This document shows, one piece after another, positions 1 through 52,785 of a DNA stretch of 52,785 nucleotides. The DNA is taken from IMG/VR virus record IMGVR_UViG_3300046006_001177, positions 1 through 52,785 of that record; one strand, written 5' to 3'. Position 1 is the first letter of the stretch. Each line of letters opens with the position of its first letter. Below the pieces are notes generated by a model that was not told the DNA's origin, did not search any database, and saw only the letters and a program-made list of their open reading frames with translations. The stretch comes from a virus. Taxonomy: Duplodnaviria; Caudoviricetes. Made by a program: the position numbers and the translations under genes.

Positions 1-896
1 CCGGTGTTAATAACTGACCAAGTGACGTTACCACCTGTCTCAATAAGTTCCCACAAAAATCTGCGTCGTGCCACATCTTCTGCCACGACGGTTTCGTTGA
101 TCCGCGCAATGAAGCTGGCACTCGCGCTAGCAAGATCTGAAGCCGCTGTTGCTTCGTCCACCCTGACAGCAAAGGTGACCAGCGTAGAGAACTCAACAGA
201 GGCAGACGCGCTCTCAGATACCGAAACTGACGCTGTGTTAAATCCATCAGGTAGATCTGCTGCATTCGCGGTTTCCTCAATCCTGCCAGATACACCAAAT
301 ACACCCTTCACCAGATCCTGTGCTGCTACCGTCTCTGCCACCACGCCAATCAGCGCAACCTGCGAAGCTACTGTGTCATTCCCTGCTGCCGACTCGCTGA
401 CCGTACCAAACCTGTTTCTAATGCCAGTAACTGCATCGCTTGCCGCCGCGCTCTCAGATACCTGAGAGTTTACATTCGCCAAACTGCTTACTACATCTGC
501 TGCCTGCGTCGTCTCACTGACTTGCCCGTTGATCGTAACCAGCGAGCTGACTGTGTCGTTGCCTGTTACGCTCTCCGTTACAACACCGGTAACCGACTTG
601 GTAGATGCAACACTATCAGCTCCAGCAGCTGTGTCGGTGACAGATACGCCAAGGGCAACAGCAGCAAGGTAAACATCAGTAACAACAACAGACTCTGCAA
701 TGTTTGCAACGATTCTGGGCTGTATCTCTGAACTGACTTGGTCAAGAGCTTTGACCAACCCGCCATCACCCAGACCCCAACCATCAGAACCCCACGCACC
801 ATTGCCCCAGCCGCCATTTGATATCAGCCGATCATAAACAGAGCAACCCCATCCGGCCTGCCCCCATGTGCCGCTACCAAATCCGCCCTCTGCCAC
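1..896 (-). CDS. Ser/Thr/Ala/Val-rich virion (tail-associated) repeat protein, 3' end runs off window
   Basis: Not in ORF track because it has no stop in the window. Hand translation from GTG 896 after GGAG: MAEGGFGSGTWGQAGWG..., GWG repeats, then ~18-aa V-x-E-S/T-x-x-A-x-D repeats, ending ...FLWELIETGGNVTWSVINT. Lies in the tail module. Confidence 0.8.
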   Translation of the reverse strand, partial: MAEGGFGSGTWGQAGWGCSVYDRLISNGGWGNGAWGSDGWGLGDGGLVKALDQVSSEIQPRIVANIAESVVVTDVYLAAVALGVSVTDTAAGADSVASTKSVTGVVTESVTGNDTVSSLVTINGQVSETTQAADVVSSLANVNSQVSESAAASDAVTGIRNRFGTVSESAAGNDTVASQVALIGVVAETVAAQDLVKGVFGVSGRIEETANAADLPDGFNTASVSVSESASASVEFSTLVTFAVRVDEATAASDLASASASFIARINETVVAEDVARRRFLWELIETGGNVTWSVINT

Positions 897-899
897 ACA

Positions 900-1079
900 T
901 TACTCCGCAGCCTCTAACTCACTATCCATGAACCAACGACTGTGAACCTGGCCGTCCTCGGCAGTCCACTCCATCAAGCACCAGATACCGCCATCATCGT
1001 CCATGCGCATCTTTATGATCGGACCCTGTGGCACTACGGCCTTCAGCTTTACAACATCGCCTCTTTTGAACATGGCCAT
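900..1079 (-). CDS. 59-aa DUF2158/YodC-like small protein
   Basis: Hand translation MAMFKRGDVVKLKAVVPQGPIIKMRMDDDGGIWCLMEW...RWFMDSELEAAE. The FKxGDVVxLK...C.W...F pattern fits; it fills the gap between neighbours exactly. Confidence 0.65.
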   Translation of the reverse strand: MAMFKRGDVVKLKAVVPQGPIIKMRMDDDGGIWCLMEWTAEDGQVHSRWFMDSELEAAE

Positions 1080-1085
1080 CCCCTA

Positions 1086-1661
1086 TCAAGTCGCATCAAG
1101 GTTGAACGAGTACGTCACGTTCAGAACGTCACCGCTGACCACCGTACGGTCGCCCGGCGCTTGGAAGTCTGCCGCCGAGAACAACAAGCCAGATGTGCCA
1201 GTTGCCACGTTGCACAGGAAAGCACCCGAGATCGTAGCGTTCGCAGTCATCGTGAACGTTGCCAAGGAAGCCGCGTTGTTGATGTTGGATGGATCTGCCA
1301 GCGTGGCATTGCCAAACGTTACCTGCGGGCGGTTGCCGCTGTAGTTGGAGTTCTCATCCCAACCAACGTGAGATGCCAACGTATCCCCACCGGAGAACGT
1401 GGTTGAAGCCGATGTGTTGTTGATCAGGCCGATGTACCACGCAGCCGTGTAGGTCGAACCCTTGAAGTACTTGGTGTTCATGTCCTGCAAGCCGGTGTTC
1501 ACCACCAGATTGGAGCCCATGTCCACCCACTTTTGGTTGCCTTCGCTGTCGTAGCAGGTGACAGTAAACACACCACCGCCGGACGCGCCTTCAGCAAAAC
1601 CCGTCTTGCGCTCAGTATTGGCGCTTACGGTCTCGCTGGATTTTGATTTCTCAATCGTCAT
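1086..1661 (-). CDS. putative tail/virion structural protein (191 aa)
   Basis: NLVVNTG, WYIGL and GDVLNVTY patterns typical of phage tail-associated proteins; GGAG RBS; operon context. Confidence 0.65.
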   Translation of the reverse strand: MTIEKSKSSETVSANTERKTGFAEGASGGGVFTVTCYDSEGNQKWVDMGSNLVVNTGLQDMNTKYFKGSTYTAAWYIGLINNTSASTTFSGGDTLASHVGWDENSNYSGNRPQVTFGNATLADPSNINNAASLATFTMTANATISGAFLCNVATGTSGLLFSAADFQAPGDRTVVSGDVLNVTYSFNLDAT

Positions 1662-1670
1662 GATGACTCC

Positions 1671-2096
1671 TCAGTTAATACGTATTAACGCACTGGACGA
1701 TGTGTTGGGAGGCAACGTCACCGTAAATGTGCCATTGGCAGCCTGCGTCTTGTCGCTACCAAAATCCAACGTGGCTATCGACGCGTTCGCTACAGTGGCG
1801 TTGTAGATCAACGCACCCCGCGCAACAAACTGCGCTGATGTCCATGAAACATTGTCAAAGCTTACATACACAATCCCGTTGCTGGTCGAAGATATCGACA
1901 CGTTGGCTAGCGTGTTTCCGCCCGCCGTGTATCCAGCACCGGTTACCTCATTCGTCGGCGAGTATTCAGTCGTACTCTCGCCCATCTCTACATAGCCGTC
2001 ATACAGCGCCATCTTCAGCGTGTTGGACGCAACATTCTGGCGGCCATTTAAGATGTCCACCTTGAACGACGTAGTCAGGCCTTGGTAAATCGTCAT
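1671..2096 (-). CDS. putative virion structural protein (141 aa)
   Basis: TSFK..IL.G...KMALY...GYTAGG..L...ARGALIYN...LDFG pattern; ATGA overlap with upstream gene. Confidence 0.65.
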   Translation of the reverse strand: MTIYQGLTTSFKVDILNGRQNVASNTLKMALYDGYVEMGESTTEYSPTNEVTGAGYTAGGNTLANVSISSTSNGIVYVSFDNVSWTSAQFVARGALIYNATVANASIATLDFGSDKTQAANGTFTVTLPPNTSSSALIRIN

Positions 2097-2776
2097 GTCA
2101 CTTTCACCCTAACCTGACCACTGCGGTACGCATCCTGACGCTCCATACCATCGCCCAGACGTTTCAGTTCGCCCATAGCCTCGTTGTACTTGGCCTCGAC
2201 GTTGGCAATCAAATCTTGCTCGCCCTTCATGAACAGGTAAGCCTCACGCAGAGAGCCGTACAACAGCGCCGGATCGTAGTTGTCACCCAGCCACGTGCGG
2301 CCGTCAGCAGCCGTCGTAATCGACTCTGGGTAATAGTAGTAGTGCAGCTCTAGCGTGTACGCCTGATCAGGTGTTGGGCCGAAGATAAACGTCAGCTCAT
2401 CTACCGCCACGTTGCTCGTCACCTGCGGTCCGAAGATTGAGTAGTACTTGGGCAAACCCTGATCTGCCGGCGTGGGATACGCAGCACGGATGTAGTTCAC
2501 ATCCTTGTTCAGCAGGTAGTGATACTCCTCAGTCGCTGTGCCGTAGTTCTCGATCACAGCCATGGAGTACACCGCTAGGAAATCGTTGGGAGCAGTCAAG
2601 TACTTGTTACCCGTCTGCATGATGCCAGTGGAGTTGCGGCGAATAGACGGCAACTGCACCGCATTGTAGATGCGGGTTTCTGTCTGGCGTATGAACGTGG
2701 GAATGTACGACTCAAAGTCTGAGTCGTAGTTCTCCGTGTACGCCTGAATCGCGCTGACTAACTCTGTGTATGTCAT
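2093..2776 (-). CDS. putative head-tail adaptor / tail tubular protein (227 aa)
   Basis: MTYTEL..AI..Y, FI...E.RI, G.P.YY, PTPD..Y.LEL.YY and ALLYGSL.EA motifs. Confidence 0.6.
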   Translation of the reverse strand: MTYTELVSAIQAYTENYDSDFESYIPTFIRQTETRIYNAVQLPSIRRNSTGIMQTGNKYLTAPNDFLAVYSMAVIENYGTATEEYHYLLNKDVNYIRAAYPTPADQGLPKYYSIFGPQVTSNVAVDELTFIFGPTPDQAYTLELHYYYYPESITTAADGRTWLGDNYDPALLYGSLREAYLFMKGEQDLIANVEAKYNEAMGELKRLGDGMERQDAYRSGQVRVKVT

Positions 2777-3048
2777 GCCATTGGGCCGCGAGCCATTACA
2801 CCCTTAGTAGCAGCACCAGTGCCACGGATCTTGATGCCAGTCGTCTTCGTATCTTCCCGACCAGGATCACCCGCAGACACGCGCTGCACCGCAGTTCTCG
2901 GACCAAGCTTGTCCACCGCGATATTGTTCGGATCTTCCATCTTCTTCAACTTGGCAGGCACAGACTTGCCAGTCATCGTGTGAGGCGGAGCGTAAACCGA
3001 AGCGGGTCCAACTTCCTTCCCACCCTTCTTCATTGAGTACTTAGCCAT
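2773..3048 (-). CDS. small basic protein (MKKGG; RGTGAATKG)
   Basis: ORF track 91 aa; GAGG RBS; coupled to neighbours. Confidence 0.7.
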   Translation of the reverse strand: MAKYSMKKGGKEVGPASVYAPPHTMTGKSVPAKLKKMEDPNNIAVDKLGPRTAVQRVSAGDPGREDTKTTGIKIRGTGAATKGVMARGPMA

Positions 3049-3055
3049 ATCAACC

Positions 3056-3205
3056 TCACTTGGTTTTCTGGTTATGAATACGTGCCTCGTTGCGCCCGTA
3101 TTTTTTCAGATCGGATGTAGTTACGCCACCCTTTTTCATGCCTTTGTGCATGCGCTTTTCGTGTGCCTTGACCGCTGCCTTGGCGACCTTTCTCATCTTG
3201 TCCAT
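3056..3205 (-). CDS. 49-aa basic protein (MKKGG motif)
   Basis: Hand translation MDKMRKVAKAAVKAHEKRMHKGMKKGGVTTSDLKKYGRNEARIHNQKTK; AGGAG RBS; below ORF-track length cutoff. Confidence 0.7.
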   Translation of the reverse strand: MDKMRKVAKAAVKAHEKRMHKGMKKGGVTTSDLKKYGRNEARIHNQKTK

Positions 3206-3214
3206 CTCTTACTC

Positions 3215-3637
3215 CTAGTTGATAGTCACGTTTGCCACAATCGTCACCGGCGCTAGATTGTTTGGCGTCAGTCCATCGTCATTCGCCCTAGCCCCACCTA
3301 TCGGTGCCCAACCCCACTGGATGATCCGGCTACCACCGGCAGGGAAACCATCCTGCAATATGTTCGTGCCAGAGGTGTTGTCCGTCTGTAATCCCGTCAA
3401 TCCCGACTGCCAGTAAGACTTGTCCGGCCTCGGATTTCTCACTGCCTGCGGGTCGTTCACCGGGTACATACCAAGACTCAACTGCGGCTGATCCGGCTCC
3501 CAACACGTCTTGCACACCTTGATGTTGACGTTCTTCGTCTTGATCGTCAGTGTCTTTAACTCTTTCAACATGAACCGGAAGCCGCAGCGGTCACATTCCG
3601 CAATCGACTTCTTGCCACTTGCATACTTACTCGGCAC
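3215..3637 (-). CDS. CxxC-CxxC zinc-ribbon virion-module protein (140 aa)
   Basis: ECDRCGF...VCKTCWEPDQPQL...DPQAVRNPRPD; GTG start. Confidence 0.7.
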   Translation of the reverse strand: MPSKYASGKKSIAECDRCGFRFMLKELKTLTIKTKNVNIKVCKTCWEPDQPQLSLGMYPVNDPQAVRNPRPDKSYWQSGLTGLQTDNTSGTNILQDGFPAGGSRIIQWGWAPIGGARANDDGLTPNNLAPVTIVANVTIN

Positions 3638-3640
3638 AGA

Positions 3641-4381
3641 TCACCTGTACGTAATCATTCGAGGCACCAAACGATCCGGGGCTTTTTCCCGATCTTCGCC
3701 TGCCGCCATTTCCCACGACTCGTCGTACTGCGCTTTCAAAAACTGTAGTCGCTCCAAACCACCCGGTAACTTCATCGCCAACCGATATGCCAGCCCGCAG
3801 ATCAGCGGCTCCTGGAAACGGAATGGGATGTCCTCAACATTCACACCGTTGCCCGCGTCAAACATCCTACGCAGCCGCCAGTACACAAAGTAGTAGTACG
3901 GTGTCTGCGCTGTACCCTGATCCGGCGATGGCCACACGTTAATCTGCGGATTCTGTGGTGTAGCACCAGGTACGTCAGTTGTCTGCCCGCTGCGGCGGTT
4001 TATCCAGACTTGGATCGGCCGGCCTTGCGTGAGCTTGTTCGGGATCGTTGCGTACGTAGAGACGGAGATACGGTTGATGTTGATGTCTGACTGGGTACCA
4101 ATCTGACCGGGATTAGTTCGAATAACATGTTCCAGTAAATCCACGGTATCAATAGGTAGATCATAGGTAATCTGCCCTTGTACAAGCGGGATCGTTGCCG
4201 ACTCAATAGTCCACAAATTGATACCGCGATTAGCCCACTCCGTCAGCAGCAAGTTCAGGCTGCGACGCGCCGTACGGAAGTCATACCCCGTGCGCATCTC
4301 CAAGCCACAACGCTCGAACGCCTCTTCGAATATCTCGTTGAGGTCTGGATTAAACGCTGTTGTGGATGTCGTGTACGCCAT
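3641..4381 (-). CDS. putative head-to-tail adaptor (P22 gp4 / tail tubular A-like, 246 aa)
   Basis: EEAFERCG...ARRSLNLLLTEWANRG.NLWT, GRP, VWP.PD and IPFRF...L..GLAY.LA motifs. Confidence 0.65.
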   Translation of the reverse strand: MAYTTSTTAFNPDLNEIFEEAFERCGLEMRTGYDFRTARRSLNLLLTEWANRGINLWTIESATIPLVQGQITYDLPIDTVDLLEHVIRTNPGQIGTQSDININRISVSTYATIPNKLTQGRPIQVWINRRSGQTTDVPGATPQNPQINVWPSPDQGTAQTPYYYFVYWRLRRMFDAGNGVNVEDIPFRFQEPLICGLAYRLAMKLPGGLERLQFLKAQYDESWEMAAGEDREKAPDRLVPRMITYR

Positions 4382-4614
4382 TACCTGAATCTCGCAGTCT
4401 TCTGTGCTATGCCCTTGGGCTGTTTAACAAACTGCTTGCCTTTTGCCTTACCTGCCCGCTTTGCCTTCGTCGTTGCTGCATACTCCGCAGGACTCAGAGC
4501 TTTGATCGCCTTCTCCGGCAAATACCGCTCACCAGTTTTTGATGACGGCTTGCCGCTCTTGGTGCGCCATTTCTGATCGCCCCAGTTTTTCAGCGACTGT
4601 TGCGGGGCTTTCAA
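4381..4614 (-). CDS. DUF5872-like basic protein, C-terminal-half gene
   Basis: TTG start overlapping upstream TGA, GGGGGA SD; QQSLKNW..QKWRTKSGK...RYLP.KA...KR.G..KGKQFVKQP. Confidence 0.65.
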   Translation of the reverse strand: MKAPQQSLKNWGDQKWRTKSGKPSSKTGERYLPEKAIKALSPAEYAATTKAKRAGKAKGKQFVKQPKGIAQKTARFR

Positions 4615-4886
4615 TCTCTGTATCCCCCGCCTGCCGCTTTGTACTTCTTGGCTACTAGCTGCGCCTTGCGGGCTGACCACTGCCCTGCACCGGTGCCATG
4701 CGTTGCTGCCGCTTTCACTTGCGCCACGATCCGCTTGCGTAGACTAGGCTTCGTGTAGTTGCCCGCAGCATTGACCTTGCCACCTTCTTTGTACTGCGTG
4801 AAGTCAGTGTTATCCCGACGAGACTTCTTCTTCCCGCCGGGCATCTTGGTAGGGGAGATATCTCCCATGCCGCGTGACTTCATCAT
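4611..4886 (-). CDS. basic protein with NYTKPSLR...GQWSARKAQL...GGGY (DUF5872-associated N-half)
   Basis: ORF track 91 aa; motif recognition. Confidence 0.7.
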   Translation of the reverse strand: MMKSRGMGDISPTKMPGGKKKSRRDNTDFTQYKEGGKVNAAGNYTKPSLRKRIVAQVKAAATHGTGAGQWSARKAQLVAKKYKAAGGGYRD

Positions 4887-4887
4887 G

Positions 4888-5619
4888 TCAGCAGTACCCG
4901 CCTTTTTTCATCTTGGTCATGCCGCCCTTTTTCATGCCAGTAGAGCCGCTCATCTTGACCTGCATCGCCTTGGTTTTACCCTTCGTAGCAACGCCGTCAG
5001 CAGCCTTGTGACCAGCAGCTAGACCACCAGAAGCCATCTTCTTCATAGCCATACCACCTTTAGCCATCTTGCCCTTACCGTCAGCTGCGAAAGCTGGCAC
5101 CTTCTGGCCGTCCTTCATGACCATCGGCATACCGCCATCAGCGTAGCCGCCCATCGCCATCTTCTTGACCTTGCCGCCGTGCTTCATGCCAGCCTCTGCC
5201 ATCTCGTGCTTGACCATCGACTTGGGAGCGCCCTTCTTCTTCATGAACGACACTTCCTTTTTGACCATTGCTTTTGACTCTTTCATCTCGCCTCCTTTGG
5301 CTTTCTTGGAAAGGCCAGCTTCGGAAAGACCGATTGCAATGGCCTGCTTGGGATTAGTAACCTTCTGACCGGACGAAGACTTCAGCTTCCCGGCTTTGAA
5401 CTCGCCCATCACCTTGCCAACTTTGGCTTGGCCGCCCTTGGCAAAACGCTGTGTCATTTGATCATTCGGACCAGACATGGCTTGTGGCTGCATGTTGAAC
5501 GTCTGATTCATGCCACCACTCTGACCGCCAGCCATGGGCTGATTGCCGTAGAACGGATATGTCGGCTGCTGCGTCTGACCGGTGACACCACCGTCAGCAA
5601 ACTTTCTGCGCTTTCTCAT
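4888..5619 (-). CDS. Lys/Met/Gly-rich protein with ~10 xxGG repeats (243 aa)
   Basis: FADGG, FAKGG, MKHGG, MAMGG, YADGG, MAKGG, MASGG, MKKGG x2; KV.KVMGEFK.GKL.SSSG.KV...KQAIAI.LSEA module. Confidence 0.75.
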   Translation of the reverse strand: MRKRRKFADGGVTGQTQQPTYPFYGNQPMAGGQSGGMNQTFNMQPQAMSGPNDQMTQRFAKGGQAKVGKVMGEFKAGKLKSSSGQKVTNPKQAIAIGLSEAGLSKKAKGGEMKESKAMVKKEVSFMKKKGAPKSMVKHEMAEAGMKHGGKVKKMAMGGYADGGMPMVMKDGQKVPAFAADGKGKMAKGGMAMKKMASGGLAAGHKAADGVATKGKTKAMQVKMSGSTGMKKGGMTKMKKGGYC

Positions 5620-5864
5620 ACCATTTTCCCTCTGGTTTTGCCCCGAATAGCGCAGCCATCAGCGCGTTTAGAAGCAGATCCAACCATGCCGCCGCGAGCT
5701 TTCTTCTCTGTTTTTGGCTTACCTTCGCCAGTCGCAGTGCGATAGCCTTCTTCGGTCATAGCGTCCATCTTCTTGTACAAAGCATCTAGCTCCGGCACAG
5801 ACTCGCCACGAGCCCGACGCGCCTCAAGCTCTGTGATGCGAGCTTGAATCTGGGGCATGTTCAT
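5616..5864 (-). CDS. small protein with C-terminal SASKRADGxAxRGKTRG motif
   Basis: ORF track 82 aa; C-terminus paralogous to 5864..6535. Confidence 0.7.
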   Translation of the reverse strand: MNMPQIQARITELEARRARGESVPELDALYKKMDAMTEEGYRTATGEGKPKTEKKARGGMVGSASKRADGCAIRGKTRGKMV

Positions 5865-6535
5865 CAGCAGATCCTTCCTTTTGTCTTGCCGCGCTGGGCG
5901 ATACCATCAGCACGGGATGATGCAGAAGATACTTTGCCGCCCGACTTCATGCCCATCTTTGACCGACCGTACGGAGTAGATGCTGCGGTACTTTTGAAAG
6001 CGCGATCAGCAGAGAAGGTGCCAGCCATGGCTTTAAGACGCTCGCTTTTGCCGTACGGTGAATCTTCTTTTTTCAAGCCTTCCAAGCGACGTTTGTTCAA
6101 AGCATCAGAATCAATATCGCCAAACATCCCAGAAAGTTCTTTTTTCTTGGTTTTAGGCTTTGGTTTTGGCTTCGGCTTTGGTTTGACCTCTTCCTTGACG
6201 GTCTCAGTGACACTGTCTTCTTTGGGACTTGTCCGAATATAGTCAGTGATCTTACGCTCAGAGGTTTCTTCGTCATTGCCGTAGCCGATGCTTGGCGTGC
6301 GACCGCTTGGCATGTACGAGCTGTCAGAGTCCATGTCAGACATGCTGCGCTCTGGCGACTTCATGCGACGACCGCTGTAGTCGCTGCTCTCAGTCATGTC
6401 GGCAGTAGACTGCTCATCGTAAGAACGCTCTGGGTATCTGGTTCTTACCGCTTCGCCGGAACCAGATCGCACTGGATTGCCGAAACGGTCACGCAAAACA
6501 CCGCCTTCTTGATAGCGCTTGGCCTTCTTTTTCAT
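5864..6535 (-). CDS. low-complexity charged protein with C-terminal SASSRADGIAQRGKTKG motif (223 aa)
   Basis: YQEGG, (KP)n run, MKSGG; overlaps both neighbours. Confidence 0.7.
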   Translation of the reverse strand: MKKKAKRYQEGGVLRDRFGNPVRSGSGEAVRTRYPERSYDEQSTADMTESSDYSGRRMKSPERSMSDMDSDSSYMPSGRTPSIGYGNDEETSERKITDYIRTSPKEDSVTETVKEEVKPKPKPKPKPKTKKKELSGMFGDIDSDALNKRRLEGLKKEDSPYGKSERLKAMAGTFSADRAFKSTAASTPYGRSKMGMKSGGKVSSASSRADGIAQRGKTKGRIC

Positions 6536-6795
6536 AACACTCTCCGTTGAGATTCAATCAACTGATCTATCTTGGTTTCCAGCCGATTGAACCGCTGATC
6601 TATATGATCCGTGATGCGATCCACTTCCGCCTTGGTCACGTTGTCACGAGCAATTTCCTCACGGGTCTTGTTCAACAAGATCGTGATCCGCGCTAGCTCG
6701 GAGAACTTCTCATGCGCGATATACGCAAATAAGCCAACAAACAGCGATAGAGCGCCGTTCCAGACAAATGCTAAGTCCACGGTCAACACTTCCAC
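6532..6795 (-). CDS. small protein with one TM helix and a coiled coil (holin/spanin-like topology, unassigned)
   Basis: Hydrophobic N-terminus, then LLNKTREEIARD...RFNRLETKID; start codon uncertain. Confidence 0.6.
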   Translation of the reverse strand: MEVLTVDLAFVWNGALSLFVGLFAYIAHEKFSELARITILLNKTREEIARDNVTKAEVDRITDHIDQRFNRLETKIDQLIESQRRVL

Positions 6796-7037
6796 TTCCG
6801 TAAAGATTTGTTGATACGGCTGTTCGGGTCGTTAGCAGTCTTGGCGGAAGTCAGCTTCTTCTTCATACCGGACATCCGGGCACAGAATGACTTCTTCCTT
6901 GAGCCGCCTTCTGGCTGCGGCGCTTTCAACCCTGGCTTACCCGGATTGGCTTTGTTGTAGGAGGCGCGACCCTTGGCGTTCAAGCCGCCTTCAGGGTTCT
7001 TGCCTTCCTTACGCTGCCAAGCCGGACTCTTAGCCAT
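6783..7037 (-). CDS. DUF6321-like basic phage protein
   Basis: AWQRKEGKNPEGGLNAKGRASY...RKKSFCARM...DPNSRINKSLRKWKC. Confidence 0.7.
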   Translation of the reverse strand: MAKSPAWQRKEGKNPEGGLNAKGRASYNKANPGKPGLKAPQPEGGSRKKSFCARMSGMKKKLTSAKTANDPNSRINKSLRKWKC

Positions 7038-7305
7038 AGAACACCGTTACGTTTGCGCCAACACTGGTCACAACAGTCAGGTTCGACTTGCAGATGATCC
7101 CCTGATCAGGGATGTTCAGCGGAGTAACGCCTGCTACACCGGGCGCTGTGAACACCACCAGATTGGAAGCGCCATCTTTGATCTGCACCGTCGCCGTTGT
7201 GCCGTACTGAATCAAGCCGCCCTTCAAACGGGTGCGGCCTTCCAGTACTACAGTCGTGGCGTTGGCCGGACATATACCCGGCCGTACGTCTGATTGCATA
7301 GCCAT
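7030..7305 (-). CDS. small beta-rich virion protein (91 aa)
   Basis: GRTRLKG...IPDQGI...VTVFYG pattern; AGGGG RBS. Confidence 0.65.
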   Translation of the reverse strand: MAMQSDVRPGICPANATTVVLEGRTRLKGGLIQYGTTATVQIKDGASNLVVFTAPGVAGVTPLNIPDQGIICKSNLTVVTSVGANVTVFYG

Positions 7306-7317
7306 AATGGCCCCCTA

Positions 7318-7791
7318 TTAGTTGTTCTGCTGACCAAAGAGGGGATCAGTGACGTAGTAAGTAATGTAACCAGCAACATCACCCACCGCCGAGCTTGCGC
7401 TCTCTGAAGTAACAGTAAAGTTCTTAGATGCGCTGCCAACAGTGCCGATGCCTGCGCCTGCGCCGGTAGCACCAGGAGTCACAGTCTTAGCCGAAGTCGC
7501 CGCCAAAGCAGACACATAGAACGCAGCGTTCGAAGTCGCACCGTCAATAGTGGTGTAGCCGACATTCATCGTGCCGCTGGTCAGGCCGTTGGTGATGATT
7601 ACCGATGTGACAACAGCATTAGCAGGGAGAATTACAGGGACGGTAGAGCCAGAAGCAACAACAACGTTGCCGGCAACTGCCGCGTTAGCAACATAGAAAG
7701 TTGCTGCCATGACGCCGGTGCCACAGTAGGCTTGGCGAGTGTTATCACCGCCGCCCGAACGCCAAATGGATTGGGTAGTAGATACAGCCAT
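7318..7791 (-). CDS. putative capsid decoration/minor protein, Ala/Thr/Ser-rich (157 aa)
   Basis: LPANAVVTSV motif; first gene after MCP; GAGGA RBS. Confidence 0.6.
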   Translation of the reverse strand: MAVSTTQSIWRSGGGDNTRQAYCGTGVMAATFYVANAAVAGNVVVASGSTVPVILPANAVVTSVIITNGLTSGTMNVGYTTIDGATSNAAFYVSALAATSAKTVTPGATGAGAGIGTVGSASKNFTVTSESASSAVGDVAGYITYYVTDPLFGQQNN

Positions 7792-7794
7792 CGA

Positions 7795-7890
7795 ATTGTC
7801 CTCACATGCGAGTTAGGTGGGGCAATCTGCATGTCGTCAGCCGGGACTGTTTGCCTCACCGGGTTTCCCGGGGTTACTGCGTTATAGCAT
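7795..7890 (-). promoter_or_regulatory. extended -10 promoter (TGcTATAAC) plus structured 5' leader
   Basis: -10 at 7881-7886, TG at 7888-7889. Complementary segments 7816-7825/7851-7860, 7804-7809/7829-7834 and hairpin 7859-7871. Confidence 0.5.
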
Positions 7891-7899
7891 AAATCTATG

Positions 7900-7927
7900 A
7901 AAAAAGGGGGGTTTTTAACCCCCCTTC
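7900..7927 (-). terminator. Rho-independent terminator after major capsid gene
   Basis: Minus strand AAGGGGGG-TTAAAAA-CCCCCCTT followed by T-run, directly after the MCP stop. Confidence 0.8.
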
Positions 7928-7929
7928 TA

Positions 7930-8838
7930 TCAAGCACCTTGGGATGCGAACATACCAAGTGGATCCGACCAGCCGAACGAATAACGCTCACGAGCCTTAT
8001 AACGTACGTTACCTGTGTCGAAATCGCCGTCCATCGAGTTCTGCAACGGAATACGAACAAAGTGCTTCATGCCGTTAGGAACATCAGTGGTCAGGAACCA
8101 TGCGTTCGTATCGGTCAAGAAGTGGTTGATCGTATAGCCTTCCGGGATCGAACCGTTGTTAACGATCGCGTTCACGTCGTTGTCATTGGTTCCCGGACGG
8201 AGTTGAGTCTCCAGCAGACGGGTGGCCACAAACTGGAGTGCCGGTGGCACGATCAGCTTGCGGGGACGTGCGGCGATCAGCAGACCACGTTCGTCAGTCC
8301 AAGCTGCGATCTGGATGACTGCGTTTTCCAACGCGGTTTCCGAAAGGTCAACTTGGGTCGACGGTGTGTTGCTGTTGGTGCCGCCGGATACCAGCGGGTG
8401 GGCTGTGCTGAACAGAGCAACGCCGTCGCCACCAGGATAGGTGGACGAGAAGCCGTTGTTCAGAACTGCCGCCGCCTTCACCTGCTTGGTGTAGGACATC
8501 GCACGAGCCAGCGCCTTGGTATAACGAGCCGAAAGGCTGTCATACAGGTTATCTTCGATGGCCTCTTCGGTCAGCGAGAAACCCAGAGCGATGGTTTCGT
8601 GGTTGTATCGTGCGGTCCAAGCTTCCTGGCCGTTGTCGTACCGGATCGCAGAACCTTCGTTCTTGACCGGTGCAGCACTAAAGCCAGAGAGCTTGGTCTC
8701 TTCTTCGAAGGAACGCTCAGAGGTCTCGGTTTCGTAGATCTCTTTGTGTTCTTCACCATAACGAGCGTACTCCATGCCGAACAGGGCGTTCAGGCCAGGC
8801 AGTAGCTCTTTCAGTAGTTGTGCGCGTGAAATAGCCAT
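7930..8838 (-). CDS. major capsid protein (HK97 fold, Mu gpT-like family, 302 aa)
   Basis: MAISRAQLLKELLPGLNALFG, GGDGVALFSTAHP, PRKLIVPPAL and YKARERYSFGWSDP motifs; AAGGAG RBS; followed by terminator. Confidence 0.9.
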   Translation of the reverse strand: MAISRAQLLKELLPGLNALFGMEYARYGEEHKEIYETETSERSFEEETKLSGFSAAPVKNEGSAIRYDNGQEAWTARYNHETIALGFSLTEEAIEDNLYDSLSARYTKALARAMSYTKQVKAAAVLNNGFSSTYPGGDGVALFSTAHPLVSGGTNSNTPSTQVDLSETALENAVIQIAAWTDERGLLIAARPRKLIVPPALQFVATRLLETQLRPGTNDNDVNAIVNNGSIPEGYTINHFLTDTNAWFLTTDVPNGMKHFVRIPLQNSMDGDFDTGNVRYKARERYSFGWSDPLGMFASQGA

Positions 8839-8848
8839 GTCTTACTCC

Positions 8849-9505
8849 TTAAACACCAGTCGGGTTCAGATACGCATGACCACCAGTTACCACTGAGGTA
8901 ACAGTGTTCGATGTGTTCGTGAACGTGGAAACAATGTACGGTGCGTTGAATTTGCAAATGAACTCGCAATAGCCGTTAGCGCTATTGGAAGTGTCAGGAA
9001 CAATATCAACCACACGGATTGGCAGAGATGCAGTCGTGGCAAACGTCGTGCCGTTGATTGCGACCTGCGAATCACCCGTAGTGTTCGAGCCGTTGTTCTG
9101 AACCAGCGCCGCGTTCAAACCGATCTGCTCCGAGCTATAGAAAGCCACGGTAGTACCAGCCGAAACAGCAGCAACCTTAAACAGAACGTCCGGATCATCC
9201 ACTATGTACGCCTGGATGTCGTCAGCAGCCGTGCCACCAGCGTAGTACTGGTAGTTCAGCTTCTGTTTGGTTGATGGGTTGGTGTAAGTGCAACCCAAGA
9301 AGATGCCAACCGGTGTTGCTGTAGTCGTGCCAGTGTCTTTGACAATCGTGCCATCGGCATTGATCTTGACTACATCGCCATAGTAGATGCTAGTAGCGTA
9401 GCCGCTAGCAATACGGAATAGGCGAGTCGAACCGGCGTACACCTGACCGCCGATCAAATTGATCGGCTGAAGCCCATAAGGCTTCGATACAGTAGGATAT
9501 GCCAT
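8849..9505 (-). CDS. putative capsid cement/decoration protein
   Basis: Start moved to ATG 9505 (GGAG RBS). PYGL.P, IYYGDVV, VGIFLGC.Y, DDPDVLF and LPIRVVD motifs; directly upstream of MCP. Confidence 0.7.
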   Translation of the reverse strand: MAYPTVSKPYGLQPINLIGGQVYAGSTRLFRIASGYATSIYYGDVVKINADGTIVKDTGTTTATPVGIFLGCTYTNPSTKQKLNYQYYAGGTAADDIQAYIVDDPDVLFKVAAVSAGTTVAFYSSEQIGLNAALVQNNGSNTTGDSQVAINGTTFATTASLPIRVVDIVPDTSNSANGYCEFICKFNAPYIVSTFTNTSNTVTSVVTGGHAYLNPTGV

Positions 9506-9522
9506 TGATAACTCCAATAAGT

Positions 9523-9969
9523 TTAACCGCCGCCCTTCGTGGTCGAGGAACTCGACTCTTTGAATAACGGCATACGTGGGTCATTTTGACGCATTAGGTT
9601 GTTGTCCACCGCTCTGATTTGCTGTTCCGATTGAGCTAGGTAATGTTGATTACGCTGCTCGGCCAGCTCTTCAGGCGTCTTGCACAACAACACGTCGCCG
9701 ACTTGGACACAGTCTTTCCACCGGCCCTCGCCATTGACTAGCAGTGCATATTGCGGCTGCTCCTCGACCTTCACCGGCTCCCAACCTTCTCTTATCTTGG
9801 AAGAGATGTTGCGGGCGTCGGACTGTCCTCCGAGCAAAACGCGAATCCAACGGTACTTGTAACCCGGTTGCTTATCTGGTTCTGGCAGAAGCTCCGGCGG
9901 CCTCCACTGCTGGGGACGCTGCGTTTGGTTACGACTCTCTGTACTACGGGGCATACGATTCTCAGCCAT
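9523..9969 (-). CDS. conserved head-module protein (148 aa)
   Basis: Start moved to ATG 9969 (GGAGG RBS). WRPP..LP.P...GYKYRWIR...REGWEPV...GDVLLCK.P motifs. Confidence 0.75.
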   Translation of the reverse strand: MAENRMPRSTESRNQTQRPQQWRPPELLPEPDKQPGYKYRWIRVLLGGQSDARNISSKIREGWEPVKVEEQPQYALLVNGEGRWKDCVQVGDVLLCKTPEELAEQRNQHYLAQSEQQIRAVDNNLMRQNDPRMPLFKESSSSTTKGGG

Positions 9970-10912
9970 TTCTCGCCTCCAATTTTTGCATTTCCTGCAC
10001 GTATTTTTCCAACGGTACGCCAAGTTTCTTTGCCATGGCGACTGCGGACTGCTTGACTGTGATCTTTTTGGACCCAGTGCTGCGCGTTGCAGGCGCTACT
10101 ACCGGAGCAGGCTTCTCTCGCTGGGGTTTTGCCTCCTGCTTAGAGCCTTGAGGTTCAGCTTCCTCCTCGTCTGCAAAATGCTCTGGGAACCGACGACGCA
10201 TAGTTTCGTCGACCTTGTGCCAGTATTCATCAGTGGACGGATATGCCGTGCCGTACTGACTGACCAACTTCTGATGCAAGCCCAGAGCCAAGCTGGTCAT
10301 TTCTTCGTCCTTACCGAACCATTGATTGCGCTCTTGCCACGCTATCGTCTTTTGGTCAGGACGAGGTACTGTATTGGCAACAGCTTGTACAGGAACTTCT
10401 TCCTCTTGTCTAGACGGAACAAATTCTGACACCCGCTGTAATTTGTACTGCGCTCTGTTCAGCTTCTCCTGCGCCTGAAGGATCTGTTCAGAGTCACCCA
10501 AGTCATAGGCTTCCTTGAACTCCTTCTTGGCCGACTCAAACTCTAGCTCTGCCGCCGATTTAGCCGTAGCTACATACGCCTGCTCACCAGAACTCAGCCT
10601 GCTTTTCAGCGAGTTGTTCTCTTCCATCAACCGCTTGGCATAAGCAAGAGCCTCCTGCTGCTCCCGTAACGCTTGATCTTTCTCACGGCGCTCGTCGTTC
10701 CAGACCTTCTTTAGCTGTTTGAGCTTGGTCTTTACTTCCTCCGAGTATTCCTCCAGCTCGTCAGACTCCAGCTTCTCAACGATCTCCTTGGGCATCGGCT
10801 GGCGGCCCCTGTCCTCCGGCGGGGTATCGTCTTCGATCTCAATCTCAAACTTATCCTCGGCTTCGGCTTTGTTCTCCACCTCGTCCGGGAACTTGAAATC
10901 TTCCTTGTCCAT
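9962..10912 (-). CDS. putative scaffolding protein (316 aa)
   Basis: Acidic coiled coil, W..RN.WFG and AKKLGVPLEKY C-terminus; between portal and MCP. Confidence 0.7.
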   Translation of the reverse strand: MDKEDFKFPDEVENKAEAEDKFEIEIEDDTPPEDRGRQPMPKEIVEKLESDELEEYSEEVKTKLKQLKKVWNDERREKDQALREQQEALAYAKRLMEENNSLKSRLSSGEQAYVATAKSAAELEFESAKKEFKEAYDLGDSEQILQAQEKLNRAQYKLQRVSEFVPSRQEEEVPVQAVANTVPRPDQKTIAWQERNQWFGKDEEMTSLALGLHQKLVSQYGTAYPSTDEYWHKVDETMRRRFPEHFADEEEAEPQGSKQEAKPQREKPAPVVAPATRSTGSKKITVKQSAVAMAKKLGVPLEKYVQEMQKLEARNG

Positions 10913-10926
10913 TTGTTTCTCCTTTG

Positions 10927-11328
10927 TTAAGCCCGGCTGATGCCGCGCGGATCCTGCACAACGGCTTCCACAACGTCGTCATTGATGAGTCGGAACTCTT
11001 GACCGTGGATCTTCAGCCTTGTGCCAGTGTTCGGACGGGCGAGAATAAAATCTCCTTCCTTGCACCATGGACCATTTGGGAATCTCTTTTCGTCTTTGTA
11101 ACAATCAGGTCCCATTTTCATCACAAAAAAGACAGTAGCTAGCACCTTCTCTTCGTACAGGGTTTGGTCTGCTTTGACGAGGCCGCTGTCAAACTTGTCT
11201 TCTACCTCCGGCAAAGCCACCAGAATGTGGTAGCCCGTAGGCTCTGGCAGTTGCTTTGCTTTCTCCTCGGCTGTTTCTGGCAGCGTCGAAGTTTCGCCAT
11301 CTTGACTGGCGATTAGTAATTCACTCAT
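10927..11328 (-). CDS. groES: GroES/Cpn10-like co-chaperonin
   Basis: LPEPTGYHILV...SGLV...V.KMGPDCY...PWCKEGD...GT...I.G.EFRLINDD.V.AVV; start moved to ATG 11328. Confidence 0.8.
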   Translation of the reverse strand: MSELLIASQDGETSTLPETAEEKAKQLPEPTGYHILVALPEVEDKFDSGLVKADQTLYEEKVLATVFFVMKMGPDCYKDEKRFPNGPWCKEGDFILARPNTGTRLKIHGQEFRLINDDVVEAVVQDPRGISRA

Positions 11329-11512
11329 CGGAAAACTCCATTTTCTTGGCAAGGTCTAGGATGTAACCCTCTGCAATTGAGAGACCTCGGATCTCACCAC
11401 AGAGTTTCTGGTACTCAGCGTAGTCATGCGCCGCGCTGTTGGACACGGCTTCAACCACCTGTTCGCGCTTGTCACGTACTTGTTTGAGAAGTATTTCAAA
11501 CGCCTTTTCCAT
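11321..11512 (-). CDS. small conserved protein downstream of portal (63 aa)
   Basis: DYAEYQKLCGEIRGL motif; AAGGA RBS. Confidence 0.7.
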   Translation of the reverse strand: MEKAFEILLKQVRDKREQVVEAVSNSAAHDYAEYQKLCGEIRGLSIAEGYILDLAKKMEFSDE

Positions 11513-11515
11513 AAA

Positions 11516-13984
11516 TTAGTCCTTCTTTTTGGCCGGTTGCTTCGGTTGTGGACGGTTCATCTCGGCCTGATCTTTGGCGATCTGCATGCCAACACGGATA
11601 CCTTCCAGTTCCATTTTGGCTTCCATGTCTGCCTTGTCTTTGGCCGACTTGGCACCAACCTGCATGCCAGCGATCTCTTTCTGCGCGGCGATGCGCTCTT
11701 CCTCGATGCGGATTCTGTCCGCCTTCTCGGTAGCTTCCACCACCAACTTCTGCTTCTTGAGTTCCAGCTCTTGCCCTTTGAGCATGAGTTCCTGCTGCTG
11801 CATCTGGACTATTGGATCCATCGCCGCCTGCTGCGCCTGTTTCTGCGCCATCTCGGCCTGATCCTTCTGCAACAACTTGCCAGCAGCGGCCGCCATCATC
11901 CGAGACACTTCGACTTCCAACTCCGGTGGCAACTCCTTGTCCATCTCCGGTAGTGGAACGCCCAGCATCTCTTCGATCTGCTTCCTGTACTCGAACGCCA
12001 CATGCTCATTGATATGAGCCATTAACGCCGCCTGCATCATCTGCGCGCGCGGGTTTTGGCCAATCAACATCGCAATCTTCGGATCCTGCATGGCCGACAT
12101 GTGAACCTGAATGTGCGCTTGATGATCCTGGTAGATGAACGCCTTGACCGGCTTGCCATTCAACACCGCCATGTTTTCGGACACAGGGTCTTTTGGCTTC
12201 TGATCTTCCGCCGACGGAACGAGCTTGCCGACGTTCTTAATACCTAGAACCTCTAACATCTGACGGTTCAACTCCACCATGTCATAGATCTGTGGGTTGA
12301 CCTGCGCCATCTGCATCACCGCCTGATACTGCACTACCTTCTGAGCCATCGTGGCCGAGTTGGGATCAGAAACAGGGATGACATCGACATCGTCGTAGTC
12401 CGACTTCTTCGCACGAGGCGATCCTTCTGTCGGTTCGTACGAATACTCATCCGGCGTGTAGTCCCGGATGATGTCCTTCAGCAGTTTCAACTCCTGTTTC
12501 ATCGCGTAGTGGATACGCGCCTGCACCGCCGACATGACCTTTAACGTGCGCTCCAGAATCGCCAACGTCGTTCCAACCGGTGAGTTGGCCGACATGTCAG
12601 CGATCTTGAGGTCAGCCGCCGCAGCAAATCGGCGCCCTTCCTCAACAATCTGGTTCATCAATCCAAGAAGAACTTGGCTCGGCTCTTTGTACGGAAGTGG
12701 GAGGATGTTGTCTCTGATCGTGCCGGCCGCGACGTCCACATCTCGGAACTCGCCGGGTGCAATTGGAGTGTCATCTCCTTTGACTCGCATGCCCTTAGTT
12801 TTAAGACCGCCAGGCAGATTCGATAGAGTCCCAGCGTCAACCAGCTGACGAATAATAGAAGTACCAGACTTAGCGAAAGCACCGATAAGATGAATAAGGC
12901 CGAAGGCATAGAATCCAAAGCCGGGGATATATGGGTAGTGAACAAAGTGGTTCCTCTTCTGATAGGTCTCATCTTCCGGCCGCCAGTTCCGTCTGATTGC
13001 TAATACCTCCTGTGACGTCTTCTCTATCGTCACGATGTAAGGCAACCCAATCTCAGTCGGCTTGCCCTTATCATCCTTATCTTCGTACCCCGGCAGATCC
13101 AGATACACCTGCATCTCAAGGATCTTGTAGCGGTCATCCGTCGTCGCCCGAAAGCCCATCTTCTCGGCGATACTCTTCTCAATATCGTCTAGAACATTCT
13201 CCGGCTCCGGCAGATCAATGTCCCGGTAGAAGCCAGCAACCATCAGGCGGCGTAACTCATTCTTCGTCTTTCTCATCACGTGAGTTACACGCGGTGCCGA
13301 CTCCAAATTACTCGCCCCGTACGGAACCACCACGTCTTCAGCCGGTACAAAGATAGATACCTGTCTGCCGAGAGAAGGATCGTAGTACACCTTCTTGAAC
13401 GCATTCCCTGCCAGCCCCAAGCCCCACAACATGCGCTCATGTTCAGGCCGGTATTCGGTCATCACCTCTGTTAACTGGTAGTTCATGTCATCCCGAACCC
13501 GCTCGGCCGCATCTTTCTTGCCGGGTGTTTCTTTGCCGACGATCTTTGTCTTCACCGGACCGGATGCCGGGAAGGTTTCCATAATTGTCTCTGCTTGGAA
13601 CTTCACCAGCGCTTCTGATAACAGTGGGTGATACACACCACACGCGCCTTCCCATGGTTCTGAGCGCTCCTCGATCTTCATGCCCAGCAACTCTAGGCCG
13701 TCGACGTAGGTTTTCATCCAGTCCTTGCGGGAATCCAGATCATCTTGGAAGTCACTCAACAGATCTGATGCCAACGACTCCAGTTCGTCCGTTTCCATCT
13801 TCTCGGCCAGGTTTTCAGCGAACTCATCGTCCTCTTCTTCCATGTCCATCACCAGTTTCAGGTCGCCTAGCCCAACAGTTACCGACTCTGGATCCTCGAT
13901 CTCAATCTCAATCGACTCATCCTCCATCCCGTCGTCCAGCCCGGCCGGTAATTGGTACAGCGCCTTGTCTATATTTGTCGCCAT
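11516..13984 (-). CDS. portal protein (P22-like, long Gln-rich C-terminal barrel; 822 aa)
   Basis: Follows terL. SRKDW, HPLLSEA, GNAFKKVYYD, GFYAFGL and RQLVDAGTLSN motifs; Q-rich coiled tail. Confidence 0.88.
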   Translation of the reverse strand: MATNIDKALYQLPAGLDDGMEDESIEIEIEDPESVTVGLGDLKLVMDMEEEDDEFAENLAEKMETDELESLASDLLSDFQDDLDSRKDWMKTYVDGLELLGMKIEERSEPWEGACGVYHPLLSEALVKFQAETIMETFPASGPVKTKIVGKETPGKKDAAERVRDDMNYQLTEVMTEYRPEHERMLWGLGLAGNAFKKVYYDPSLGRQVSIFVPAEDVVVPYGASNLESAPRVTHVMRKTKNELRRLMVAGFYRDIDLPEPENVLDDIEKSIAEKMGFRATTDDRYKILEMQVYLDLPGYEDKDDKGKPTEIGLPYIVTIEKTSQEVLAIRRNWRPEDETYQKRNHFVHYPYIPGFGFYAFGLIHLIGAFAKSGTSIIRQLVDAGTLSNLPGGLKTKGMRVKGDDTPIAPGEFRDVDVAAGTIRDNILPLPYKEPSQVLLGLMNQIVEEGRRFAAAADLKIADMSANSPVGTTLAILERTLKVMSAVQARIHYAMKQELKLLKDIIRDYTPDEYSYEPTEGSPRAKKSDYDDVDVIPVSDPNSATMAQKVVQYQAVMQMAQVNPQIYDMVELNRQMLEVLGIKNVGKLVPSAEDQKPKDPVSENMAVLNGKPVKAFIYQDHQAHIQVHMSAMQDPKIAMLIGQNPRAQMMQAALMAHINEHVAFEYRKQIEEMLGVPLPEMDKELPPELEVEVSRMMAAAAGKLLQKDQAEMAQKQAQQAAMDPIVQMQQQELMLKGQELELKKQKLVVEATEKADRIRIEEERIAAQKEIAGMQVGAKSAKDKADMEAKMELEGIRVGMQIAKDQAEMNRPQPKQPAKKKD

Positions 13985-13993
13985 GATCTGTCC

Positions 13994-15466
13994 TTAGTAG
14001 TAAACCCGCTTGCGGCGGTGAAGCGGCTCGTCTTCCTCATCAGAACCTAGCCGCAGGAACCCGCCCTGTCGAAATCTCATCAACGCCTGTACGCCAGAGT
14101 CGACCAAATCGTCATGTTCTGCGTTCGGAAACCGCGCAAACTCTTCGATTACGTCCTCTGCCCACCGTTTGTCAGGCGCCCACACTTTACCGGAAGAAAA
14201 TAGGTCTGTAACGCTGTTCAGACGCACGAACTTGTCGTTGCCGCGTGTCGGTGTGAAGTCCTGAACCATCACGCCCATCTTTCTCAGCTCAAATATCAGC
14301 GGCGCACCCGCTGCTTTGGCTTCAATAATGCAGGCATCCGGCTCCCAGTCGTCGTACATCTCCTTTGCCTTCGCTTTTAGGTCAGGAAACTCCACCTTTC
14401 CCTTCCACGCGTCCAGCAAAATGATGTTCACATCACTTTCATCCTCGTCTTTGTGAAAGACACCCCATGTCGTACACGCGGAATAGTCACTCCGCTGGTT
14501 TTTCGTGTACGCCGTGTCCCAAGATTGGATGATAAATTCACACGCAGGCGCTCTTTCTCCCTCCCAGAGCTGCCACCAGTCCCTTTTTACCAGCGCACCC
14601 TCTTCTCCCGTGGGCTTTTGCTGGTACTGAGCGTTCCATTTATAGGGTGGAAGCTCCTCTTTCAGTGCCAGAAGTTCATTTACAGGCCAAAATTCAGGCC
14701 AGAGGCTGTTCCCCGACGGCAAAATGGCTGGAAACTCCACCACTTCCCACTCGGTTGCGTCAGATTTCAGCACTCGGCCGGTCAAATCCTTGTCCGACCA
14801 GCGCGTCATCACCACCACAATCGCCCCACCCGGCTGCAAACGCTGCCGAGGACCAGATGTGTACCATTCATACACACTGTCAAAGACCGTCGGATCTCCT
14901 TGCGCCAGCCTCGCTTCCTGTTCCGAATGCGGGTCATCTATTATTAGTAGATCCGCACCCTTACCAGTGACCGTACCTCCAACCCCGATAGCGAAATAGT
15001 CTCCGCCGTGAGAGGTTGCCCACCGGCCAGCCGCTTTAGAGTCGGCTCGGAGTCCCACATTCGGGAAGATCTTGCCGTAGTGTTCGCTATCTACCAGGTT
15101 CCTGACCTTCCGGCCAAACCCCACCGCCAGTTCGGCCGTGTTCGACGTCTGTATCACCTTCTTCTCCGGGTTCCTACCCAGATACCACGCCGGCAATAAG
15201 AAGGAGGCGAACTCCGACTTCGTATGTCGCGGCGGCATGTTGATGATCAGCCGCTTTAACTTCCCTTCCGCGATCTCTTCGAACTTCTTTGCCATGATGG
15301 CGTGATGTCTTCCGTGAATAAATCCCGGCCACATCTCTTTTACAAACGACATGAACTTGCCCTGCGCCCGTTCTCTGACGACCGCATCTCGGTACTGACC
15401 CACCTGCTCTAACAGCTTCTCCTGCTCCGCCGCCGGCAGCTTACCTATCAGTTCACTCAAGTCCAC
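13994..15466 (-). CDS. terL: terminase large subunit (490 aa)
   Basis: INMPPRHTKS Walker A variant, LLIIDDP Walker B, MTRW, YQQ.P, SWDTA...DYSA and HDDLVD nuclease motifs. Confidence 0.95.
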   Translation of the reverse strand: MDLSELIGKLPAAEQEKLLEQVGQYRDAVVRERAQGKFMSFVKEMWPGFIHGRHHAIMAKKFEEIAEGKLKRLIINMPPRHTKSEFASFLLPAWYLGRNPEKKVIQTSNTAELAVGFGRKVRNLVDSEHYGKIFPNVGLRADSKAAGRWATSHGGDYFAIGVGGTVTGKGADLLIIDDPHSEQEARLAQGDPTVFDSVYEWYTSGPRQRLQPGGAIVVVMTRWSDKDLTGRVLKSDATEWEVVEFPAILPSGNSLWPEFWPVNELLALKEELPPYKWNAQYQQKPTGEEGALVKRDWWQLWEGERAPACEFIIQSWDTAYTKNQRSDYSACTTWGVFHKDEDESDVNIILLDAWKGKVEFPDLKAKAKEMYDDWEPDACIIEAKAAGAPLIFELRKMGVMVQDFTPTRGNDKFVRLNSVTDLFSSGKVWAPDKRWAEDVIEEFARFPNAEHDDLVDSGVQALMRFRQGGFLRLGSDEEDEPLHRRKRVYY

Positions 15467-15663
15467 GGACTATTTGCCCTCTCTCTCATTCCCACTATAG
15501 ACAGATTCTCTTGTTTTACAGGCTTGTTCAACCGCTTCTGTATCTTCGCCAGCGTTGGATAAATACTCACCGGCCGGTAGTACTTCCTCCCAGCCTTCTC
15601 CGCCCGGTAGACCTGATACAACAGCCGAAAGGCATCCAGCATCAACTCTTCGTCATATGTCAT
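15457..15663 (-). CDS. hypothetical protein (68 aa)
   Basis: ORF overlapping both neighbours in the operon. Confidence 0.55.
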   Translation of the reverse strand: MTYDEELMLDAFRLLYQVYRAEKAGRKYYRPVSIYPTLAKIQKRLNKPVKQENLSIVGMRERANSPWT

Positions 15664-15962
15664 TCTAAATTCCGGAACTGTATGTAAACGGGACGAACAC
15701 TCCTATAACCACCCTTCACTCTCTTCAACACCCCCAACTTCACTAACCTCGCAATAATCTCACTCGTATTCCCCATCCCCGCCTTCCCACGTATCCGACA
15801 GATATCCCGAATAGACGGACCAAACCCGTACTTCTTCCACCACTCATCTATCACCAAAAACACTTCCTTCTGCGCCGGCGTCATCCCTACCCCCAAACAC
15901 TCCTCATACGTCCTCTCCCGACGACGCATCACCATTTCTCGATTGATCTGTATATCTGGCAT
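15660..15962 (-). CDS. LexA-type winged-HTH DNA-binding domain protein (no peptidase domain)
   Basis: MTPAQKEVF..I......GFGPSIRDIC...G......I..L.KLG.L.R.....RS pattern of the LexA N-domain; start uncertain. Confidence 0.75.
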   Translation of the reverse strand: MPDIQINREMVMRRRERTYEECLGVGMTPAQKEVFLVIDEWWKKYGFGPSIRDICRIRGKAGMGNTSEIIARLVKLGVLKRVKGGYRSVRPVYIQFRNLE

Positions 15963-15973
15963 AAAACTTGCTG

Positions 15974-15990
15974 CTGGTAACGGTTACCAG
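15974..15990. promoter_or_regulatory. palindrome CTGGTAAC-G-GTTACCAG, candidate operator/parS
   Basis: Perfect 8-bp arms; the same 15-mer recurs inverted at 25432-25446. Confidence 0.55.
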
Positions 15991-16037
15991 ACTCAAAATG
16001 ACAACATTGCTTTTTTCACAAAAAATATCCCCCCCAC

Positions 16038-16733
16038 CTATCTCGTTTCCGCAGGTGACGGGGGGTCTTCGCTGGGATCGGAGTCGCTGGGTTCGGGAAT
16101 ATTTGGGGATGGTTCGAGTTCATTACTATGTACATGCGCGTCGGAGTCCCATTCTGCATTTGGGGGTGTACCCGCCCCGTGGGGTTCCGGCTCTGACAAT
16201 TCCGCCAGCAGGGAATTCGCGTCGACGTCGACCGCATCGGCCGTGCCGAGCATCATTGTCTTGAGTTGATCGAGTATCTGCGCGCGCAGTTCACCGGAAT
16301 CCTTGACGTGTTCGACCCGCTTGGTTTCCCTGAATGCATCAACGCCGACAAGCTGCCCGATACTGCGCACCGCTTGCACACGCGTTGCGGCCTTTTCCTC
16401 GGGATTTGTTGCTATTTCGGCCAGTGTTGAAATGACAATAGAGCGCAAGCCTGTAGCAGAATGCAACGCAGCCAGTTCATTTGCCCTCTCTATCCGTTCT
16501 ATTTCCAAAGCAATACCCGAGTGCTGTTTCAATACTGTCGCAGCGTTTCCTGCTGTTTTTGGTTTTGCTGTTGGGCTATACGCTTGCCGGTAAGCCTGCG
16601 CACCGGTAGCACCGAGCGCAACCTGTTCGGCAAACTTCTTTTGCTTTGCGGTCAATGTTCCTTTTGGCACTCGCATTGCCTGTTCAATCCCACCGCTTGC
16701 GCTTATATGCGCCCTTACTGATTTTCTGTTCAT
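16038..16733 (-). CDS. terS: terminase small subunit
   Basis: LTAKQKKFA...G....QAYRQAY HTH, L.EIA, A.R.IG.L.G motifs; upstream of terL. Start ATG 16733 or GTG 16760. Confidence 0.75.
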   Translation of the reverse strand: MNRKSVRAHISASGGIEQAMRVPKGTLTAKQKKFAEQVALGATGAQAYRQAYSPTAKPKTAGNAATVLKQHSGIALEIERIERANELAALHSATGLRSIVISTLAEIATNPEEKAATRVQAVRSIGQLVGVDAFRETKRVEHVKDSGELRAQILDQLKTMMLGTADAVDVDANSLLAELSEPEPHGAGTPPNAEWDSDAHVHSNELEPSPNIPEPSDSDPSEDPPSPAETR

Positions 16734-16799
16734 GCTATGCCGCTGTTCGCTTTCGCTCACTTACCGCCGCCGACCCGCAGCCGCGCCCTATTGCCGCGC

Positions 16800-16828
16800 A
16801 GAGTACAGGAACGGAAGCGGAAGATCAA
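16800..16828 (-). promoter_or_regulatory. sigma70-like promoter for packaging/virion operon
   Basis: TTGATC-17 bp-TACTCT on minus strand upstream of terS. Confidence 0.5.
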
Positions 16829-16900
16829 GACTATCAATCCTGGCCGACTGATAGCAACCCTATCGCATCCTGGCACTTGATTGATAAATACAATGTGATA

Positions 16901-16944
16901 ATGCAATATGTCACCCTTGACTTATATATTGCATCGTCTAATAT
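16901..16944 (+). promoter_or_regulatory. sigma70-like early promoter with overlapping inverted repeat
   Basis: TTGACT (16917-22), 16 bp, TAATAT (16939-44) in an AT-rich gap; ATGCAATAT/ATATTGCAT inverted repeat flanks the -35. Confidence 0.55.
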
Positions 16945-16983
16945 CCCTTCCATGCGCTGCACCCTGTAGCGCGCTTCTGAAGG

Positions 16984-17196
16984 ATGACTATGAAAGTTTG
17001 CATTCAAGACCTAACCACCGGTAAAGCGTTAAACGTCACCGACCTAGTGATTGATACGTTGGAACTTGGTGAATCAGGTTATTCCATGCTGAATGAAGAA
17101 AACCCGACTCTGTTAGCGCAAGCAATAGACGTTGCCGCCGATATCGCTCGCAACGAGTTCGGCCACGATGAAATCGACGCATATACCACCGCTTGA
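16984..17196 (+). CDS. early hypothetical protein (~70 aa)
   Basis: First ORF after promoter; AAGGA RBS suits ATG 16990. Confidence 0.65.
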   Translation: MTMKVCIQDLTTGKALNVTDLVIDTLELGESGYSMLNEENPTLLAQAIDVAADIARNEFGHDEIDAYTTA

Positions 17197-17206
17197 AAGG
17201 CCGACC

Positions 17207-17491
17207 ATGCAAATCATTATCAGCACCCGCGCAGAGCAAGCCGCAGCCGATATCACGCCCGACCAGCGCGCACTTGTACGCCGTTGGACTGACTTTTGCC
17301 AAGATAACGCCTTGCGCCGCGCAGCCCTGTACGTTGACTATCAGCGCACCCGCCAGACAAGCCGCTGGAAGGATGAGCCGCGCAGCCGCCCTTTTGTAGT
17401 ACGCCGCGCAAGCGACCTAGAAATCATTAGCACTTCAAAAACCCTGACCGGTGCATTACGCATCGCGCAGGAACTTGCCACCACCGCCTGA
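17207..17491 (+). CDS. early hypothetical protein (94 aa)
   Basis: Start moved to AAAGGCCGACC-ATG 17207. Confidence 0.65.
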   Translation: MQIIISTRAEQAAADITPDQRALVRRWTDFCQDNALRRAALYVDYQRTRQTSRWKDEPRSRPFVVRRASDLEIISTSKTLTGALRIAQELATTA

Positions 17492-17505
17492 GAGGAACCG
17501 CCGCC

Positions 17506-17676
17506 ATGACATTTTTTCGCAACTACGAGCGCGCTGTAGCAATCCGCAACGCCAACGCCGCCGCCGATCCTGATTGGCAATATGTCTTGCACTTGGTATC
17601 GACCCGCCGCATGAACCGCAACGTGTGGGTTATTGAAATCCACGACGAAGACGGAATTCTGATCGGCACTTTATAA
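17506..17676 (+). CDS. early hypothetical protein (56 aa)
   Basis: Hand translation MTFFRNYERAVAIRNANAAADPDWQY...VIEIHDEDGILIGTL; GAGGA RBS. Confidence 0.7.
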   Translation: MTFFRNYERAVAIRNANAAADPDWQYVLHLVSTRRMNRNVWVIEIHDEDGILIGTL

Positions 17677-17688
17677 GGAACCGCTGAT

Positions 17689-17985
17689 ATGAAAATTACT
17701 GACATTACCCGCGCTTACCACCGCAATGGCGTATGCGGAGAGCCTTTCCAAGTTGCAACCTTCACCATGCAAGAAAACACCGACCCGCCCCGCAGAATGG
17801 TCGCCGTTCGATTCGCCGATGACGATTCAGGCGAGTGGAGTAATCCACGCATCGCCGTTTTCGACTTGGCCTTACTCGCGCAAGGTGAAATTGAGTTCAC
17901 CGTTAATAGCTGGAGAGGCGACCGCTTCGCCGACCATCTCGACCCGCATTTTTTCCCAAAGGCCGACCATGCAAACCTTGCTTGA
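17689..17985 (+). CDS. early hypothetical protein (98 aa)
   Basis: AAGGA RBS; YHRNGVCGEPF...NSWRGD.F motifs. Confidence 0.7.
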   Translation: MKITDITRAYHRNGVCGEPFQVATFTMQENTDPPRRMVAVRFADDDSGEWSNPRIAVFDLALLAQGEIEFTVNSWRGDRFADHLDPHFFPKADHANLA

Positions 17986-18052
17986 GATGCTAGCCGGTGC
18001 GATTGGCGCGCTGTTTCTTTGGTTTTTCTTTTTTGTGCTTTTTCTTTTCTGA
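17969..18052 (+). CDS. 27-aa hydrophobic membrane peptide
   Basis: MQTLLEMLAGAIGALFLWFFFFVLFLF, after the same AAAGGCCGACCATGCAAA leader as 17207. Confidence 0.55.
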   Translation: MQTLLEMLAGAIGALFLWFFFFVLFLF

Positions 18053-18064
18053 TCGGAACCGACC

Positions 18065-18331
18065 ATGCTAATTAACTATCACGCGAAAAACGACCGTCAA
18101 GGCTGGCACCTAGTCTGCAGCTTTCCGATTGATTCCGATCAATGGGGCAAAACCGACCGCTCATTTATTGACGAGATGCTGAAAAACGGCCACCAAGTAA
18201 TCACCTGTGGCTGGAATATGTGGGAAATCGCACCCGACCATTTACAGCAGCAGGAACCGCAGCAGACCCGACCATTAGCACCCGCAGCCGCCCGCCCGAT
18301 TAACTTCGGGCAGCAACCACTCGACCTATAA
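18065..18331 (+). CDS. early hypothetical protein (88 aa)
   Basis: GGAACCGACC-ATG leader. Confidence 0.65.
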   Translation: MLINYHAKNDRQGWHLVCSFPIDSDQWGKTDRSFIDEMLKNGHQVITCGWNMWEIAPDHLQQQEPQQTRPLAPAAARPINFGQQPLDL

Positions 18332-18342
18332 GGAAACCGACC

Positions 18343-18789
18343 ATGCAAACCGAAAAAGATCAAATACTCGCCGCCCTCACACGCTGGATTCATAAACGGC
18401 CAAAGCTTGAATATTGCAATTATGGCGACCCGACCGCTTACCGCAGCGAAGCCCGCAGCATTACACGCGACCTACACCATGCCCGCGAAATGCTCCGAGC
18501 CGTTAGCTGGCGCGACAATATCACCGCCGACGATTTACTAGCCGCCGCCCGCGCAAATTACGCTGGCCGACTGTCGCTAGTCAAAACCGACTCAGGTTAC
18601 ACCGTTGACTATTGCACCGGCCAATACTGGCCGACCGAGTATCGCCGCGCGGTTTGCGCCGTTCTAGCTTCTGCGCTTTGGGATAGGTTCCGCGCAGACT
18701 TGCCCGCAGACCGCAAGACAGGCGACGAAATCAGACGCAACGCCCGCCGCCAATTATCGCGCTCAGTAGCAAAACGCTGGTTCAACTAA
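18343..18789 (+). CDS. early hypothetical protein (148 aa)
   Basis: AGGAAACCGACC-ATG leader; NYGD..AYRSE.R.IT...Y.TGQYWPTEYR.A motifs. Confidence 0.75.
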   Translation: MQTEKDQILAALTRWIHKRPKLEYCNYGDPTAYRSEARSITRDLHHAREMLRAVSWRDNITADDLLAAARANYAGRLSLVKTDSGYTVDYCTGQYWPTEYRRAVCAVLASALWDRFRADLPADRKTGDEIRRNARRQLSRSVAKRWFN

Positions 18790-18802
18790 TGAGGTTATCA
18801 AA

Positions 18803-19000
18803 ATGAAAATTACTATCCGCTGCGACAAAAATTATGGCGTTGAAACCTTTTACCCCGCCTGTGAGCGCGCGCAATTGTTCGCGCGTATTGCCGGAACTAA
18901 GACGCTAACCCGCCACGCCCTGCGCGATATCGCCGCGCTCGGCATTGAGATTGAGATTGAACAGACCACGCCGCGCACTTTCGCCGCGTTGACCGCTTAG
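18803..19000 (+). CDS. early hypothetical protein (65 aa)
   Basis: GAGG RBS; YG....YP.C..A..FA.IAGTKTLT......I..LG motif. Confidence 0.7.
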   Translation: MKITIRCDKNYGVETFYPACERAQLFARIAGTKTLTRHALRDIAALGIEIEIEQTTPRTFAALTA

Positions 19001-19012
19001 GAGATCAGACCC

Positions 19013-19195
19013 ATGACCGCCGACTGCCAGGAGCATATTGCCGCCGTTATGTCAGCAGAATTATTCATATTCTGCAAAGCGAACGACCTGCCATTTGAGA
19101 GTGCCGATGAGCTTGCCTTGCGCGAGAACTTGACCGACTTTCAATTTGGCTGGCTTGTTTCCTACTGCAAGATATGGGAAGCCCTTTTCAAATAA
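19013..19195 (+). CDS. early hypothetical protein (60 aa)
   Basis: AGGAGATCAGACCC-ATG leader. Confidence 0.65.
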   Translation: MTADCQEHIAAVMSAELFIFCKANDLPFESADELALRENLTDFQFGWLVSYCKIWEALFK

Positions 19196-19210
19196 CAGGA
19201 GATCAGACCC

Positions 19211-19453
19211 ATGAACACACTACGCGAAACCGCAGAAACATTCGCCTTGAATCAATGGCTTTCCGACTATCCCTGCGACATGGCATATGACGACATCCTC
19301 GACCTGCTGCGCTCGGCCAAGCATGAGGAATCAGACGACATCACCCTGTGGTGGATAGTTGAAAACAACACCGGCCGCGCTGTCGCACAGATGATCGACG
19401 ACACCCGTGCCGCTTTCGAACGCCACGCCGCCGACTTACTTGCCACCGCTTAA
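19211..19453 (+). CDS. early hypothetical protein (80 aa)
   Basis: AGGAGATCAGACCC-ATG leader. Confidence 0.65.
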   Translation: MNTLRETAETFALNQWLSDYPCDMAYDDILDLLRSAKHEESDDITLWWIVENNTGRAVAQMIDDTRAAFERHAADLLATA

Positions 19454-19467
19454 CAGGAGATCAGACG

Positions 19468-19656
19468 ATGCTACACATAAACAAATCTGAGGAGCTGTGC
19501 GCTTTGGCCGCTTACCTTGCTGACTACCTGACGGAAGAATTAAACCGATCAGGCATAGGTCATGGCATCAGTATGTTTGATATTCAAGACGCGCTGAATG
19601 CCTACATCGGCGGCGCAGCAGACCATCAGACGGTGCTATCCTCCGCCCATGACTAA
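19468..19656 (+). CDS. early hypothetical protein (62 aa)
   Basis: AGGAGATCAGACG-ATG leader. Confidence 0.6.
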   Translation: MLHINKSEELCALAAYLADYLTEELNRSGIGHGISMFDIQDALNAYIGGAADHQTVLSSAHD

Positions 19657-19849
19657 CCGCAAGATGTTCACCCTGTACCTGATCGAGAATGATGACGGTC
19701 AGGTCAGGGTGATTTCCGACTACACCGGCAAGGGTGACCGGTGTCTGGCTCTGGGCGTGGAGATCATCGAGTCGTTGGCAACTATCCAACCCTTCACGCA
19801 TGGCGATTTAACGCTAGCCATGCCCCAGCACACCGATGCCGAGCATTGA
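19649..19849 (+). CDS. hypothetical protein (66 aa)
   Basis: Start moved to ATG 19649; converges on the primase end. Confidence 0.55.
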   Translation: MTNRKMFTLYLIENDDGQVRVISDYTGKGDRCLALGVEIIESLATIQPFTHGDLTLAMPQHTDAEH

Positions 19850-20659
19850 TTGGGTCAGGCTTTGCGAGAACCCAAACAAACCGATCCGACGGTGGTAGTC
19901 GTTGGCATCCTCTCCCATGAGATCAGACATCCAAACCGGCCAGCCAATCTCTGCGGCCGCCGCCTGTCCTGTACCGCTTTCGTCATGGTCTGCGATGACT
20001 AACCCAGGCTCCAGACCTGCCGCCACTTTCACCATGTTCGCCGCCGAGAAACAAACGTGAATCGTGTACCTGCGCTTCAGTTGTTTCATGGCCGCACGAA
20101 CAGACAGCGCGGTGGCATATCCCTCGCAAACAATATTCAGACCCTTGTTATCAAAGGTAAAGGTCGCGCCGCTGGTACGTTGGCCGTACAAAAACTTCTT
20201 GGTTCCATCCGGCCATATCTGCTGCACTCCGACGAGCGATTTGCCTGTCCGCATTGGGATCAGAAGAACGGGTTTGTTCTCGATGTTCAGCACGCTACCC
20301 TGCTCATCAGGAAAACCCTTCGCCTTCAGGTATTCGTGGGAACTGTAGCCGCTGTCGTTCAACATCCTGACTGCCTTGCTCACCGCCTCGCTTGCCAGCT
20401 TCGTGCGCTCGCGCTCGGCCTTCGCTTGGCCGATGATGATCGCTCTCATATCCACAGGTTGATTGACTGAGTCAGGCTTCCACAAACTGACGACGGTACT
20501 GGTCGCATGGTTCTGCACGAATCCATGAGTGCCGAGATACTTGACCGCGCCATTCTTTTTCCTCGGATGATCCTCAGTCGGGTAACGTTTCCATTGGCCG
20601 ATGGGTGGCAGGTCGTTGATGATGATCCCATGACTGCGGGCGAAGTCGATGAAGTCCAT
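19814..20659 (-). CDS. Toprim-domain DNA primase (TraC-like)
   Basis: Start moved to ATG 20659 (TAATG coupling). H.YL..KG, Q.I..DG.KKFL.G, VCEGYATALS and IADHD.SG.G motifs. Confidence 0.85.
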   Translation of the reverse strand: MDFIDFARSHGIIINDLPPIGQWKRYPTEDHPRKKNGAVKYLGTHGFVQNHATSTVVSLWKPDSVNQPVDMRAIIIGQAKAERERTKLASEAVSKAVRMLNDSGYSSHEYLKAKGFPDEQGSVLNIENKPVLLIPMRTGKSLVGVQQIWPDGTKKFLYGQRTSGATFTFDNKGLNIVCEGYATALSVRAAMKQLKRRYTIHVCFSAANMVKVAAGLEPGLVIADHDESGTGQAAAAEIGWPVWMSDLMGEDANDYHRRIGLFGFSQSLTQSMLGIGVLGHG

Positions 20660-22134
20660 TAGTATCCCCTTGTCTGTTTGCGGAACTCGCGCAGTTTCTT
20701 GTCGATGAATTTCATGGTCTTTTGTGACGGTGCTTCCGGCCTGTTGTCTGCCAGGTTGCGCGGCCACACGCCGAACATATCCTTGTAGGTATGAGCTGCT
20801 CTACCCTTGCTCCAGTTCTGATAACGCATGAGCCAAACCATCTGATTCCAGAAATCCTGCTTGCTCTCGCGCGTCGCAGTACCCGTCAGCTCCACCATCT
20901 CACCCTGCACGGCAATGACTTGGTTCTTCTTCTCCTTCACATGGCCGCAGTTGTAGCAGGTATCAGACCCACGAGGCCACAGCGCATGGCACTTCGGACA
21001 CTTGCTATCCTCTTTGACCTTATCAGACGGTTCCTTCTTCGCCTTCTCTTTGCCCTCATCAAGCTCATCTACGCCCTGCTCGAAGACTTCTTCCCAGTCC
21101 TCACGAAACCGCAGGTAGTTACCCGAGTGATCCAGCCAGACAGCAAACTCTTTGCCCTCGCAGCCGCGCATCACTCTGCCCATCTGTTGAATGTGTGATG
21201 ACAGACTCTTCGAGAATGGCCGAGCCGAGATGCCGATAGCAACGTCAGGCACATCAAATCCCTTGGTCAATATGTCCGTTGCGATCAGACCTTGGATCTT
21301 GGTATCGGGTTTTGAGAAGTCCTCGATGACCTGCTTCTTCCAGTCCTCGTCATCCTTGTAGCTGATGCAGATGAAGTTGTATCCCTCTGTCTGAAACTTC
21401 CTTGCCAGATGAACGCCATGATCTACACCCGATGCGAACACGATGGTCTTCATCGGCTTGCGAAATATCTCAAGCGTCTTCTCGATCCACTCTGACACAA
21501 TGTCGCCGGTGATCTTCATGCCGCGAGTGCTAGCTTCCTGCTGCGACCATTCGCCTGCAACTTTCTTCGCGCCGGTCATGTCAATTTCTTTGGCGACAAA
21601 CACCCTCAACGGTACAAGAATCTTTTGCTCGACAAGTTGCTTTGTCGTGACGGTGCTGACCACGTTGTCATACACCTTGCCCAACCCCTTCGTGAAAGGT
21701 GTCGCAGTCAGCCCGATCACACGAACGTTGGGATTATTTTTGATGAACTCCATCGTCTGTTCGCGCGTCTGGTGCGCTTCATCCACGATCAAAAGGTTCA
21801 ATCCTGGAAATGTGCCGCGCTTCTCCAGCGTCTGCGCTGAACAAACCTGAATCGGTTCATATGGGCGATACCGCCAATGACCCGCCTGCATCACGCCGTG
21901 GTCGATCTTGTATTTCTCTAGTCGCTTGGAGGTTTGATCGCACAGAACAATACGATCCAACAGCATGGCCGCTTTGTTACCTTTGGCCTTGGTCGCGCGC
22001 ATCAGCTCGATTGCCATCTCAGTTTTCCCTGCGCCCGTCGGAGCGTAGAGAATCTGTGCGCGTTTGCCCCTTGCAAATCCTTCACGCAGGGCGATCAAAG
22101 TCTGCTCTTGATAAGAGCGAAGATTGAGTGACAT
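20659..22134 (-). CDS. superfamily 2 DEAH helicase with C-terminal zinc finger
   Basis: LRSYQ, APTGAGKT, IVDEAH, GLTATP, LTKGFDVP, QQMGRVMR, CPKC..CYNC; start moved to ATG 22134. Confidence 0.92.
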   Translation of the reverse strand: MSLNLRSYQEQTLIALREGFARGKRAQILYAPTGAGKTEMAIELMRATKAKGNKAAMLLDRIVLCDQTSKRLEKYKIDHGVMQAGHWRYRPYEPIQVCSAQTLEKRGTFPGLNLLIVDEAHQTREQTMEFIKNNPNVRVIGLTATPFTKGLGKVYDNVVSTVTTKQLVEQKILVPLRVFVAKEIDMTGAKKVAGEWSQQEASTRGMKITGDIVSEWIEKTLEIFRKPMKTIVFASGVDHGVHLARKFQTEGYNFICISYKDDEDWKKQVIEDFSKPDTKIQGLIATDILTKGFDVPDVAIGISARPFSKSLSSHIQQMGRVMRGCEGKEFAVWLDHSGNYLRFREDWEEVFEQGVDELDEGKEKAKKEPSDKVKEDSKCPKCHALWPRGSDTCYNCGHVKEKKNQVIAVQGEMVELTGTATRESKQDFWNQMVWLMRYQNWSKGRAAHTYKDMFGVWPRNLADNRPEAPSQKTMKFIDKKLREFRKQTRGY

Positions 22135-22176
22135 ACATCCCCTTTTCTCTGCCAGCACTTACCCGCTGGCTTGGGC

Positions 22177-22974
22177 TTACTGCTCTAGCTTCTTCAGTTT
22201 CTTTTGCATGATCTGCACTTGCTTCATCAGCTGTGCATTCTCCGCTTGGAACTGATCGCGGCTACTCTTCACTGCTTTTAATTCTATCTCCAGAATCCTG
22301 ATCTGAGCGCGTAAATCTGCAATGATCGACTGCGCTTTCTCTTTCTCTATGTCATCACCACCAGCCATCGAAGCTGTTAGCTTGTCCTGCAACTGTTCGT
22401 TCTCTTCCCGCAGCTGATCCATCGCAGCGATCATCGTCTCGCGCTCGACTTCTTTCTCGCTGAACTCAGCCACAGGATCTGGTTCTTTCGGTGGCTTGGG
22501 CTGGCGCGGTTCTTGCGTACTGGTAACGTTACCGCCCTTCTTCTCTGCTAACTCCTTGCGTAGTTTGCCGATGAAGACATGGCTCACGCCGAGCAACTCT
22601 GAAATCTTGCGGTCAGACATTTCCTGCCACTCGATATCGCCCAGGATTTTGTGTGCGTTCCTACGCTTGTCAGCGTTGCTCTGTGGCAGGCCGTGTAAGT
22701 TATTCGCACCCATGCCGAACAGCATGGCGTCACGCAGACCGCCCTCCCGCACGTCGCACTCGATGTTTGGTGCTTTGATCCGACGGCGAGCAAAGAAACG
22801 GTGGAAGCCATCTGCTAGCCAGTAGAAACCATCGCCGCGAGGAAACACGGTTGCAGGTGGGAACACCTCTCCGTCTTGCATACGGTCGGCATACCGCGCC
22901 ACCACTTCTTCGTCGATCTTCTCGCGGGACTGCGTACCTGCGTCGATTATTATTTTGTCTAGAGAAATTATCAT
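22177..22974 (-). CDS. ParB/Srx-like domain + HTH + coiled-coil protein (265 aa)
   Basis: TQSR......V..YA..M..G..FPP..VF, LADGFHR, N..HGL, MSDRKI..LLGVSH.FI motifs. Confidence 0.85.
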   Translation of the reverse strand: MIISLDKIIIDAGTQSREKIDEEVVARYADRMQDGEVFPPATVFPRGDGFYWLADGFHRFFARRRIKAPNIECDVREGGLRDAMLFGMGANNLHGLPQSNADKRRNAHKILGDIEWQEMSDRKISELLGVSHVFIGKLRKELAEKKGGNVTSTQEPRQPKPPKEPDPVAEFSEKEVERETMIAAMDQLREENEQLQDKLTASMAGGDDIEKEKAQSIIADLRAQIRILEIELKAVKSSRDQFQAENAQLMKQVQIMQKKLKKLEQ

Positions 22975-23090
22975 TCGTCGTCACCTATAAGTTTGCAAAC
23001 TGCAATCACCACGATCGCGAGCGTGATACCTGCTCCGATCAACGCGCCCGCAACGAACGGGATGTGCATCACCAAGTCGAGCCAGCTCAT
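22971..23090 (-). CDS. 39-aa single-TM peptide
   Basis: Hand translation MSWLDLVMHIPFVAGALIGAGITLAIVVIAVCKLIGDDE; ATGA overlaps at both ends; GGAGG RBS. Confidence 0.65.
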   Translation of the reverse strand: MSWLDLVMHIPFVAGALIGAGITLAIVVIAVCKLIGDDE

Positions 23091-24199
23091 ATCAGCATGT
23101 ACCTCCACACTGGGTTAGACCGACTGATGTTCTCGGTGTCGATCCGGCACCAGTTGGCAGCGTTCACCAAGTTGGCCGACGGACAAGAGAAGTTGTACTT
23201 CGCCTCGGTCATGGCGATGAAGTGGTCAAGAATCGGGATGCACGATACCTTTCTGTTGGGCAGGTGATGATACCCGCCTGGCAGCTGATCGCTACGGTCA
23301 ACCACGTTTGTGCAAGATTTAATTGTCGTGGCCAGCGTTGGATCATCCGACAACAGGTGCCGCTCCCGCACGAACCGGCTCATCCAATCCAGATCGTTCA
23401 GGATAGTCCGCAGCGGCGGCAGGATCGTCTCTGTGCGTAGCTTGTCACCACCCCGCAGGAACATGGTGCCAACGTCATCAGGGTACTCAGAACCGGCGTA
23501 GGTATTGATGGCGTAGGCTACCTCCCGATACCAGCCCTCTTTGAGATCGGCGTACTCCGCAGCCATCTCGTCCGGCAGGTTCAGCATACGCTCCCGCATA
23601 TCTTCGAACACGACCATCGGCAGATCACCCTTGGTGAACTCGAAGACATCGGCAAAGATCTCCTCGAAGGGTTCGTCGTAACTCCACCAGTTGCCAGACA
23701 GATCCACCCGCAGCTGGAAGCCTCTCAGCTCTGCGTCGATAGCAGCAGCAATGATGTTCTCAATGATGGAGAAGAGGCCAGAATTGCGTGGCCGGTAGCT
23801 AACATGGCCATGGAAAGCCCTGCCTCCGGGCGTGATTGTCTGGCGGGCAAAGCCTTGGTACAGGTAGTACTGATCCTCGTCGATGTTGTACCGACGCGCA
23901 GCCCGCTCGAATCCCAGACAGCCGACGATCTCCTGCTTCAGCAGGAAGTTTCTCGGTAGCTGGTCTGGCAGGTAGGGGTCAATCTCCTCCCATTCAAAGC
24001 CGCCCCAGTACGCCATACGCGCGAGGATGGCAGCCATGCGGTCGGTCTGCCGGTAGTTCTTGGCCATCTCCAGCGTCTTGTCGATGCCAGCATAGAGCTG
24101 TGCAAACTGCTGCTTGCACATCAGATCCACCAGCTCATGAATGTCCTCGACGAAGCCGACCGGCTCGCCAGGTATTCGGTATCTGTGAAATTGAATCAT
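23087..24199 (-). CDS. putative GDP-fucose-dependent fucosyltransferase (GT23/GT11/NodZ-like GT-B fold, 370 aa)
   Basis: SGLFS, FLRGGDK..E (compare FUT8 HVRRTDK..E), LLSDDP (compare LATDDP) and F..M.EAKYNFSCPSAN (motif III-like) in the expected order. Confidence 0.6.
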   Translation of the reverse strand: MIQFHRYRIPGEPVGFVEDIHELVDLMCKQQFAQLYAGIDKTLEMAKNYRQTDRMAAILARMAYWGGFEWEEIDPYLPDQLPRNFLLKQEIVGCLGFERAARRYNIDEDQYYLYQGFARQTITPGGRAFHGHVSYRPRNSGLFSIIENIIAAAIDAELRGFQLRVDLSGNWWSYDEPFEEIFADVFEFTKGDLPMVVFEDMRERMLNLPDEMAAEYADLKEGWYREVAYAINTYAGSEYPDDVGTMFLRGGDKLRTETILPPLRTILNDLDWMSRFVRERHLLSDDPTLATTIKSCTNVVDRSDQLPGGYHHLPNRKVSCIPILDHFIAMTEAKYNFSCPSANLVNAANWCRIDTENISRSNPVWRYMLI

Positions 24200-24432
24200 C
24201 GTCCTATTATCCTTTCCGCTATCTCGTCCGGCCGCAGCTCACGGCAGGTGTGGCAGATCATTGCCGCCCGCTCCCGCTCTTGCTCCACAGTCAGTGTGTA
24301 GAACTGCATCAGACAGGCGAGATCGCCGTCCATGCCCTCATCTGTGTGAACGAACTGCTTGCCCGTCCACTCATGCTTCACCCACGGCAGGATGCCCGCA
24401 AGCTCCGCCAGTCTCAAGACTTCTTCCCGCAT
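24196..24432 (-). CDS. hypothetical protein, ERERxA family (78 aa)
   Basis: Start moved to ATG 24432 (GGGAGG RBS); MREEVLRLA..AG...EQERERAAMIC...IAERI. Confidence 0.7.
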   Translation of the reverse strand: MREEVLRLAELAGILPWVKHEWTGKQFVHTDEGMDGDLACLMQFYTLTVEQERERAAMICHTCRELRPDEIAERIIGR

Positions 24433-24475
24433 CACGACCTCCCTATATCTAGTAATCCACTGTGCTACTACATCT

Positions 24476-24504
24476 AGGATAGTACAACACATGATTCCTG
24501 TCAA
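24476..24504 (-). promoter_or_regulatory. sigma70 promoter for replication operon
   Basis: TTGACA-17 bp-TATCCT on minus strand. Confidence 0.7.
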
Positions 24505-24539
24505 CACCCGTCTATTGTGAGTTCCGCGTTTAGGTTCCC

Positions 24540-24810
24540 CATGGGTGATAGCCCCTACCCTGCGCAGCACTGTTGGGGGGTATCACTCCTGCCCAGATAC
24601 AGCTATGGCTGATCCTAGCAATCCCAGAAGGCCGCGATTATCTCGATGGGGAAGATGTCTCACCACTGGCTTCCCCCTCTTGTGCCATCCCTCACGGACA
24701 GGTGGCGTGGCTCGCAGGCGGGTGAGACCTCGGCCAGTGTATTCTCGACGGCAGCCCATGCAGGCTCACTACTATCGCGGTCGGCGCGCCCGGCTACCTG
24801 CCGGGACAGG
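24540..24810. ncRNA. candidate structured non-coding element (pseudoknotted), unassigned
   Basis: Intergenic, with at least eight complementary segment pairs, three of them crossing; no credible ORF. Confidence 0.45.
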
Positions 24811-24814
24811 TAAC

Positions 24815-25084
24815 TTACTTCGTTGGCTCGTCAACAATCTTCCCACGCTCAATACCCACGCGGTGCTTGATTTCAACGGCGTAATACGTGTAATCCACAT
24901 GACCGCGACCAGCCATGTCGGCTGCAAACTTGCGACAGCACTCTATAGCTGAGTCAAGTGAATCGTGGAGGTATTTGAAATTGGCGCGAGTGCCAGATGG
25001 ACACCGCAAAAATACGGCGTACTGCGGAGATGCAGCTTCATGCAATTGCTGCACAGATTGTCTTCTTGTTGGCTCGCCGTTCAT
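24815..25084 (-). CDS. hypothetical protein (89 aa)
   Basis: AAGGA/GGGA upstream; downstream of structured leader. Confidence 0.6.
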   Translation of the reverse strand: MNGEPTRRQSVQQLHEAASPQYAVFLRCPSGTRANFKYLHDSLDSAIECCRKFAADMAGRGHVDYTYYAVEIKHRVGIERGKIVDEPTK

Positions 25085-25120
25085 GTTCCCATCCTTTATC
25101 TGATGGTCGCGGCTGCCAAT

Positions 25121-25268
25121 AAAAAAGCCCAGTTAAGAAGGCTTTAGGCTTGGTTTGCCGCATATAGAGGGTGCAACACCACCATCTCTACAGCTTTGAC
25201 GAAGCCGCCTTAACTGGGCGCTCTTTCGCTGTGTTGCGCTACTGTTCGGCACCACCCGGAAACAGATA
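25121..25268 (-). ncRNA. structured leader/attenuator RNA ending in U-tract (c4/CI-RNA-like architecture)
   Basis: 11-bp stem GCCCAGTTAAG 25127-37 / 25209-19, then T6 on minus strand; inner and 5' hairpins. Confidence 0.5.
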
Positions 25269-25273
25269 GCTCG

Positions 25274-25302
25274 ACTGTACTTTATTTCAATCTATTTTGC
25301 AA
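25274..25302 (-). promoter_or_regulatory. sigma70-like promoter
   Basis: TTGCAA-17 bp-TACAGT on minus strand, just upstream of the structured leader. Confidence 0.6.
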
Positions 25303-25319
25303 GGCAGTCGGCGCGGACG

Positions 25320-25394
25320 AAAAAAACCCCCAGCAAGGGGAGTGGCTGGGGGAAATTGCCGCTGCGAAGAAGCCGCGAAGGGAGTATCGCGGAC
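25320..25394 (-). ncRNA. candidate ~75-nt sRNA with two ACUCCC loops and intrinsic terminator
   Basis: Hairpins CCGCGA-TACTCCCT-TCGCGG and CCCCCAGC-CACTCCCCTT-GCTGGGGG-T7; own promoter upstream. Confidence 0.55.
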
Positions 25395-25400
25395 GGACAA

Positions 25401-25429
25401 ACAATATCACCATCGGCCTAATCTGGCAA
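25401..25429 (-). promoter_or_regulatory. sigma70-like promoter for candidate sRNA
   Basis: TTGCCA-17 bp-TATTGT with TGn extension. Confidence 0.6.
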
Positions 25430-25430
25430 C

Positions 25431-25447
25431 GTGGTAACCGTTACCAC
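25431..25447. promoter_or_regulatory. palindrome GTGGTAAC-C-GTTACCAC, candidate operator/parS
   Basis: Perfect 8-bp arms between divergent promoters; matches 15974-15990. Confidence 0.55.
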
Positions 25448-25492
25448 CCTTTGCCTACATGGCAACACATTGTTCTGGTATGAATAAACCTG

Positions 25493-25521
25493 TTGACATA
25501 GACTAGATGTAGCAATAGTAT
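25493..25521 (+). promoter_or_regulatory. sigma70 promoter for rightward operon
   Basis: TTGACA-17 bp-TAGTAT. Confidence 0.7.
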
Positions 25522-25557
25522 TCTATTCGGGAGTACAACAGATGAAAGGGAGAATGT

Positions 25558-26181
25558 ATGAGCATCATCACGGAGAAGATTGTTTTAACCGTTGAGCTGG
25601 CCTCGTTCGTGGCAGTCACCAAACACGCGAAGGATGAGCTGGTCAACCAATTTTATTTAACCCTGCACCAGATGGGCAGGAGGCACGATTTCTTAGTCGG
25701 CATAGTGAGCTGGGAGGGCGGGCCAAAGGTAGCGCCTGTCATCGAACCGCTGTGGGAAGAAGTGAAGAAGCCCAAGCTAGTCAGGGCTACCAAAAATCTA
25801 TCCCTTGCAGAATACATACAAGAGAAACGTCTGGCGGCTGGTCTATCGCAGGTGAAGCTGGGCAGAGTGATGGGCATGTCAGATTCATGCGTCAGTCTTT
25901 GGGAGTCTGGCAAAGCCGCCCCTATCCGCTCCAACCTGTCAAAGATTGCAAAGGCGCTCAATTGTTCCAAGAACCACCTTAACAAGCTCTGGCTTAAAGA
26001 AATGAATGACAGAAAATTATCCAAGGGGATAGCCAATGAAGTTGACCAACAAGCACAACCTGCCGCAGACATTCGTGAACGTGATACAGCGGCCGACGTA
26101 CAGCCGTGGCAGCAGCGAGATATCCGTCACGGAGATTCTTTCGCCACCGCAAATAGTTCAATTACGACGACGACATTCTGA
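25558..26181 (+). CDS. XRE/Cro-family HTH regulator with N-terminal extension
   Basis: I...R...GLSQ..L...MG.S...VSLWE.G...P....L.KIA.AL; GGGAG RBS; C-terminal tail overlaps the next gene. Confidence 0.8.
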   Translation: MSIITEKIVLTVELASFVAVTKHAKDELVNQFYLTLHQMGRRHDFLVGIVSWEGGPKVAPVIEPLWEEVKKPKLVRATKNLSLAEYIQEKRLAAGLSQVKLGRVMGMSDSCVSLWESGKAAPIRSNLSKIAKALNCSKNHLNKLWLKEMNDRKLSKGIANEVDQQAQPAADIRERDTAADVQPWQQRDIRHGDSFATANSSITTTTF

Positions 26182-26914
26182 CCAGATCGAAGTAGACGCA
26201 GCAGATCAGGTCTGGTCTCTGTTCGGGTCAGCAGTCCACAACATCCTGCAACATGGCAAGGATGACAACCATGTCGTGGAAGAACGGCTGTTCACGCAGT
26301 TCAACAACTGGAGCATCAGCGGCCAGATTGACTTGCAGGAATACCAGTCTGACGGCAGCGTAGTCATCAGCGACTACAAGGTCACCTCTGCGTGGGCAGT
26401 ACAGCAGGAGAAGACCGAATGGATAGACCAGCTGAACATCTACGCATGGCTGGTCGAGCGTGTGAAGTCTGTGCCTGTTACTGGTCTGAAGATCGTCGGC
26501 ATCGTGCGGGATTGGAGCCGTAGAGAAGCGGCAAACAAAGAGACCTACCCGCAAGCACCGGTGGTGGTAATTGACATCCCGCTGTGGGAAGGACTTGTAC
26601 GCGAGAACTACATTCGTGACCGGCTGAACATGCACAACGAGGCGAACTTCTCGGCCGTCAGCGGTGAGATGCCAGCGTGTACGTCAGAGGAAATGTGGGA
26701 GAAGCCCACGACTTACGCAGTCATGCGCGAGTTTGGCAAGCGGGCAAAGAAAGTATTTCTGTTTAAGCAGGAGGCCGAAGCGTACCTGGCCGAGCAGAAA
26801 GGTACGCACTTCATTGAAACCCGCGAGGGCGGCAGGACGCGCTGTGAATCTTTCTGTCAGGTCGCCCCATTTTGTGAGCAGTACAAAACCTACCGTAAGG
26901 AGAATGACAAATGA
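26036..26914 (+). CDS. PD-(D/E)XK Cas4-like exonuclease (recombination module)
   Basis: G.AVH..L, E.RL, SGQID, DYK.T, QLNIY and C..FC....FC motifs. Confidence 0.82.
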   Translation: MKLTNKHNLPQTFVNVIQRPTYSRGSSEISVTEILSPPQIVQLRRRHSDQIEVDAADQVWSLFGSAVHNILQHGKDDNHVVEERLFTQFNNWSISGQIDLQEYQSDGSVVISDYKVTSAWAVQQEKTEWIDQLNIYAWLVERVKSVPVTGLKIVGIVRDWSRREAANKETYPQAPVVVIDIPLWEGLVRENYIRDRLNMHNEANFSAVSGEMPACTSEEMWEKPTTYAVMREFGKRAKKVFLFKQEAEAYLAEQKGTHFIETREGGRTRCESFCQVAPFCEQYKTYRKENDK

Positions 26915-27060
26915 AATATCTGATCGCTATCTGGGCACTCGCCTCCGCATCACTGGCCTACGCAGGCTGCACATCGAACAGCTTCTGTGACAACCAAGGC
27001 CGCTGCACTTTCTGCACGACCTGCTGCTACGGCGGTTCCTGCCATACCACTTGCAGCTAA
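26911..27060 (+). CDS. 49-aa secreted cysteine-rich peptide (8 Cys)
   Basis: Hand translation MKYLIAIWALASASLAYAGCTSNSFCDNQGRCTFCTTCCYGGSCHTTCS; AAGGAG RBS; ATGA overlap; AYA signal-peptidase site. Confidence 0.75.
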   Translation: MKYLIAIWALASASLAYAGCTSNSFCDNQGRCTFCTTCCYGGSCHTTCS

Positions 27061-27080
27061 TAACAATCTAGGGAGAAACA

Positions 27081-27779
27081 ATGAAAGCCATTGCCAGCGC
27101 ACTGGTCAAGGCGCAGCGGGAGTTCGGACCCGCGCTGAAGACCAGTACCAACCCACACTTCCGCAGTAAGTATGCCGATCTGTCGGCCTGCATCGAGGCG
27201 GTGATTGATGCTCTGAACAACAACAACATCTACCTGATGCAGTTAACAGAAGAGCATGAGTCTGGTGTAAAGGTTTCCACTACCTTCATCCATGAGTCAG
27301 GGGAGCAGATCTCCGGCGGCAGTCTGTTCATGCCAGCGTCCAAGCAGGATCCCCAGGGTTTTGGCAGCGCCTTGAGCTATGCCCGCCGTTATAGCCTGAT
27401 GGCAGCCTGCGGCATCGCCCCAGAAGACGACGATGCCAACTCTGCTAGGCCACCTGTCGTTGCGCCGAAGGTCGTAGCAAAACCTCCAGAACCTCCAAAA
27501 CCTACACCCGTTCCACCCAAGCACATCGAAGGCAAGGACAAGGAATGGCAGATCAAAGTATCTGCTGATCCCGGCACCAACTTTGATGACTGGCTTGCTG
27601 TCATTGTGGAGTCGACGGTCACAGCGCTGGACGTTGCTGAGTCTCGGCAGCAGGTGCTAGACATCTGGCGTACCAACATTGACATCTACCAGAAGATTGA
27701 GAAGCTGGATCCAGAAGCCTACAAGGAAATGCTGGCCACCTTCAGCACTTACAAGGGAGCATTCAAAGATGGCGAGTAA
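27081..27779 (+). CDS. erf: ERF-family ssDNA annealing protein
   Basis: ALVKAQ...K...NPHF.SKYA.L, HESGE, PQ.FGSALSYARRYSL.A..GIA.EDDD motifs. Confidence 0.9.
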   Translation: MKAIASALVKAQREFGPALKTSTNPHFRSKYADLSACIEAVIDALNNNNIYLMQLTEEHESGVKVSTTFIHESGEQISGGSLFMPASKQDPQGFGSALSYARRYSLMAACGIAPEDDDANSARPPVVAPKVVAKPPEPPKPTPVPPKHIEGKDKEWQIKVSADPGTNFDDWLAVIVESTVTALDVAESRQQVLDIWRTNIDIYQKIEKLDPEAYKEMLATFSTYKGAFKDGE

Positions 27780-28044
27780 TCCTAACACCGGCAAGCTGAA
27801 CTACAGCAAGAAGAAGCTTCATCCTAAGTCACCAGACCTGTACGGCGAACTGATACTGGAGCGCCAGTACGTCAAGAGCTTGCTGGAAGCAACAGACGAG
27901 GATGAGCTTCTCATCAAGCTGGACGCGTGGCAGAACGACGGGAACTACGGCACCTACTTCTCTCTCAAGGTCAACACTTGGAAGAAGCCAGAGCAACCCG
28001 CTCCTGCTCCTACTCCCGTTGACGATACGGACGTTCCCTTCTGA
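27769..28044 (+). CDS. putative single-stranded DNA-binding protein
   Basis: Start moved to ATG 27769. G.L...K....PD..G, AW, YFSL.V and acidic DDTDVPF tail. Confidence 0.7.
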   Translation: MASNPNTGKLNYSKKKLHPKSPDLYGELILERQYVKSLLEATDEDELLIKLDAWQNDGNYGTYFSLKVNTWKKPEQPAPAPTPVDDTDVPF

Positions 28045-28052
28045 GGTGAGCC

Positions 28053-28268
28053 ATGCGAGAACAATCAAACGCGCTTATCGACCACCTGCTGGAGCGATTC
28101 AATCTAGGCACAGATGCAGCGTTGGCTAGGATGATGGAGCTTCAGCCGCCGGTCATCTCAAAGATGCGGCACGGCAAGATGTCCCTGACGCCCAACTTCA
28201 TCCTGAAGGTACACGACACGTTTGACATCCCTATCAAAGAGATCAAGAAGATAGCTGATGTCCGCTAA
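28053..28268 (+). CDS. small HTH protein (71 aa)
   Basis: L.TDAALAR.M...PPVISKMRHG; GAGG RBS. Confidence 0.7.
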   Translation: MREQSNALIDHLLERFNLGTDAALARMMELQPPVISKMRHGKMSLTPNFILKVHDTFDIPIKEIKKIADVR

Positions 28269-28575
28269 GTCACCGACGCAGCGCAGTCTTGAGCATCTGC
28301 GGGAGCTGGGCTATCACTGCGAAGTGGTGGAGAAGTGGAACCCGTGGAAGCGTGTACGTCAGGATCTCTGGGGATGGTGTGACATCTTGGCTATCCGCAG
28401 GGATGAAGTGCTAGCCGTGCAGGTAACGGCGGCTGGCGTGGCGGCCAGGATCAAGAAGATCCAGGAGTCGGACACCATCGCCCGTGTCAGAGAAGCAGGC
28501 ATCAGAGTGGAAGTGCATGGCTGGACTAAGCGGGCAAGCGGTAAGTACGTGCTGCGAGTGGAGGATATAAGTTGA
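28258..28575 (+). CDS. PD-(D/E)XK Holliday-junction-resolvase-like nuclease
   Basis: LR..GY....VE......DLWG..DILAI....LAVQVT...VHGW. Confidence 0.7.
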   Translation: MSAKSPTQRSLEHLRELGYHCEVVEKWNPWKRVRQDLWGWCDILAIRRDEVLAVQVTAAGVAARIKKIQESDTIARVREAGIRVEVHGWTKRASGKYVLRVEDIS

Positions 28576-28652
28576 TGGAAACGATCCAGTTTGAGTCGGT
28601 CAAGGTTGGCATGAAGCAGGACAACTCCGGCTACATCCTGACGCTGCGTTGA
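28575..28652 (+). pseudogene. stranded 5' fragment (25 codons) of the 29220..29639 gene
   Basis: METIQFESVKVGMKQDNSGYILTLR-stop versus MSHPQFECVKVSLKQDNSGYILTLRVH at 29220. Confidence 0.85.
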
Positions 28653-28696
28653 CAAAGTACCGTTCGTGTAGCATGATGAAGTCTCGTTAAGGAGGC
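28649..28696 (+). promoter_or_regulatory. promoter and RBS carried with the HNH insert
   Basis: TTGACA (28649-54)-17 bp-CATGAT; AAGGAGG before ATG 28700. Confidence 0.5.
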
Positions 28697-28699
28697 TCT

Positions 28700-29239
28700 A
28701 TGAAATGCTACATCTGCGGTGACAAAACCATCTCTTTACATGGAAGAAAAAACGTTTGTGAAAAACACAAAAGGTTTTTGCAAATGCAAAGCTCAGCAAA
28801 GCACGACAAGAAATATGCGCCATCGCTTTATGAGATTGAACGCCTAGTCCCCAAAGACATGGTTTGCCCAGATTGTGGAAAACAAATGCACTGGATAGAC
28901 AATTCAAATAGATCAGCATCAGCAGTTCTTCAGCATTACCGCGATGGATCGCTTGGTATCGTTTGCCATGCTTGTAACACCAAACACGGAATGATGCCGG
29001 GAGATTCTTATAGAGATGTTCCTGTTGGTTACAAATTGTGCAGGTCATGCAAAACAATTAAGCCGTTAGATATGTTCTACAAACGGTCTGATTCAAAAAT
29101 TCAGTATCCGATGAGCAAATGCAAAGTTTGTAATCTTGAGGCGCACCAAGAGTGGAGGAGAAAAAATCCAGAAAAATACAAAGCAACAAACAAGAAGCAC
29201 AACGACAGAAGGAAAGCGAATGTCACATCCACAGTTTGA
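28700..29239 (+). mobile_element. free-standing HNH/EndoVII-like homing endonuclease (179 aa)
   Basis: CPDC...LQH...G.VCHACN..HG His-Me finger plus KLCRSCK.IKP...F...CKVC zinc domain; visibly AT-richer than flanks. Confidence 0.75.
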
Positions 29240-29639
29240 GTGCGTAAAGGTTTCGCTGAAACAAGATAACAGCGGATACATCTTGACCCTCAGAGTACAT
29301 CCAGACGAGTTAGACGAACAGATTTTGCGCGACTTTGTCGGCAGCCGGTACATGACTGTCATGGTCAGGCTGAACGAAGAAGAGCGCCCGATGAACAGGG
29401 AGGCGGAGCTGGCCAAGGACATGGTGCGTGTGTCTGGAATGCTGTGCCGAGATCCTGACTTCTGGCAGTTCTTGCAGGAGTCTGGGGAGATCATTGAGAA
29501 ATCAGATAAGGAAGCAACAGAATGGTTAAAGAGATACCTGAAGGTGGAAAGCCGCGCCGACATTTCAAAAAGCCAGGAGGCGGTGGAGAAGATGCTGGGG
29601 ATAAAGCGAGAGTTCGCATCTTGGAAAGCTCGAGAATGA
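29220..29639 (+). CDS. conserved hypothetical protein (139 aa)
   Basis: Start moved to ATG 29220; GMLCRDP.FW.FL...A..WL...L.V.SRA motifs. Confidence 0.75.
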   Translation: MSHPQFECVKVSLKQDNSGYILTLRVHPDELDEQILRDFVGSRYMTVMVRLNEEERPMNREAELAKDMVRVSGMLCRDPDFWQFLQESGEIIEKSDKEATEWLKRYLKVESRADISKSQEAVEKMLGIKREFASWKARE

Positions 29640-29908
29640 TTCCTTACTCCGTCTACCTGACGGAAGAGACTCACGCCGCGCTGAAGGAGAAAGCCCGCAG
29701 CAGGCAGGCCAGCAAGATCGTGCGGGATGCCATCACTATGATCTTAGAAGGTGGAGATCAGTACGCTAGCGGCTACAAGCAAGCGCTGCGGGACGTGATG
29801 GATTTGATCCACAAGGATGATCTAGCGGGCAAGATCGCCGTAGACGACCGCAGGATTGCAGATCATCTCATCGACCAGATAGAGGGGTTGATTGATGACC
29901 AGAGATGA
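29636..29908 (+). CDS. ribbon-helix-helix-like protein (90 aa)
   Basis: Start moved to ATG 29636; YSVYL.EE....LK..A.....S..VR.AI. Confidence 0.65.
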   Translation: MIPYSVYLTEETHAALKEKARSRQASKIVRDAITMILEGGDQYASGYKQALRDVMDLIHKDDLAGKIAVDDRRIADHLIDQIEGLIDDQR

Positions 29909-30095
29909 CATTGTTAAATGGGCGGCAGAAACCGGATTGGGATCGACACAATACATTTCTGAGAGCCAATGGAGAAGCCTCCATGCGTTTGCTGAACTAG
30001 CTGCGGCCTATGAGCGAGAGGAATGCGCCAAAGTGTGTGATGCGCGTGATGCTCTCTACTGTGCGTTTGCTATCCGCGAAAGGGGTGCGCCATGA
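29895..30095 (+). CDS. hypothetical protein, ERExCA family
   Basis: MTRDDI..WA...G...FA.L.AA.EREECAKVCD...CA.AIR.RG. Confidence 0.7.
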   Translation: MTRDDIVKWAAETGLGSTQYISESQWRSLHAFAELAAAYEREECAKVCDARDALYCAFAIRERGAP

Positions 30096-30337
30096 TCACA
30101 CTAACCCGCGAGGAAGCGCAGCAGGTGCTGGATGCGTTGCAATGCGCTACACCGCCGACGTTCAGCGCAAAGATAGTAGAGGATTGGCAGAATGCAGTCG
30201 AATTTCTCCGCGCCCGACTTGCGCAGCCTGAACGCGAATGGCAGGGGCTAACGGCAAAAGACTTGGCTGAAATACCACCGAGTTGTTACGAAGGCGCTAT
30301 CTGGGCAGATGCTAGGTTGAAGGAGAAGAACACATGA
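30092..30337 (+). CDS. hypothetical protein, REWQGLT...LKEKN family
   Basis: ORF track 81 aa; ATGA overlaps. Confidence 0.7.
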   Translation: MITLTREEAQQVLDALQCATPPTFSAKIVEDWQNAVEFLRARLAQPEREWQGLTAKDLAEIPPSCYEGAIWADARLKEKNT

Positions 30338-30507
30338 AAACTAAACAAGAAATCAAAGACGAAATCATTGAACTGTATGGTGCTACTCAAGCCTTGAGCG
30401 ATGCAATGAACATACTTCACGCGCAGCGCATGGAGAAGAGCAAAGCAATGATGGCCTTAAATCAGATGCTAAAAGACATGGATGATGACGAGGAGGAAAA
30501 CACATGA
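30334..30507 (+). CDS. hypothetical helical protein (57 aa)
   Basis: Hand translation MKTKQEIKDEIIELYGATQAL...DDDEEENT; ATGA overlaps on both sides. Confidence 0.65.
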   Translation: MKTKQEIKDEIIELYGATQALSDAMNILHAQRMEKSKAMMALNQMLKDMDDDEEENT

Positions 30508-30674
30508 GCGAGTGCCCGCATGGTTTGTTCGACGTATGCTGTACTAACTACGAAAAATGCACACTTGGGCCGCCCAAGCGCGAATGGCAGGGGCTGACGG
30601 ATGAGGAAAGAGAAGAGGCTACTGGCTGGTCTGTTGAGCATATTGAAGCCAAGCTGAAGGAGAAGAACGGATGA
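30504..30674 (+). CDS. hypothetical protein, REWQGLT...LKEKN family (56 aa)
   Basis: Hand translation MSECPHGLFDVCC...KREWQGLTDEE...IEAKLKEKNG. Confidence 0.65.
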   Translation: MSECPHGLFDVCCTNYEKCTLGPPKREWQGLTDEEREEATGWSVEHIEAKLKEKNG

Positions 30675-30922
30675 AAGCATTTCCAATAACCAATGAGGTT
30701 GACTACAACAACGGCATGGACTTGCGGGATTACTTCGCAGCGAAGGCGATGCCGTTAGCGATGAAGTGGGTAGAACATAACTACAGCCAAGTATTGCATG
30801 GCAATGACTGGATGTGGGATGAGAAAGGGGATGAGGAAGAAGATGAGGACGATGCAACAGAAATTGCAGGCATTGCTTACCATATAGCAGATGCCATGAT
30901 GAAGGCGAGATCAAATGATTGA
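30671..30922 (+). CDS. conserved phage protein, AFP...GMxLRDYFAAKAM family
   Basis: KAFP, GMDLRDYFAAKAM, AY.IADAMMKAR. Confidence 0.8.
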   Translation: MKAFPITNEVDYNNGMDLRDYFAAKAMPLAMKWVEHNYSQVLHGNDWMWDEKGDEEEDEDDATEIAGIAYHIADAMMKARSND

Positions 30923-31679
30923 TGGCAAGCCCACCATCATGATTGGCACACCTGCCTACGGCGGTGCCATGTTCATGGAGTACGTCGACAGCCTAGTTCG
31001 GAACCTGTCTTTCCTAGAGCGGGAAGGGATAAAGACGCGCTGGCAGTTCATGAACAAAGAGGCGCTGATCACCCGCGCGCGCAACGAGATCGCCCGATAC
31101 TTCTTGGATGAGACACAGGATGACTACCTGATGTTCATAGATGCCGATATCTGGTTTCCCACCGACGGTATCTACCGGCTGCTCCAGCACAAGAAGGATG
31201 TGGTCTGCGGTATCTACCCGAAGAAGTTTCTATTCTGGGATCGTATCCGCAAGGCCGCGCTGCGCGGGGAGAAGGACATCGACAAGTTCGGCTGCTCGTA
31301 TGTGTTGAACGCGGTGAACGATCACGGCGACCCAGACAAGGTGCCGCTGGACGAGGACGGGCTGGTAGAAGTCCTGCACGGCGGCACAGGATTCATGATG
31401 ATCCACAGGAATGTACTGAAGGCGATGCGGTTCAAGGTACCCACCTACCGCACCAGCCTGATCCAAGATAATGGCCAGTTCTTAGCCCCGCTCACGCGAG
31501 AGTTCTTCGGCACCAGCATCACCGAACTCGGATTGCTGTTGTCAGAAGACTATCACTTCTGTGAGTTGTGGAAGAAGGAGGGTGGCAAAATATACGCCGA
31601 CCCCACCATTGAGTTACGCCACGTAGGCCAGCATGTCTACGCGGGTGATCTCATGCGGGCAGGCAGAAACAATACTTAG
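30915..31679 (+). CDS. GT-A fold glycosyltransferase, paralog 1 (254 aa)
   Basis: IGTPAYGG, LITRARN, MFIDADI (DxD), CGIYPKK, GTGFMMI, SEDYHFC, L.HVG. Confidence 0.8.
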   Translation: MIDGKPTIMIGTPAYGGAMFMEYVDSLVRNLSFLEREGIKTRWQFMNKEALITRARNEIARYFLDETQDDYLMFIDADIWFPTDGIYRLLQHKKDVVCGIYPKKFLFWDRIRKAALRGEKDIDKFGCSYVLNAVNDHGDPDKVPLDEDGLVEVLHGGTGFMMIHRNVLKAMRFKVPTYRTSLIQDNGQFLAPLTREFFGTSITELGLLLSEDYHFCELWKKEGGKIYADPTIELRHVGQHVYAGDLMRAGRNNT

Positions 31680-31687
31680 GAGGCAAC

Positions 31688-31930
31688 ATGCTAAGAGATG
31701 GACAGTTCATCAAAGAAGATCCGCCCAAGATTGGCGCTCACTACGTACCCAAGTTCTACCAGTCGGTTGGTGATGGCAACAACGTGATTGAAGAAGAGAG
31801 CCGCTTCGGTGCTTTCATGCGTAAGAACATCTCGCCGTTCGATGTTGGCGCCTGCATGGTGCTGATCTACGTGGCCATCGCGGTTGTGATCACGATGGTG
31901 CGGGGGTTTTTCAACCTGATCTTTGGATGA
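31688..31930 (+). CDS. small membrane protein (80 aa)
   Basis: GGAGG RBS; C-terminal hydrophobic helix. Confidence 0.65.
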   Translation: MLRDGQFIKEDPPKIGAHYVPKFYQSVGDGNNVIEEESRFGAFMRKNISPFDVGACMVLIYVAIAVVITMVRGFFNLIFG

Positions 31931-32142
31931 GCCGGAGACTATTCCAGATGGCAAATGAAGCAGCAGAAGGCGAGGACCTGATCTACGCACCAGATGCTGC
32001 GGCGATGGCGTGGATGCGCAAGTTCTCAAAGATGGTCACCCTGGCAGAACGTGAGCGCTGCGCCACGCTGGTGGAGAAGATGGGCATGGAAGGCTACGGC
32101 ACGTTGGCTATCGCAGCAGCTATCAGGAAGGAAGAGGAATGA
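31927..32142 (+). CDS. hypothetical protein, ERExCA family
   Basis: AERERCA.LVE......TLAIAAAIR. Confidence 0.65.
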   Translation: MSRRLFQMANEAAEGEDLIYAPDAAAMAWMRKFSKMVTLAERERCATLVEKMGMEGYGTLAIAAAIRKEEE

Positions 32143-33119
32143 AGGTTGCTATCCAGAACCACTACGAGTTCATCACCCGTGACGGATACCTGTTCAAGAA
32201 TGAGAACAGCGACATCGGCCACAACCTGCTGCGGCCGTGGATGGAGTTGTACAACCTGTGCCGGGTGACGATAGAAATGCAAAGCATATGCCGGACAAAC
32301 GGCATCGAGCTGTACACACTGGATCAGGTAGACCCCAAGGAGCTGGACTTGGTCATCTACATGGATCGGCCACGAGTAGAGCCAGAGATCGGCAACGCCC
32401 GCAAGATCCTGATCCTCTACGAGCCAGACATCATCCTGCCTGACAACTGGGACACCGCGTACCACGATCAGTTCACAAAGGTGCTGACATGGGATGACCG
32501 GCTAGCAGGCAAGGGCATCTACGAGAAGCACAACTTCACCGTGGACTGGGAGAGCAGGCAGCGTTGCCATATCAGCCACAGCGAGTTCGAGCGCCGCAAG
32601 CTAATTGCCATGATCCAAACGGCTAAGAACATGCAGCATCCCAACAGTCTGTACCCGAAACGGATCGACGCAATATTCTGGTTTCAGCGTAACGCCATGT
32701 TCGACTTCGACCTGTACGGCAAGGGCTGGGATATCAAGACTTTCTTCTGCGCCAAGGGATCAACCAACAACAAGATCCAGACGTACAACAATTACCGCTT
32801 CGCCCTGACTTTCGAGAACTGCGACCACGCCGTCGGGTACATCAGCGAGAAGATCTTGGACGCCTTCATGGCCGGTGTCGTGCCGGTCTACTGGGGCGCA
32901 CCCAACGTGGCCGACCACATCCCGCGCGAGTGCTTCATCGACATGCGGGACTTTGGTGACTGGGAAGACTTGTACAACTACCTGTCTGGCATCAGTTACG
33001 AACGGTACATGGAATATCTGGAAGCCATCGACGCGTTCATCCGGTCAGAAGCGGCTATCCAATTTAGCAACGAACACGAAGTCAAACAGCTGTACAGATT
33101 AATAGAAGAACACAAATAG
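32139..33119 (+). CDS. GT10 alpha-1,3/4-fucosyltransferase-like (326 aa)
   Basis: FDLYG.GW, K....Y.F.LTFEN....GYISEKI.DA..AG.VPVYWGAPNV...IP...FID - the GT10 signature. Confidence 0.88.
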   Translation: MKVAIQNHYEFITRDGYLFKNENSDIGHNLLRPWMELYNLCRVTIEMQSICRTNGIELYTLDQVDPKELDLVIYMDRPRVEPEIGNARKILILYEPDIILPDNWDTAYHDQFTKVLTWDDRLAGKGIYEKHNFTVDWESRQRCHISHSEFERRKLIAMIQTAKNMQHPNSLYPKRIDAIFWFQRNAMFDFDLYGKGWDIKTFFCAKGSTNNKIQTYNNYRFALTFENCDHAVGYISEKILDAFMAGVVPVYWGAPNVADHIPRECFIDMRDFGDWEDLYNYLSGISYERYMEYLEAIDAFIRSEAAIQFSNEHEVKQLYRLIEEHK

Positions 33120-33128
33120 GAGAGTGAT

Positions 33129-33374
33129 ATGGAAGATATGCCAGATCATGTTAAGCAATTTGTCATGAAAGACAACGTTGTTGTTGAAGGCATTGATGCC
33201 AATTACGTCTGGTATAACGCCAGCCTTTTGAGGGGGAAGATGAGTTCTTGGGCAACGGACTTTGAGAAGGTAGTCAGCGTGATGGAGGCTAGGCACAAGG
33301 AACACATCAAGATGCTGCAAGACTTGATGGACGAGAACACAGAACTGAAAAAGAAATTGAAGGAAAAAGAATGA
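33129..33374 (+). CDS. hypothetical coiled-coil protein (81 aa)
   Basis: AGGAG RBS; ATGA overlap with gmd. Confidence 0.65.
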
Positions 33375-34357
33375 AAGCATTGATCACAGGAGTTACCGGA
33401 CAAGACGGCTCCTATCTGGCAGAACTGCTTTTATCAAAAGGGTACGAAGTCCACGGCATCAAGCGCCGCTGCTCTAACCTGAACACGGAGAGAGTCGATC
33501 ACCTGTTTAACAACCCGCACTTCCACCTGCACTACGGCGACATGACCGACGGCAGCAACTTGGCGCACATCGTCAAGAAGGTAAAGCCAGACGAGGTCTA
33601 CAACCTAGCCGCTCAGAGCCATGTGGCTGTCAGCTTTGAGCAGCCGGAGTACACGGCCAACGCCGATGCTGTCGGCACCTTGCGCCTGCTGGAAGCCTGT
33701 GTATTTACAGATGCCGCCTTTTACCAAGCATCCACCAGCGAGATGTTTGGCTCCAGCCCAGCGCCGCAGAATGAGGACACACCCTTCCGTCCGCGTAGTC
33801 CGTATGGCGCAGCCAAGCTGTACGCCCACTGGATCACGGTCAACTACCGCGAAGCCTACGGCATGTACGCCTGCTCCGGCATCCTGTTCAACCACGAATC
33901 CCCACGCAGGGGCGACACCTTTGTCACGCAGAAGATTGTCAAAGCACTGTGCCGGATCAAGAGGGGTCAGCAGAAGAAGCTGACGCTCGGCAACCTGGAC
34001 GCCATGCGGGACTGGGGACATGCCAAGGACTACGTCAACGCCATGTGGCTGATGCTCCAGCAAGAGGAGCCAGAAGACTTCGTGATCGCCACCGGCAGAC
34101 AGTACACCGTGCGCCAGTTCGTCGAAGCCGTGGCTTTGCGGCTAGGTATGAACATCGTCTGGAGCGGATCTGGCGTTAACGAGGTGGGCTTCTGCGATGG
34201 AAGGCTGATCATTGATATCGACGAGCGCTACCTGCGTCCAGCAGAGGTGGACAGCCTGTGCGGTGATGCCACGAAAGCCAGACAGAAGCTGGGATGGAAG
34301 CCGGTGATTACGTTTGATCAACTTGTGAATGAAATGGTGGAGGCTCAACTTGCATAA
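33371..34357 (+). CDS. gmd: GDP-mannose 4,6-dehydratase
   Basis: [61 protein letters not shown]. Confidence 0.96.
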
Positions 34358-35273
34358 GAACGTCATGGTGCTTGGCCACAAGGGGATGGTCGGCCGAGCG
34401 ATAGCCAGATTGTTGAAGCACAAAAAGTACAACGTCATGACCGCTGACCTAGACCTGCGTATGCAGACCAGCGTGTTCAAGATGTTCGCTGAGAAGCCGG
34501 ACTACGTCTTCATCTGCGCGGCGAAGGTCGGCGGCATCATGGCCAACAAGACATTCCCAGCAGACTTCCTGTACGACAACGCCATGATCGCGCTGAACGT
34601 GTTGCGTCTCGCGCATCAGGCAGGCATTGATAACGTCATGTTCTTGGGATCGTCCTGCATCTACCCGAAGATGGCACCGCAGCCGATCAAGGAAGAGTAC
34701 CTACTGACCGGCCTTCTGGAACCCACCAACGAAGCCTACGCGATTGCCAAGATCGCCGGCATCAAGATGTGTGAGGCGTACAACAAACAGTACGGTCGCA
34801 AGTACATCTCTGTCATGCCCACCAATCTCTACGGCGTGGGTGACAAGTACGACCTTCAGAACAGCCATGTCCTGCCTGCGCTGATCCGCAAGGCGTACGA
34901 GGCCAAGGCCAACGGCGATGACACCATGACCGTCTGGGGTACCGGCAACGCCCAGCGTGAGTTCTTGTACGTCGACGATCTGGCAGAAGCCTGTGTCCAC
35001 CTAATGGAGATCGGCTACGACGGCGGGCTGATCAACATCGGCACCGGCCAAGACGTCACCATCAAAGAACTTGCCACCCTGATCTGCAAGACCGTGGGCT
35101 TTCGGGGCAAGCTGGAGTTCGATGCCACCAAGCCTGACGGCACACCACGCAAGCTGCTGGATGTATCCAAGATCAACGAACTGGGATGGAAGGCTAGAAC
35201 CTCACTCGCCGATGGCGTGAACGAGACGTTCAAAGACTTCCTGCGTATGCACTTGATGAAGGGAGTTACATGA
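34350..35273 (+). CDS. fcl: GDP-L-fucose synthase
   Basis: [54 protein letters not shown]; TTG start after GGAGG. Confidence 0.94.
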
Positions 35274-35983
35274 TCTCCGTTGCCGTAGTTACCAGCACAC
35301 AGGGCAGAGATACCCTGAGACAATGTATAGCCAGCGTTCAAACCCAAACTTATAAAGCTACCCACTATGTATTCGCCCATGGCAAAGAGCATTCCGACAA
35401 AGTCCAGTCTCTGGTATCGAGTGACACGGTCGCCGTCTACCTACCTTGCGCTAATGGCGGCGGTGGTCTTGCTATGGCTCCTGTATTTGCTGCTGCACCC
35501 TATCTCATCAACGAAGATCTCATCTTCTACCTCGACGACGACAACTACTACGACCCCGACCACATCGAGTCCCTCGTTGCGTTGATGCAGGATCACGACT
35601 TGGGCTGGGCGTACAGCCTGCGCAAGATCGTGGACAACGAAGGCGGCTACATCTGTGATGACAACTGCGAGTCACTGGGTATGCAGCCGAACGCCAGCGG
35701 ACATTACTTGGTAGACAACTCTTGCTACGCGGTCAGGGCAGACATCGCCCGCAAGCACAGCCATGCGTGGTACGTGCCGGTGGTATCTGACCGTTCGTTC
35801 CAAGCATCACTCATGCAGGCCAAGATCAAATGCGGCACTACTGGGAAGCACAGTGTGTCTTACAGACTATCTCACGACGGTTCAGGAGGAATGAGCAAAC
35901 AGGCTTTCATTAACAACAACGAGTTCATGCGTAGCAAGTTCACGGACTTCCCGTGGACGAAGCGACAAATCTGGAAATACTAG
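35270..35983 (+). CDS. GT2-like glycosyltransferase (237 aa)
   Basis: GR..L...I.SV..QT, FYLDDDNYY.PDH.ESL, WAYSLR, D...Y, DR.F. Confidence 0.85.
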   Translation: MISVAVVTSTQGRDTLRQCIASVQTQTYKATHYVFAHGKEHSDKVQSLVSSDTVAVYLPCANGGGGLAMAPVFAAAPYLINEDLIFYLDDDNYYDPDHIESLVALMQDHDLGWAYSLRKIVDNEGGYICDDNCESLGMQPNASGHYLVDNSCYAVRADIARKHSHAWYVPVVSDRSFQASLMQAKIKCGTTGKHSVSYRLSHDGSGGMSKQAFINNNEFMRSKFTDFPWTKRQIWKY

Positions 35984-35992
35984 GAGATCTAA

Positions 35993-36457
35993 ATGGAAAG
36001 AATTGTTCCGTTAAGCACAGAACGCATCGAAGCAAAGGTGGAAAAAATTCCAGAAGCAGGCTGTTGGATATGGACTGGAACAACCACGGTCAGGGGCTAT
36101 GGCCAAATTATTAGCAACAACAGGAAACACTACGCCCACAGGGCAAGTTACGAAGCATTTATCGGACCCATACCGGAAGGAATGAACGTTTGCCATGCTT
36201 GCGACAATGTTTATTGCGTCAACCCTGCCCATCTTTTCCTTGGCACCCAGAAACAAAACTTGGAAGACATGGCAAGAAAGAAAAGAAGCACTCTCGGAGA
36301 AAAAAATCCGATGGCGAAGTTAAGAAGCAAAGATGTCCAAGATATCAAACACCGCATCAATCTAGGAAATTCTGACTCCAAGATAGCTTTGGAGTTCAAT
36401 GTTTCTCGGCAAACAATTAACAACATTAAACATGGAAGGGTTTGGAAAAATGGCTAA
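35993..36457 (+). mobile_element. HNH homing endonuclease with C-terminal HTH (154 aa)
   Basis: CWIWTG..GYG..AHR.SY, VCHACDN..CVNP.HLFLGT...N..DM, IA..FNVS..TI..I; AT-rich. Confidence 0.88.
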
Positions 36458-37214
36458 ATTATTTGTCAGTACGCCAATGTATGGGGGCCAGTGCTTTGGC
36501 TACTTCGCGCAGTCCGTGATGACACTACAGAACATGCTGCGTGAGAACCGCGTGGACATGGCCTGCTCATTCCTGTTCAACGAGTCCCTGATCCAGCGGG
36601 CACGTAACGCACTGGTGCATGGTTTCCTGAAGACAGACTTCACCCACATGATGTTCATCGACGCGGACATCCACTTCAACCCGGCAGACGTGCTGCCCAT
36701 GCTGTTGTCAGACAAGCCAATCATCTGCGGCATTTATCCCAAGAAGGAGATCAACTGGACACAGGTTCATGCTGCTGCCGTGGCTGGTGTGCCACCGCAT
36801 GAGCTGCGCAAGTACAGCGGCTCCTTCGTGGTCAACCTGATTGACTACCAGAACGAGCAACGGGTAGAACTGGACAAGCCGGTAGAGATCTGGAACGGCG
36901 GCACTGGCTTCATGATGATCAAGCGCGAGGTCTTCGAGCAGCTGAAGGATCATGTGCCTACCTATGTCAACGACACCAATGACCTTGGTGGGAACATCGG
37001 CAACGAGCGTATCCATGAGTTCTTTGCTACCAGTATCGAACCGCTGGGCGAGCGCCTGCTGTCGGAGGACTACCACTTCTGCAAGATCTGGCGTGACAAG
37101 TGCGGCGGCACCGTCTGGGCGGCACCGTGGGCGCAGCTCGCACATATCGGTACTCACAAGTTCGACGGCATCCTGACAGAGAAGCCACAGATCCCTCAAC
37201 CACAAGAGGTGTAA
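36450..37214 (+). CDS. GT-A fold glycosyltransferase, paralog 2 (254 aa)
   Basis: Start moved to ATG 36450. VSTPMYGG, SLIQRARN, MFIDADI, CGIYPKK, GTGFMMI, SEDYHFC. Confidence 0.8.
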   Translation: MAKLFVSTPMYGGQCFGYFAQSVMTLQNMLRENRVDMACSFLFNESLIQRARNALVHGFLKTDFTHMMFIDADIHFNPADVLPMLLSDKPIICGIYPKKEINWTQVHAAAVAGVPPHELRKYSGSFVVNLIDYQNEQRVELDKPVEIWNGGTGFMMIKREVFEQLKDHVPTYVNDTNDLGGNIGNERIHEFFATSIEPLGERLLSEDYHFCKIWRDKCGGTVWAAPWAQLAHIGTHKFDGILTEKPQIPQPQEV

Positions 37215-38441
37215 ATGTTCGTACCCGGCAAAACCTATATCCCTGCCTCCGGCCAAGTGGTCGGAGATCGGGAGAAAGCGTTGATGCACGAAGCCGTCGA
37301 CCGTGGGTGGTTGACGGCGGGCGCCTTCAATCGCCAGTTGGAAGATGAGCTGACCAAGTTCCTCGGCTGCAAGGCCGTGCGTACCGTCAGCTCTGGCAGC
37401 TCCGCCAACCTGATCGCCTTCTCCGCCCTGACATCGCCAACCCTTGGCAACAGGGCTATCCAGAAGGGAGATGAGGTGATCACGGTTGCCTGCGGATTCC
37501 CGACCACCATCGCGCCGATCATCCAGTGCGGTGCCATCCCTGTGTTCTTGGATGTCAACAGTACGTTGAACATCGACACCCGTGAGCTGGAGAACGCGGT
37601 GACGAAGAAGACCAAGGCCATCATGATCGCCCACACGCTGGGCAATCCGTTCAACGTGGACGCAGTCAGGGCGCTAGCAGACAAGCACAAGCTATGGCTG
37701 ATAGAAGACTGCTGCGACGCGCTGGGCGCACGGTGGGGCAACCGCTACGTCGGCACGTTCGGCGACTTGGCCACGCTGTCTTTCTTCCCGGCGCACCACA
37801 TCACAACCGGTGAGGGCGGTGCTGTCATTATCAACAACACCAAACTCAGCCGATTGGTAGAGTCCTTCCGTGACTGGGGCAGAGACTGCTGGTGCGAGCC
37901 AGGACAGAACAACACCTGCAAGCGCCGGTTCGATCAACAGTTCGGAGAGTTGCCGTACGGGTATGACCACAAGTACGTGTACACACATCTGGGCTACAAC
38001 CTGCGGATCACCGAGCTACAGGCTGCCTGCGGCGTGGCACAGATGGAGAAGCTGCATCACTTCATCTCCACCCGTAAGTCCAACTACGGCTACCTGAAAG
38101 AGCGACTGACCGGAGAGGAGTTCTGGCTACCGGCTGTCTACCCAGAAGCAAGCCCAAGCTGGTTCGGGTTCCCGATCACGATCTCTCCGTCGGCCAACTT
38201 CACGCGGGATGAGTTGACCAAGTTCCTAGAGTCGCGCCAGATCGGATGCAGGCTGGTGTTTGCAGGCAACGCCATCAAGCAGCCGTTCATGCAAGGCCAG
38301 CGTTATCGCGTCCACGGCCTGCTGGAGAACACGGACTACATCATGAACAACACCTTCTGGCTGGGTGTGCAGCCTGCGCTGACAGAGGAGATGCTGTTAT
38401 ACGTCTGCGACACCATTGATGAGTTTATGGAAAGTCGCTGA
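37215..38441 (+). CDS. rfbH: NDP-4-keto-6-deoxyhexose 3-dehydrase (E1/RfbH/AscC)
   Basis: SGSSANL, AHTLGNPF, EDCCDALG, SFFPAHHITTGEGG (His in place of Schiff-base Lys), RDWGRDCWC.PG..NTC Fe-S motif, GYDHKY.Y...GYN. Confidence 0.93.
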   Translation: MFVPGKTYIPASGQVVGDREKALMHEAVDRGWLTAGAFNRQLEDELTKFLGCKAVRTVSSGSSANLIAFSALTSPTLGNRAIQKGDEVITVACGFPTTIAPIIQCGAIPVFLDVNSTLNIDTRELENAVTKKTKAIMIAHTLGNPFNVDAVRALADKHKLWLIEDCCDALGARWGNRYVGTFGDLATLSFFPAHHITTGEGGAVIINNTKLSRLVESFRDWGRDCWCEPGQNNTCKRRFDQQFGELPYGYDHKYVYTHLGYNLRITELQAACGVAQMEKLHHFISTRKSNYGYLKERLTGEEFWLPAVYPEASPSWFGFPITISPSANFTRDELTKFLESRQIGCRLVFAGNAIKQPFMQGQRYRVHGLLENTDYIMNNTFWLGVQPALTEEMLLYVCDTIDEFMESR

Positions 38442-39202
38442 TGGCAGAGCTAAAAGCAATCCAAGACATGGCCAAGAAGATCAGGATCGACAGCCTGAAG
38501 ATGGTTCATCGGGCGAAGGCATCCCACATCGGCAGCGCTCTGTCCTGTGCAGACATCTTGGCTGTTCTGTACTCAGACTTTGCCGAGGATAAGCTCATCC
38601 TGTCGAAAGGTCATGCCACCGTCGCCTTGTACGCAGCACTGAAGCACAGCGGCTACAACCTGAATCTGGAGGAGTACGGCCAGAACGGATCGCCGTTGAT
38701 GCACCACGCCAGCCACAAGGTGCCGGGTGTCGAATGGTCGACAGGCAGTCTTGGCCATGGTCTGCCAGTGGGTGTCGGAAAAGCGATAGCCAGTGATCAG
38801 CACAAAGTCCGCGTGCTGGTATCTGACGGTGAGCTACAGGAGGGCAGCAACTGGGAGGCCATCATGTTTGCTGCTCACCACAAGCTTAACAACCTGACCA
38901 TGATTGTGGACTACAACAATCTCCAGAGCATCACGACGGTGGATAAGACCCTGTCGCTAGAGCCACTGGACGCCAAGCTGCGGGCGTTTGGCTGGGATGT
39001 GCAGGACATCGACGGCCATGATCCTCGGTACATCTTCAAGGCGTTGATCCGTACGCTAGATGCCGAGAAGCCGACGGCCATCATCTGCCGCACCACCAAG
39101 GGCAAAGGCGTCTCCTTCATGGAGAACAAGGTGGAGTGGCACTACAAGTACCCCGATGAGCAGCAGTTGATCCAAGCCATTATGGAGATCGAGCATGCGT
39201 AA
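38441..39202 (+). CDS. transketolase-like, N-terminal TPP-binding subunit
   Basis: SHIGSALS, ILSKGHA, STGSLGHG, SDGE.QEGSNWEA, T.KGKGVSFME....WH. Confidence 0.92.
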   Translation: MAELKAIQDMAKKIRIDSLKMVHRAKASHIGSALSCADILAVLYSDFAEDKLILSKGHATVALYAALKHSGYNLNLEEYGQNGSPLMHHASHKVPGVEWSTGSLGHGLPVGVGKAIASDQHKVRVLVSDGELQEGSNWEAIMFAAHHKLNNLTMIVDYNNLQSITTVDKTLSLEPLDAKLRAFGWDVQDIDGHDPRYIFKALIRTLDAEKPTAIICRTTKGKGVSFMENKVEWHYKYPDEQQLIQAIMEIEHA

Positions 39203-40046
39203 CATCCTGATGGAAGAACTGACCATCGCCGCCGAGCGTGGTGATCCTGTCATGCTGATCACCGGCGACTTGGGCTGGGGCGTGGTAGAGGAGTTTGCCA
39301 AACGCTTTCCCAAGAACTTCATCAACGCTGGCGTGGCAGAGCAGAACATGATGGGCATGGCTGCTGGGCTAGCATCTGAGGGCTATCACGTCTTCGTCTA
39401 CAGCATCGGTAACTTTTCCACCTTCCGCTGTGCCGAGCAGATCAGGAACGACGTGGATTATCACAACGTGCCTGTGACGGTCGTGACAGTCGGCGGTGGT
39501 CTAGCCTACGGCAATCTGGGCTACAGCCATCACGCCGTGCAGGACTTTGCCTTGATGCGATCTATGCCCAACATGCTGATCGCCTCACCCTGCGATGACC
39601 TAGAAGCGCGGGCGTGTATCCAATACCTACTTGAGAATCCACAGCCCAGCTACCTGCGTCTTGGCCGAGGCGGGGAGAAGCAGATACACAAGAAGATGTA
39701 CAAGATGGCGCCAGGCAAGTGGTATCCCTTTGATGTCGTGGAGGGCGACAAAGCTTACGTGGCGCACGTATTCACAGGCACCCCGCCAGTCAGGCTAACA
39801 GCGCCGGGCGAGTACTACACCTGCCCGCTATGGGGTATGAAGTACAAGGAAGATCAAAGTTACATGGCGGGGGATTTTGAACACATCACCACCTACGAAG
39901 ATCATCTTGAAGACGGCGGGTTCGGCAGCTGGATGCTGGAGTCTTTGCACAAATGGGACATATCCGTTTCTGTGAAAGCACTGAACTCTAAGGTCTGCGG
40001 CATGGTCGGAGACAGAGAATACTTACTCAAACAGGGAGAGCTATGA
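39195..40046 (+). CDS. transketolase-like, pyrimidine-binding/C-terminal subunit
   Basis: GDLG, NAGVAEQNM.G.AAGLA, R.AEQIRND, G.SHHA, P.YLRL, EDH...GG.GS. Confidence 0.9.
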   Translation: MRNILMEELTIAAERGDPVMLITGDLGWGVVEEFAKRFPKNFINAGVAEQNMMGMAAGLASEGYHVFVYSIGNFSTFRCAEQIRNDVDYHNVPVTVVTVGGGLAYGNLGYSHHAVQDFALMRSMPNMLIASPCDDLEARACIQYLLENPQPSYLRLGRGGEKQIHKKMYKMAPGKWYPFDVVEGDKAYVAHVFTGTPPVRLTAPGEYYTCPLWGMKYKEDQSYMAGDFEHITTYEDHLEDGGFGSWMLESLHKWDISVSVKALNSKVCGMVGDREYLLKQGEL

Positions 40047-40954
40047 GAATCGTCATCATGGGTGCGGGGAGTACCGTTGCCAAAGACTTAATCACTTCTT
40101 TCAACGACGAGCATTTCCTAGAGCTGTTCTCGCGGGAGCCGTCTTCGGCATCACGTTGGATGGTGGAGAAGGGTTTTAAGAACTTCTTTGCCCGCCCGTA
40201 CGCTGACTTCAAATCACTGAAGGATGCGGACGTGATCATCAACTTCGTCGGCGCTGGTGACCCTGCGATGATCCAGCGGCTGGGCGCAGATATCTTCAAG
40301 ATCACGCAAACCTTTGACGAAATGGCGCTGGATTACATCAATCAGCACCGCGAGTGTAAGTACATTTTCATTAGCAGCGGGGCAGTCTTCGGGGACAACT
40401 TCCTGACCCCAGCAGATGCCAACAAGAACGCCATCATCCCGATCAACAACGTACAACCACAGCACTACTACGGTATCGCAAAGGCGCAGGCTGAGATCCG
40501 CCATCGCGTGACTGGCCGCAACATCATTGACCTGCGGCTGTACAACTACTTCAGCAGCACCTGCAACCTGAAGCAGCGGTTCATGATCAGCGACATCATC
40601 CGTGCCATCCAGACAAAGACAGTGTTCCAAGTCGACCGCAATAACATCATGCGCGACTACGTCGGACCGCTGGACTTCTACCAGATGATCTACGTGCTGA
40701 TGAATACCGGCCAGATCAACACGGCGATAGACTGCTACAGCAGACAGCCAGTGAGCAAGACATCACTGCTCACCACCATGGCAGAACGATATGGGCTAGA
40801 GTACGAGACTGTCGGAAACCTGACAGGCCTGTCTCCTACGGGTGTGAAACAGAATTACTACTCTACCAACACGGCAGCGTATGCACTGGGATACCGGCCA
40901 ACGCTGACCTCACTGGAGACGATCATCCTTGCTGCCGACAAAATCCTCAAGTAA
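40043..40954 (+). CDS. NAD-dependent epimerase/dehydratase/reductase (extended SDR)
   Basis: I.I.GA.S.VA, FISSGAV.G, YGIAK...E (YxxxK), LRL.N.F, RDYV. Confidence 0.82.
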   Translation: MRIVIMGAGSTVAKDLITSFNDEHFLELFSREPSSASRWMVEKGFKNFFARPYADFKSLKDADVIINFVGAGDPAMIQRLGADIFKITQTFDEMALDYINQHRECKYIFISSGAVFGDNFLTPADANKNAIIPINNVQPQHYYGIAKAQAEIRHRVTGRNIIDLRLYNYFSSTCNLKQRFMISDIIRAIQTKTVFQVDRNNIMRDYVGPLDFYQMIYVLMNTGQINTAIDCYSRQPVSKTSLLTTMAERYGLEYETVGNLTGLSPTGVKQNYYSTNTAAYALGYRPTLTSLETIILAADKILK

Positions 40955-41096
40955 GCCAGATCGGTGGTGCGGTACTTGCGGTAGCTTTCGTCGATATCCT
41001 GGCGGTTACTTCAAAGTACAGCGCAACCGCCGTCAGTGGCTATGTAAAGACTGCTACCTAAAATCGAGGCCAAAAAATGTGGTGCCCGACCTGTGA
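40929..41096 (+). CDS. 55-aa CxxC-CxxC zinc-finger protein
   Basis: Hand translation from TTG after GGAG: ...RWCGTCGSFR...GGYF.....RQWLCKDCY...; fills the otherwise empty gap. Confidence 0.55.
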   Translation: MLPTKSSSKPDRWCGTCGSFRRYPGGYFKVQRNRRQWLCKDCYLKSRPKNVVPDL

Positions 41097-41271
41097 CAAA
41101 CCTACGCAAGTGATAGACACCCGCAAGTTCCAAGATGTATCCCGCACGTTCGACTTTGTGGAGCGGCGACGGATCTGTCGCGAGTGCGGGTATCGTCACA
41201 AATCAATCGAAGTCCCGCAAGAGATATGGGATCTACACTACGACCCGGAGAAGATCATTGAAACCAGTTAA
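41077..41271 (+). CDS. NrdR-like zinc-ribbon protein (64 aa)
   Basis: M.CP.C...T.V.DTR......RRR.C..CG.R..S.E; GAGG RBS. Confidence 0.75.
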   Translation: MWCPTCDKPTQVIDTRKFQDVSRTFDFVERRRICRECGYRHKSIEVPQEIWDLHYDPEKIIETS

Positions 41272-41542
41272 GCAGTACATGAACGAAGTAGCCAACATAG
41301 GCTGCGTGCTGTGTCACCATCTTGGCTACGGGCATACGCCTGCTCATCTGCATCATCCCCGCGACGCTGTAGGCGGGGCGCAGCGGGCTTCTGACTGGCT
41401 AGTAATACCGCTCTGCCCTGAACATCATCAGGGATCGAGCGGCTATCACGGGCTAGGTAGCAAGGGCTTTTACACACGGTACAAGCTCACCGAGTGGGAT
41501 CTGATGGCCATGACTATCGAGAGGCTGCATACTGCTTCTTGA
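41258..41542 (+). CDS. Ref/DUF968-like HNH nuclease
   Basis: GC.LC......A.LHH.R...G..QRA....VIPLC.EHH....G.H; TTG start after GGAG. Confidence 0.75.
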   Translation: MKPVKQYMNEVANIGCVLCHHLGYGHTPAHLHHPRDAVGGAQRASDWLVIPLCPEHHQGSSGYHGLGSKGFYTRYKLTEWDLMAMTIERLHTAS

Positions 41543-44500
41543 CCTCTAGCCGCGACTCCTCCATCTGGCGGGCGATCTCACCGATCACCACCTTCAACCG
41601 GTCGATCTCTTCCTTCTTCTGAGCGCCAGACATGTTCTCGTCGTTACGAATATGCAGGATGGCCTGACGCATCTTTGCCATATCCTTGGACGCGTTATCG
41701 TAGAACTTGGCCATGGCGATCTTGTCACCCTTCTCCTTCAGGATCTCCTGCACTTTGTCCGCGTTGCCTAGCTGCGCGAAGTGGCGCATATCAGCGTAAG
41801 CCTGGGCGATCTCCTTGTTGTTCTCGTAGAACGCTGTAACGTACTTGGACTGCGTGGCTGGCAGCGTCTTGATAAAACCAGCAGACATGGTCTCAGTCCA
41901 GTTGTTATCAGGATACGCAGACTTTGAGAACGGCTGTACAGCGTAGTGCGACAACCATGAAGCAGTACCGCCTAACCAGCCTAGATAACCCTTGATGGCG
42001 TAGTCTGCCTGCACCGGAGATACCTCTGTGCTTTCCGGCAGGAAGACGTTGGTGACCTTGGATAGCGCGATGGCCAGCGGGCTAGTCTTCTCAGCAATAC
42101 GTTCTGCCTTAGACAGACGCTCCATACCAGCAGTCTCAATCGGTGCGCCTGTGAAGCTGTCCTTGTTAGCGTACAGATCTACCAGCGGTTTGATGACCTG
42201 CGGGATCGGGTTGATCGCAAAGGTGTCTGTCAGCATGCGCTTCAAGCTCTGCTCAAATACCTTGCCCTCTGCGCCTTGGTCAAAGATCTGCTCTGCTACG
42301 CGCTCAACCATCGTGCCAAATGCGCCAATCTCAAATGGCTTTGGAACTCGTACAGCAGCGTCCATACCGGGCAGCTTGAACCACCAGAAGTTATCCCGAT
42401 CCCACTGCTCGCGCTTTTTGAACTCCTCGTCATCCTTGAATGCCATGTACAACATCAAAGACGCTAGTGCCACAGCAGACATGACAATGCTGAACTGCTC
42501 TGCTTTCTGCTTGTCGGTTGCGCTGATGTCTTTGCCATTAACGGTGTTGTAGATCACCCGGCTGGTCGGCACGATGCCGTCACGGCCAAGCTTGTACAAA
42601 CCCTGCACGCGAGCATTCAAGAACGGGATGACCTGTGTGACCAAGCGGAAGGCAGGCCACGCACCTTGCATGGAGAAGTCCAGCAGATCGCGGGCGTAGA
42701 ACGATGCCTCAAGGTGGGTAAAATTCTCACCCGTCTTCGGATTAACCGTGTCTCGCAGCTGCTGGTACAGCGCCATACGGTTGGCAGATTCCGACTTGTT
42801 GCCCAGATCTTGGTAGGCAGTCCATGTCGTGCGCAGCGCGTTCGTTATCTTGCTCTTGTTATCAAGGATGTTCTCACCCTTGATGCCCTGATCCAGCAGC
42901 CGACGGATCATCTTTGACTGATCGCCTTCGTACGCAGAACCAAAGTTGAAGATGGCACCACCTGCCAGTGCTGAGATATGCGCAGGATTGTTGCGGTCAG
43001 ATGCCGCCCAGCCCTGAATCACGTTGGCAAACGGGTTGCGCTTCAAGTCTGATACTGCGATAGCCGAGATGGAATCACGGAACAAGTTGCGAATCTTGAA
43101 CGCTGGAGACAGCGTGACGCCAAATTGCAGCAGGTTCTTGAAGTCACGGGCGATGTCTAAGAACTTAGACTTCGGACCCATGTACCCAATAGACATGATG
43201 GATTCCAGCAGCAGCGGATCAGCTACTTCGAAGTACGCAGGCTTGCCGTCGATCATGGTCTGGATCTTGCCCTTGCCGCTGGTGGTGTACTCCGGCTTTA
43301 GCTTGCCGTCACCGATCATCTCGCCACTCTTGTCGCTGTAGACCTTGCCATCTTCCCAGCGCAGACCAACCTTCAGGTTCGGGAATGCTGCACCGACATC
43401 CATCGCCGCACGAATCGTGGCGTTAGCGGCTTCGTTCTTCATCGACGAAGACAGGATGTGGCTCCAGTTACGCAGGGTGTTTTCCATCAGATCGCCGAAC
43501 GGACGCTCACCGCCCTTCAGCGCCTTCGAGAAGTACTGGTTTACCAGTCCCGACTTGGTGGCCGCAGCCTGCACGTCGCCACCCTCATCCATCACCTTGT
43601 AGAACGGGATGTAGTTGATGTCGCGCCGGAAAATCTTGTACGCTTCTTTGTCAATCACGCCCTGCCGTAAGGCGATGCTTAGTACAGAACCGTTAAGCCT
43701 TTTCATGTCCCGCTGAACTTGCTCGTACACCTCTAGGCGTGACTTGTTACCGATCTTGCCAGCAGATAGTTCGTCACGGCGCTGCACCAACTCCTTCGAC
43801 ACAGACGGTGCTTTGCCTTTCCTTACAAGCTCGGCATCACGCTGCAACGCTACCCAGATCTGATACCGGTCTACCTCGTTACCCACAGGCTCTAGCGCCT
43901 GCATGAGTCCTTTGGTATTGGGCTTGATATCCAGAGCGCCGTTAGTCAGCTTGACCTGGCCGTTGAACAGGATGCCCTCCAGCGCCCCGTCGATTGTCTT
44001 GGACATGCGGGCTTTCATGTAAGCCTCTTCGCTGTAGTCCTTGATAGTACGGTACTGATCGGCTATGCCCTGTGCCAGACGCTGCCAGAAGCTGTCGCGC
44101 ATGCTGTCGATCTTCTGGATGATGTTCTTGTTCTGCGGGAAGAAAGTCTTGCTGATCTGCGACCAAACATCATCAGACACGCCATCGAAGCTAGGTGGCT
44201 TGTCCTTGGGTGCGCCCTCTTTCATGCGCTTCCACTTCTCTTCCAAGAAATCTTGGTTGCGCTTGGGCTCTTCATCCTTGGGAACGTCAGAGAAAGGCTC
44301 ACGCTCTTCAGAAACCTCCGGCGTAGACACGCCATACCTCGCACCGTACGAGGTGAACTGCTTGGCAATATCCTCTACTGGCACTTCCAGCGTTTCTTCC
44401 GACAGTGATACCAGACGCTCCAGCGCACTCTGCTCTGACCTGTTGATAGCAAGCAGGCGGCGGATAGCATCCACAAACCGCGTGAATGCGTTCTTGTCCT

Positions 44501-47414
44501 TGAAGTCCACGTCAGCCAGATACTTCTGCACCTCGATCTCTGACATGCCGTAGGAGATCAGCTCATGTACATCTTTTAAGGCCTGCCGAGTGTTCAGCTT
44601 TGGCGGTACAGGAACGTTGTTAGCCTGATCTGCTTTGACCTTTTTGATGATGAACTTGCGCAGTTTCTCAAGGTCTTGGTAAGGACCGATAAGATTCTTA
44701 GCTTTGGTCTTCTCTGCAATCGTGAGCTGTCCCTGTGTCGCAAGATGCAGCATCTCGTGCAGCAGTGTGCGGTAGTTCGTACCCTCAACCTTCTTCTCTT
44801 GTCCGGCAACGTTCGGGCCATTGATGGTTACGTCGAACTTAGCCTCTGGCAAAGTCCAACCTGTGACCATGCCATAAACATTCTTACGCCGACGACCGCC
44901 ACGCAGCACCTTGAACGACATCGGTATGCCGCGATCTTGCATCGACTTCACACGCGCGCGCACAGCTTGCGCTACGATCTTTGCGAAGCTATTAGGCGCG
45001 TTGGCTATCAGCCAGTCAGCCACCTCTATCACATTCATGCCATCTACTTCTTTGGCAATCTCTGTGGTTGACTTGTCGATCTTGTACTCTTGCTTCTCTG
45101 GCTGCTCTACAGCTACCGGCGCAGGCGCAGTAGGCTCACCGCGCAACACCGCAAACACGTCCTCGATAGGACGCGCGACAGGTGCATTGCCAAACAGATC
45201 TGGTCCACCCTGTGTTTCTGTGTATGCCTTCTGTGCTTCTGCTGCCAGACTACTCAGAGAATCGCCGATTCTGCGTGGTGCATTCTTGTTGGCGGCAAAC
45301 ATGCTGACTACCTCGCGGGTCAGCGGATCCATCTCGATGTCACCCTGATCTACGTACGTAGCTAGGTCTACACCCTGCCGACGTGCGTTGACTGCCAGCT
45401 CTGCTGCTTTCGCTACATACTGCCGGACGTCATAGTCACCAGCGCCTTCCAGGTTCGACATGGCGGGCGCAGCAATCGACATCCCTTTCAGGATCTGCTG
45501 TGCTTCTGGGTCGGTTGCCTCTGCGTACAGATCGATCAGCGCGTCATTCGCGTACGCCTTTGCAAACAGTGCGTTGGCTAGACGTAGCTTTGCTATCGGA
45601 TTGGGCTGGCCTTGTCTGTTGATCAGATTCGCCTGCTCTTCCTGCGGCATAGCGGCAACAAACTGCCGCAGCGATTTCAAGGACGCGTTGCCATCTGCAA
45701 GGAACTCGATCCCCTGCAAGTCAAACCTGCCCATGTCAATCTTTGCCTGCTCTGTCGGGGACATGCCAAGCTGACCGCCGACGTTGCTCTTGTCAGCAAT
45801 ATCAGGCGTGAGTGCTGATTTGGGCATGATCCGCACCAGCATGGGCTGACCAACCTGACGTATGACCTCTGGGTCTATGCCATGGCTAGGATCATTGACC
45901 AAGCTGCTGACGTAGTCGTTCGCCGTTCCCTCTTGGAATGCTCGCTGCAATCCGGCAACACGACCATTACCTGCTACCGGACGAATGCCAGAGAACTCAG
46001 GATCTGCGTACTCAGGGACTGTTGTGCCATCTGCGCGATTGCTAGGGACAATAAAGCCAGCGTCAATCACCGCATACTGCACAGGTATTTTCGTGCCATC
46101 AGAGGCAGACACTGTGTCGATGCGTCCCAACCGCTGCGAGTTTAATTCCACATCACTGATTACCACGGGTGCGCCAGCGCCAAAGTCTTTAGACACAGAC
46201 AGTCGGTTGTAATCAGGCTCTGCCGCAATGCTGGTCATCTGCTGAATAGATGCTGGCTTAGAACGATCACGGTTCTGGATGTCAGAGAACGACATGCCGA
46301 AGTCTTCTGGCTTGCCCTCCCAGTAATTGGTCATCGCAGACACAGCATCATCTGATGGTGGGGCAAATGAAGGCGGTGAAGGCGGTGGTTCCACAGGAGG
46401 TGCGGCTTCTGTGGGAGGTGGTGCAGCAGCAGGAGGCGCAGCAGCTGGTTCCGCAGTTGGCTCTGCTGTAGGTGCCGGTGGTTTTTCCGCAGGCGCTTCT
46501 CTGCGACCAGTCACGCCTGCCGCAGTACCAAGACCCAAGCCGCCAACAGCAGCCATACCCATCGTCTCGCCCAAACCTTCTGTCAGGCTGCGAGTGGGAT
46601 CAACCTTTTGTACCGCAAGGTTCTGCGCTACCTTGCCGCCGCCTTCTTCAATCGCTTCGCTGATAGCTTCGCCAGCACCACCTTTGATGCCGCCAAGAAT
46701 CCTGCCGCCCTTGATCGGTGTCTTGGCCATCGCCCGCTCAATAGCGCGACCGCCCGGCAACATCTGAGCAGCAATAGATATGACGCCAGCTTCGAGGCCG
46801 GCAGTACGTGCGTAGCCCAGCACACGGCCAGTAGCTTCTTCCGGCGATACGCCTTGGTCTACCAGCTTCTTATGTAGCTCTTTGAACGTCTCTGCACCGA
46901 TATCTGCGCCCTGCTGCGTAGCACCTGTGCCGACAGCGCCTGCCACGGCCGTGCGTGCGCCAGCACCGGCAAGACTCAAGCCGCGTGCAACTGCTAATCC
47001 GGGGAGAAGATTGGGTGCCTGCTCTGCGATGAAATTACTGAGCAGCGCAGGATTGGCGATGGTTTCTTTGAATGCTGTAATACCAGCAGACAGCTCGCCC
47101 TCTTTGCCGGCTTCTTTGATCTTGGCTGCACGCTCTGCTTCCAAGCGTTTCAGCTCTTCCGACTTCATGCCTTCGCCGGTCTCACGCAGCTGACGGCCAA
47201 CCTTGGTCAAACCAGTATCAGAGAACTCGCCCGTAGCTAGGCCGTATAGCTGACCCGGTAACTGTGCCAACGCACCAGCACCGGATACCAGTCCGGCGCC
47301 TACGTCTTTGATAGCTTCGCCAGTCGTGCGACCGCGCTTTACAGGTTCATCAAACTGGTCAAACGGATTGCCAGCTTTGGTTGCAACGTCAAACTGGTCA
47401 AAAGGGTTTGCCAT
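41514..47414 (-). CDS. large polyvalent ejection protein (1966 aa): DdrB-like ParB domain, zincin metallopeptidase, LPD38-like C-terminus
   Basis: NPFDQFD x2; IQNRDR...GAPV...AGNGR..GL; LLHEMLH...HEL; DFS..G, IPFLNA..QG, R.PKPFE.G motifs. Confidence 0.8.
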   Translation of the reverse strand: MANPFDQFDVATKAGNPFDQFDEPVKRGRTTGEAIKDVGAGLVSGAGALAQLPGQLYGLATGEFSDTGLTKVGRQLRETGEGMKSEELKRLEAERAAKIKEAGKEGELSAGITAFKETIANPALLSNFIAEQAPNLLPGLAVARGLSLAGAGARTAVAGAVGTGATQQGADIGAETFKELHKKLVDQGVSPEEATGRVLGYARTAGLEAGVISIAAQMLPGGRAIERAMAKTPIKGGRILGGIKGGAGEAISEAIEEGGGKVAQNLAVQKVDPTRSLTEGLGETMGMAAVGGLGLGTAAGVTGRREAPAEKPPAPTAEPTAEPAAAPPAAAPPPTEAAPPVEPPPSPPSFAPPSDDAVSAMTNYWEGKPEDFGMSFSDIQNRDRSKPASIQQMTSIAAEPDYNRLSVSKDFGAGAPVVISDVELNSQRLGRIDTVSASDGTKIPVQYAVIDAGFIVPSNRADGTTVPEYADPEFSGIRPVAGNGRVAGLQRAFQEGTANDYVSSLVNDPSHGIDPEVIRQVGQPMLVRIMPKSALTPDIADKSNVGGQLGMSPTEQAKIDMGRFDLQGIEFLADGNASLKSLRQFVAAMPQEEQANLINRQGQPNPIAKLRLANALFAKAYANDALIDLYAEATDPEAQQILKGMSIAAPAMSNLEGAGDYDVRQYVAKAAELAVNARRQGVDLATYVDQGDIEMDPLTREVVSMFAANKNAPRRIGDSLSSLAAEAQKAYTETQGGPDLFGNAPVARPIEDVFAVLRGEPTAPAPVAVEQPEKQEYKIDKSTTEIAKEVDGMNVIEVADWLIANAPNSFAKIVAQAVRARVKSMQDRGIPMSFKVLRGGRRRKNVYGMVTGWTLPEAKFDVTINGPNVAGQEKKVEGTNYRTLLHEMLHLATQGQLTIAEKTKAKNLIGPYQDLEKLRKFIIKKVKADQANNVPVPPKLNTRQALKDVHELISYGMSEIEVQKYLADVDFKDKNAFTRFVDAIRRLLAINRSEQSALERLVSLSEETLEVPVEDIAKQFTSYGARYGVSTPEVSEEREPFSDVPKDEEPKRNQDFLEEKWKRMKEGAPKDKPPSFDGVSDDVWSQISKTFFPQNKNIIQKIDSMRDSFWQRLAQGIADQYRTIKDYSEEAYMKARMSKTIDGALEGILFNGQVKLTNGALDIKPNTKGLMQALEPVGNEVDRYQIWVALQRDAELVRKGKAPSVSKELVQRRDELSAGKIGNKSRLEVYEQVQRDMKRLNGSVLSIALRQGVIDKEAYKIFRRDINYIPFYKVMDEGGDVQAAATKSGLVNQYFSKALKGGERPFGDLMENTLRNWSHILSSSMKNEAANATIRAAMDVGAAFPNLKVGLRWEDGKVYSDKSGEMIGDGKLKPEYTTSGKGKIQTMIDGKPAYFEVADPLLLESIMSIGYMGPKSKFLDIARDFKNLLQFGVTLSPAFKIRNLFRDSISAIAVSDLKRNPFANVIQGWAASDRNNPAHISALAGGAIFNFGSAYEGDQSKMIRRLLDQGIKGENILDNKSKITNALRTTWTAYQDLGNKSESANRMALYQQLRDTVNPKTGENFTHLEASFYARDLLDFSMQGAWPAFRLVTQVIPFLNARVQGLYKLGRDGIVPTSRVIYNTVNGKDISATDKQKAEQFSIVMSAVALASLMLYMAFKDDEEFKKREQWDRDNFWWFKLPGMDAAVRVPKPFEIGAFGTMVERVAEQIFDQGAEGKVFEQSLKRMLTDTFAINPIPQVIKPLVDLYANKDSFTGAPIETAGMERLSKAERIAEKTSPLAIALSKVTNVFLPESTEVSPVQADYAIKGYLGWLGGTASWLSHYAVQPFSKSAYPDNNWTETMSAGFIKTLPATQSKYVTAFYENNKEIAQAYADMRHFAQLGNADKVQEILKEKGDKIAMAKFYDNASKDMAKMRQAILHIRNDENMSGAQKKEEIDRLKVVIGEIARQMEESRLEVKKQYAASR

Positions 47415-47417
47415 TTG

Positions 47418-48836
47418 TTATTTCCCTAGAATACGCGCTGCCGCTCCCTGTCCATACTTAGCGTCAAAGTCTGCTGCCAAGCCGGGATTCTTTTTCAGAT
47501 AATCAACAGCTCCCGCTGGGGGCGAAGTCATTGGAGCAGGCGCAGCACCTGATCGCATAGGATCAGATGACATCATTTGTCGCGCCATCTCTTGTTTTTG
47601 CTGCAATGTCTTGCCAGCGTTCATAGGATCATTTGCCACAATCTTCATGGCTTCTTCGTAGCTCATGATGTTCTGTGGTTTGCCAGCGCCACGGATACGA
47701 TCTATGTCGCCCATGAATTTGCCAGCAGCTTCTGGTCCTTGTTTAGCAAGGATGTCGTGGTACCTGCTTAGTAGGCGCTCTGTTTCGCCCGGACGACCAG
47801 CAGACATCGCGTGAATCTTAGCCACAGCAAGCTGGTATTGACCAGACTTGTCAGCCACTTCCAGCGCACGCTTTGCGTTCTCATCAACACCGTACTTGGT
47901 AATGTACAGTTCAGATGATTTTTCAAGCGCTTTGTTCTCTTGGTCAACACGACGCTGCTCAAGTGCCTGGAGTTGATCTTCGTAGCGATTGACTCTCTCT
48001 CTTGCCTTGCCAGACTGATCGCGTTTCAACCGATCTTCTGCCATCAACAGATCGCGCTCTGCCTTGGTGATGTCGCGTTCGGTATCACGGATTTCCTTCA
48101 TCGTGCCGCTGTACTGCATCAACGCCTGACGACCTGCTGTAGACAGTGCTTCGAACTCCTTGCCTTGACGTGCGCCTAGTAGGCCAAATCCAGCCATCAT
48201 CAGGGCTTCACCCTTGGCCTGATCTCTACGACCCTTCAGTTCCTCTCGACGCGCCTTTTCTTCTTCGCGCATCGAACGAATCAACTCACCCGTATCAATA
48301 CCGGCTAGGCGCTCTTCCTCTTGCATCCGTTTCAACTCACCAGCGTAGGTGCGCTCTTCCGGCATCTTGTAGTCGCGCAACGCGTAACCACCCGGCATTA
48401 CTACCGGCTGACGCGCTGGCGGCGCAGTAGGTGCAGCGGGTGTTTCTCGCGCTATAGCCTCTGGCAAAGAAGCCAGACCTCTGCGGAATGTATCCTCGGC
48501 AGATACCAACTCACCATCTGCATATCCCGGCACTTCTCCACCGTCGGCAAATGCAACGATCCCGCCGCCTGCCATCTCTTCTGGCAGTCCTGATGGCAGC
48601 GCAGCCACTCCGGGCTGTGCTTGTTGTTGCATCATCTGTTGTTGCTGACCTAGTACCTCATCTGCCACGGTCTGCTGCGGCGGTTGCATGTTCTGCTTCT
48701 GGATGCGGTCGATCATCATCCCAGCCATGACAGCCTTGGTGGGATCTATCAATCCCATTTGCGCCATCTTCTGCAACTGAGGCTTGCTGTACTTGGTAGC
48801 CAGCGCCTGTATATCTTGAATACCGGGAATAGCCAT
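47418..48836 (-). CDS. putative DNA ejection/internal virion protein (472 aa)
   Basis: MAGGGIVAFADGG; coiled coil; C-terminal YLKKNP....FD.KYG.GAA; AGGA-like upstream context. Confidence 0.7.
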   Translation of the reverse strand: MAIPGIQDIQALATKYSKPQLQKMAQMGLIDPTKAVMAGMMIDRIQKQNMQPPQQTVADEVLGQQQQMMQQQAQPGVAALPSGLPEEMAGGGIVAFADGGEVPGYADGELVSAEDTFRRGLASLPEAIARETPAAPTAPPARQPVVMPGGYALRDYKMPEERTYAGELKRMQEEERLAGIDTGELIRSMREEEKARREELKGRRDQAKGEALMMAGFGLLGARQGKEFEALSTAGRQALMQYSGTMKEIRDTERDITKAERDLLMAEDRLKRDQSGKARERVNRYEDQLQALEQRRVDQENKALEKSSELYITKYGVDENAKRALEVADKSGQYQLAVAKIHAMSAGRPGETERLLSRYHDILAKQGPEAAGKFMGDIDRIRGAGKPQNIMSYEEAMKIVANDPMNAGKTLQQKQEMARQMMSSDPMRSGAAPAPMTSPPAGAVDYLKKNPGLAADFDAKYGQGAAARILGK

Positions 48837-48837
48837 C

Positions 48838-49875
48838 TTAGGACTCCGTCATCTTGTGCAATCCCAACCCCATCAAGCCGCCGTTCTTAAAAATTGGAAG
48901 CCCTTGCGCGGCTCTCGTACCAGCATAGATACTTGCTAGACCACCGATCTGCGCACCCAACGACGGTGGCGCTTCGTACAGCTGCTTGGTCGAAGTCATC
49001 GGCATACCACGCGCCATCTCCATGATGAACTGCGCTTGCTGATATGGGAACTGCTGCTGCCGTAGAAAGTCTTCGTAATCCTGACTCAGCTTCTTCTGCT
49101 GCAATGCCTGACGCTCTGCGCCTGCTGCCGCCTGCAAGCCAACAATATCCTTGGCCTGACCAAACTGTAACTGCCCCAACTGACCCAGCTGCTGTGCCGA
49201 CTGGAGTGCCGACTGTAAGCCGAGCTGAGATGCCTGTAGGCGACGTGCCTGTTCTGACTGGAACTGCTGCGCTGCCTGCTCGTAAGCGGCCTGACCGCCA
49301 CGCGCCTGAATGTCACCCATCTGCTGGGCTAGATTTCTCTGCGCCTCTGCTTCCATGATGGCCTGACGTGAGCCGCCAAATGCACCTGCTCGCGCTGCCT
49401 GCGCACCACGCTGAGTACGGGCAATGTCTGCTTGCCGTTGAGCTTCGCGCTTGGAGATGTCCACCACGTTCTGCATGTACGGCGACATGTACGACTGCGC
49501 CATGCCAGGATCGGTGAAAGATCCACCTGCTAGCAGAGATGGGTTGTAGACGCCCGCCAGACCTGCCGCTCCTGCGCCGCCCGCCATCTGTGCAGAAGGA
49601 TTCACATACGGAGATACCGCCAAGTTGGCCGTTGCCTGCTGTGCCTGTAGCTGCATCGGGTCAAATCCCGCTATGCGCTGGTACTCGTAAGGACGGTACT
49701 GCTGCTGCGCTAGGCCAGCAGACTCTTCTAGTACACGGTTGACCAGCGGCTGGACTTCTGGCGCGTACGACAGAGCAGTCTGCGTTACAGCGCTGGGAGT
49801 TCCCCCGCCACCGTCGCCGCCCATAGAGAACGTGAACCAGTCCGGGTTAAACAGGAATTTCAGGAAGCTAAACAT
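48838..49875 (-). CDS. putative DNA ejection (pilot) protein, Gln/Ala-rich (345 aa)
   Basis: Hydrophobic leader then MGGDGGGG; YMSPY.Q.V, AGAFGGSRQ and Q...P..Q motifs. Confidence 0.72.
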   Translation of the reverse strand: MFSFLKFLFNPDWFTFSMGGDGGGGTPSAVTQTALSYAPEVQPLVNRVLEESAGLAQQQYRPYEYQRIAGFDPMQLQAQQATANLAVSPYVNPSAQMAGGAGAAGLAGVYNPSLLAGGSFTDPGMAQSYMSPYMQNVVDISKREAQRQADIARTQRGAQAARAGAFGGSRQAIMEAEAQRNLAQQMGDIQARGGQAAYEQAAQQFQSEQARRLQASQLGLQSALQSAQQLGQLGQLQFGQAKDIVGLQAAAGAERQALQQKKLSQDYEDFLRQQQFPYQQAQFIMEMARGMPMTSTKQLYEAPPSLGAQIGGLASIYAGTRAAQGLPIFKNGGLMGLGLHKMTES

Positions 49876-50314
49876 TTAAATGCTCCTTGCGATATTCGTC
49901 ATACCGCTCAAACACGATTTCTTTCCACACTTCAGGCATGTATTCAGCCGCCTTCTCTGGTCCCACACAGACATGCACCGCGTAAGCGATGATGTTGCCC
50001 GCCGCATATCGCAGGCCGTGCGCTATCTCTATGCCATGCTGATCCTTCGTCTGCTCGTAGTGGTTGGCCGTCTGATACGCACTCACAACGGTTATCCACA
50101 TGGGCAAAACAGCATGCTGAATCATCTGGTAGAACCGATTCATCGGCAGGTAAACCAAGCAGATCATGAACGCGTTGTTGATGTCACGCTCTGCTAAATC
50201 TTTGTCTTTATCTACCAGATCATCCCAAGCGTGTGACAGATCCACAAACATGTGGAACATGGCAAACGCATCCTCATTACCACCAAACCACTCAAGCTTT
50301 CCTACAGTCTTCAT
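49868..50314 (-). CDS. alpha-helical protein with DDxxD motif (isoprenoid-synthase-like), 148 aa
   Basis: HAWDDLVDKD, LP.N.FY; coupled between two ejection-module genes. Confidence 0.6.
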   Translation of the reverse strand: MKTVGKLEWFGGNEDAFAMFHMFVDLSHAWDDLVDKDKDLAERDINNAFMICLVYLPMNRFYQMIQHAVLPMWITVVSAYQTANHYEQTKDQHGIEIAHGLRYAAGNIIAYAVHVCVGPEKAAEYMPEVWKEIVFERYDEYRKEHLNV

Positions 50315-52785
50315 GCAGGCAGATGCTTCTCTGATCTGGTATTAACAGCGACTCTGTTTTTGCCGACCGACTTGCGCCGTGCTTTCTGGATTCTGTCCAT
50401 CATGGCGTACAGCTTCCGCGCACCAGCGTCTGTCGATCCGTTGCCAAGTTCAGAGACGATACGAGCTGGAATCACAAACTCACCATCAGCAAGACGAGCA
50501 GGCTGCCGGTTGCCAATAACAGCAGGGATATCATCAGATACTCCATCTCCCGGTCCTTTCAGTAGTCTGCCACCATCAGAGTAGCCGCCAAGATCTGCTA
50601 TACCGCCAGCAGCCATCTTGACGCTTTCTCCCGTCTCTCTTGCCCGCGCCAAGAACTTCTCGCGCTCGCCAGCATCAATCCGGTTGTCTCTACCAAACTC
50701 ATTGATCCAGTAATCAAAGCCGCCCATGTCTGGCGCACGTCCAAGATTATCTTGGTACAGATCGTAAAGTTGCTCACGGGCGTAGTTGTTGGACTGCTTG
50801 GTTACTGGGTCGGTTCCAAACAAGAATGGTGCTTTTGCGTTCAGTTGTGCGCTTTCTTCTTGAGTGATACGACTGCCCATTCTGTTGGGGTCATACAGAC
50901 CGGCGTTATAACCAGCATTGCCCATGTCTACTTCTTTTCGTAGACCGGCGGCTATCTGCTCTCTGAGAGGATCAATACCACCTGCTTTACCTATCTGGCT
51001 CATCCAGTATTCACGGCCAGGAATATCTGTCTCGCGACCACCGATCTCTCTGTACAGGCTTTCCAGTGCATTTCTGTCAGCAAGCTCGGTCTGAGCATTC
51101 GACATAAACAGCTCACGCTCACCAGCGTCAATGATGTTGTCCTTGCCGATGGTATTCAAGTAATAATCAAATCCTGCCGCATCAGGCAGACGTCCGAGCT
51201 TGGTCAAATACAGCTCGGTCAAATCTGCTCGTGCTTTGTCATTTGGTCCAGTCTGGAACTGTCTAATCAGCGCATTCTCTTCGGGCTTATTCTCGAAGTA
51301 GTTGTACGCATACGCGCCCGGTGCTGTGCTGATTTCTCTGCCAGTGCCTGTTCCGGCTGCTGCGCCAGCTCCGGCACCAGCGGCGGCACCAGTACCGGTA
51401 CCAGTACCGGCCCCAACTCCTGCACCAGCACCTACACCAGCTCCAGCTCCTGCGCCACCAGTTGTTGCGGGAGTGGTGGCTGGCAAGCTTGGTAATCCCA
51501 GCTTTGGCACAACAGGACCTGGGTAGCCATACTGCGCCGGGTTGTACGGAACCCCGCCTTCGATCATGGCTCGGCCAGACTCGTCGTACACGATCTTCGG
51601 CACAAGCGGCTTGGCTAGGTTCGTGAAATACTCAGGCGAGTATTGCAACGTTTTCTCTAGCGTAGATGGCGCCATTTGAGCTTGCCGCGAGTAGAACTCC
51701 AAGCCAGGCAAATCTACCTGTCGACCAAGTACACGCTCATAGGCGTCTGCTACCTGACTAGGCGTTGCAGCCGAGGTCTGTAGGCTTCTAGTTGGCGCTT
51801 TGCTACCAAGAGCAAATGTCGTTTTTGCAAATGGCGACTCTACGGCTTCAGTATTCGTTGAGGACCCCTTCCCTCGATAGTCATATCCCCCGCCAACATA
51901 TATAGCACCAGCTGGAATGTTGACGGTGCCGGACGATCCTTGGCTTGCTGCTTGCGTTGCTGCTTGTGTTGCAGCTTGGTTGGTTGCTGCTTGGTTGGTT
52001 GTTGTTGTGGTGGTAGTACCGCCCCTTGGAACACCAGTTGCTAAAAATTCTGCTCTTTCTGGATTGTTCGCATAAGACAGATCTGCGCGAAGTTGAGCTG
52101 CTGAAATGTTTGGATTTGAATAATGCTGCAATCCAGCGGGATCTGGCGCACGTCCAAGGAACTCTCGGTACGCAGCTTCAATATCACCGCCCGCAGCAAA
52201 CTTCTGCTCTCCGGTGTACGGATCTACGTTTTCGTAGTTCATCGGGCGAATGAAGTCTTGAGAGATTGGCCGCTCTGATGGTGTGGCGTATCCACGTGCT
52301 TTTTGATTAGCCATCGGGTAGCCGGTGTTGGCACCGATAGCGTTCATGCGGGACATCTGCTCTACCGTGCCGCCATCTGCTAACGACATCAGCCCACCGC
52401 CTGCTGCGTACACCTCGCCCGTCGGCGCAAACCGCGCGTTCGGATAGTAGTTACGCTCGCTAGTGCCAGCTACGCCAATAGGATATGGATCGTACTCGTA
52501 TCTCAATCTTTCAAGCGGCTCGCCCTTTTTCTGTTCAGGCATCTTGCGCTGCCCCTGCGACGCGTTGTACAGAGATGTCGCCAACGCAGCAGACTCATAC
52601 GGATTGTCTTTAACAAACTGCATGAGCTTCTTGGGATCGGAGGTTATTTCTCCCAATCCTCGACCCATTGCTGACAACTGACCGCTGACAGTATTTGGCG
52701 CTGTTGCTGCTTGAGCTAGGCCTGCGTTTGTCACACCGCGCACTAAATCACCCTGCATGCCGCCTTGGATGGCAGATTTCAATTT
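50311..52785 (-). CDS. large virion/ejection-module protein with five DUF4214-like repeats and C-terminal GPGDG.SD.IPA...L.DGEFV domain; 5' end off window
   Basis: Frame open to window end; Y...LGR.PD..G..Y/W repeats; Gly/Ala and Thr/Gln linkers; five xxGG motifs. Confidence 0.8.
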   Translation of the reverse strand, partial: KLKSAIQGGMQGDLVRGVTNAGLAQAATAPNTVSGQLSAMGRGLGEITSDPKKLMQFVKDNPYESAALATSLYNASQGQRKMPEQKKGEPLERLRYEYDPYPIGVAGTSERNYYPNARFAPTGEVYAAGGGLMSLADGGTVEQMSRMNAIGANTGYPMANQKARGYATPSERPISQDFIRPMNYENVDPYTGEQKFAAGGDIEAAYREFLGRAPDPAGLQHYSNPNISAAQLRADLSYANNPERAEFLATGVPRGGTTTTTTTNQAATNQAATQAATQAASQGSSGTVNIPAGAIYVGGGYDYRGKGSSTNTEAVESPFAKTTFALGSKAPTRSLQTSAATPSQVADAYERVLGRQVDLPGLEFYSRQAQMAPSTLEKTLQYSPEYFTNLAKPLVPKIVYDESGRAMIEGGVPYNPAQYGYPGPVVPKLGLPSLPATTPATTGGAGAGAGVGAGAGVGAGTGTGTGAAAGAGAGAAAGTGTGREISTAPGAYAYNYFENKPEENALIRQFQTGPNDKARADLTELYLTKLGRLPDAAGFDYYLNTIGKDNIIDAGERELFMSNAQTELADRNALESLYREIGGRETDIPGREYWMSQIGKAGGIDPLREQIAAGLRKEVDMGNAGYNAGLYDPNRMGSRITQEESAQLNAKAPFLFGTDPVTKQSNNYAREQLYDLYQDNLGRAPDMGGFDYWINEFGRDNRIDAGEREKFLARARETGESVKMAAGGIADLGGYSDGGRLLKGPGDGVSDDIPAVIGNRQPARLADGEFVIPARIVSELGNGSTDAGARKLYAMMDRIQKARRKSVGKNRVAVNTRSEKHLPA

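What the first reader, a model, noticed from the sequence alone, without database searches (positions are those of the whole stretch)
2773..6535. A [MFYL]-x-x-G-G motif shared by small basic proteins and ejection proteins: candidate processing or packaging signal
Seen: more than 20 copies in nine otherwise dissimilar virion-module ORFs. They are MKKGG (2773, 3056), YKEGG (4611), about ten in 4888..5619, KARGG (5616, variant), YQEGG/MKSGG (5864), MAGGG/FADGG (47418), FSMGG/FKNGG (48838) and YAAGG/LADGG/FAAGG/MAAGG/YSDGG (50311). It often follows Lys/Arg and marks module boundaries. Established: adenovirus protease cuts (M/I/L)xGG-X and ASFV pS273R cuts GG-X to mature core proteins. No standard prohead protease is visible here. 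Inference: a GG-directed maturation or capsid-targeting code, with 4888..5619 acting as a polyprotein of basic DNA-condensing peptides.
Basis: partly seen in the sequence, partly recalled or inferred. Interest (0 to 1): 0.72.

Follow-up and report, generated by a model that had tools for sequence, protein, structure and literature searches.

The report
Shared Gly-Gly tag on phage head proteins
A short aromatic/Met-x-x-Gly-Gly motif in this freshwater phage is real and conserved, and it mostly marks the start of a portable 30-residue basic tail that thousands of otherwise unrelated small phage proteins share, probably to anchor them inside the DNA-filled head; cutting at the motif is not shown.

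Summary
The motif is real. The window has 36 [MFYL]xxGG in 34 virion-module ORFs against 12.0±3.4 in shuffles, and 3 against 6.2 in 42 other ORFs. It is conserved in relatives. The refined form is [YFM]-[AKP]-[KE]-G-G-x-V. Leu is not enriched, and the adenovirus-type spacing (hydrophobic-x-GG) is depleted.

It is not a free-standing code. It is the edge of portable mini-modules. The main one is a C-terminal tag, Φ-K-x-GG-x-V-S-SAS-x-RADG-[IC]-A-x-[KR]-GKT-[KR]-G-[KR]-M-[VC]. This tag is found in 8638 protein clusters, sits at the very C-terminus in 138 of the best 150, and has no Pfam family. Tagged genes fill a hypervariable cluster between the capsid and adaptor genes of one phage group whose capsid protein is unusually conserved.

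No prohead protease or adenain-like enzyme was found. The 1966-aa core/ejection protein does carry a well-folded zincin-like domain with HExxH plus Glu.

Best reading (0.4): a shared anchoring or encapsidation module of basic internal head proteins. Cleavage at GG (0.2) is neither supported nor excluded. No virion proteome exists to decide.

The parts
4888..5619 (-). 243-aa Lys/Gly/Met-rich modular protein (net charge +34). It holds nine [MFYL]xxGG, a DUF6496 domain at residues 58-101 (nt 5317-5448), an internal G-x4-GKT string, and ends ..KKGGYC.
5616..5864 (-). 82-aa protein. Its last 36 residues (nt 5619-5726) are the C-terminal tag ..KKARGGMVGSASKRADGCAIRGKTRGKMV.
5864..6535 (-). 223-aa basic protein with N-terminal M(K)n-RYQEGG, a (KP)6 run, and the C-terminal tag (nt 5867-5974) ..MKSGGKVSSASSRADGIAQRGKTKGRIC ending in Cys.
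6783..7037 (-). 84-aa DUF6321 protein (net +18) ending ..KWKC. In relatives it is fused through its Cys to A/K-[DE]-GG and the tag.
4611..4886 (-). 91-aa basic protein (phrog_17747) with ..FTQYKEGGKV.. and a C-terminal ..KAAGGGYRD.
4381..4680 (-). 99-aa basic protein (phrog_14910, net +19). It belongs to the cluster and has no motif. Its start is uncertain because it overlaps 4611..4886.
6532..6795 (-). 87-aa protein with a transmembrane segment and a coiled coil, inside the cluster and conserved in relatives. It is not basic and has no motif.
3056..3205 (-). 49-aa basic protein (..KAHEKRMHKGMKKGG..) between the two adaptor-like genes. Relatives replace its N-terminal module with ADGITKxGKTKG.
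2773..3048 (-). 91-aa basic protein starting MAKYSMKKGGKEV.
7930..8838 (-). Major capsid protein (Mu gpT-like / Phage_capsid_4). It is 76-99% identical across the whole phage group. I take it as the best candidate for the conserved docking partner; that is inference only.
50311..50628 (-). Conserved C-terminal ~105-aa domain of the 824+-aa DUF4214 protein (ORF 50311..52785, 5' end off the window). It opens with tandem MAAGG..LGGYSDGG (nt 50569-50616).
48537..48575 (-). Tandem MAGGGIVAFADGG in the conserved N-terminal region of the 472-aa protein (ORF 47418..48836).
48877..48891 (-). FKNGG at the conserved C-terminal GGL.xLxL.NM end of the 345-aa ejection protein (ORF 48838..49875, phrog_4287).
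44415..45017 (-). Zincin-like metallopeptidase-type domain (residues ~800-1000) of the 1966-aa polyvalent core/ejection protein (ORF 41514..47414). HEMLH is at nt 44745-44759 and the invariant Glu951 at 44562-44564. It is the candidate, untested processing enzyme.

Best explanation
The motif is the hydrophobic-Gly-Gly hinge at the edge of short, portable linear modules. This podophage lineage (related to HTVC023P, CRP-901 and Pag-Yong1) attaches these modules to small, very basic, probably disordered proteins and to its ejection proteins.

The main module is a ~28-30-residue C-terminal tag: [YFM]-K-x-G-G-x-V-S-S-A-S-x-R-A-D-G-[IC]-A-x-[KR]-G-K-T-[KR]-G-[KR]-M-[VC]-end. It is joined to thousands of unrelated N-terminal parts.

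Proposed mechanism: the tag is a common anchor. It places these proteins in the DNA-filled head by docking on a conserved head component. The unusually conserved capsid protein is the best candidate for that component. The alternating basic residues of the G-x4-GKT-[KR]-G tail would lie on DNA phosphates, so the proteins travel with, neutralise and are ejected with the genome. A terminal Cys may add disulfide links outside the cell.

In the large ejection proteins, the same motif in tandem opens or closes conserved, unstructured docking segments.

Shown: enrichment, exact spacing, conservation, tag architecture, restriction to one phage group, position in the late structural operon, hypervariable cargo.

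Inferred: virion location, docking partner, DNA contact, role of Cys.
For: - Spacing-specific enrichment: 6.5x for Φ-x-x-GG against 0.68x for Φ-x-GG, with preferences at -3, -2, -1 and +2.
- The tag is conserved while everything upstream differs.
- The tag profile finds 8638 cluster representatives at E<=1e-3 and 1754 at <=1e-10. Of the best 150, 138 end within 2 residues of the C-terminus and 138 have Φxx-GG 5-20 residues upstream of the G-x4-GKT string.
- Of those 150, 149 have no Pfam domain.
- Genes lie between the MCP and the adaptor on the same strand, with overlapping stops and starts. The interval varies from 2.8 to 7.1 kb and holds 3-9 basic ORFs among 32 loci whose MCPs were 87-99% identical.
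- In 185,579 species genomes the tag pattern gave 22 loci, all metagenome bins. Eight of these hold this MCP (83-90% identity), seven more hold this adaptor, six hold only other cluster genes, and one holds nothing else. Pag-Yong1 carries the tag at the same genomic place.
- The MCP stays 76-86% identical where the ejection protein p345 is 38-50% identical.
- Cluster proteins have net charges of +7 to +34.
- In the 824-aa protein the two motif copies are highly conserved yet modelled below pLDDT 50, as expected of a segment that folds on a partner.
- The related module DUF6321 lies in structural gene clusters of three phage morphotypes.
- Precedent: T4 internal proteins are a diverse set sharing only a capsid targeting sequence (PMC3012670, section 6, passages read).
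Against: - No virion proteome, structure or experiment exists for any tagged protein. No paper in the library names DUF6496, DUF6321, Pag-Yong1 or the tag strings.
- Tag-only and double-tag ORFs exist; 21 of the 150 have two or more matches. The tag may therefore be the working part rather than an address.
- A membrane protein sits in the same cluster, so not every gene there need be a virion part.
- DUF6321 occurs with quite different capsids, so that module is not tied to one shell.
- The sequence counts come from homologous genes of one lineage and are not independent.
- DNA packaged through a portal cannot carry bound proteins in, so a separate docking step is required, and I could not show one.
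Confidence: 0.4

Rival explanations
1. Proteolytic processing signal. The fused basic proteins are precursors cut at or beside Φ-x-x-GG into small basic peptides and cargo. The cutter would be the zincin-like domain of the 1966-aa core protein or a host enzyme.
For: - The motif sits at module edges.
- Modules occur both fused and as separate genes, and ORF ends or starts of split genes project 0-3 residues after a GG in 9 of 16 cases.
- A conserved HExxH..E domain with a confident zincin-type fold lies in the core protein: pLDDT 85.5, helix then three strands then the HExxH helix. VIA gives Z 9.3 to the PhiM1 ejectosome chain 8vb2_A and 5.9 to a zincin. BFVD gives 22 hits at E<=1e-3 to internal core and polyvalent proteins. 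HExxH is present in 34 of 51 large downstream ORFs of relatives.
- Iyer et al. 2017 predict that such domains process packaged polyvalent proteins, and P1 DdrB is cut before packaging (PMC5512222, section 'Peptidases', passages read).
- An earlier scan note on another phage reads similar basic modules as a cut-apart head-cargo precursor (unchecked).
Against: - No cleavage data exist.
- The motif is not enriched in the polyvalent protein itself (2 against 2.06 expected).
- Pfam's peptidase models did not hit the zincin-like domain at E<=1.
- In N4 the same kind of domain is packaged uncut (PMC5512222).
- In the tag, the motif is followed by 20 more conserved residues. A cut after GG would release a fixed 23-residue peptide from every protein, which is possible but not needed to explain conservation.
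Confidence: 0.2
2. The proteins are not virion parts. They would be late-made small basic effectors (nucleoid, ribosome, envelope or lysis related), and the tag would direct them to a host target or to phage DNA in the cell.
For: - The cluster includes a membrane/coiled-coil protein.
- DUF6496 and DUF6321 are described only as families of unknown function.
- One tagged representative carries part of an Amidase_2 cell-wall domain.
- Hypervariability fits an arms race with the host.
Against: - The genes are embedded between the capsid/cement genes and the adaptor genes and are translationally coupled.
- The same motif occurs in ejection-module proteins, including a phrog_4287 'DNA ejection protein' homologue.
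- The tag was not found in any isolate bacterial genome.
- DUF6321 sits in structural modules in T7-like and T4-like cyanophages.
Confidence: 0.2
3. The motif is a flexible linker and recombination joint with no specific reader. Gly-Gly hinges preceded by Met or an aromatic residue recur because internal duplication and module shuffling copy them.
For: - Indels in the 243-aa family are bounded by repeated KKMAxGG.
- There are imperfect 23-nt direct repeats encoding GMKxGGKV.
- The phage has its own ERF recombinase.
Against: - Synonymous codons differ between copies, so conservation is at the protein level.
- Preferences extend over seven positions with an exact register.
- The motif is kept at the same place in homologues that are otherwise 25-50% identical or unalignable upstream.
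Confidence: 0.15

Closest known systems
T4 internal proteins (IPI, IPII, IPIII, Alt) with the capsid targeting sequence
   Same: Both are diverse small, often basic proteins in a hyperplastic locus that share only one short conserved sequence. Both are packaged with the DNA and injected (PMC3012670, section 6, passages). Here one tag sits on unrelated cargos in a hypervariable locus.
   Different: The T4 signal is N-terminal, binds the scaffolding core and is removed by the prohead protease at L-x-E (cleavage site recalled, from no call). Here the signal is C-terminal, no prohead protease is found, and packaging is not shown.
Adenovirus core precursors (pVII, pX/Mu, pVI) cut by AVP at (M/I/L)XGG-X, with the pVIc sled peptide
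   Same: Both involve basic DNA-bound core proteins with GG-containing motifs, and a short basic C-terminal peptide with a conserved Cys that rides on DNA (PMC4246237 passages; PMC4740752 abstract only).
   Different: The hydrophobic residue is at P5 here, not P4; the P4 register is depleted. No adenain-like enzyme is present. The phage is a portal-packaging tailed phage.
Encapsulin cargo-loading peptides and the C-terminal targeting tail of the HK97 protease (both recalled, from no call)
   Same: Each is a short C-terminal tag that loads unrelated cargo into an HK97-fold shell.
   Different: Those tags are hydrophobic/Gly-Ser-Leu or bind the delta domain. This tag is strongly basic and carries a G-x4-GKT string. 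Binding to the shell is not shown here.
Zincin-like MPTase domains of phage polyvalent and internal core proteins (Iyer et al. 2017, PMC5512222)
   Same: The 1966-aa protein has ddrB-ParB and LPD38 domains and a domain with an N-terminal helix, a three-stranded sheet, an HExxH helix and a later Glu. This matches the paper's description. It also matches internal core proteins structurally.
   Different: No Pfam peptidase model matches it. Activity and substrates are unknown.
Pfam DUF6496 and DUF6321
   Same: The 243-aa protein (35.9 bits, cut-off 24) and the 84-aa protein (71.9 bits, cut-off 28.5) are members.
   Different: Both families have no known function, and neither covers the motif or the tag.

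Membership tests
Adenain-type GG cleavage site, (M/I/L)XGG-X | Hydrophobic residue at P4 (two residues before GG is one x) | tested here: not met
   Φ-x-GG is 22 observed against 32.5±5.9 expected (0.68x). Φ-x-x-GG is 216 against 33.3±5.7. Consensus taken from PMC4246237, section 4.
Adenain-type GG cleavage site, (M/I/L)XGG-X | A CE-clan cysteine protease encoded by the virus | tested here: not met
   No peptidase family other than the M15 endolysin of the relative was found in Pfam or PHROGs scans of 68 window ORFs and 13 ORFs of the missing 11.8 kb in relative G002. A fold-level search of every ORF was not done.
Adenain-type GG cleavage site, (M/I/L)XGG-X | Cleavage after GG observed | not testable with these tools
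   Needs N-terminomics or top-down MS of virions.
T4-type capsid targeting sequence | One short conserved sequence shared by otherwise unrelated small proteins of a hypervariable locus | tested here: met
T4-type capsid targeting sequence | N-terminal position and removal by the prohead protease | tested here: not met
   The tag is C-terminal in 138 of 150. No prohead protease was found.
T4-type capsid targeting sequence | Tag sufficient for encapsidation | not testable with these tools
   Needs tag-reporter fusions in an infected host.
Double-glycine leader / C39 peptidase system (features recalled) | N-terminal leader ending in GG with the hydrophobic residue at -4, plus a C39 peptidase-ABC exporter nearby | tested here: not met
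   The register is -5, most sites are internal or C-terminal, and there is no C39 or ABC hit.
Zincin-like MPTase of polyvalent proteins | HExxH plus a downstream Glu, conserved | tested here: met
   H886, E887, H890 and E951 are invariant in 11 aligned sequences of 24-63% identity.
Zincin-like MPTase of polyvalent proteins | Core fold: N-terminal helix, three-stranded sheet, two C-terminal helices | tested here: met
   AF2 pLDDT 85.5, pTM 0.84: H50-68, E73-78, E89-94, E100-106, H122-143 (HExxH), H190-199 (Glu). VIA Z 9.3 (rmsd 3.9, 151 aligned) to 8vb2_A and Z 5.9 (rmsd 5.7, 152 aligned) to 1yqy_A. Foldseek against PDB gave nothing at E<=0.001. BFVD best hit 4.3e-11.
Zincin-like MPTase of polyvalent proteins | Match to a curated peptidase profile | tested here: not met
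   No Pfam peptidase family at E<=1 on residues 531-1230.
P-loop NTPase (Walker A) | GxxxxGK[ST] string | tested here: met
   G-[ICV]-x-x-[KR]-G-K-T in 71 of 76 tails; the other five carry H or R in place of K.
P-loop NTPase (Walker A) | String embedded in a strand-loop-helix of an alpha/beta domain | tested here: not met
   The string ends 5-6 residues before the C-terminus in most proteins, and the proteins are 33-258 aa with no Pfam domain.
Pfam DUF6496 / DUF6321 | Score above the curated cut-off | tested here: met
   35.9 against 24, and 71.9 against 28.5 bits.

The most novel reading that the evidence does not exclude
The ~28-residue GG...GKT tail would be a general loading-and-tethering tag of an abundant freshwater phage lineage. 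Any protein that carries it would be docked inside the HK97-fold head, ride on the packaged DNA (a phage counterpart of a DNA sled or protamine, locked by a terminal Cys) and be injected with the genome. The >8600 tagged, unannotated cargo families would then be a fast-evolving injected arsenal. The zincin-like domain of the core protein may trim them at the Gly-Gly hinges.
Probability: 0.25. Interest if true: 0.8.

Novelty: new variant of a known kind. Interest (0 to 1): 0.6.

Why it matters
If the tag is an encapsidation or DNA-tethering signal, three things follow. First, it defines a large unannotated class of phage internal proteins: 8638 clusters at 50% identity, and 149 of the 150 examined have no Pfam domain. 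Second, it gives a simple sequence rule for finding injected effectors in an abundant freshwater phage group. Third, it offers a 30-residue handle for loading foreign cargo into capsids. If the hinges are cut, this would be a GG-linked maturation system with a register unlike any described one. Either way, the finding turns a composition oddity into a defined, testable peptide module.

Tried and rejected
Chance or composition. Rejected by shuffles and by the register test.

Pure DNA repeat. Rejected because synonymous codons differ between copies.

Known families for the small proteins. Pfam, PHROGs and NCBIfam gave only DUF6496, DUF6321, phrog_14910 and phrog_17747 (all of unknown function), plus weak TonB hits caused by a KP run. 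The ESM Atlas gave only unnamed viral clusters.

Hidden protease among the head genes.
- The 316-aa protein is acidic and looks like a scaffold.
- The 222-aa protein gave a 49-residue match to oligopeptidase F upstream of that enzyme's active site (the active-site position is recalled) and a weak Phage_cement hit. I took these as not meaningful.
- The MCP has no PDB sequence relative.

The C-domain of the 824-aa protein.
- There were only weak tape-measure matches: PDB 8rk3 at E 0.68 and phrog_7025 at 0.0013.
- AF2 gave pLDDT 62, so I did not search folds with that model.

Other searches.
- tblastn of the 36-aa tag against 50,697 phage records found nothing; the query is too short.
- I meant to scan viral contigs with the tag profile but scanned genome contigs instead. 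It still answered the question of host genomes.

Complex prediction with two MCP copies (alignment A4) plus the tag (alignment A2): verdict 'no answer', score 0.00 in both runs. This is no evidence either way. Scaffold and portal were not tried because only one job is allowed.

GroES mobile-loop likeness of GG-I/L-V: considered from memory only, not tested, and dropped.

Papers. The P-SCSP1u and PhiM1 papers (passages only) say nothing on the small proteins or on a peptidase.

Full report
**What the window is.** The window is a 52,785-base IMG/VR virus record with an estimated completeness of 84%. Its capsid protein (7930..8838, minus strand) is 55-72% identical to those of Roseobacter phages CRP-901/902, pelagiphages HTVC023P/027P, and Planktothrix/Synechococcus phages Pag-Yong1/MinM2.

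The minus-strand structural module runs, in order:
- small terminase (16038..16760) and large terminase (13994..15466);
- portal (11516..13984);
- a GroES-like gene (10927..11352);
- an acidic scaffold-like protein (9962..10912);
- the MCP, followed by two small Gly-rich proteins;
- a cluster of small basic ORFs (about 4381..7037);
- two SU10-adaptor-like genes (3641..4381 and 2093..2776) with more small basic ORFs between them.

At the other end of the window lie the ejection genes: an 824+-aa DUF4214 protein, then proteins of 148, 345 (phrog_4287 'DNA ejection protein') and 472 aa, and a 1966-aa polyvalent protein with ddrB-ParB and LPD38 domains.

A complete relative with terminal repeats (G002, 65,258 bases) is collinear with the window. 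The 11.8 kb that the window lacks holds tail fibres, a nozzle-like protein, an M15 endolysin, a 2OG oxygenase and an HNH gene.

**The observation.** The strict pattern occurs 26 times in eight of the nine named ORFs; the ninth has only the KARGG variant.
- Within-protein shuffles give 9 against 1.29 for the 243-aa protein and 7 against 2.13 for the 824-aa protein. The other ORFs are individually marginal.
- Pooled, the 34 virion-module ORFs hold 36 against 12.0±3.4.
- Without the 243-aa protein the figure is 27 against 11.0±3.3.
- The 42 other ORFs hold 3 against 6.2±2.4.

My gene list is a codon-usage call plus hand-added ORFs, not a curated annotation.

**Conservation elsewhere.** The group is very abundant in metagenomes: at least 599 related capsid loci, of which 80 were kept.

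In 32 of those 80 loci both the MCP and the adaptor could be placed. The interval between them is 2.8-7.1 kb and holds 3-9 basic ORFs. Among the 187 unique basic ORFs (K+R at least 15%):
- 99 carry the motif, and there are 216 motifs against 33.3±5.7 expected;
- 68 carry a G-x4-G-[KRH]-T-[KR] string in the last 25 residues;
- 64 end in Cys, against 2 of 126 other ORFs.

At 336 GG sites the register is sharp:
- Position -3 is Y 6.8x, F 6.5x, M 4.8x and L 1.1x.
- Position -2 is A/P/K, and -1 is E/K.
- V is 5x enriched two residues after GG.
- Φ-x-GG is 0.68x, Φ-x-x-GG is 6.5x, and Φ-x-x-x-GG is 2.2x.

In the ejection proteins:
- The C-terminal ~105 residues of the 824-aa protein are conserved in 76 homologues. 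They always open with [MFY]-A-x-GG-[IL]..LG.-YSDGG, while the sequence upstream is unalignable. Whole-protein counts are 394 against 153.9±12.7 in 70 unique homologues.
- The 472-aa protein keeps [MY]AGGG[IL]V in 12 of 12 homologues and the following F-x-[DE]-GG in 11 of 12.
- The 345-aa protein ends in a conserved GGL.xLxL.NM in most of the 41 homologues aligned.

These counts are on homologous sequences and show conservation, not independent recurrence.

**What the motif belongs to.** Lining up the basic ORFs on the G-x4-GKT string shows one module:

Φ-K-x-G-G-x-V-S-S-A-S-x-R-A-D-G-[IC]-A-x-[KR]-G-K-T-[KR]-G-[KR]-M-[VC]-end

Nothing is conserved upstream of it. A profile of 45 such 36-residue tails (A2) was run against 1.84 billion cluster representatives:
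- 8638 hits at E<=1e-3 and 1754 at <=1e-10.
- Of the best 150 (33-258 aa), the match ends within two residues of the C-terminus in 138.
- Φ-x-x-GG lies 5-20 residues upstream of the string in 138.
- The last residue is V in 72 and C in 55.
- 21 have two or more tag matches.
- Only 1 of the 150 has a Pfam domain at E<=1e-4 (a partial Amidase_2).

Other mini-modules are shuffled in the same cluster:
- an N-terminal M-(K/R)n-[FY]-x-[DE]-GG;
- a DUF3008-like MPS.SKKQ.. start (name recalled, not hit in Pfam here);
- DUF6496;
- DUF6321 ending ..[KR]W[KN]C;
- a KHEKRMH unit.

In fused forms the residue after the DUF6321 Cys is [AK]-[DE]-GG.

The 243-aa protein's family (more than 5180 hits) differs by block indels bounded by KKMAxGG, and it always ends in Cys. 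Where relatives split it into separate genes, 9 of 16 projected ORF starts or ends fall 0-3 residues after a GG of the window protein.

**Distribution.**
- A pattern scan of one genome for each of 185,579 prokaryote species gave 22 loci. All are metagenome bins, attributed to more than ten phyla.
- Eight of these hold this MCP at 83-90% identity, seven more hold this adaptor, six hold only other cluster genes, and one holds nothing else recognisable. The tag is therefore a property of this phage group and was not seen in isolate genomes.
- Of five cultured relatives, only Pag-Yong1 has it. It sits at the end of a 308-aa Pro/Ala/Arg-rich protein between the capsid and adaptor genes.
- The MCP stays 76-86% identical in phages whose 345-aa ejection protein is 38-50% identical. 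Scaffold (35-56%), portal (57-71%) and adaptors (43-68%) drift normally.

I read this as a hint that the capsid protein is the constrained partner of a constrained tag. That is inference only.

DUF6321 with its terminal Cys is far wider, in 548 phage records. In T7-like P-SCSP1h it lies right after the MCP. In T4-like P-SSM2 it lies between gp15 and gp16. Those proteins have no Φ-x-x-GG.

**Protease question.**
- No prohead, CE-clan or C39 peptidase family was hit anywhere.
- A regex for H[ED]xxH over the 31 virion-module and ejection proteins in the query file found one site: HEMLH at residues 886-890 of the 1966-aa protein.
- The surrounding segment aligned in 10 of 80 related loci at E<=1e-5. 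All 10 keep HExxH-x-AT, and a Glu about 60 residues on is invariant.
- 34 of 51 large downstream ORFs in related loci show an HExxH in the part visible.
- AF2 on residues 760-1010 gave pLDDT 85.5 and pTM 0.84. The order is helix, three strands, HExxH helix, later Glu helix. This is the core that Iyer et al. describe for zincin-like MPTases of polyvalent proteins (PMC5512222, passages).
- Foldseek against PDB gave nothing at E<=0.001; the weak rows were mostly zincins.
- VIA-align gave Z 9.3 (rmsd 3.9, 151 aligned) to the PhiM1 ejectosome chain 8vb2_A, then Z 5.9 to anthrax lethal factor, followed by a tail of small zincins at Z 3-4.5.
- BFVD gave 22 hits at E<=1e-3 to internal core proteins, N4-type virion RNA polymerases and polyvalent proteins. 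The best was 4.3e-11 with TMq 0.78.

So a candidate metallopeptidase travels in the head. Whether it is active, and on what, is unknown. The PhiM1 paper does not mention a peptidase (passages).

**Reading.** I favour (0.4) a shared anchoring or encapsidation module. [quoted passage not shown] The tag's +7 or so charge and alternating Gly/basic tail suit DNA contact. The conserved but low-confidence segments in the ejection proteins look like docking motifs.

The rivals are:
- cleavage at the hinges (0.2);
- non-virion late effectors (0.2);
- a linker or recombination joint with no reader (0.15).

The adenovirus or ASFV-type mechanism as stated is not supported, because the register differs. 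An earlier scan note on another phage (e1-5805074) reads similar basic modules as a cut-apart head cargo precursor with a different joint signal. I did not test that note.

**Limits.**
- There are no experimental data for any of these proteins.
- There are no papers on DUF6496, DUF6321, Pag-Yong1 or the tag strings in the library searched.
- All papers were seen as passages or abstracts only, and supplements were not opened.
- The resemblances to encapsulin loading peptides, the HK97 protease tail, protamines, bacteriocin leaders and ASFV pS273R are recalled, not tested.

Noticed in passing
window 30915-40954 (+): A large sugar-nucleotide and glycosyltransferase cluster in a phage. It holds two GT2, a GT10 fucosyltransferase-like gene, GDP-mannose 4,6-dehydratase, epimerases, a DegT aminotransferase and a split transketolase. 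An HNH endonuclease (35993-36457) sits inside it.
   Followed up: no
window 4888, 5864, 6783 (C-terminal codons); related loci L004-L083: Cys is the very last residue of three unrelated basic proteins (..GGYC..GRIC..KWKC). The same holds for 64 of 187 basic cluster ORFs against 2 of 126 others, and for 55 of 150 tag representatives. It is kept in DUF6321 of T4-like and T7-like cyanophages.
   Followed up: partly
window 7930-8838 (-): The capsid protein is 76-99% identical across a group whose scaffold, portal, adaptor and ejection proteins are only 35-70% identical.
   Followed up: partly
window 44415-45017 (-): The 1966-aa polyvalent core protein has a zincin-like domain with HEMLH and an invariant Glu. 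Its closest solved structure is the PhiM1 pre-infection ejectosome.
   Followed up: yes
window 6532-6795 (-): An 87-aa protein with a transmembrane segment and a coiled coil lies in the middle of the basic-protein cluster. It is conserved in relatives, including DSL-LC04.
   Followed up: no
window 5867-5974 and 5619-5726 (-); tag family: The tag contains an exact Walker-A-like string G-x4-G-K-T only 5-6 residues from the C-terminus, with no NTPase fold around it.
   Followed up: partly
loci L176-L197: Contigs of this phage group are binned into metagenome-assembled genomes of more than ten unrelated phyla, for example Microbacteriaceae, Bacteroidota, Methylopumilus, Nanopelagicales, Cyanobium and Saccharimonadales. 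This is probably mis-binning.
   Followed up: no
window 3215-3637 (-), 3641-4381 (-), 2093-2776 (-): There are two SU10-adaptor-like paralogues with a CxxC..CxxC zinc-ribbon-like 140-aa protein between them.
   Followed up: no
window 6130-6170 (-), within ORF 5864..6535: A (Lys-Pro)6 run in the 223-aa protein gives weak TonB hits.
   Followed up: no
locus L170 13834-14580 (relative G002): A 2OG-Fe(II) oxygenase gene lies among the tail and lysis genes in the part of the genome that the window lacks.
   Followed up: no

Follow-up and report, generated by a model that had tools for sequence, protein, structure and literature searches.

How does a phage gene come to be preceded by a second copy of its own first codons, with a predicted nuclease gene lying between the two copies? 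The question is posed by a locus in a 52.8-kb IMG/VR virus record (52,785 nucleotides; hereafter the window), at which four ORFs follow one another on the plus strand. The first is a 105-aa ORF (28258-28575), whose TGA overlaps the ATG of the next ORF in a TGATG at 28575. This second ORF is a stub of 25 codons and a TGA (28575-28652), and its stop codon is in turn contained in the TTGACA (28649-28654) of a promoter-like site of the form TTGACA-17-CATGAT (28649-28677; 10/12 matches), which marks the left edge of the cassette discussed below. The third ORF, with an AAGGAGG placed 5 nt ahead of its ATG, is the nuclease gene (28700-29239; 179 aa), and its last codons contain the RBS and start codon of the fourth, a 139-aa gene at 29220-29639 that we term gene X, so that the two ORFs overlap by 20 nt. 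Direct reading of the letters agrees on every one of these points with the architecture set out in a preliminary description of this DNA, namely a 25-codon stub coupled by TGATG to the gene before it and closed by a TGA within TTGACA, and a nuclease gene overlapping a new start. The AT-richness that was there ascribed to the nuclease gene is also evident: GC content is 0.36-0.46 across 28650-29300 as against 0.50-0.63 in the flanks, and GC3 is lowest in the nuclease ORF (0.42) and highest in the stub (0.84), with values of 0.56 in the first 25 codons of gene X and 0.66 in the remainder of that gene. The 105-aa ORF had been labelled a resolvase, and this label has to be dropped, as the protein has no match among the Pfam, PHROG, NCBIfam and PDB sequence families; it shares 72-94% identity with the gene that precedes gene X in 17 related loci. 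Gene X itself matches no Pfam or NCBIfam family and, within PHROG, only families without assigned function, while its predicted fold (pLDDT 81) finds only generic helical proteins in PDB (best Z 5.9) and only uncharacterised phage proteins in BFVD. Against a set of 50,697 phage records, megablast of the region 27000-31000 gave zero matches and tblastn of gene X recovered only relatives below 60% identity.

The resemblance between the stub and the start of gene X (the downstream copy) is well beyond chance: within the record tblastn relates the two with E = 1.2e-6, and their local alignment scores 16 standard deviations above 100 shuffles. Over the 25 codons they are identical at 49/75 nucleotides (65%) and 19/25 residues (76%). 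The preliminary description had stated that 9 of 12 codons differ across the shared KQDNSGYILTLR, a count that we obtain as well on reading both copies, and had taken this to mean that the downstream copy is a synonymously recoded replacement. The latter claim fails on two counts. First, the copies differ in their residues, at 6 of the 25 codons overall and, when the alignment is begun at the QFE motif, at 3 of 21. Second, the 10 of 18 identical-residue codons that are spelled differently exceed the mean of pairwise comparisons between nuclease-free relatives (33%) and lie inside the range of these comparisons (maximum 65%); the downstream copy differs from the nuclease-free relatives in the spelling of 58% of such codons on average. 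The downstream module is a diverged homologue, the product of ordinary divergence in a more distant, AT-richer donor lineage, and with such a donor a dedicated recoding becomes superfluous as an explanation. One may also speculate that survival bias lies behind the divergence of the copies, as a cassette flanked by near-identical repeats would be lost through recombination between them.

Which of the two copies is native can be read from relatives of gene X, which are encoded on 20 viral contigs. One of these (L003) is identical to the window and is the only one with the nuclease gene, which is absent from the other 19. The stub finds its best match among the relatives in the gene start of L013, at 65/75 nucleotides and all 25 residues; the downstream copy matches the relatives' gene starts at only 46-52 of 75 nucleotides. 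Compared with 17 relatives, the stub has no private base in 63, and the downstream gene has 9 private differences, all within 84 nucleotides (gene nt 23-106), with zero at nt 107-313. The private differences thus end at 29325, that is at codon 36, beyond the 25 duplicated codons. Further, the proteins of empty alleles (P0108-P0116) have a stub-like start, native residues at 26-37 and, from residue 38 until shortly before the last residues, a sequence that matches the window protein, and the C-terminal part of gene X is 99% identical to P0108, the N-terminal part of which is only 73% identical. The alignment with relatives lacking the nuclease that the preliminary description had proposed therefore comes out in its favour: empty alleles match the stub, not the downstream copy, and run on into native codons, and the cassette sits here within a gene that relatives have in uninterrupted form, as claimed for an insertion in a coding region. 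Given these stub-like empty alleles and a private tract that reaches codon 36, gene X is a chimera with about 36 foreign codons on a resident body. The stub is made up of the displaced codons 1-25 of the native gene, and the imported segment runs from 28650 to about 29325, comprising the leader, the nuclease gene and the donor-type codons 1-36 of gene X (29220-29325), ahead of the resident-type codons 37-139 and stop (29326-29639). As to the extent of the import, the duplicated N-terminus had been recognised correctly, but the tract goes on to codon 36 and alters further residues outside the 25 codons. The two copies flank the nuclease gene just as they would if the 5' end of gene X had been duplicated in place, had diverged and had later received a nuclease gene between the copies; the complete lack of private differences in the one copy against nine in the other, the distinct base composition of the downstream copy and its occurrence on other backbones make such a history exceedingly improbable.

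This last point emerges from a comparison of protein sequences, in which the N-terminal module of the window type was recognised in 6 of 121 gene X proteins (among them P0106, P0132, P0136, P0140 and P0161). In each case the C-terminal part of the module-bearing protein is 95-100% identical to a backbone that lacks the module, and the N-terminal part of this backbone is only 73-79% identical. The module is found on at least 4 different backbones, and all its crossovers, as placed by eye in the protein alignment, fall at residues 35-40. Between module-bearing proteins, identity amounts to 88-100% in the N-terminal part and to 78-98% in the C-terminal part. The N-terminal module of gene X hence behaves, to judge from these alignments, as a mobile one. 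That the cassette supplies the gene with a working N-terminus, as had been suggested, accords with a module that is foreign here and recurs on other backbones.

The filled and the empty forms of the locus are both encountered in lake DNA. The region 28300-29700 is present (at least 0.72 of the sampled words) in 17 DNA runs labelled lake, freshwater or aquatic metagenome, one of which may be the source sample; RNA runs hold 0.05-0.12 of the sampled words of the stretch. We placed the contigs of four of the DNA runs (X2, X7, X10 and X16) on 28100-29900. The filled arrangement is seen in X7 and in parts of X2, X10 and X16 (records 21, 15, 5 and 26, with 0-8 differences). Empty alleles occur in three of the four runs (X2, X10 and X16), with contigs that depart from the window at 28642-28649 and rejoin it at 29316-29347. 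Across the four joints for which the intervening letters are given, these amount to 22-38 letters and correspond to native codons 26-36; an X16 contig reads a P0110-type allele across the joint, and in three X16 contigs the match stops at 28649, the overhanging letters encoding native codons 26-32. The stub joined directly to its native continuation, as foretold for genomes without the nuclease, is thus present in contigs of these three runs. The summed contig depth stands at 27.8 in the cassette bins (28649-29319) against 394 in the stub bin in X2, at 13.3 against 289 in X16 and at about 20 against 97 in X10, and is flat at 5.4 in X7, so that the drop is seen in three of the four runs; contig depth being crude and summing over relatives, we read into these values no more than consistency with a patchy element.

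The cassette's own product points to the kind of element that is involved. A search with the nuclease (P0002) gives 103 homologues at E <= 0.001, of which 38 were aligned; C56, C59, H79, C89, C92, N93 and H96 are invariant in this alignment, and a second cysteine-rich module is also conserved. The two invariant CxxC pairs (C56/C59 and C89/C92) fit the requirement for zinc binding, and H79, N93 and H96 fit the requirement of the beta-beta-alpha-metal fold for a His and an Asn/His; we presume, from the Endo VII/PacI pattern, that these three residues have the corresponding catalytic roles. In structural comparisons with an AlphaFold model of the protein (mean pLDDT 87.5), the best match is PacI (3m7k), with a middling Z of 6.7 and an rmsd of 3.5 over 100 residues (model residues 1-107), this being the only match with Z >= 5. 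It is followed by the zinc ribbon of Hpy99I (Z 4.9; model residues 107-150) and by further HNH nucleases (Z 2.6-3.6). Foldseek returned no match at E <= 0.001, the best being PacI with E 0.23. Among sequence families, Pfam gave no HNH or Endonuclease_7 match to the nuclease at E <= 0.1, and the endonuclease, endonuclease VII and HNH endonuclease families of PHROG match residues 105-172 only (E 3e-8 to 9e-5). It is probable that the protein combines an N-terminal PacI/Endo VII-like nuclease domain of the beta-beta-alpha-metal kind with a putative DNA-binding module, a zinc ribbon, at its C-terminus. That the gene encodes a genuine nuclease is likewise probable, on account of the conserved Cys4/His/Asn motif and the PacI-like fold of the model. 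Several nuclease homologues in the databases are annotated with additional N-terminal residues that stem from translation of the cassette leader.

The location of the insert within a coding region is also what would be expected of a self-splicing intron or an intein-like insert, of which the stub would be the true first exon. The stretch 28200-29700 has no Rfam match at E <= 1, the nuclease ORF lies in another frame and has its own RBS and, given the stop codon that closes the stub and the complete start of gene X, splicing would duplicate 25 residues. Hence, we find an element of this type hardly credible, and the claim that the cassette is splicing-free gains from its possession of a promoter-like site, an RBS and a start codon of its own. 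The preliminary idea of a splicing-free homing element as a whole holds good with respect to the insertion, the empty alleles, the foreign N-terminus and the lack of an intron family; it is the recoding that has to be given up.

The association of the nuclease with gene X extends to other phages. A scan of viral contigs with the single nuclease protein returned only the identical contig and three weak partial matches, and further nuclease loci were sought by alignment-based scans, by which 92 were found (L028-L119). At an identity of at least 55% the nuclease clade comprises 27 loci, the window among them (with L028 and L058 identical). In all 25 clade loci with downstream sequence gene X overlaps or abuts the nuclease stop codon, and relatives of gene X that have diverged to 32-60% identity are still joined to a nuclease of the clade; among 66 more distant nuclease loci gene X lies downstream in none and upstream in two. 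The TGA that closes the nuclease ORFs of the clade arises from the F-E/D codons of gene X, which accounts for the conserved C-terminal endings of these ORFs. A leader consisting of a -35-like motif, an extended -10 and an RBS is conserved ahead of the nuclease in related cassettes, with a 12-nt motif that is found in 23 of 24 leaders as against 13 of 983 control windows. An origin of this motif from the upstream gene, as what is left of an acidic C-terminal tail, was considered and rejected, the motif also matching codons 29-32 of gene X (in L060 and L067).

Among relatives, the gap upstream of gene X ranges from 2 to 908 bp and its contents are unrelated. This slot being a general hot spot with many unrelated inserts, the nuclease might be regarded as an ordinary intergenic free-standing endonuclease or moron, with the stub as a one-off rearrangement and the divergent start as phage mosaicism, and the codon-spelling divergence of the two copies, which falls inside the relatives' range, would suit such a view. 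An incidental neighbour would hardly accompany gene X at all 25 clade loci with downstream sequence, over which gene X identity goes down to 32%; nor does chance rearrangement sit well with stubs in several lineages, with a foreign tract that ends at residues 35-40 on at least 4 backbones and with empty-allele contigs that return at 29316-29347. We consequently rate this explanation as improbable.

The stubs themselves recur in 11 of the 24 non-redundant clade loci with upstream sequence, in lengths of 5-34 codons. Five are long, with 25 codons in the window, 32 in L067 and L071 and 34 in L060 and L073, the last of these lying about 620 nt upstream of its cassette with other small ORFs between. 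All five are intact, in frame and of the resident type, and the four pairs of adjacent long stub and gene X have 67-71% DNA identity, with 52-61% of their identical-residue codons spelled differently. The six short stubs (5-11 codons; L031, L063, L069, L055, L061 and L065) coincide with an upstream-gene stop that overlaps the first codons of gene X, and so may merely keep the upstream gene whole. The stub is absent from 13 of the 24 loci, in seven of which a gene with an acidic D-x-P-F tail abuts the leader. Since L031, L063 and L069 form one nuclease clade (support 87/81, below the tool's 95/80 star threshold), the independent events must be fewer than eleven, and we count about nine junction classes rather than eleven events. 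The nuclease tree, from which L073 and L095 were excluded as too short, has only 3 of 23 inner branches well supported, for which reason independent insertion events are not countable from it. The three other adjacent long stubs (L060, L067 and L071) end where codons 29-32 of gene X resemble the leader motif, a resemblance that in L071 is one of position only, the pattern itself being unmatched; stub ends may therefore mark short homology rather than the cut. The 25-codon junction of the window was seen at no second locus among those found, except the identical L003.

These stubs may also be viewed as a working part of the element. The stub of the donor would then act as its left homology arm, and the recipient's own 5' end would become the new stub at each event, as has been proposed for the WHO element at the 3' end of FBA1 in the available text of Coughlan et al. 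2020 (PMC7282813). For an element of this design, possession of gene X would suffice to make a genome a target, regardless of the upstream flank, and with the region upstream of gene X being hypervariable the stub would be its sole dependable left homology. Stubs are indeed common (11/24), and the five long ones are intact, in frame and resident-type as expected if they were renewed at each event; but more than half of the cassettes (13/24) do without one, stub length varies by lineage from 5 to 34 codons, and the 25-codon junction is shared with the identical L003 alone. Moreover, L073, which among loci with upstream sequence has the closest nuclease (84% over 88 residues) and a near-identical leader, has no adjacent stub. 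We therefore deem a functional stub of this kind rather unlikely, though clearly less so than a chance rearrangement.

The layout, the foreign module, the empty alleles and the recurrence in further phages can be regarded as shown, and they make it probable that the cassette is that of a free-standing homing endonuclease lodged at the start of gene X, which spreads by replacing the 5' end of this gene. We infer from them the following course of cleavage, repair and immunity. The mobile unit would consist of the promoter-like leader, the HNH-type nuclease gene and approximately the first 36 codons of the donor gene X. In a mixed infection, the nuclease would cut a nuclease-free gene X at a site that likely lies in roughly codons 25-37, as the shared narrow right boundary and the ending of stubs at codons 25 and 32-34 suggest. 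On the right, the broken end would undergo homologous recombination with the donor gene X, with the crossover just past codon 36, and the resulting chimeric gene X would carry a variant of the site that presumably cannot be cut. On the left, the hypervariable neighbourhood of gene X would offer no homology, and the end would hence be joined illegitimately to the cassette leader, with codons 1-25 of the recipient remaining as a dead stub. The provision of its stop codon by the TTGACA of the leader would be happenstance.

The closest analogues of such an element are the yeast WHO elements and the mORFs of fungal mitochondria, and the locus may represent a phage 5'-end version of the gene-end-replacing design known from these. 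What marks that design is found here, namely a duplicated gene end, a native copy displaced beyond the nuclease and a foreign copy in the working gene, together with the traits of a free-standing homing gene, namely a patchy presence at a fixed site, its own expression signals and co-conversion of the donor flank to 29325. WHO elements of Torulaspora and Lachancea yeasts home into FBA1, and their allele-specific cleavage has been shown (Coughlan et al. 2020; PMC7282813). As in the account given in the available text of that study, the nuclease here stands beside its target gene, a donor gene end appears to have replaced that of the recipient with the old end left beyond the nuclease, and the history of one part of the target gene disagrees with that of the other. 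WHO elements differ in being eukaryotic and nuclear, with an intein-derived nuclease and the 3' end as their target, whereas the present element belongs to a phage, has a predicted HNH-type nuclease and acts at the 5' end; here, unlike in WHO as there described, a promoter-like site, RBS and start codon would be replaced along with the gene end (PMC7282813). Gene hybrids associated with mORFs have been reported for atp6 of Allomyces macrogynus and for atp6, atp9, cox2 and nad3 of Glomus (Beaudet et al. 2013; PMC3630166). In the parts of that report available they likewise feature a duplicated gene end, with a native copy near to relatives and an inserted copy that is foreign, and the identity between the copies of Glomus atp6 (63.5% of nucleotides and 91% of residues) may be set beside the 65% and 76% observed here. 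The mORFs as described there are, however, mitochondrial, encode LAGLIDADG or GIY-YIG nucleases, affect the C-terminal end and are often fused in frame, all of which is unlike the present case (PMC3630166).

Within phages, the nearest comparison is with the intronless homing of T-even phages, which also involves a free-standing nuclease gene and co-conversion of the donor flank after cleavage nearby, such cleavage being conjectural in our case. There, in the available accounts, resection proceeds into homology on both sides and a duplicated gene end goes unmentioned, whereas here homology on the left appears to be absent and a stub remains. One-sided homology repair, with the other junction made at microhomology, has been shown for T4 intron homing (PMC2988022); as far as the available text of that source goes, this was in an engineered intron system, whereas here the architecture is natural and recurrent and the route is one that we only propose. 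A free-standing homing endonuclease with an Endo VII motif, F-CphI, is known from cyanophage S-PM2 (PMC6083498). Like it, the predicted nuclease of the window would be a free-standing phage enzyme of the Endo VII/beta-beta-alpha-metal kind that falls outside the classical HNH models, a likeness drawn from the description of F-CphI; the catalytic domain of F-CphI is C-terminal and that of the window nuclease is predicted to be N-terminal, and replacement of a gene end is not mentioned in the available part of that description (PMC6083498). In the freely accessible main texts that were searched, no description of this layout in a phage was found.

A selfish nuclease gene can thus, it seems, reside inside an apparently needed phage gene in the absence of an intron or intein, the displaced part of the gene being supplied by the cassette. 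Empty alleles being found in the same lakes as the stub and the foreign tract, the sequences provide a dated record of the event. It would follow that the 5' end of a gene can evolve as a separate mobile module, by which gene phylogenies would be confounded and gene callers possibly misled, as the N-terminally extended nuclease homologues illustrate. It is conceivable, and we put it forward as a tentative suggestion only, that phages harbour a widespread and as yet undescribed class of end-swapping homing elements, each combining a nuclease with a resistant end of its target gene, which in the present case would include promoter, RBS and start codon, and using the stub as the far homology arm. 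If this were true, such elements could invade any genome with the target gene, regardless of its neighbours. The present family, known from 25 loci or more, all at the same target gene, and with stubs in 11 of 24, offers a natural system for testing end-swapping and, with its single target gene, many backbones and few recurring junction places, one in which the WHO-type design could be tested in phages.

The gene-end-replacing design of the window, in which a putative homing nuclease gene brings a foreign copy of the end of its target gene and the native end is displaced as a fragment, has a counterpart at the adjoining gene of a related phage. In this phage (L016:3258-3778) an HNH gene matching PHROG 1492 (E 5e-39), distinct from that of the window, lies directly 3' of the 105-aa upstream gene, and the last 15 codons of the 105-aa gene are present in two copies. 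The working gene terminates in an AT-rich variant copy, while the native copy lies downstream, where the end of the HNH ORF is fused to it in-frame. The native copy is identical at 43 of 48 nt to the equivalent ends in the related loci L017 and L019, as against 27/48 nt between the native and variant copies. The L016 arrangement is the 3'-end mirror image of that in the window.

The slot that separates gene X from the 105-aa gene is hypervariable in the related loci with gene X but no nuclease gene (L004-L022), with gaps ranging from 2 to 908 bp and unrelated inserts that include small ORFs. One of the inserts, in L007, is a queuine tRNA-ribosyltransferase-like ORF; another, a 179-aa ORF in L019 that gave no match in a PHROG search, shows by eye a candidate GIY-YIG-like motif. 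Within gene X itself, codons 1-36 of several of these nuclease-free relatives (L004-L010) show donor-like features, namely a S/D-H-P-Q-F-E start and L-D-E-R at residues 31-34, matching the imported module of the window. These features may have been left behind by a past conversion event or by loss of the cassette. In L020 (3968-4040) gene X apparently lacks 1 nt of a G run close to codon 12, which brings a stop into frame; either the targeted 5' region is genuinely disrupted there or the assembly may be at fault.

The leaders of the cassettes share a 12-nt motif of the form GAY-RAR-RTN-NCN, present in 23 of 24 leaders from the window and the L028-L073 set of nuclease-homologue loci and in 13 of 983 control windows. 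It occurs twice in 10 leaders, including that of the window (28651-28662 and 28675-28686). Its variation falls mostly at every third base, a coding-like pattern, and both the acidic D-x-V/I-P tail encoded by the gene adjoining many cassettes and codons 29-32 of gene X resemble it. The motif could be a flank relic, a stretch of homology or a binding site. Further upstream in the window, a 91-aa ORF (27769-28044), for which no family was matched in PHROG or NCBIfam, has an acidic C-terminal tail, D-D-T-D-V-P-F, similar to the C-terminal tips of bacterial SSBs. It belongs to the same recombination module as an exonuclease (26036-26914) and an Erf-like annealing protein (27081-27779).

The cassette-filled form of the region 28300-29700 is found in near-identical contigs from many lake-water metagenome runs of 2019-2025, and 17 DNA runs contain at least 0.72 of its sampled words. 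This recurrence of a near-identical filled arrangement indicates that the phage lineage carrying the cassette is widespread in freshwater.
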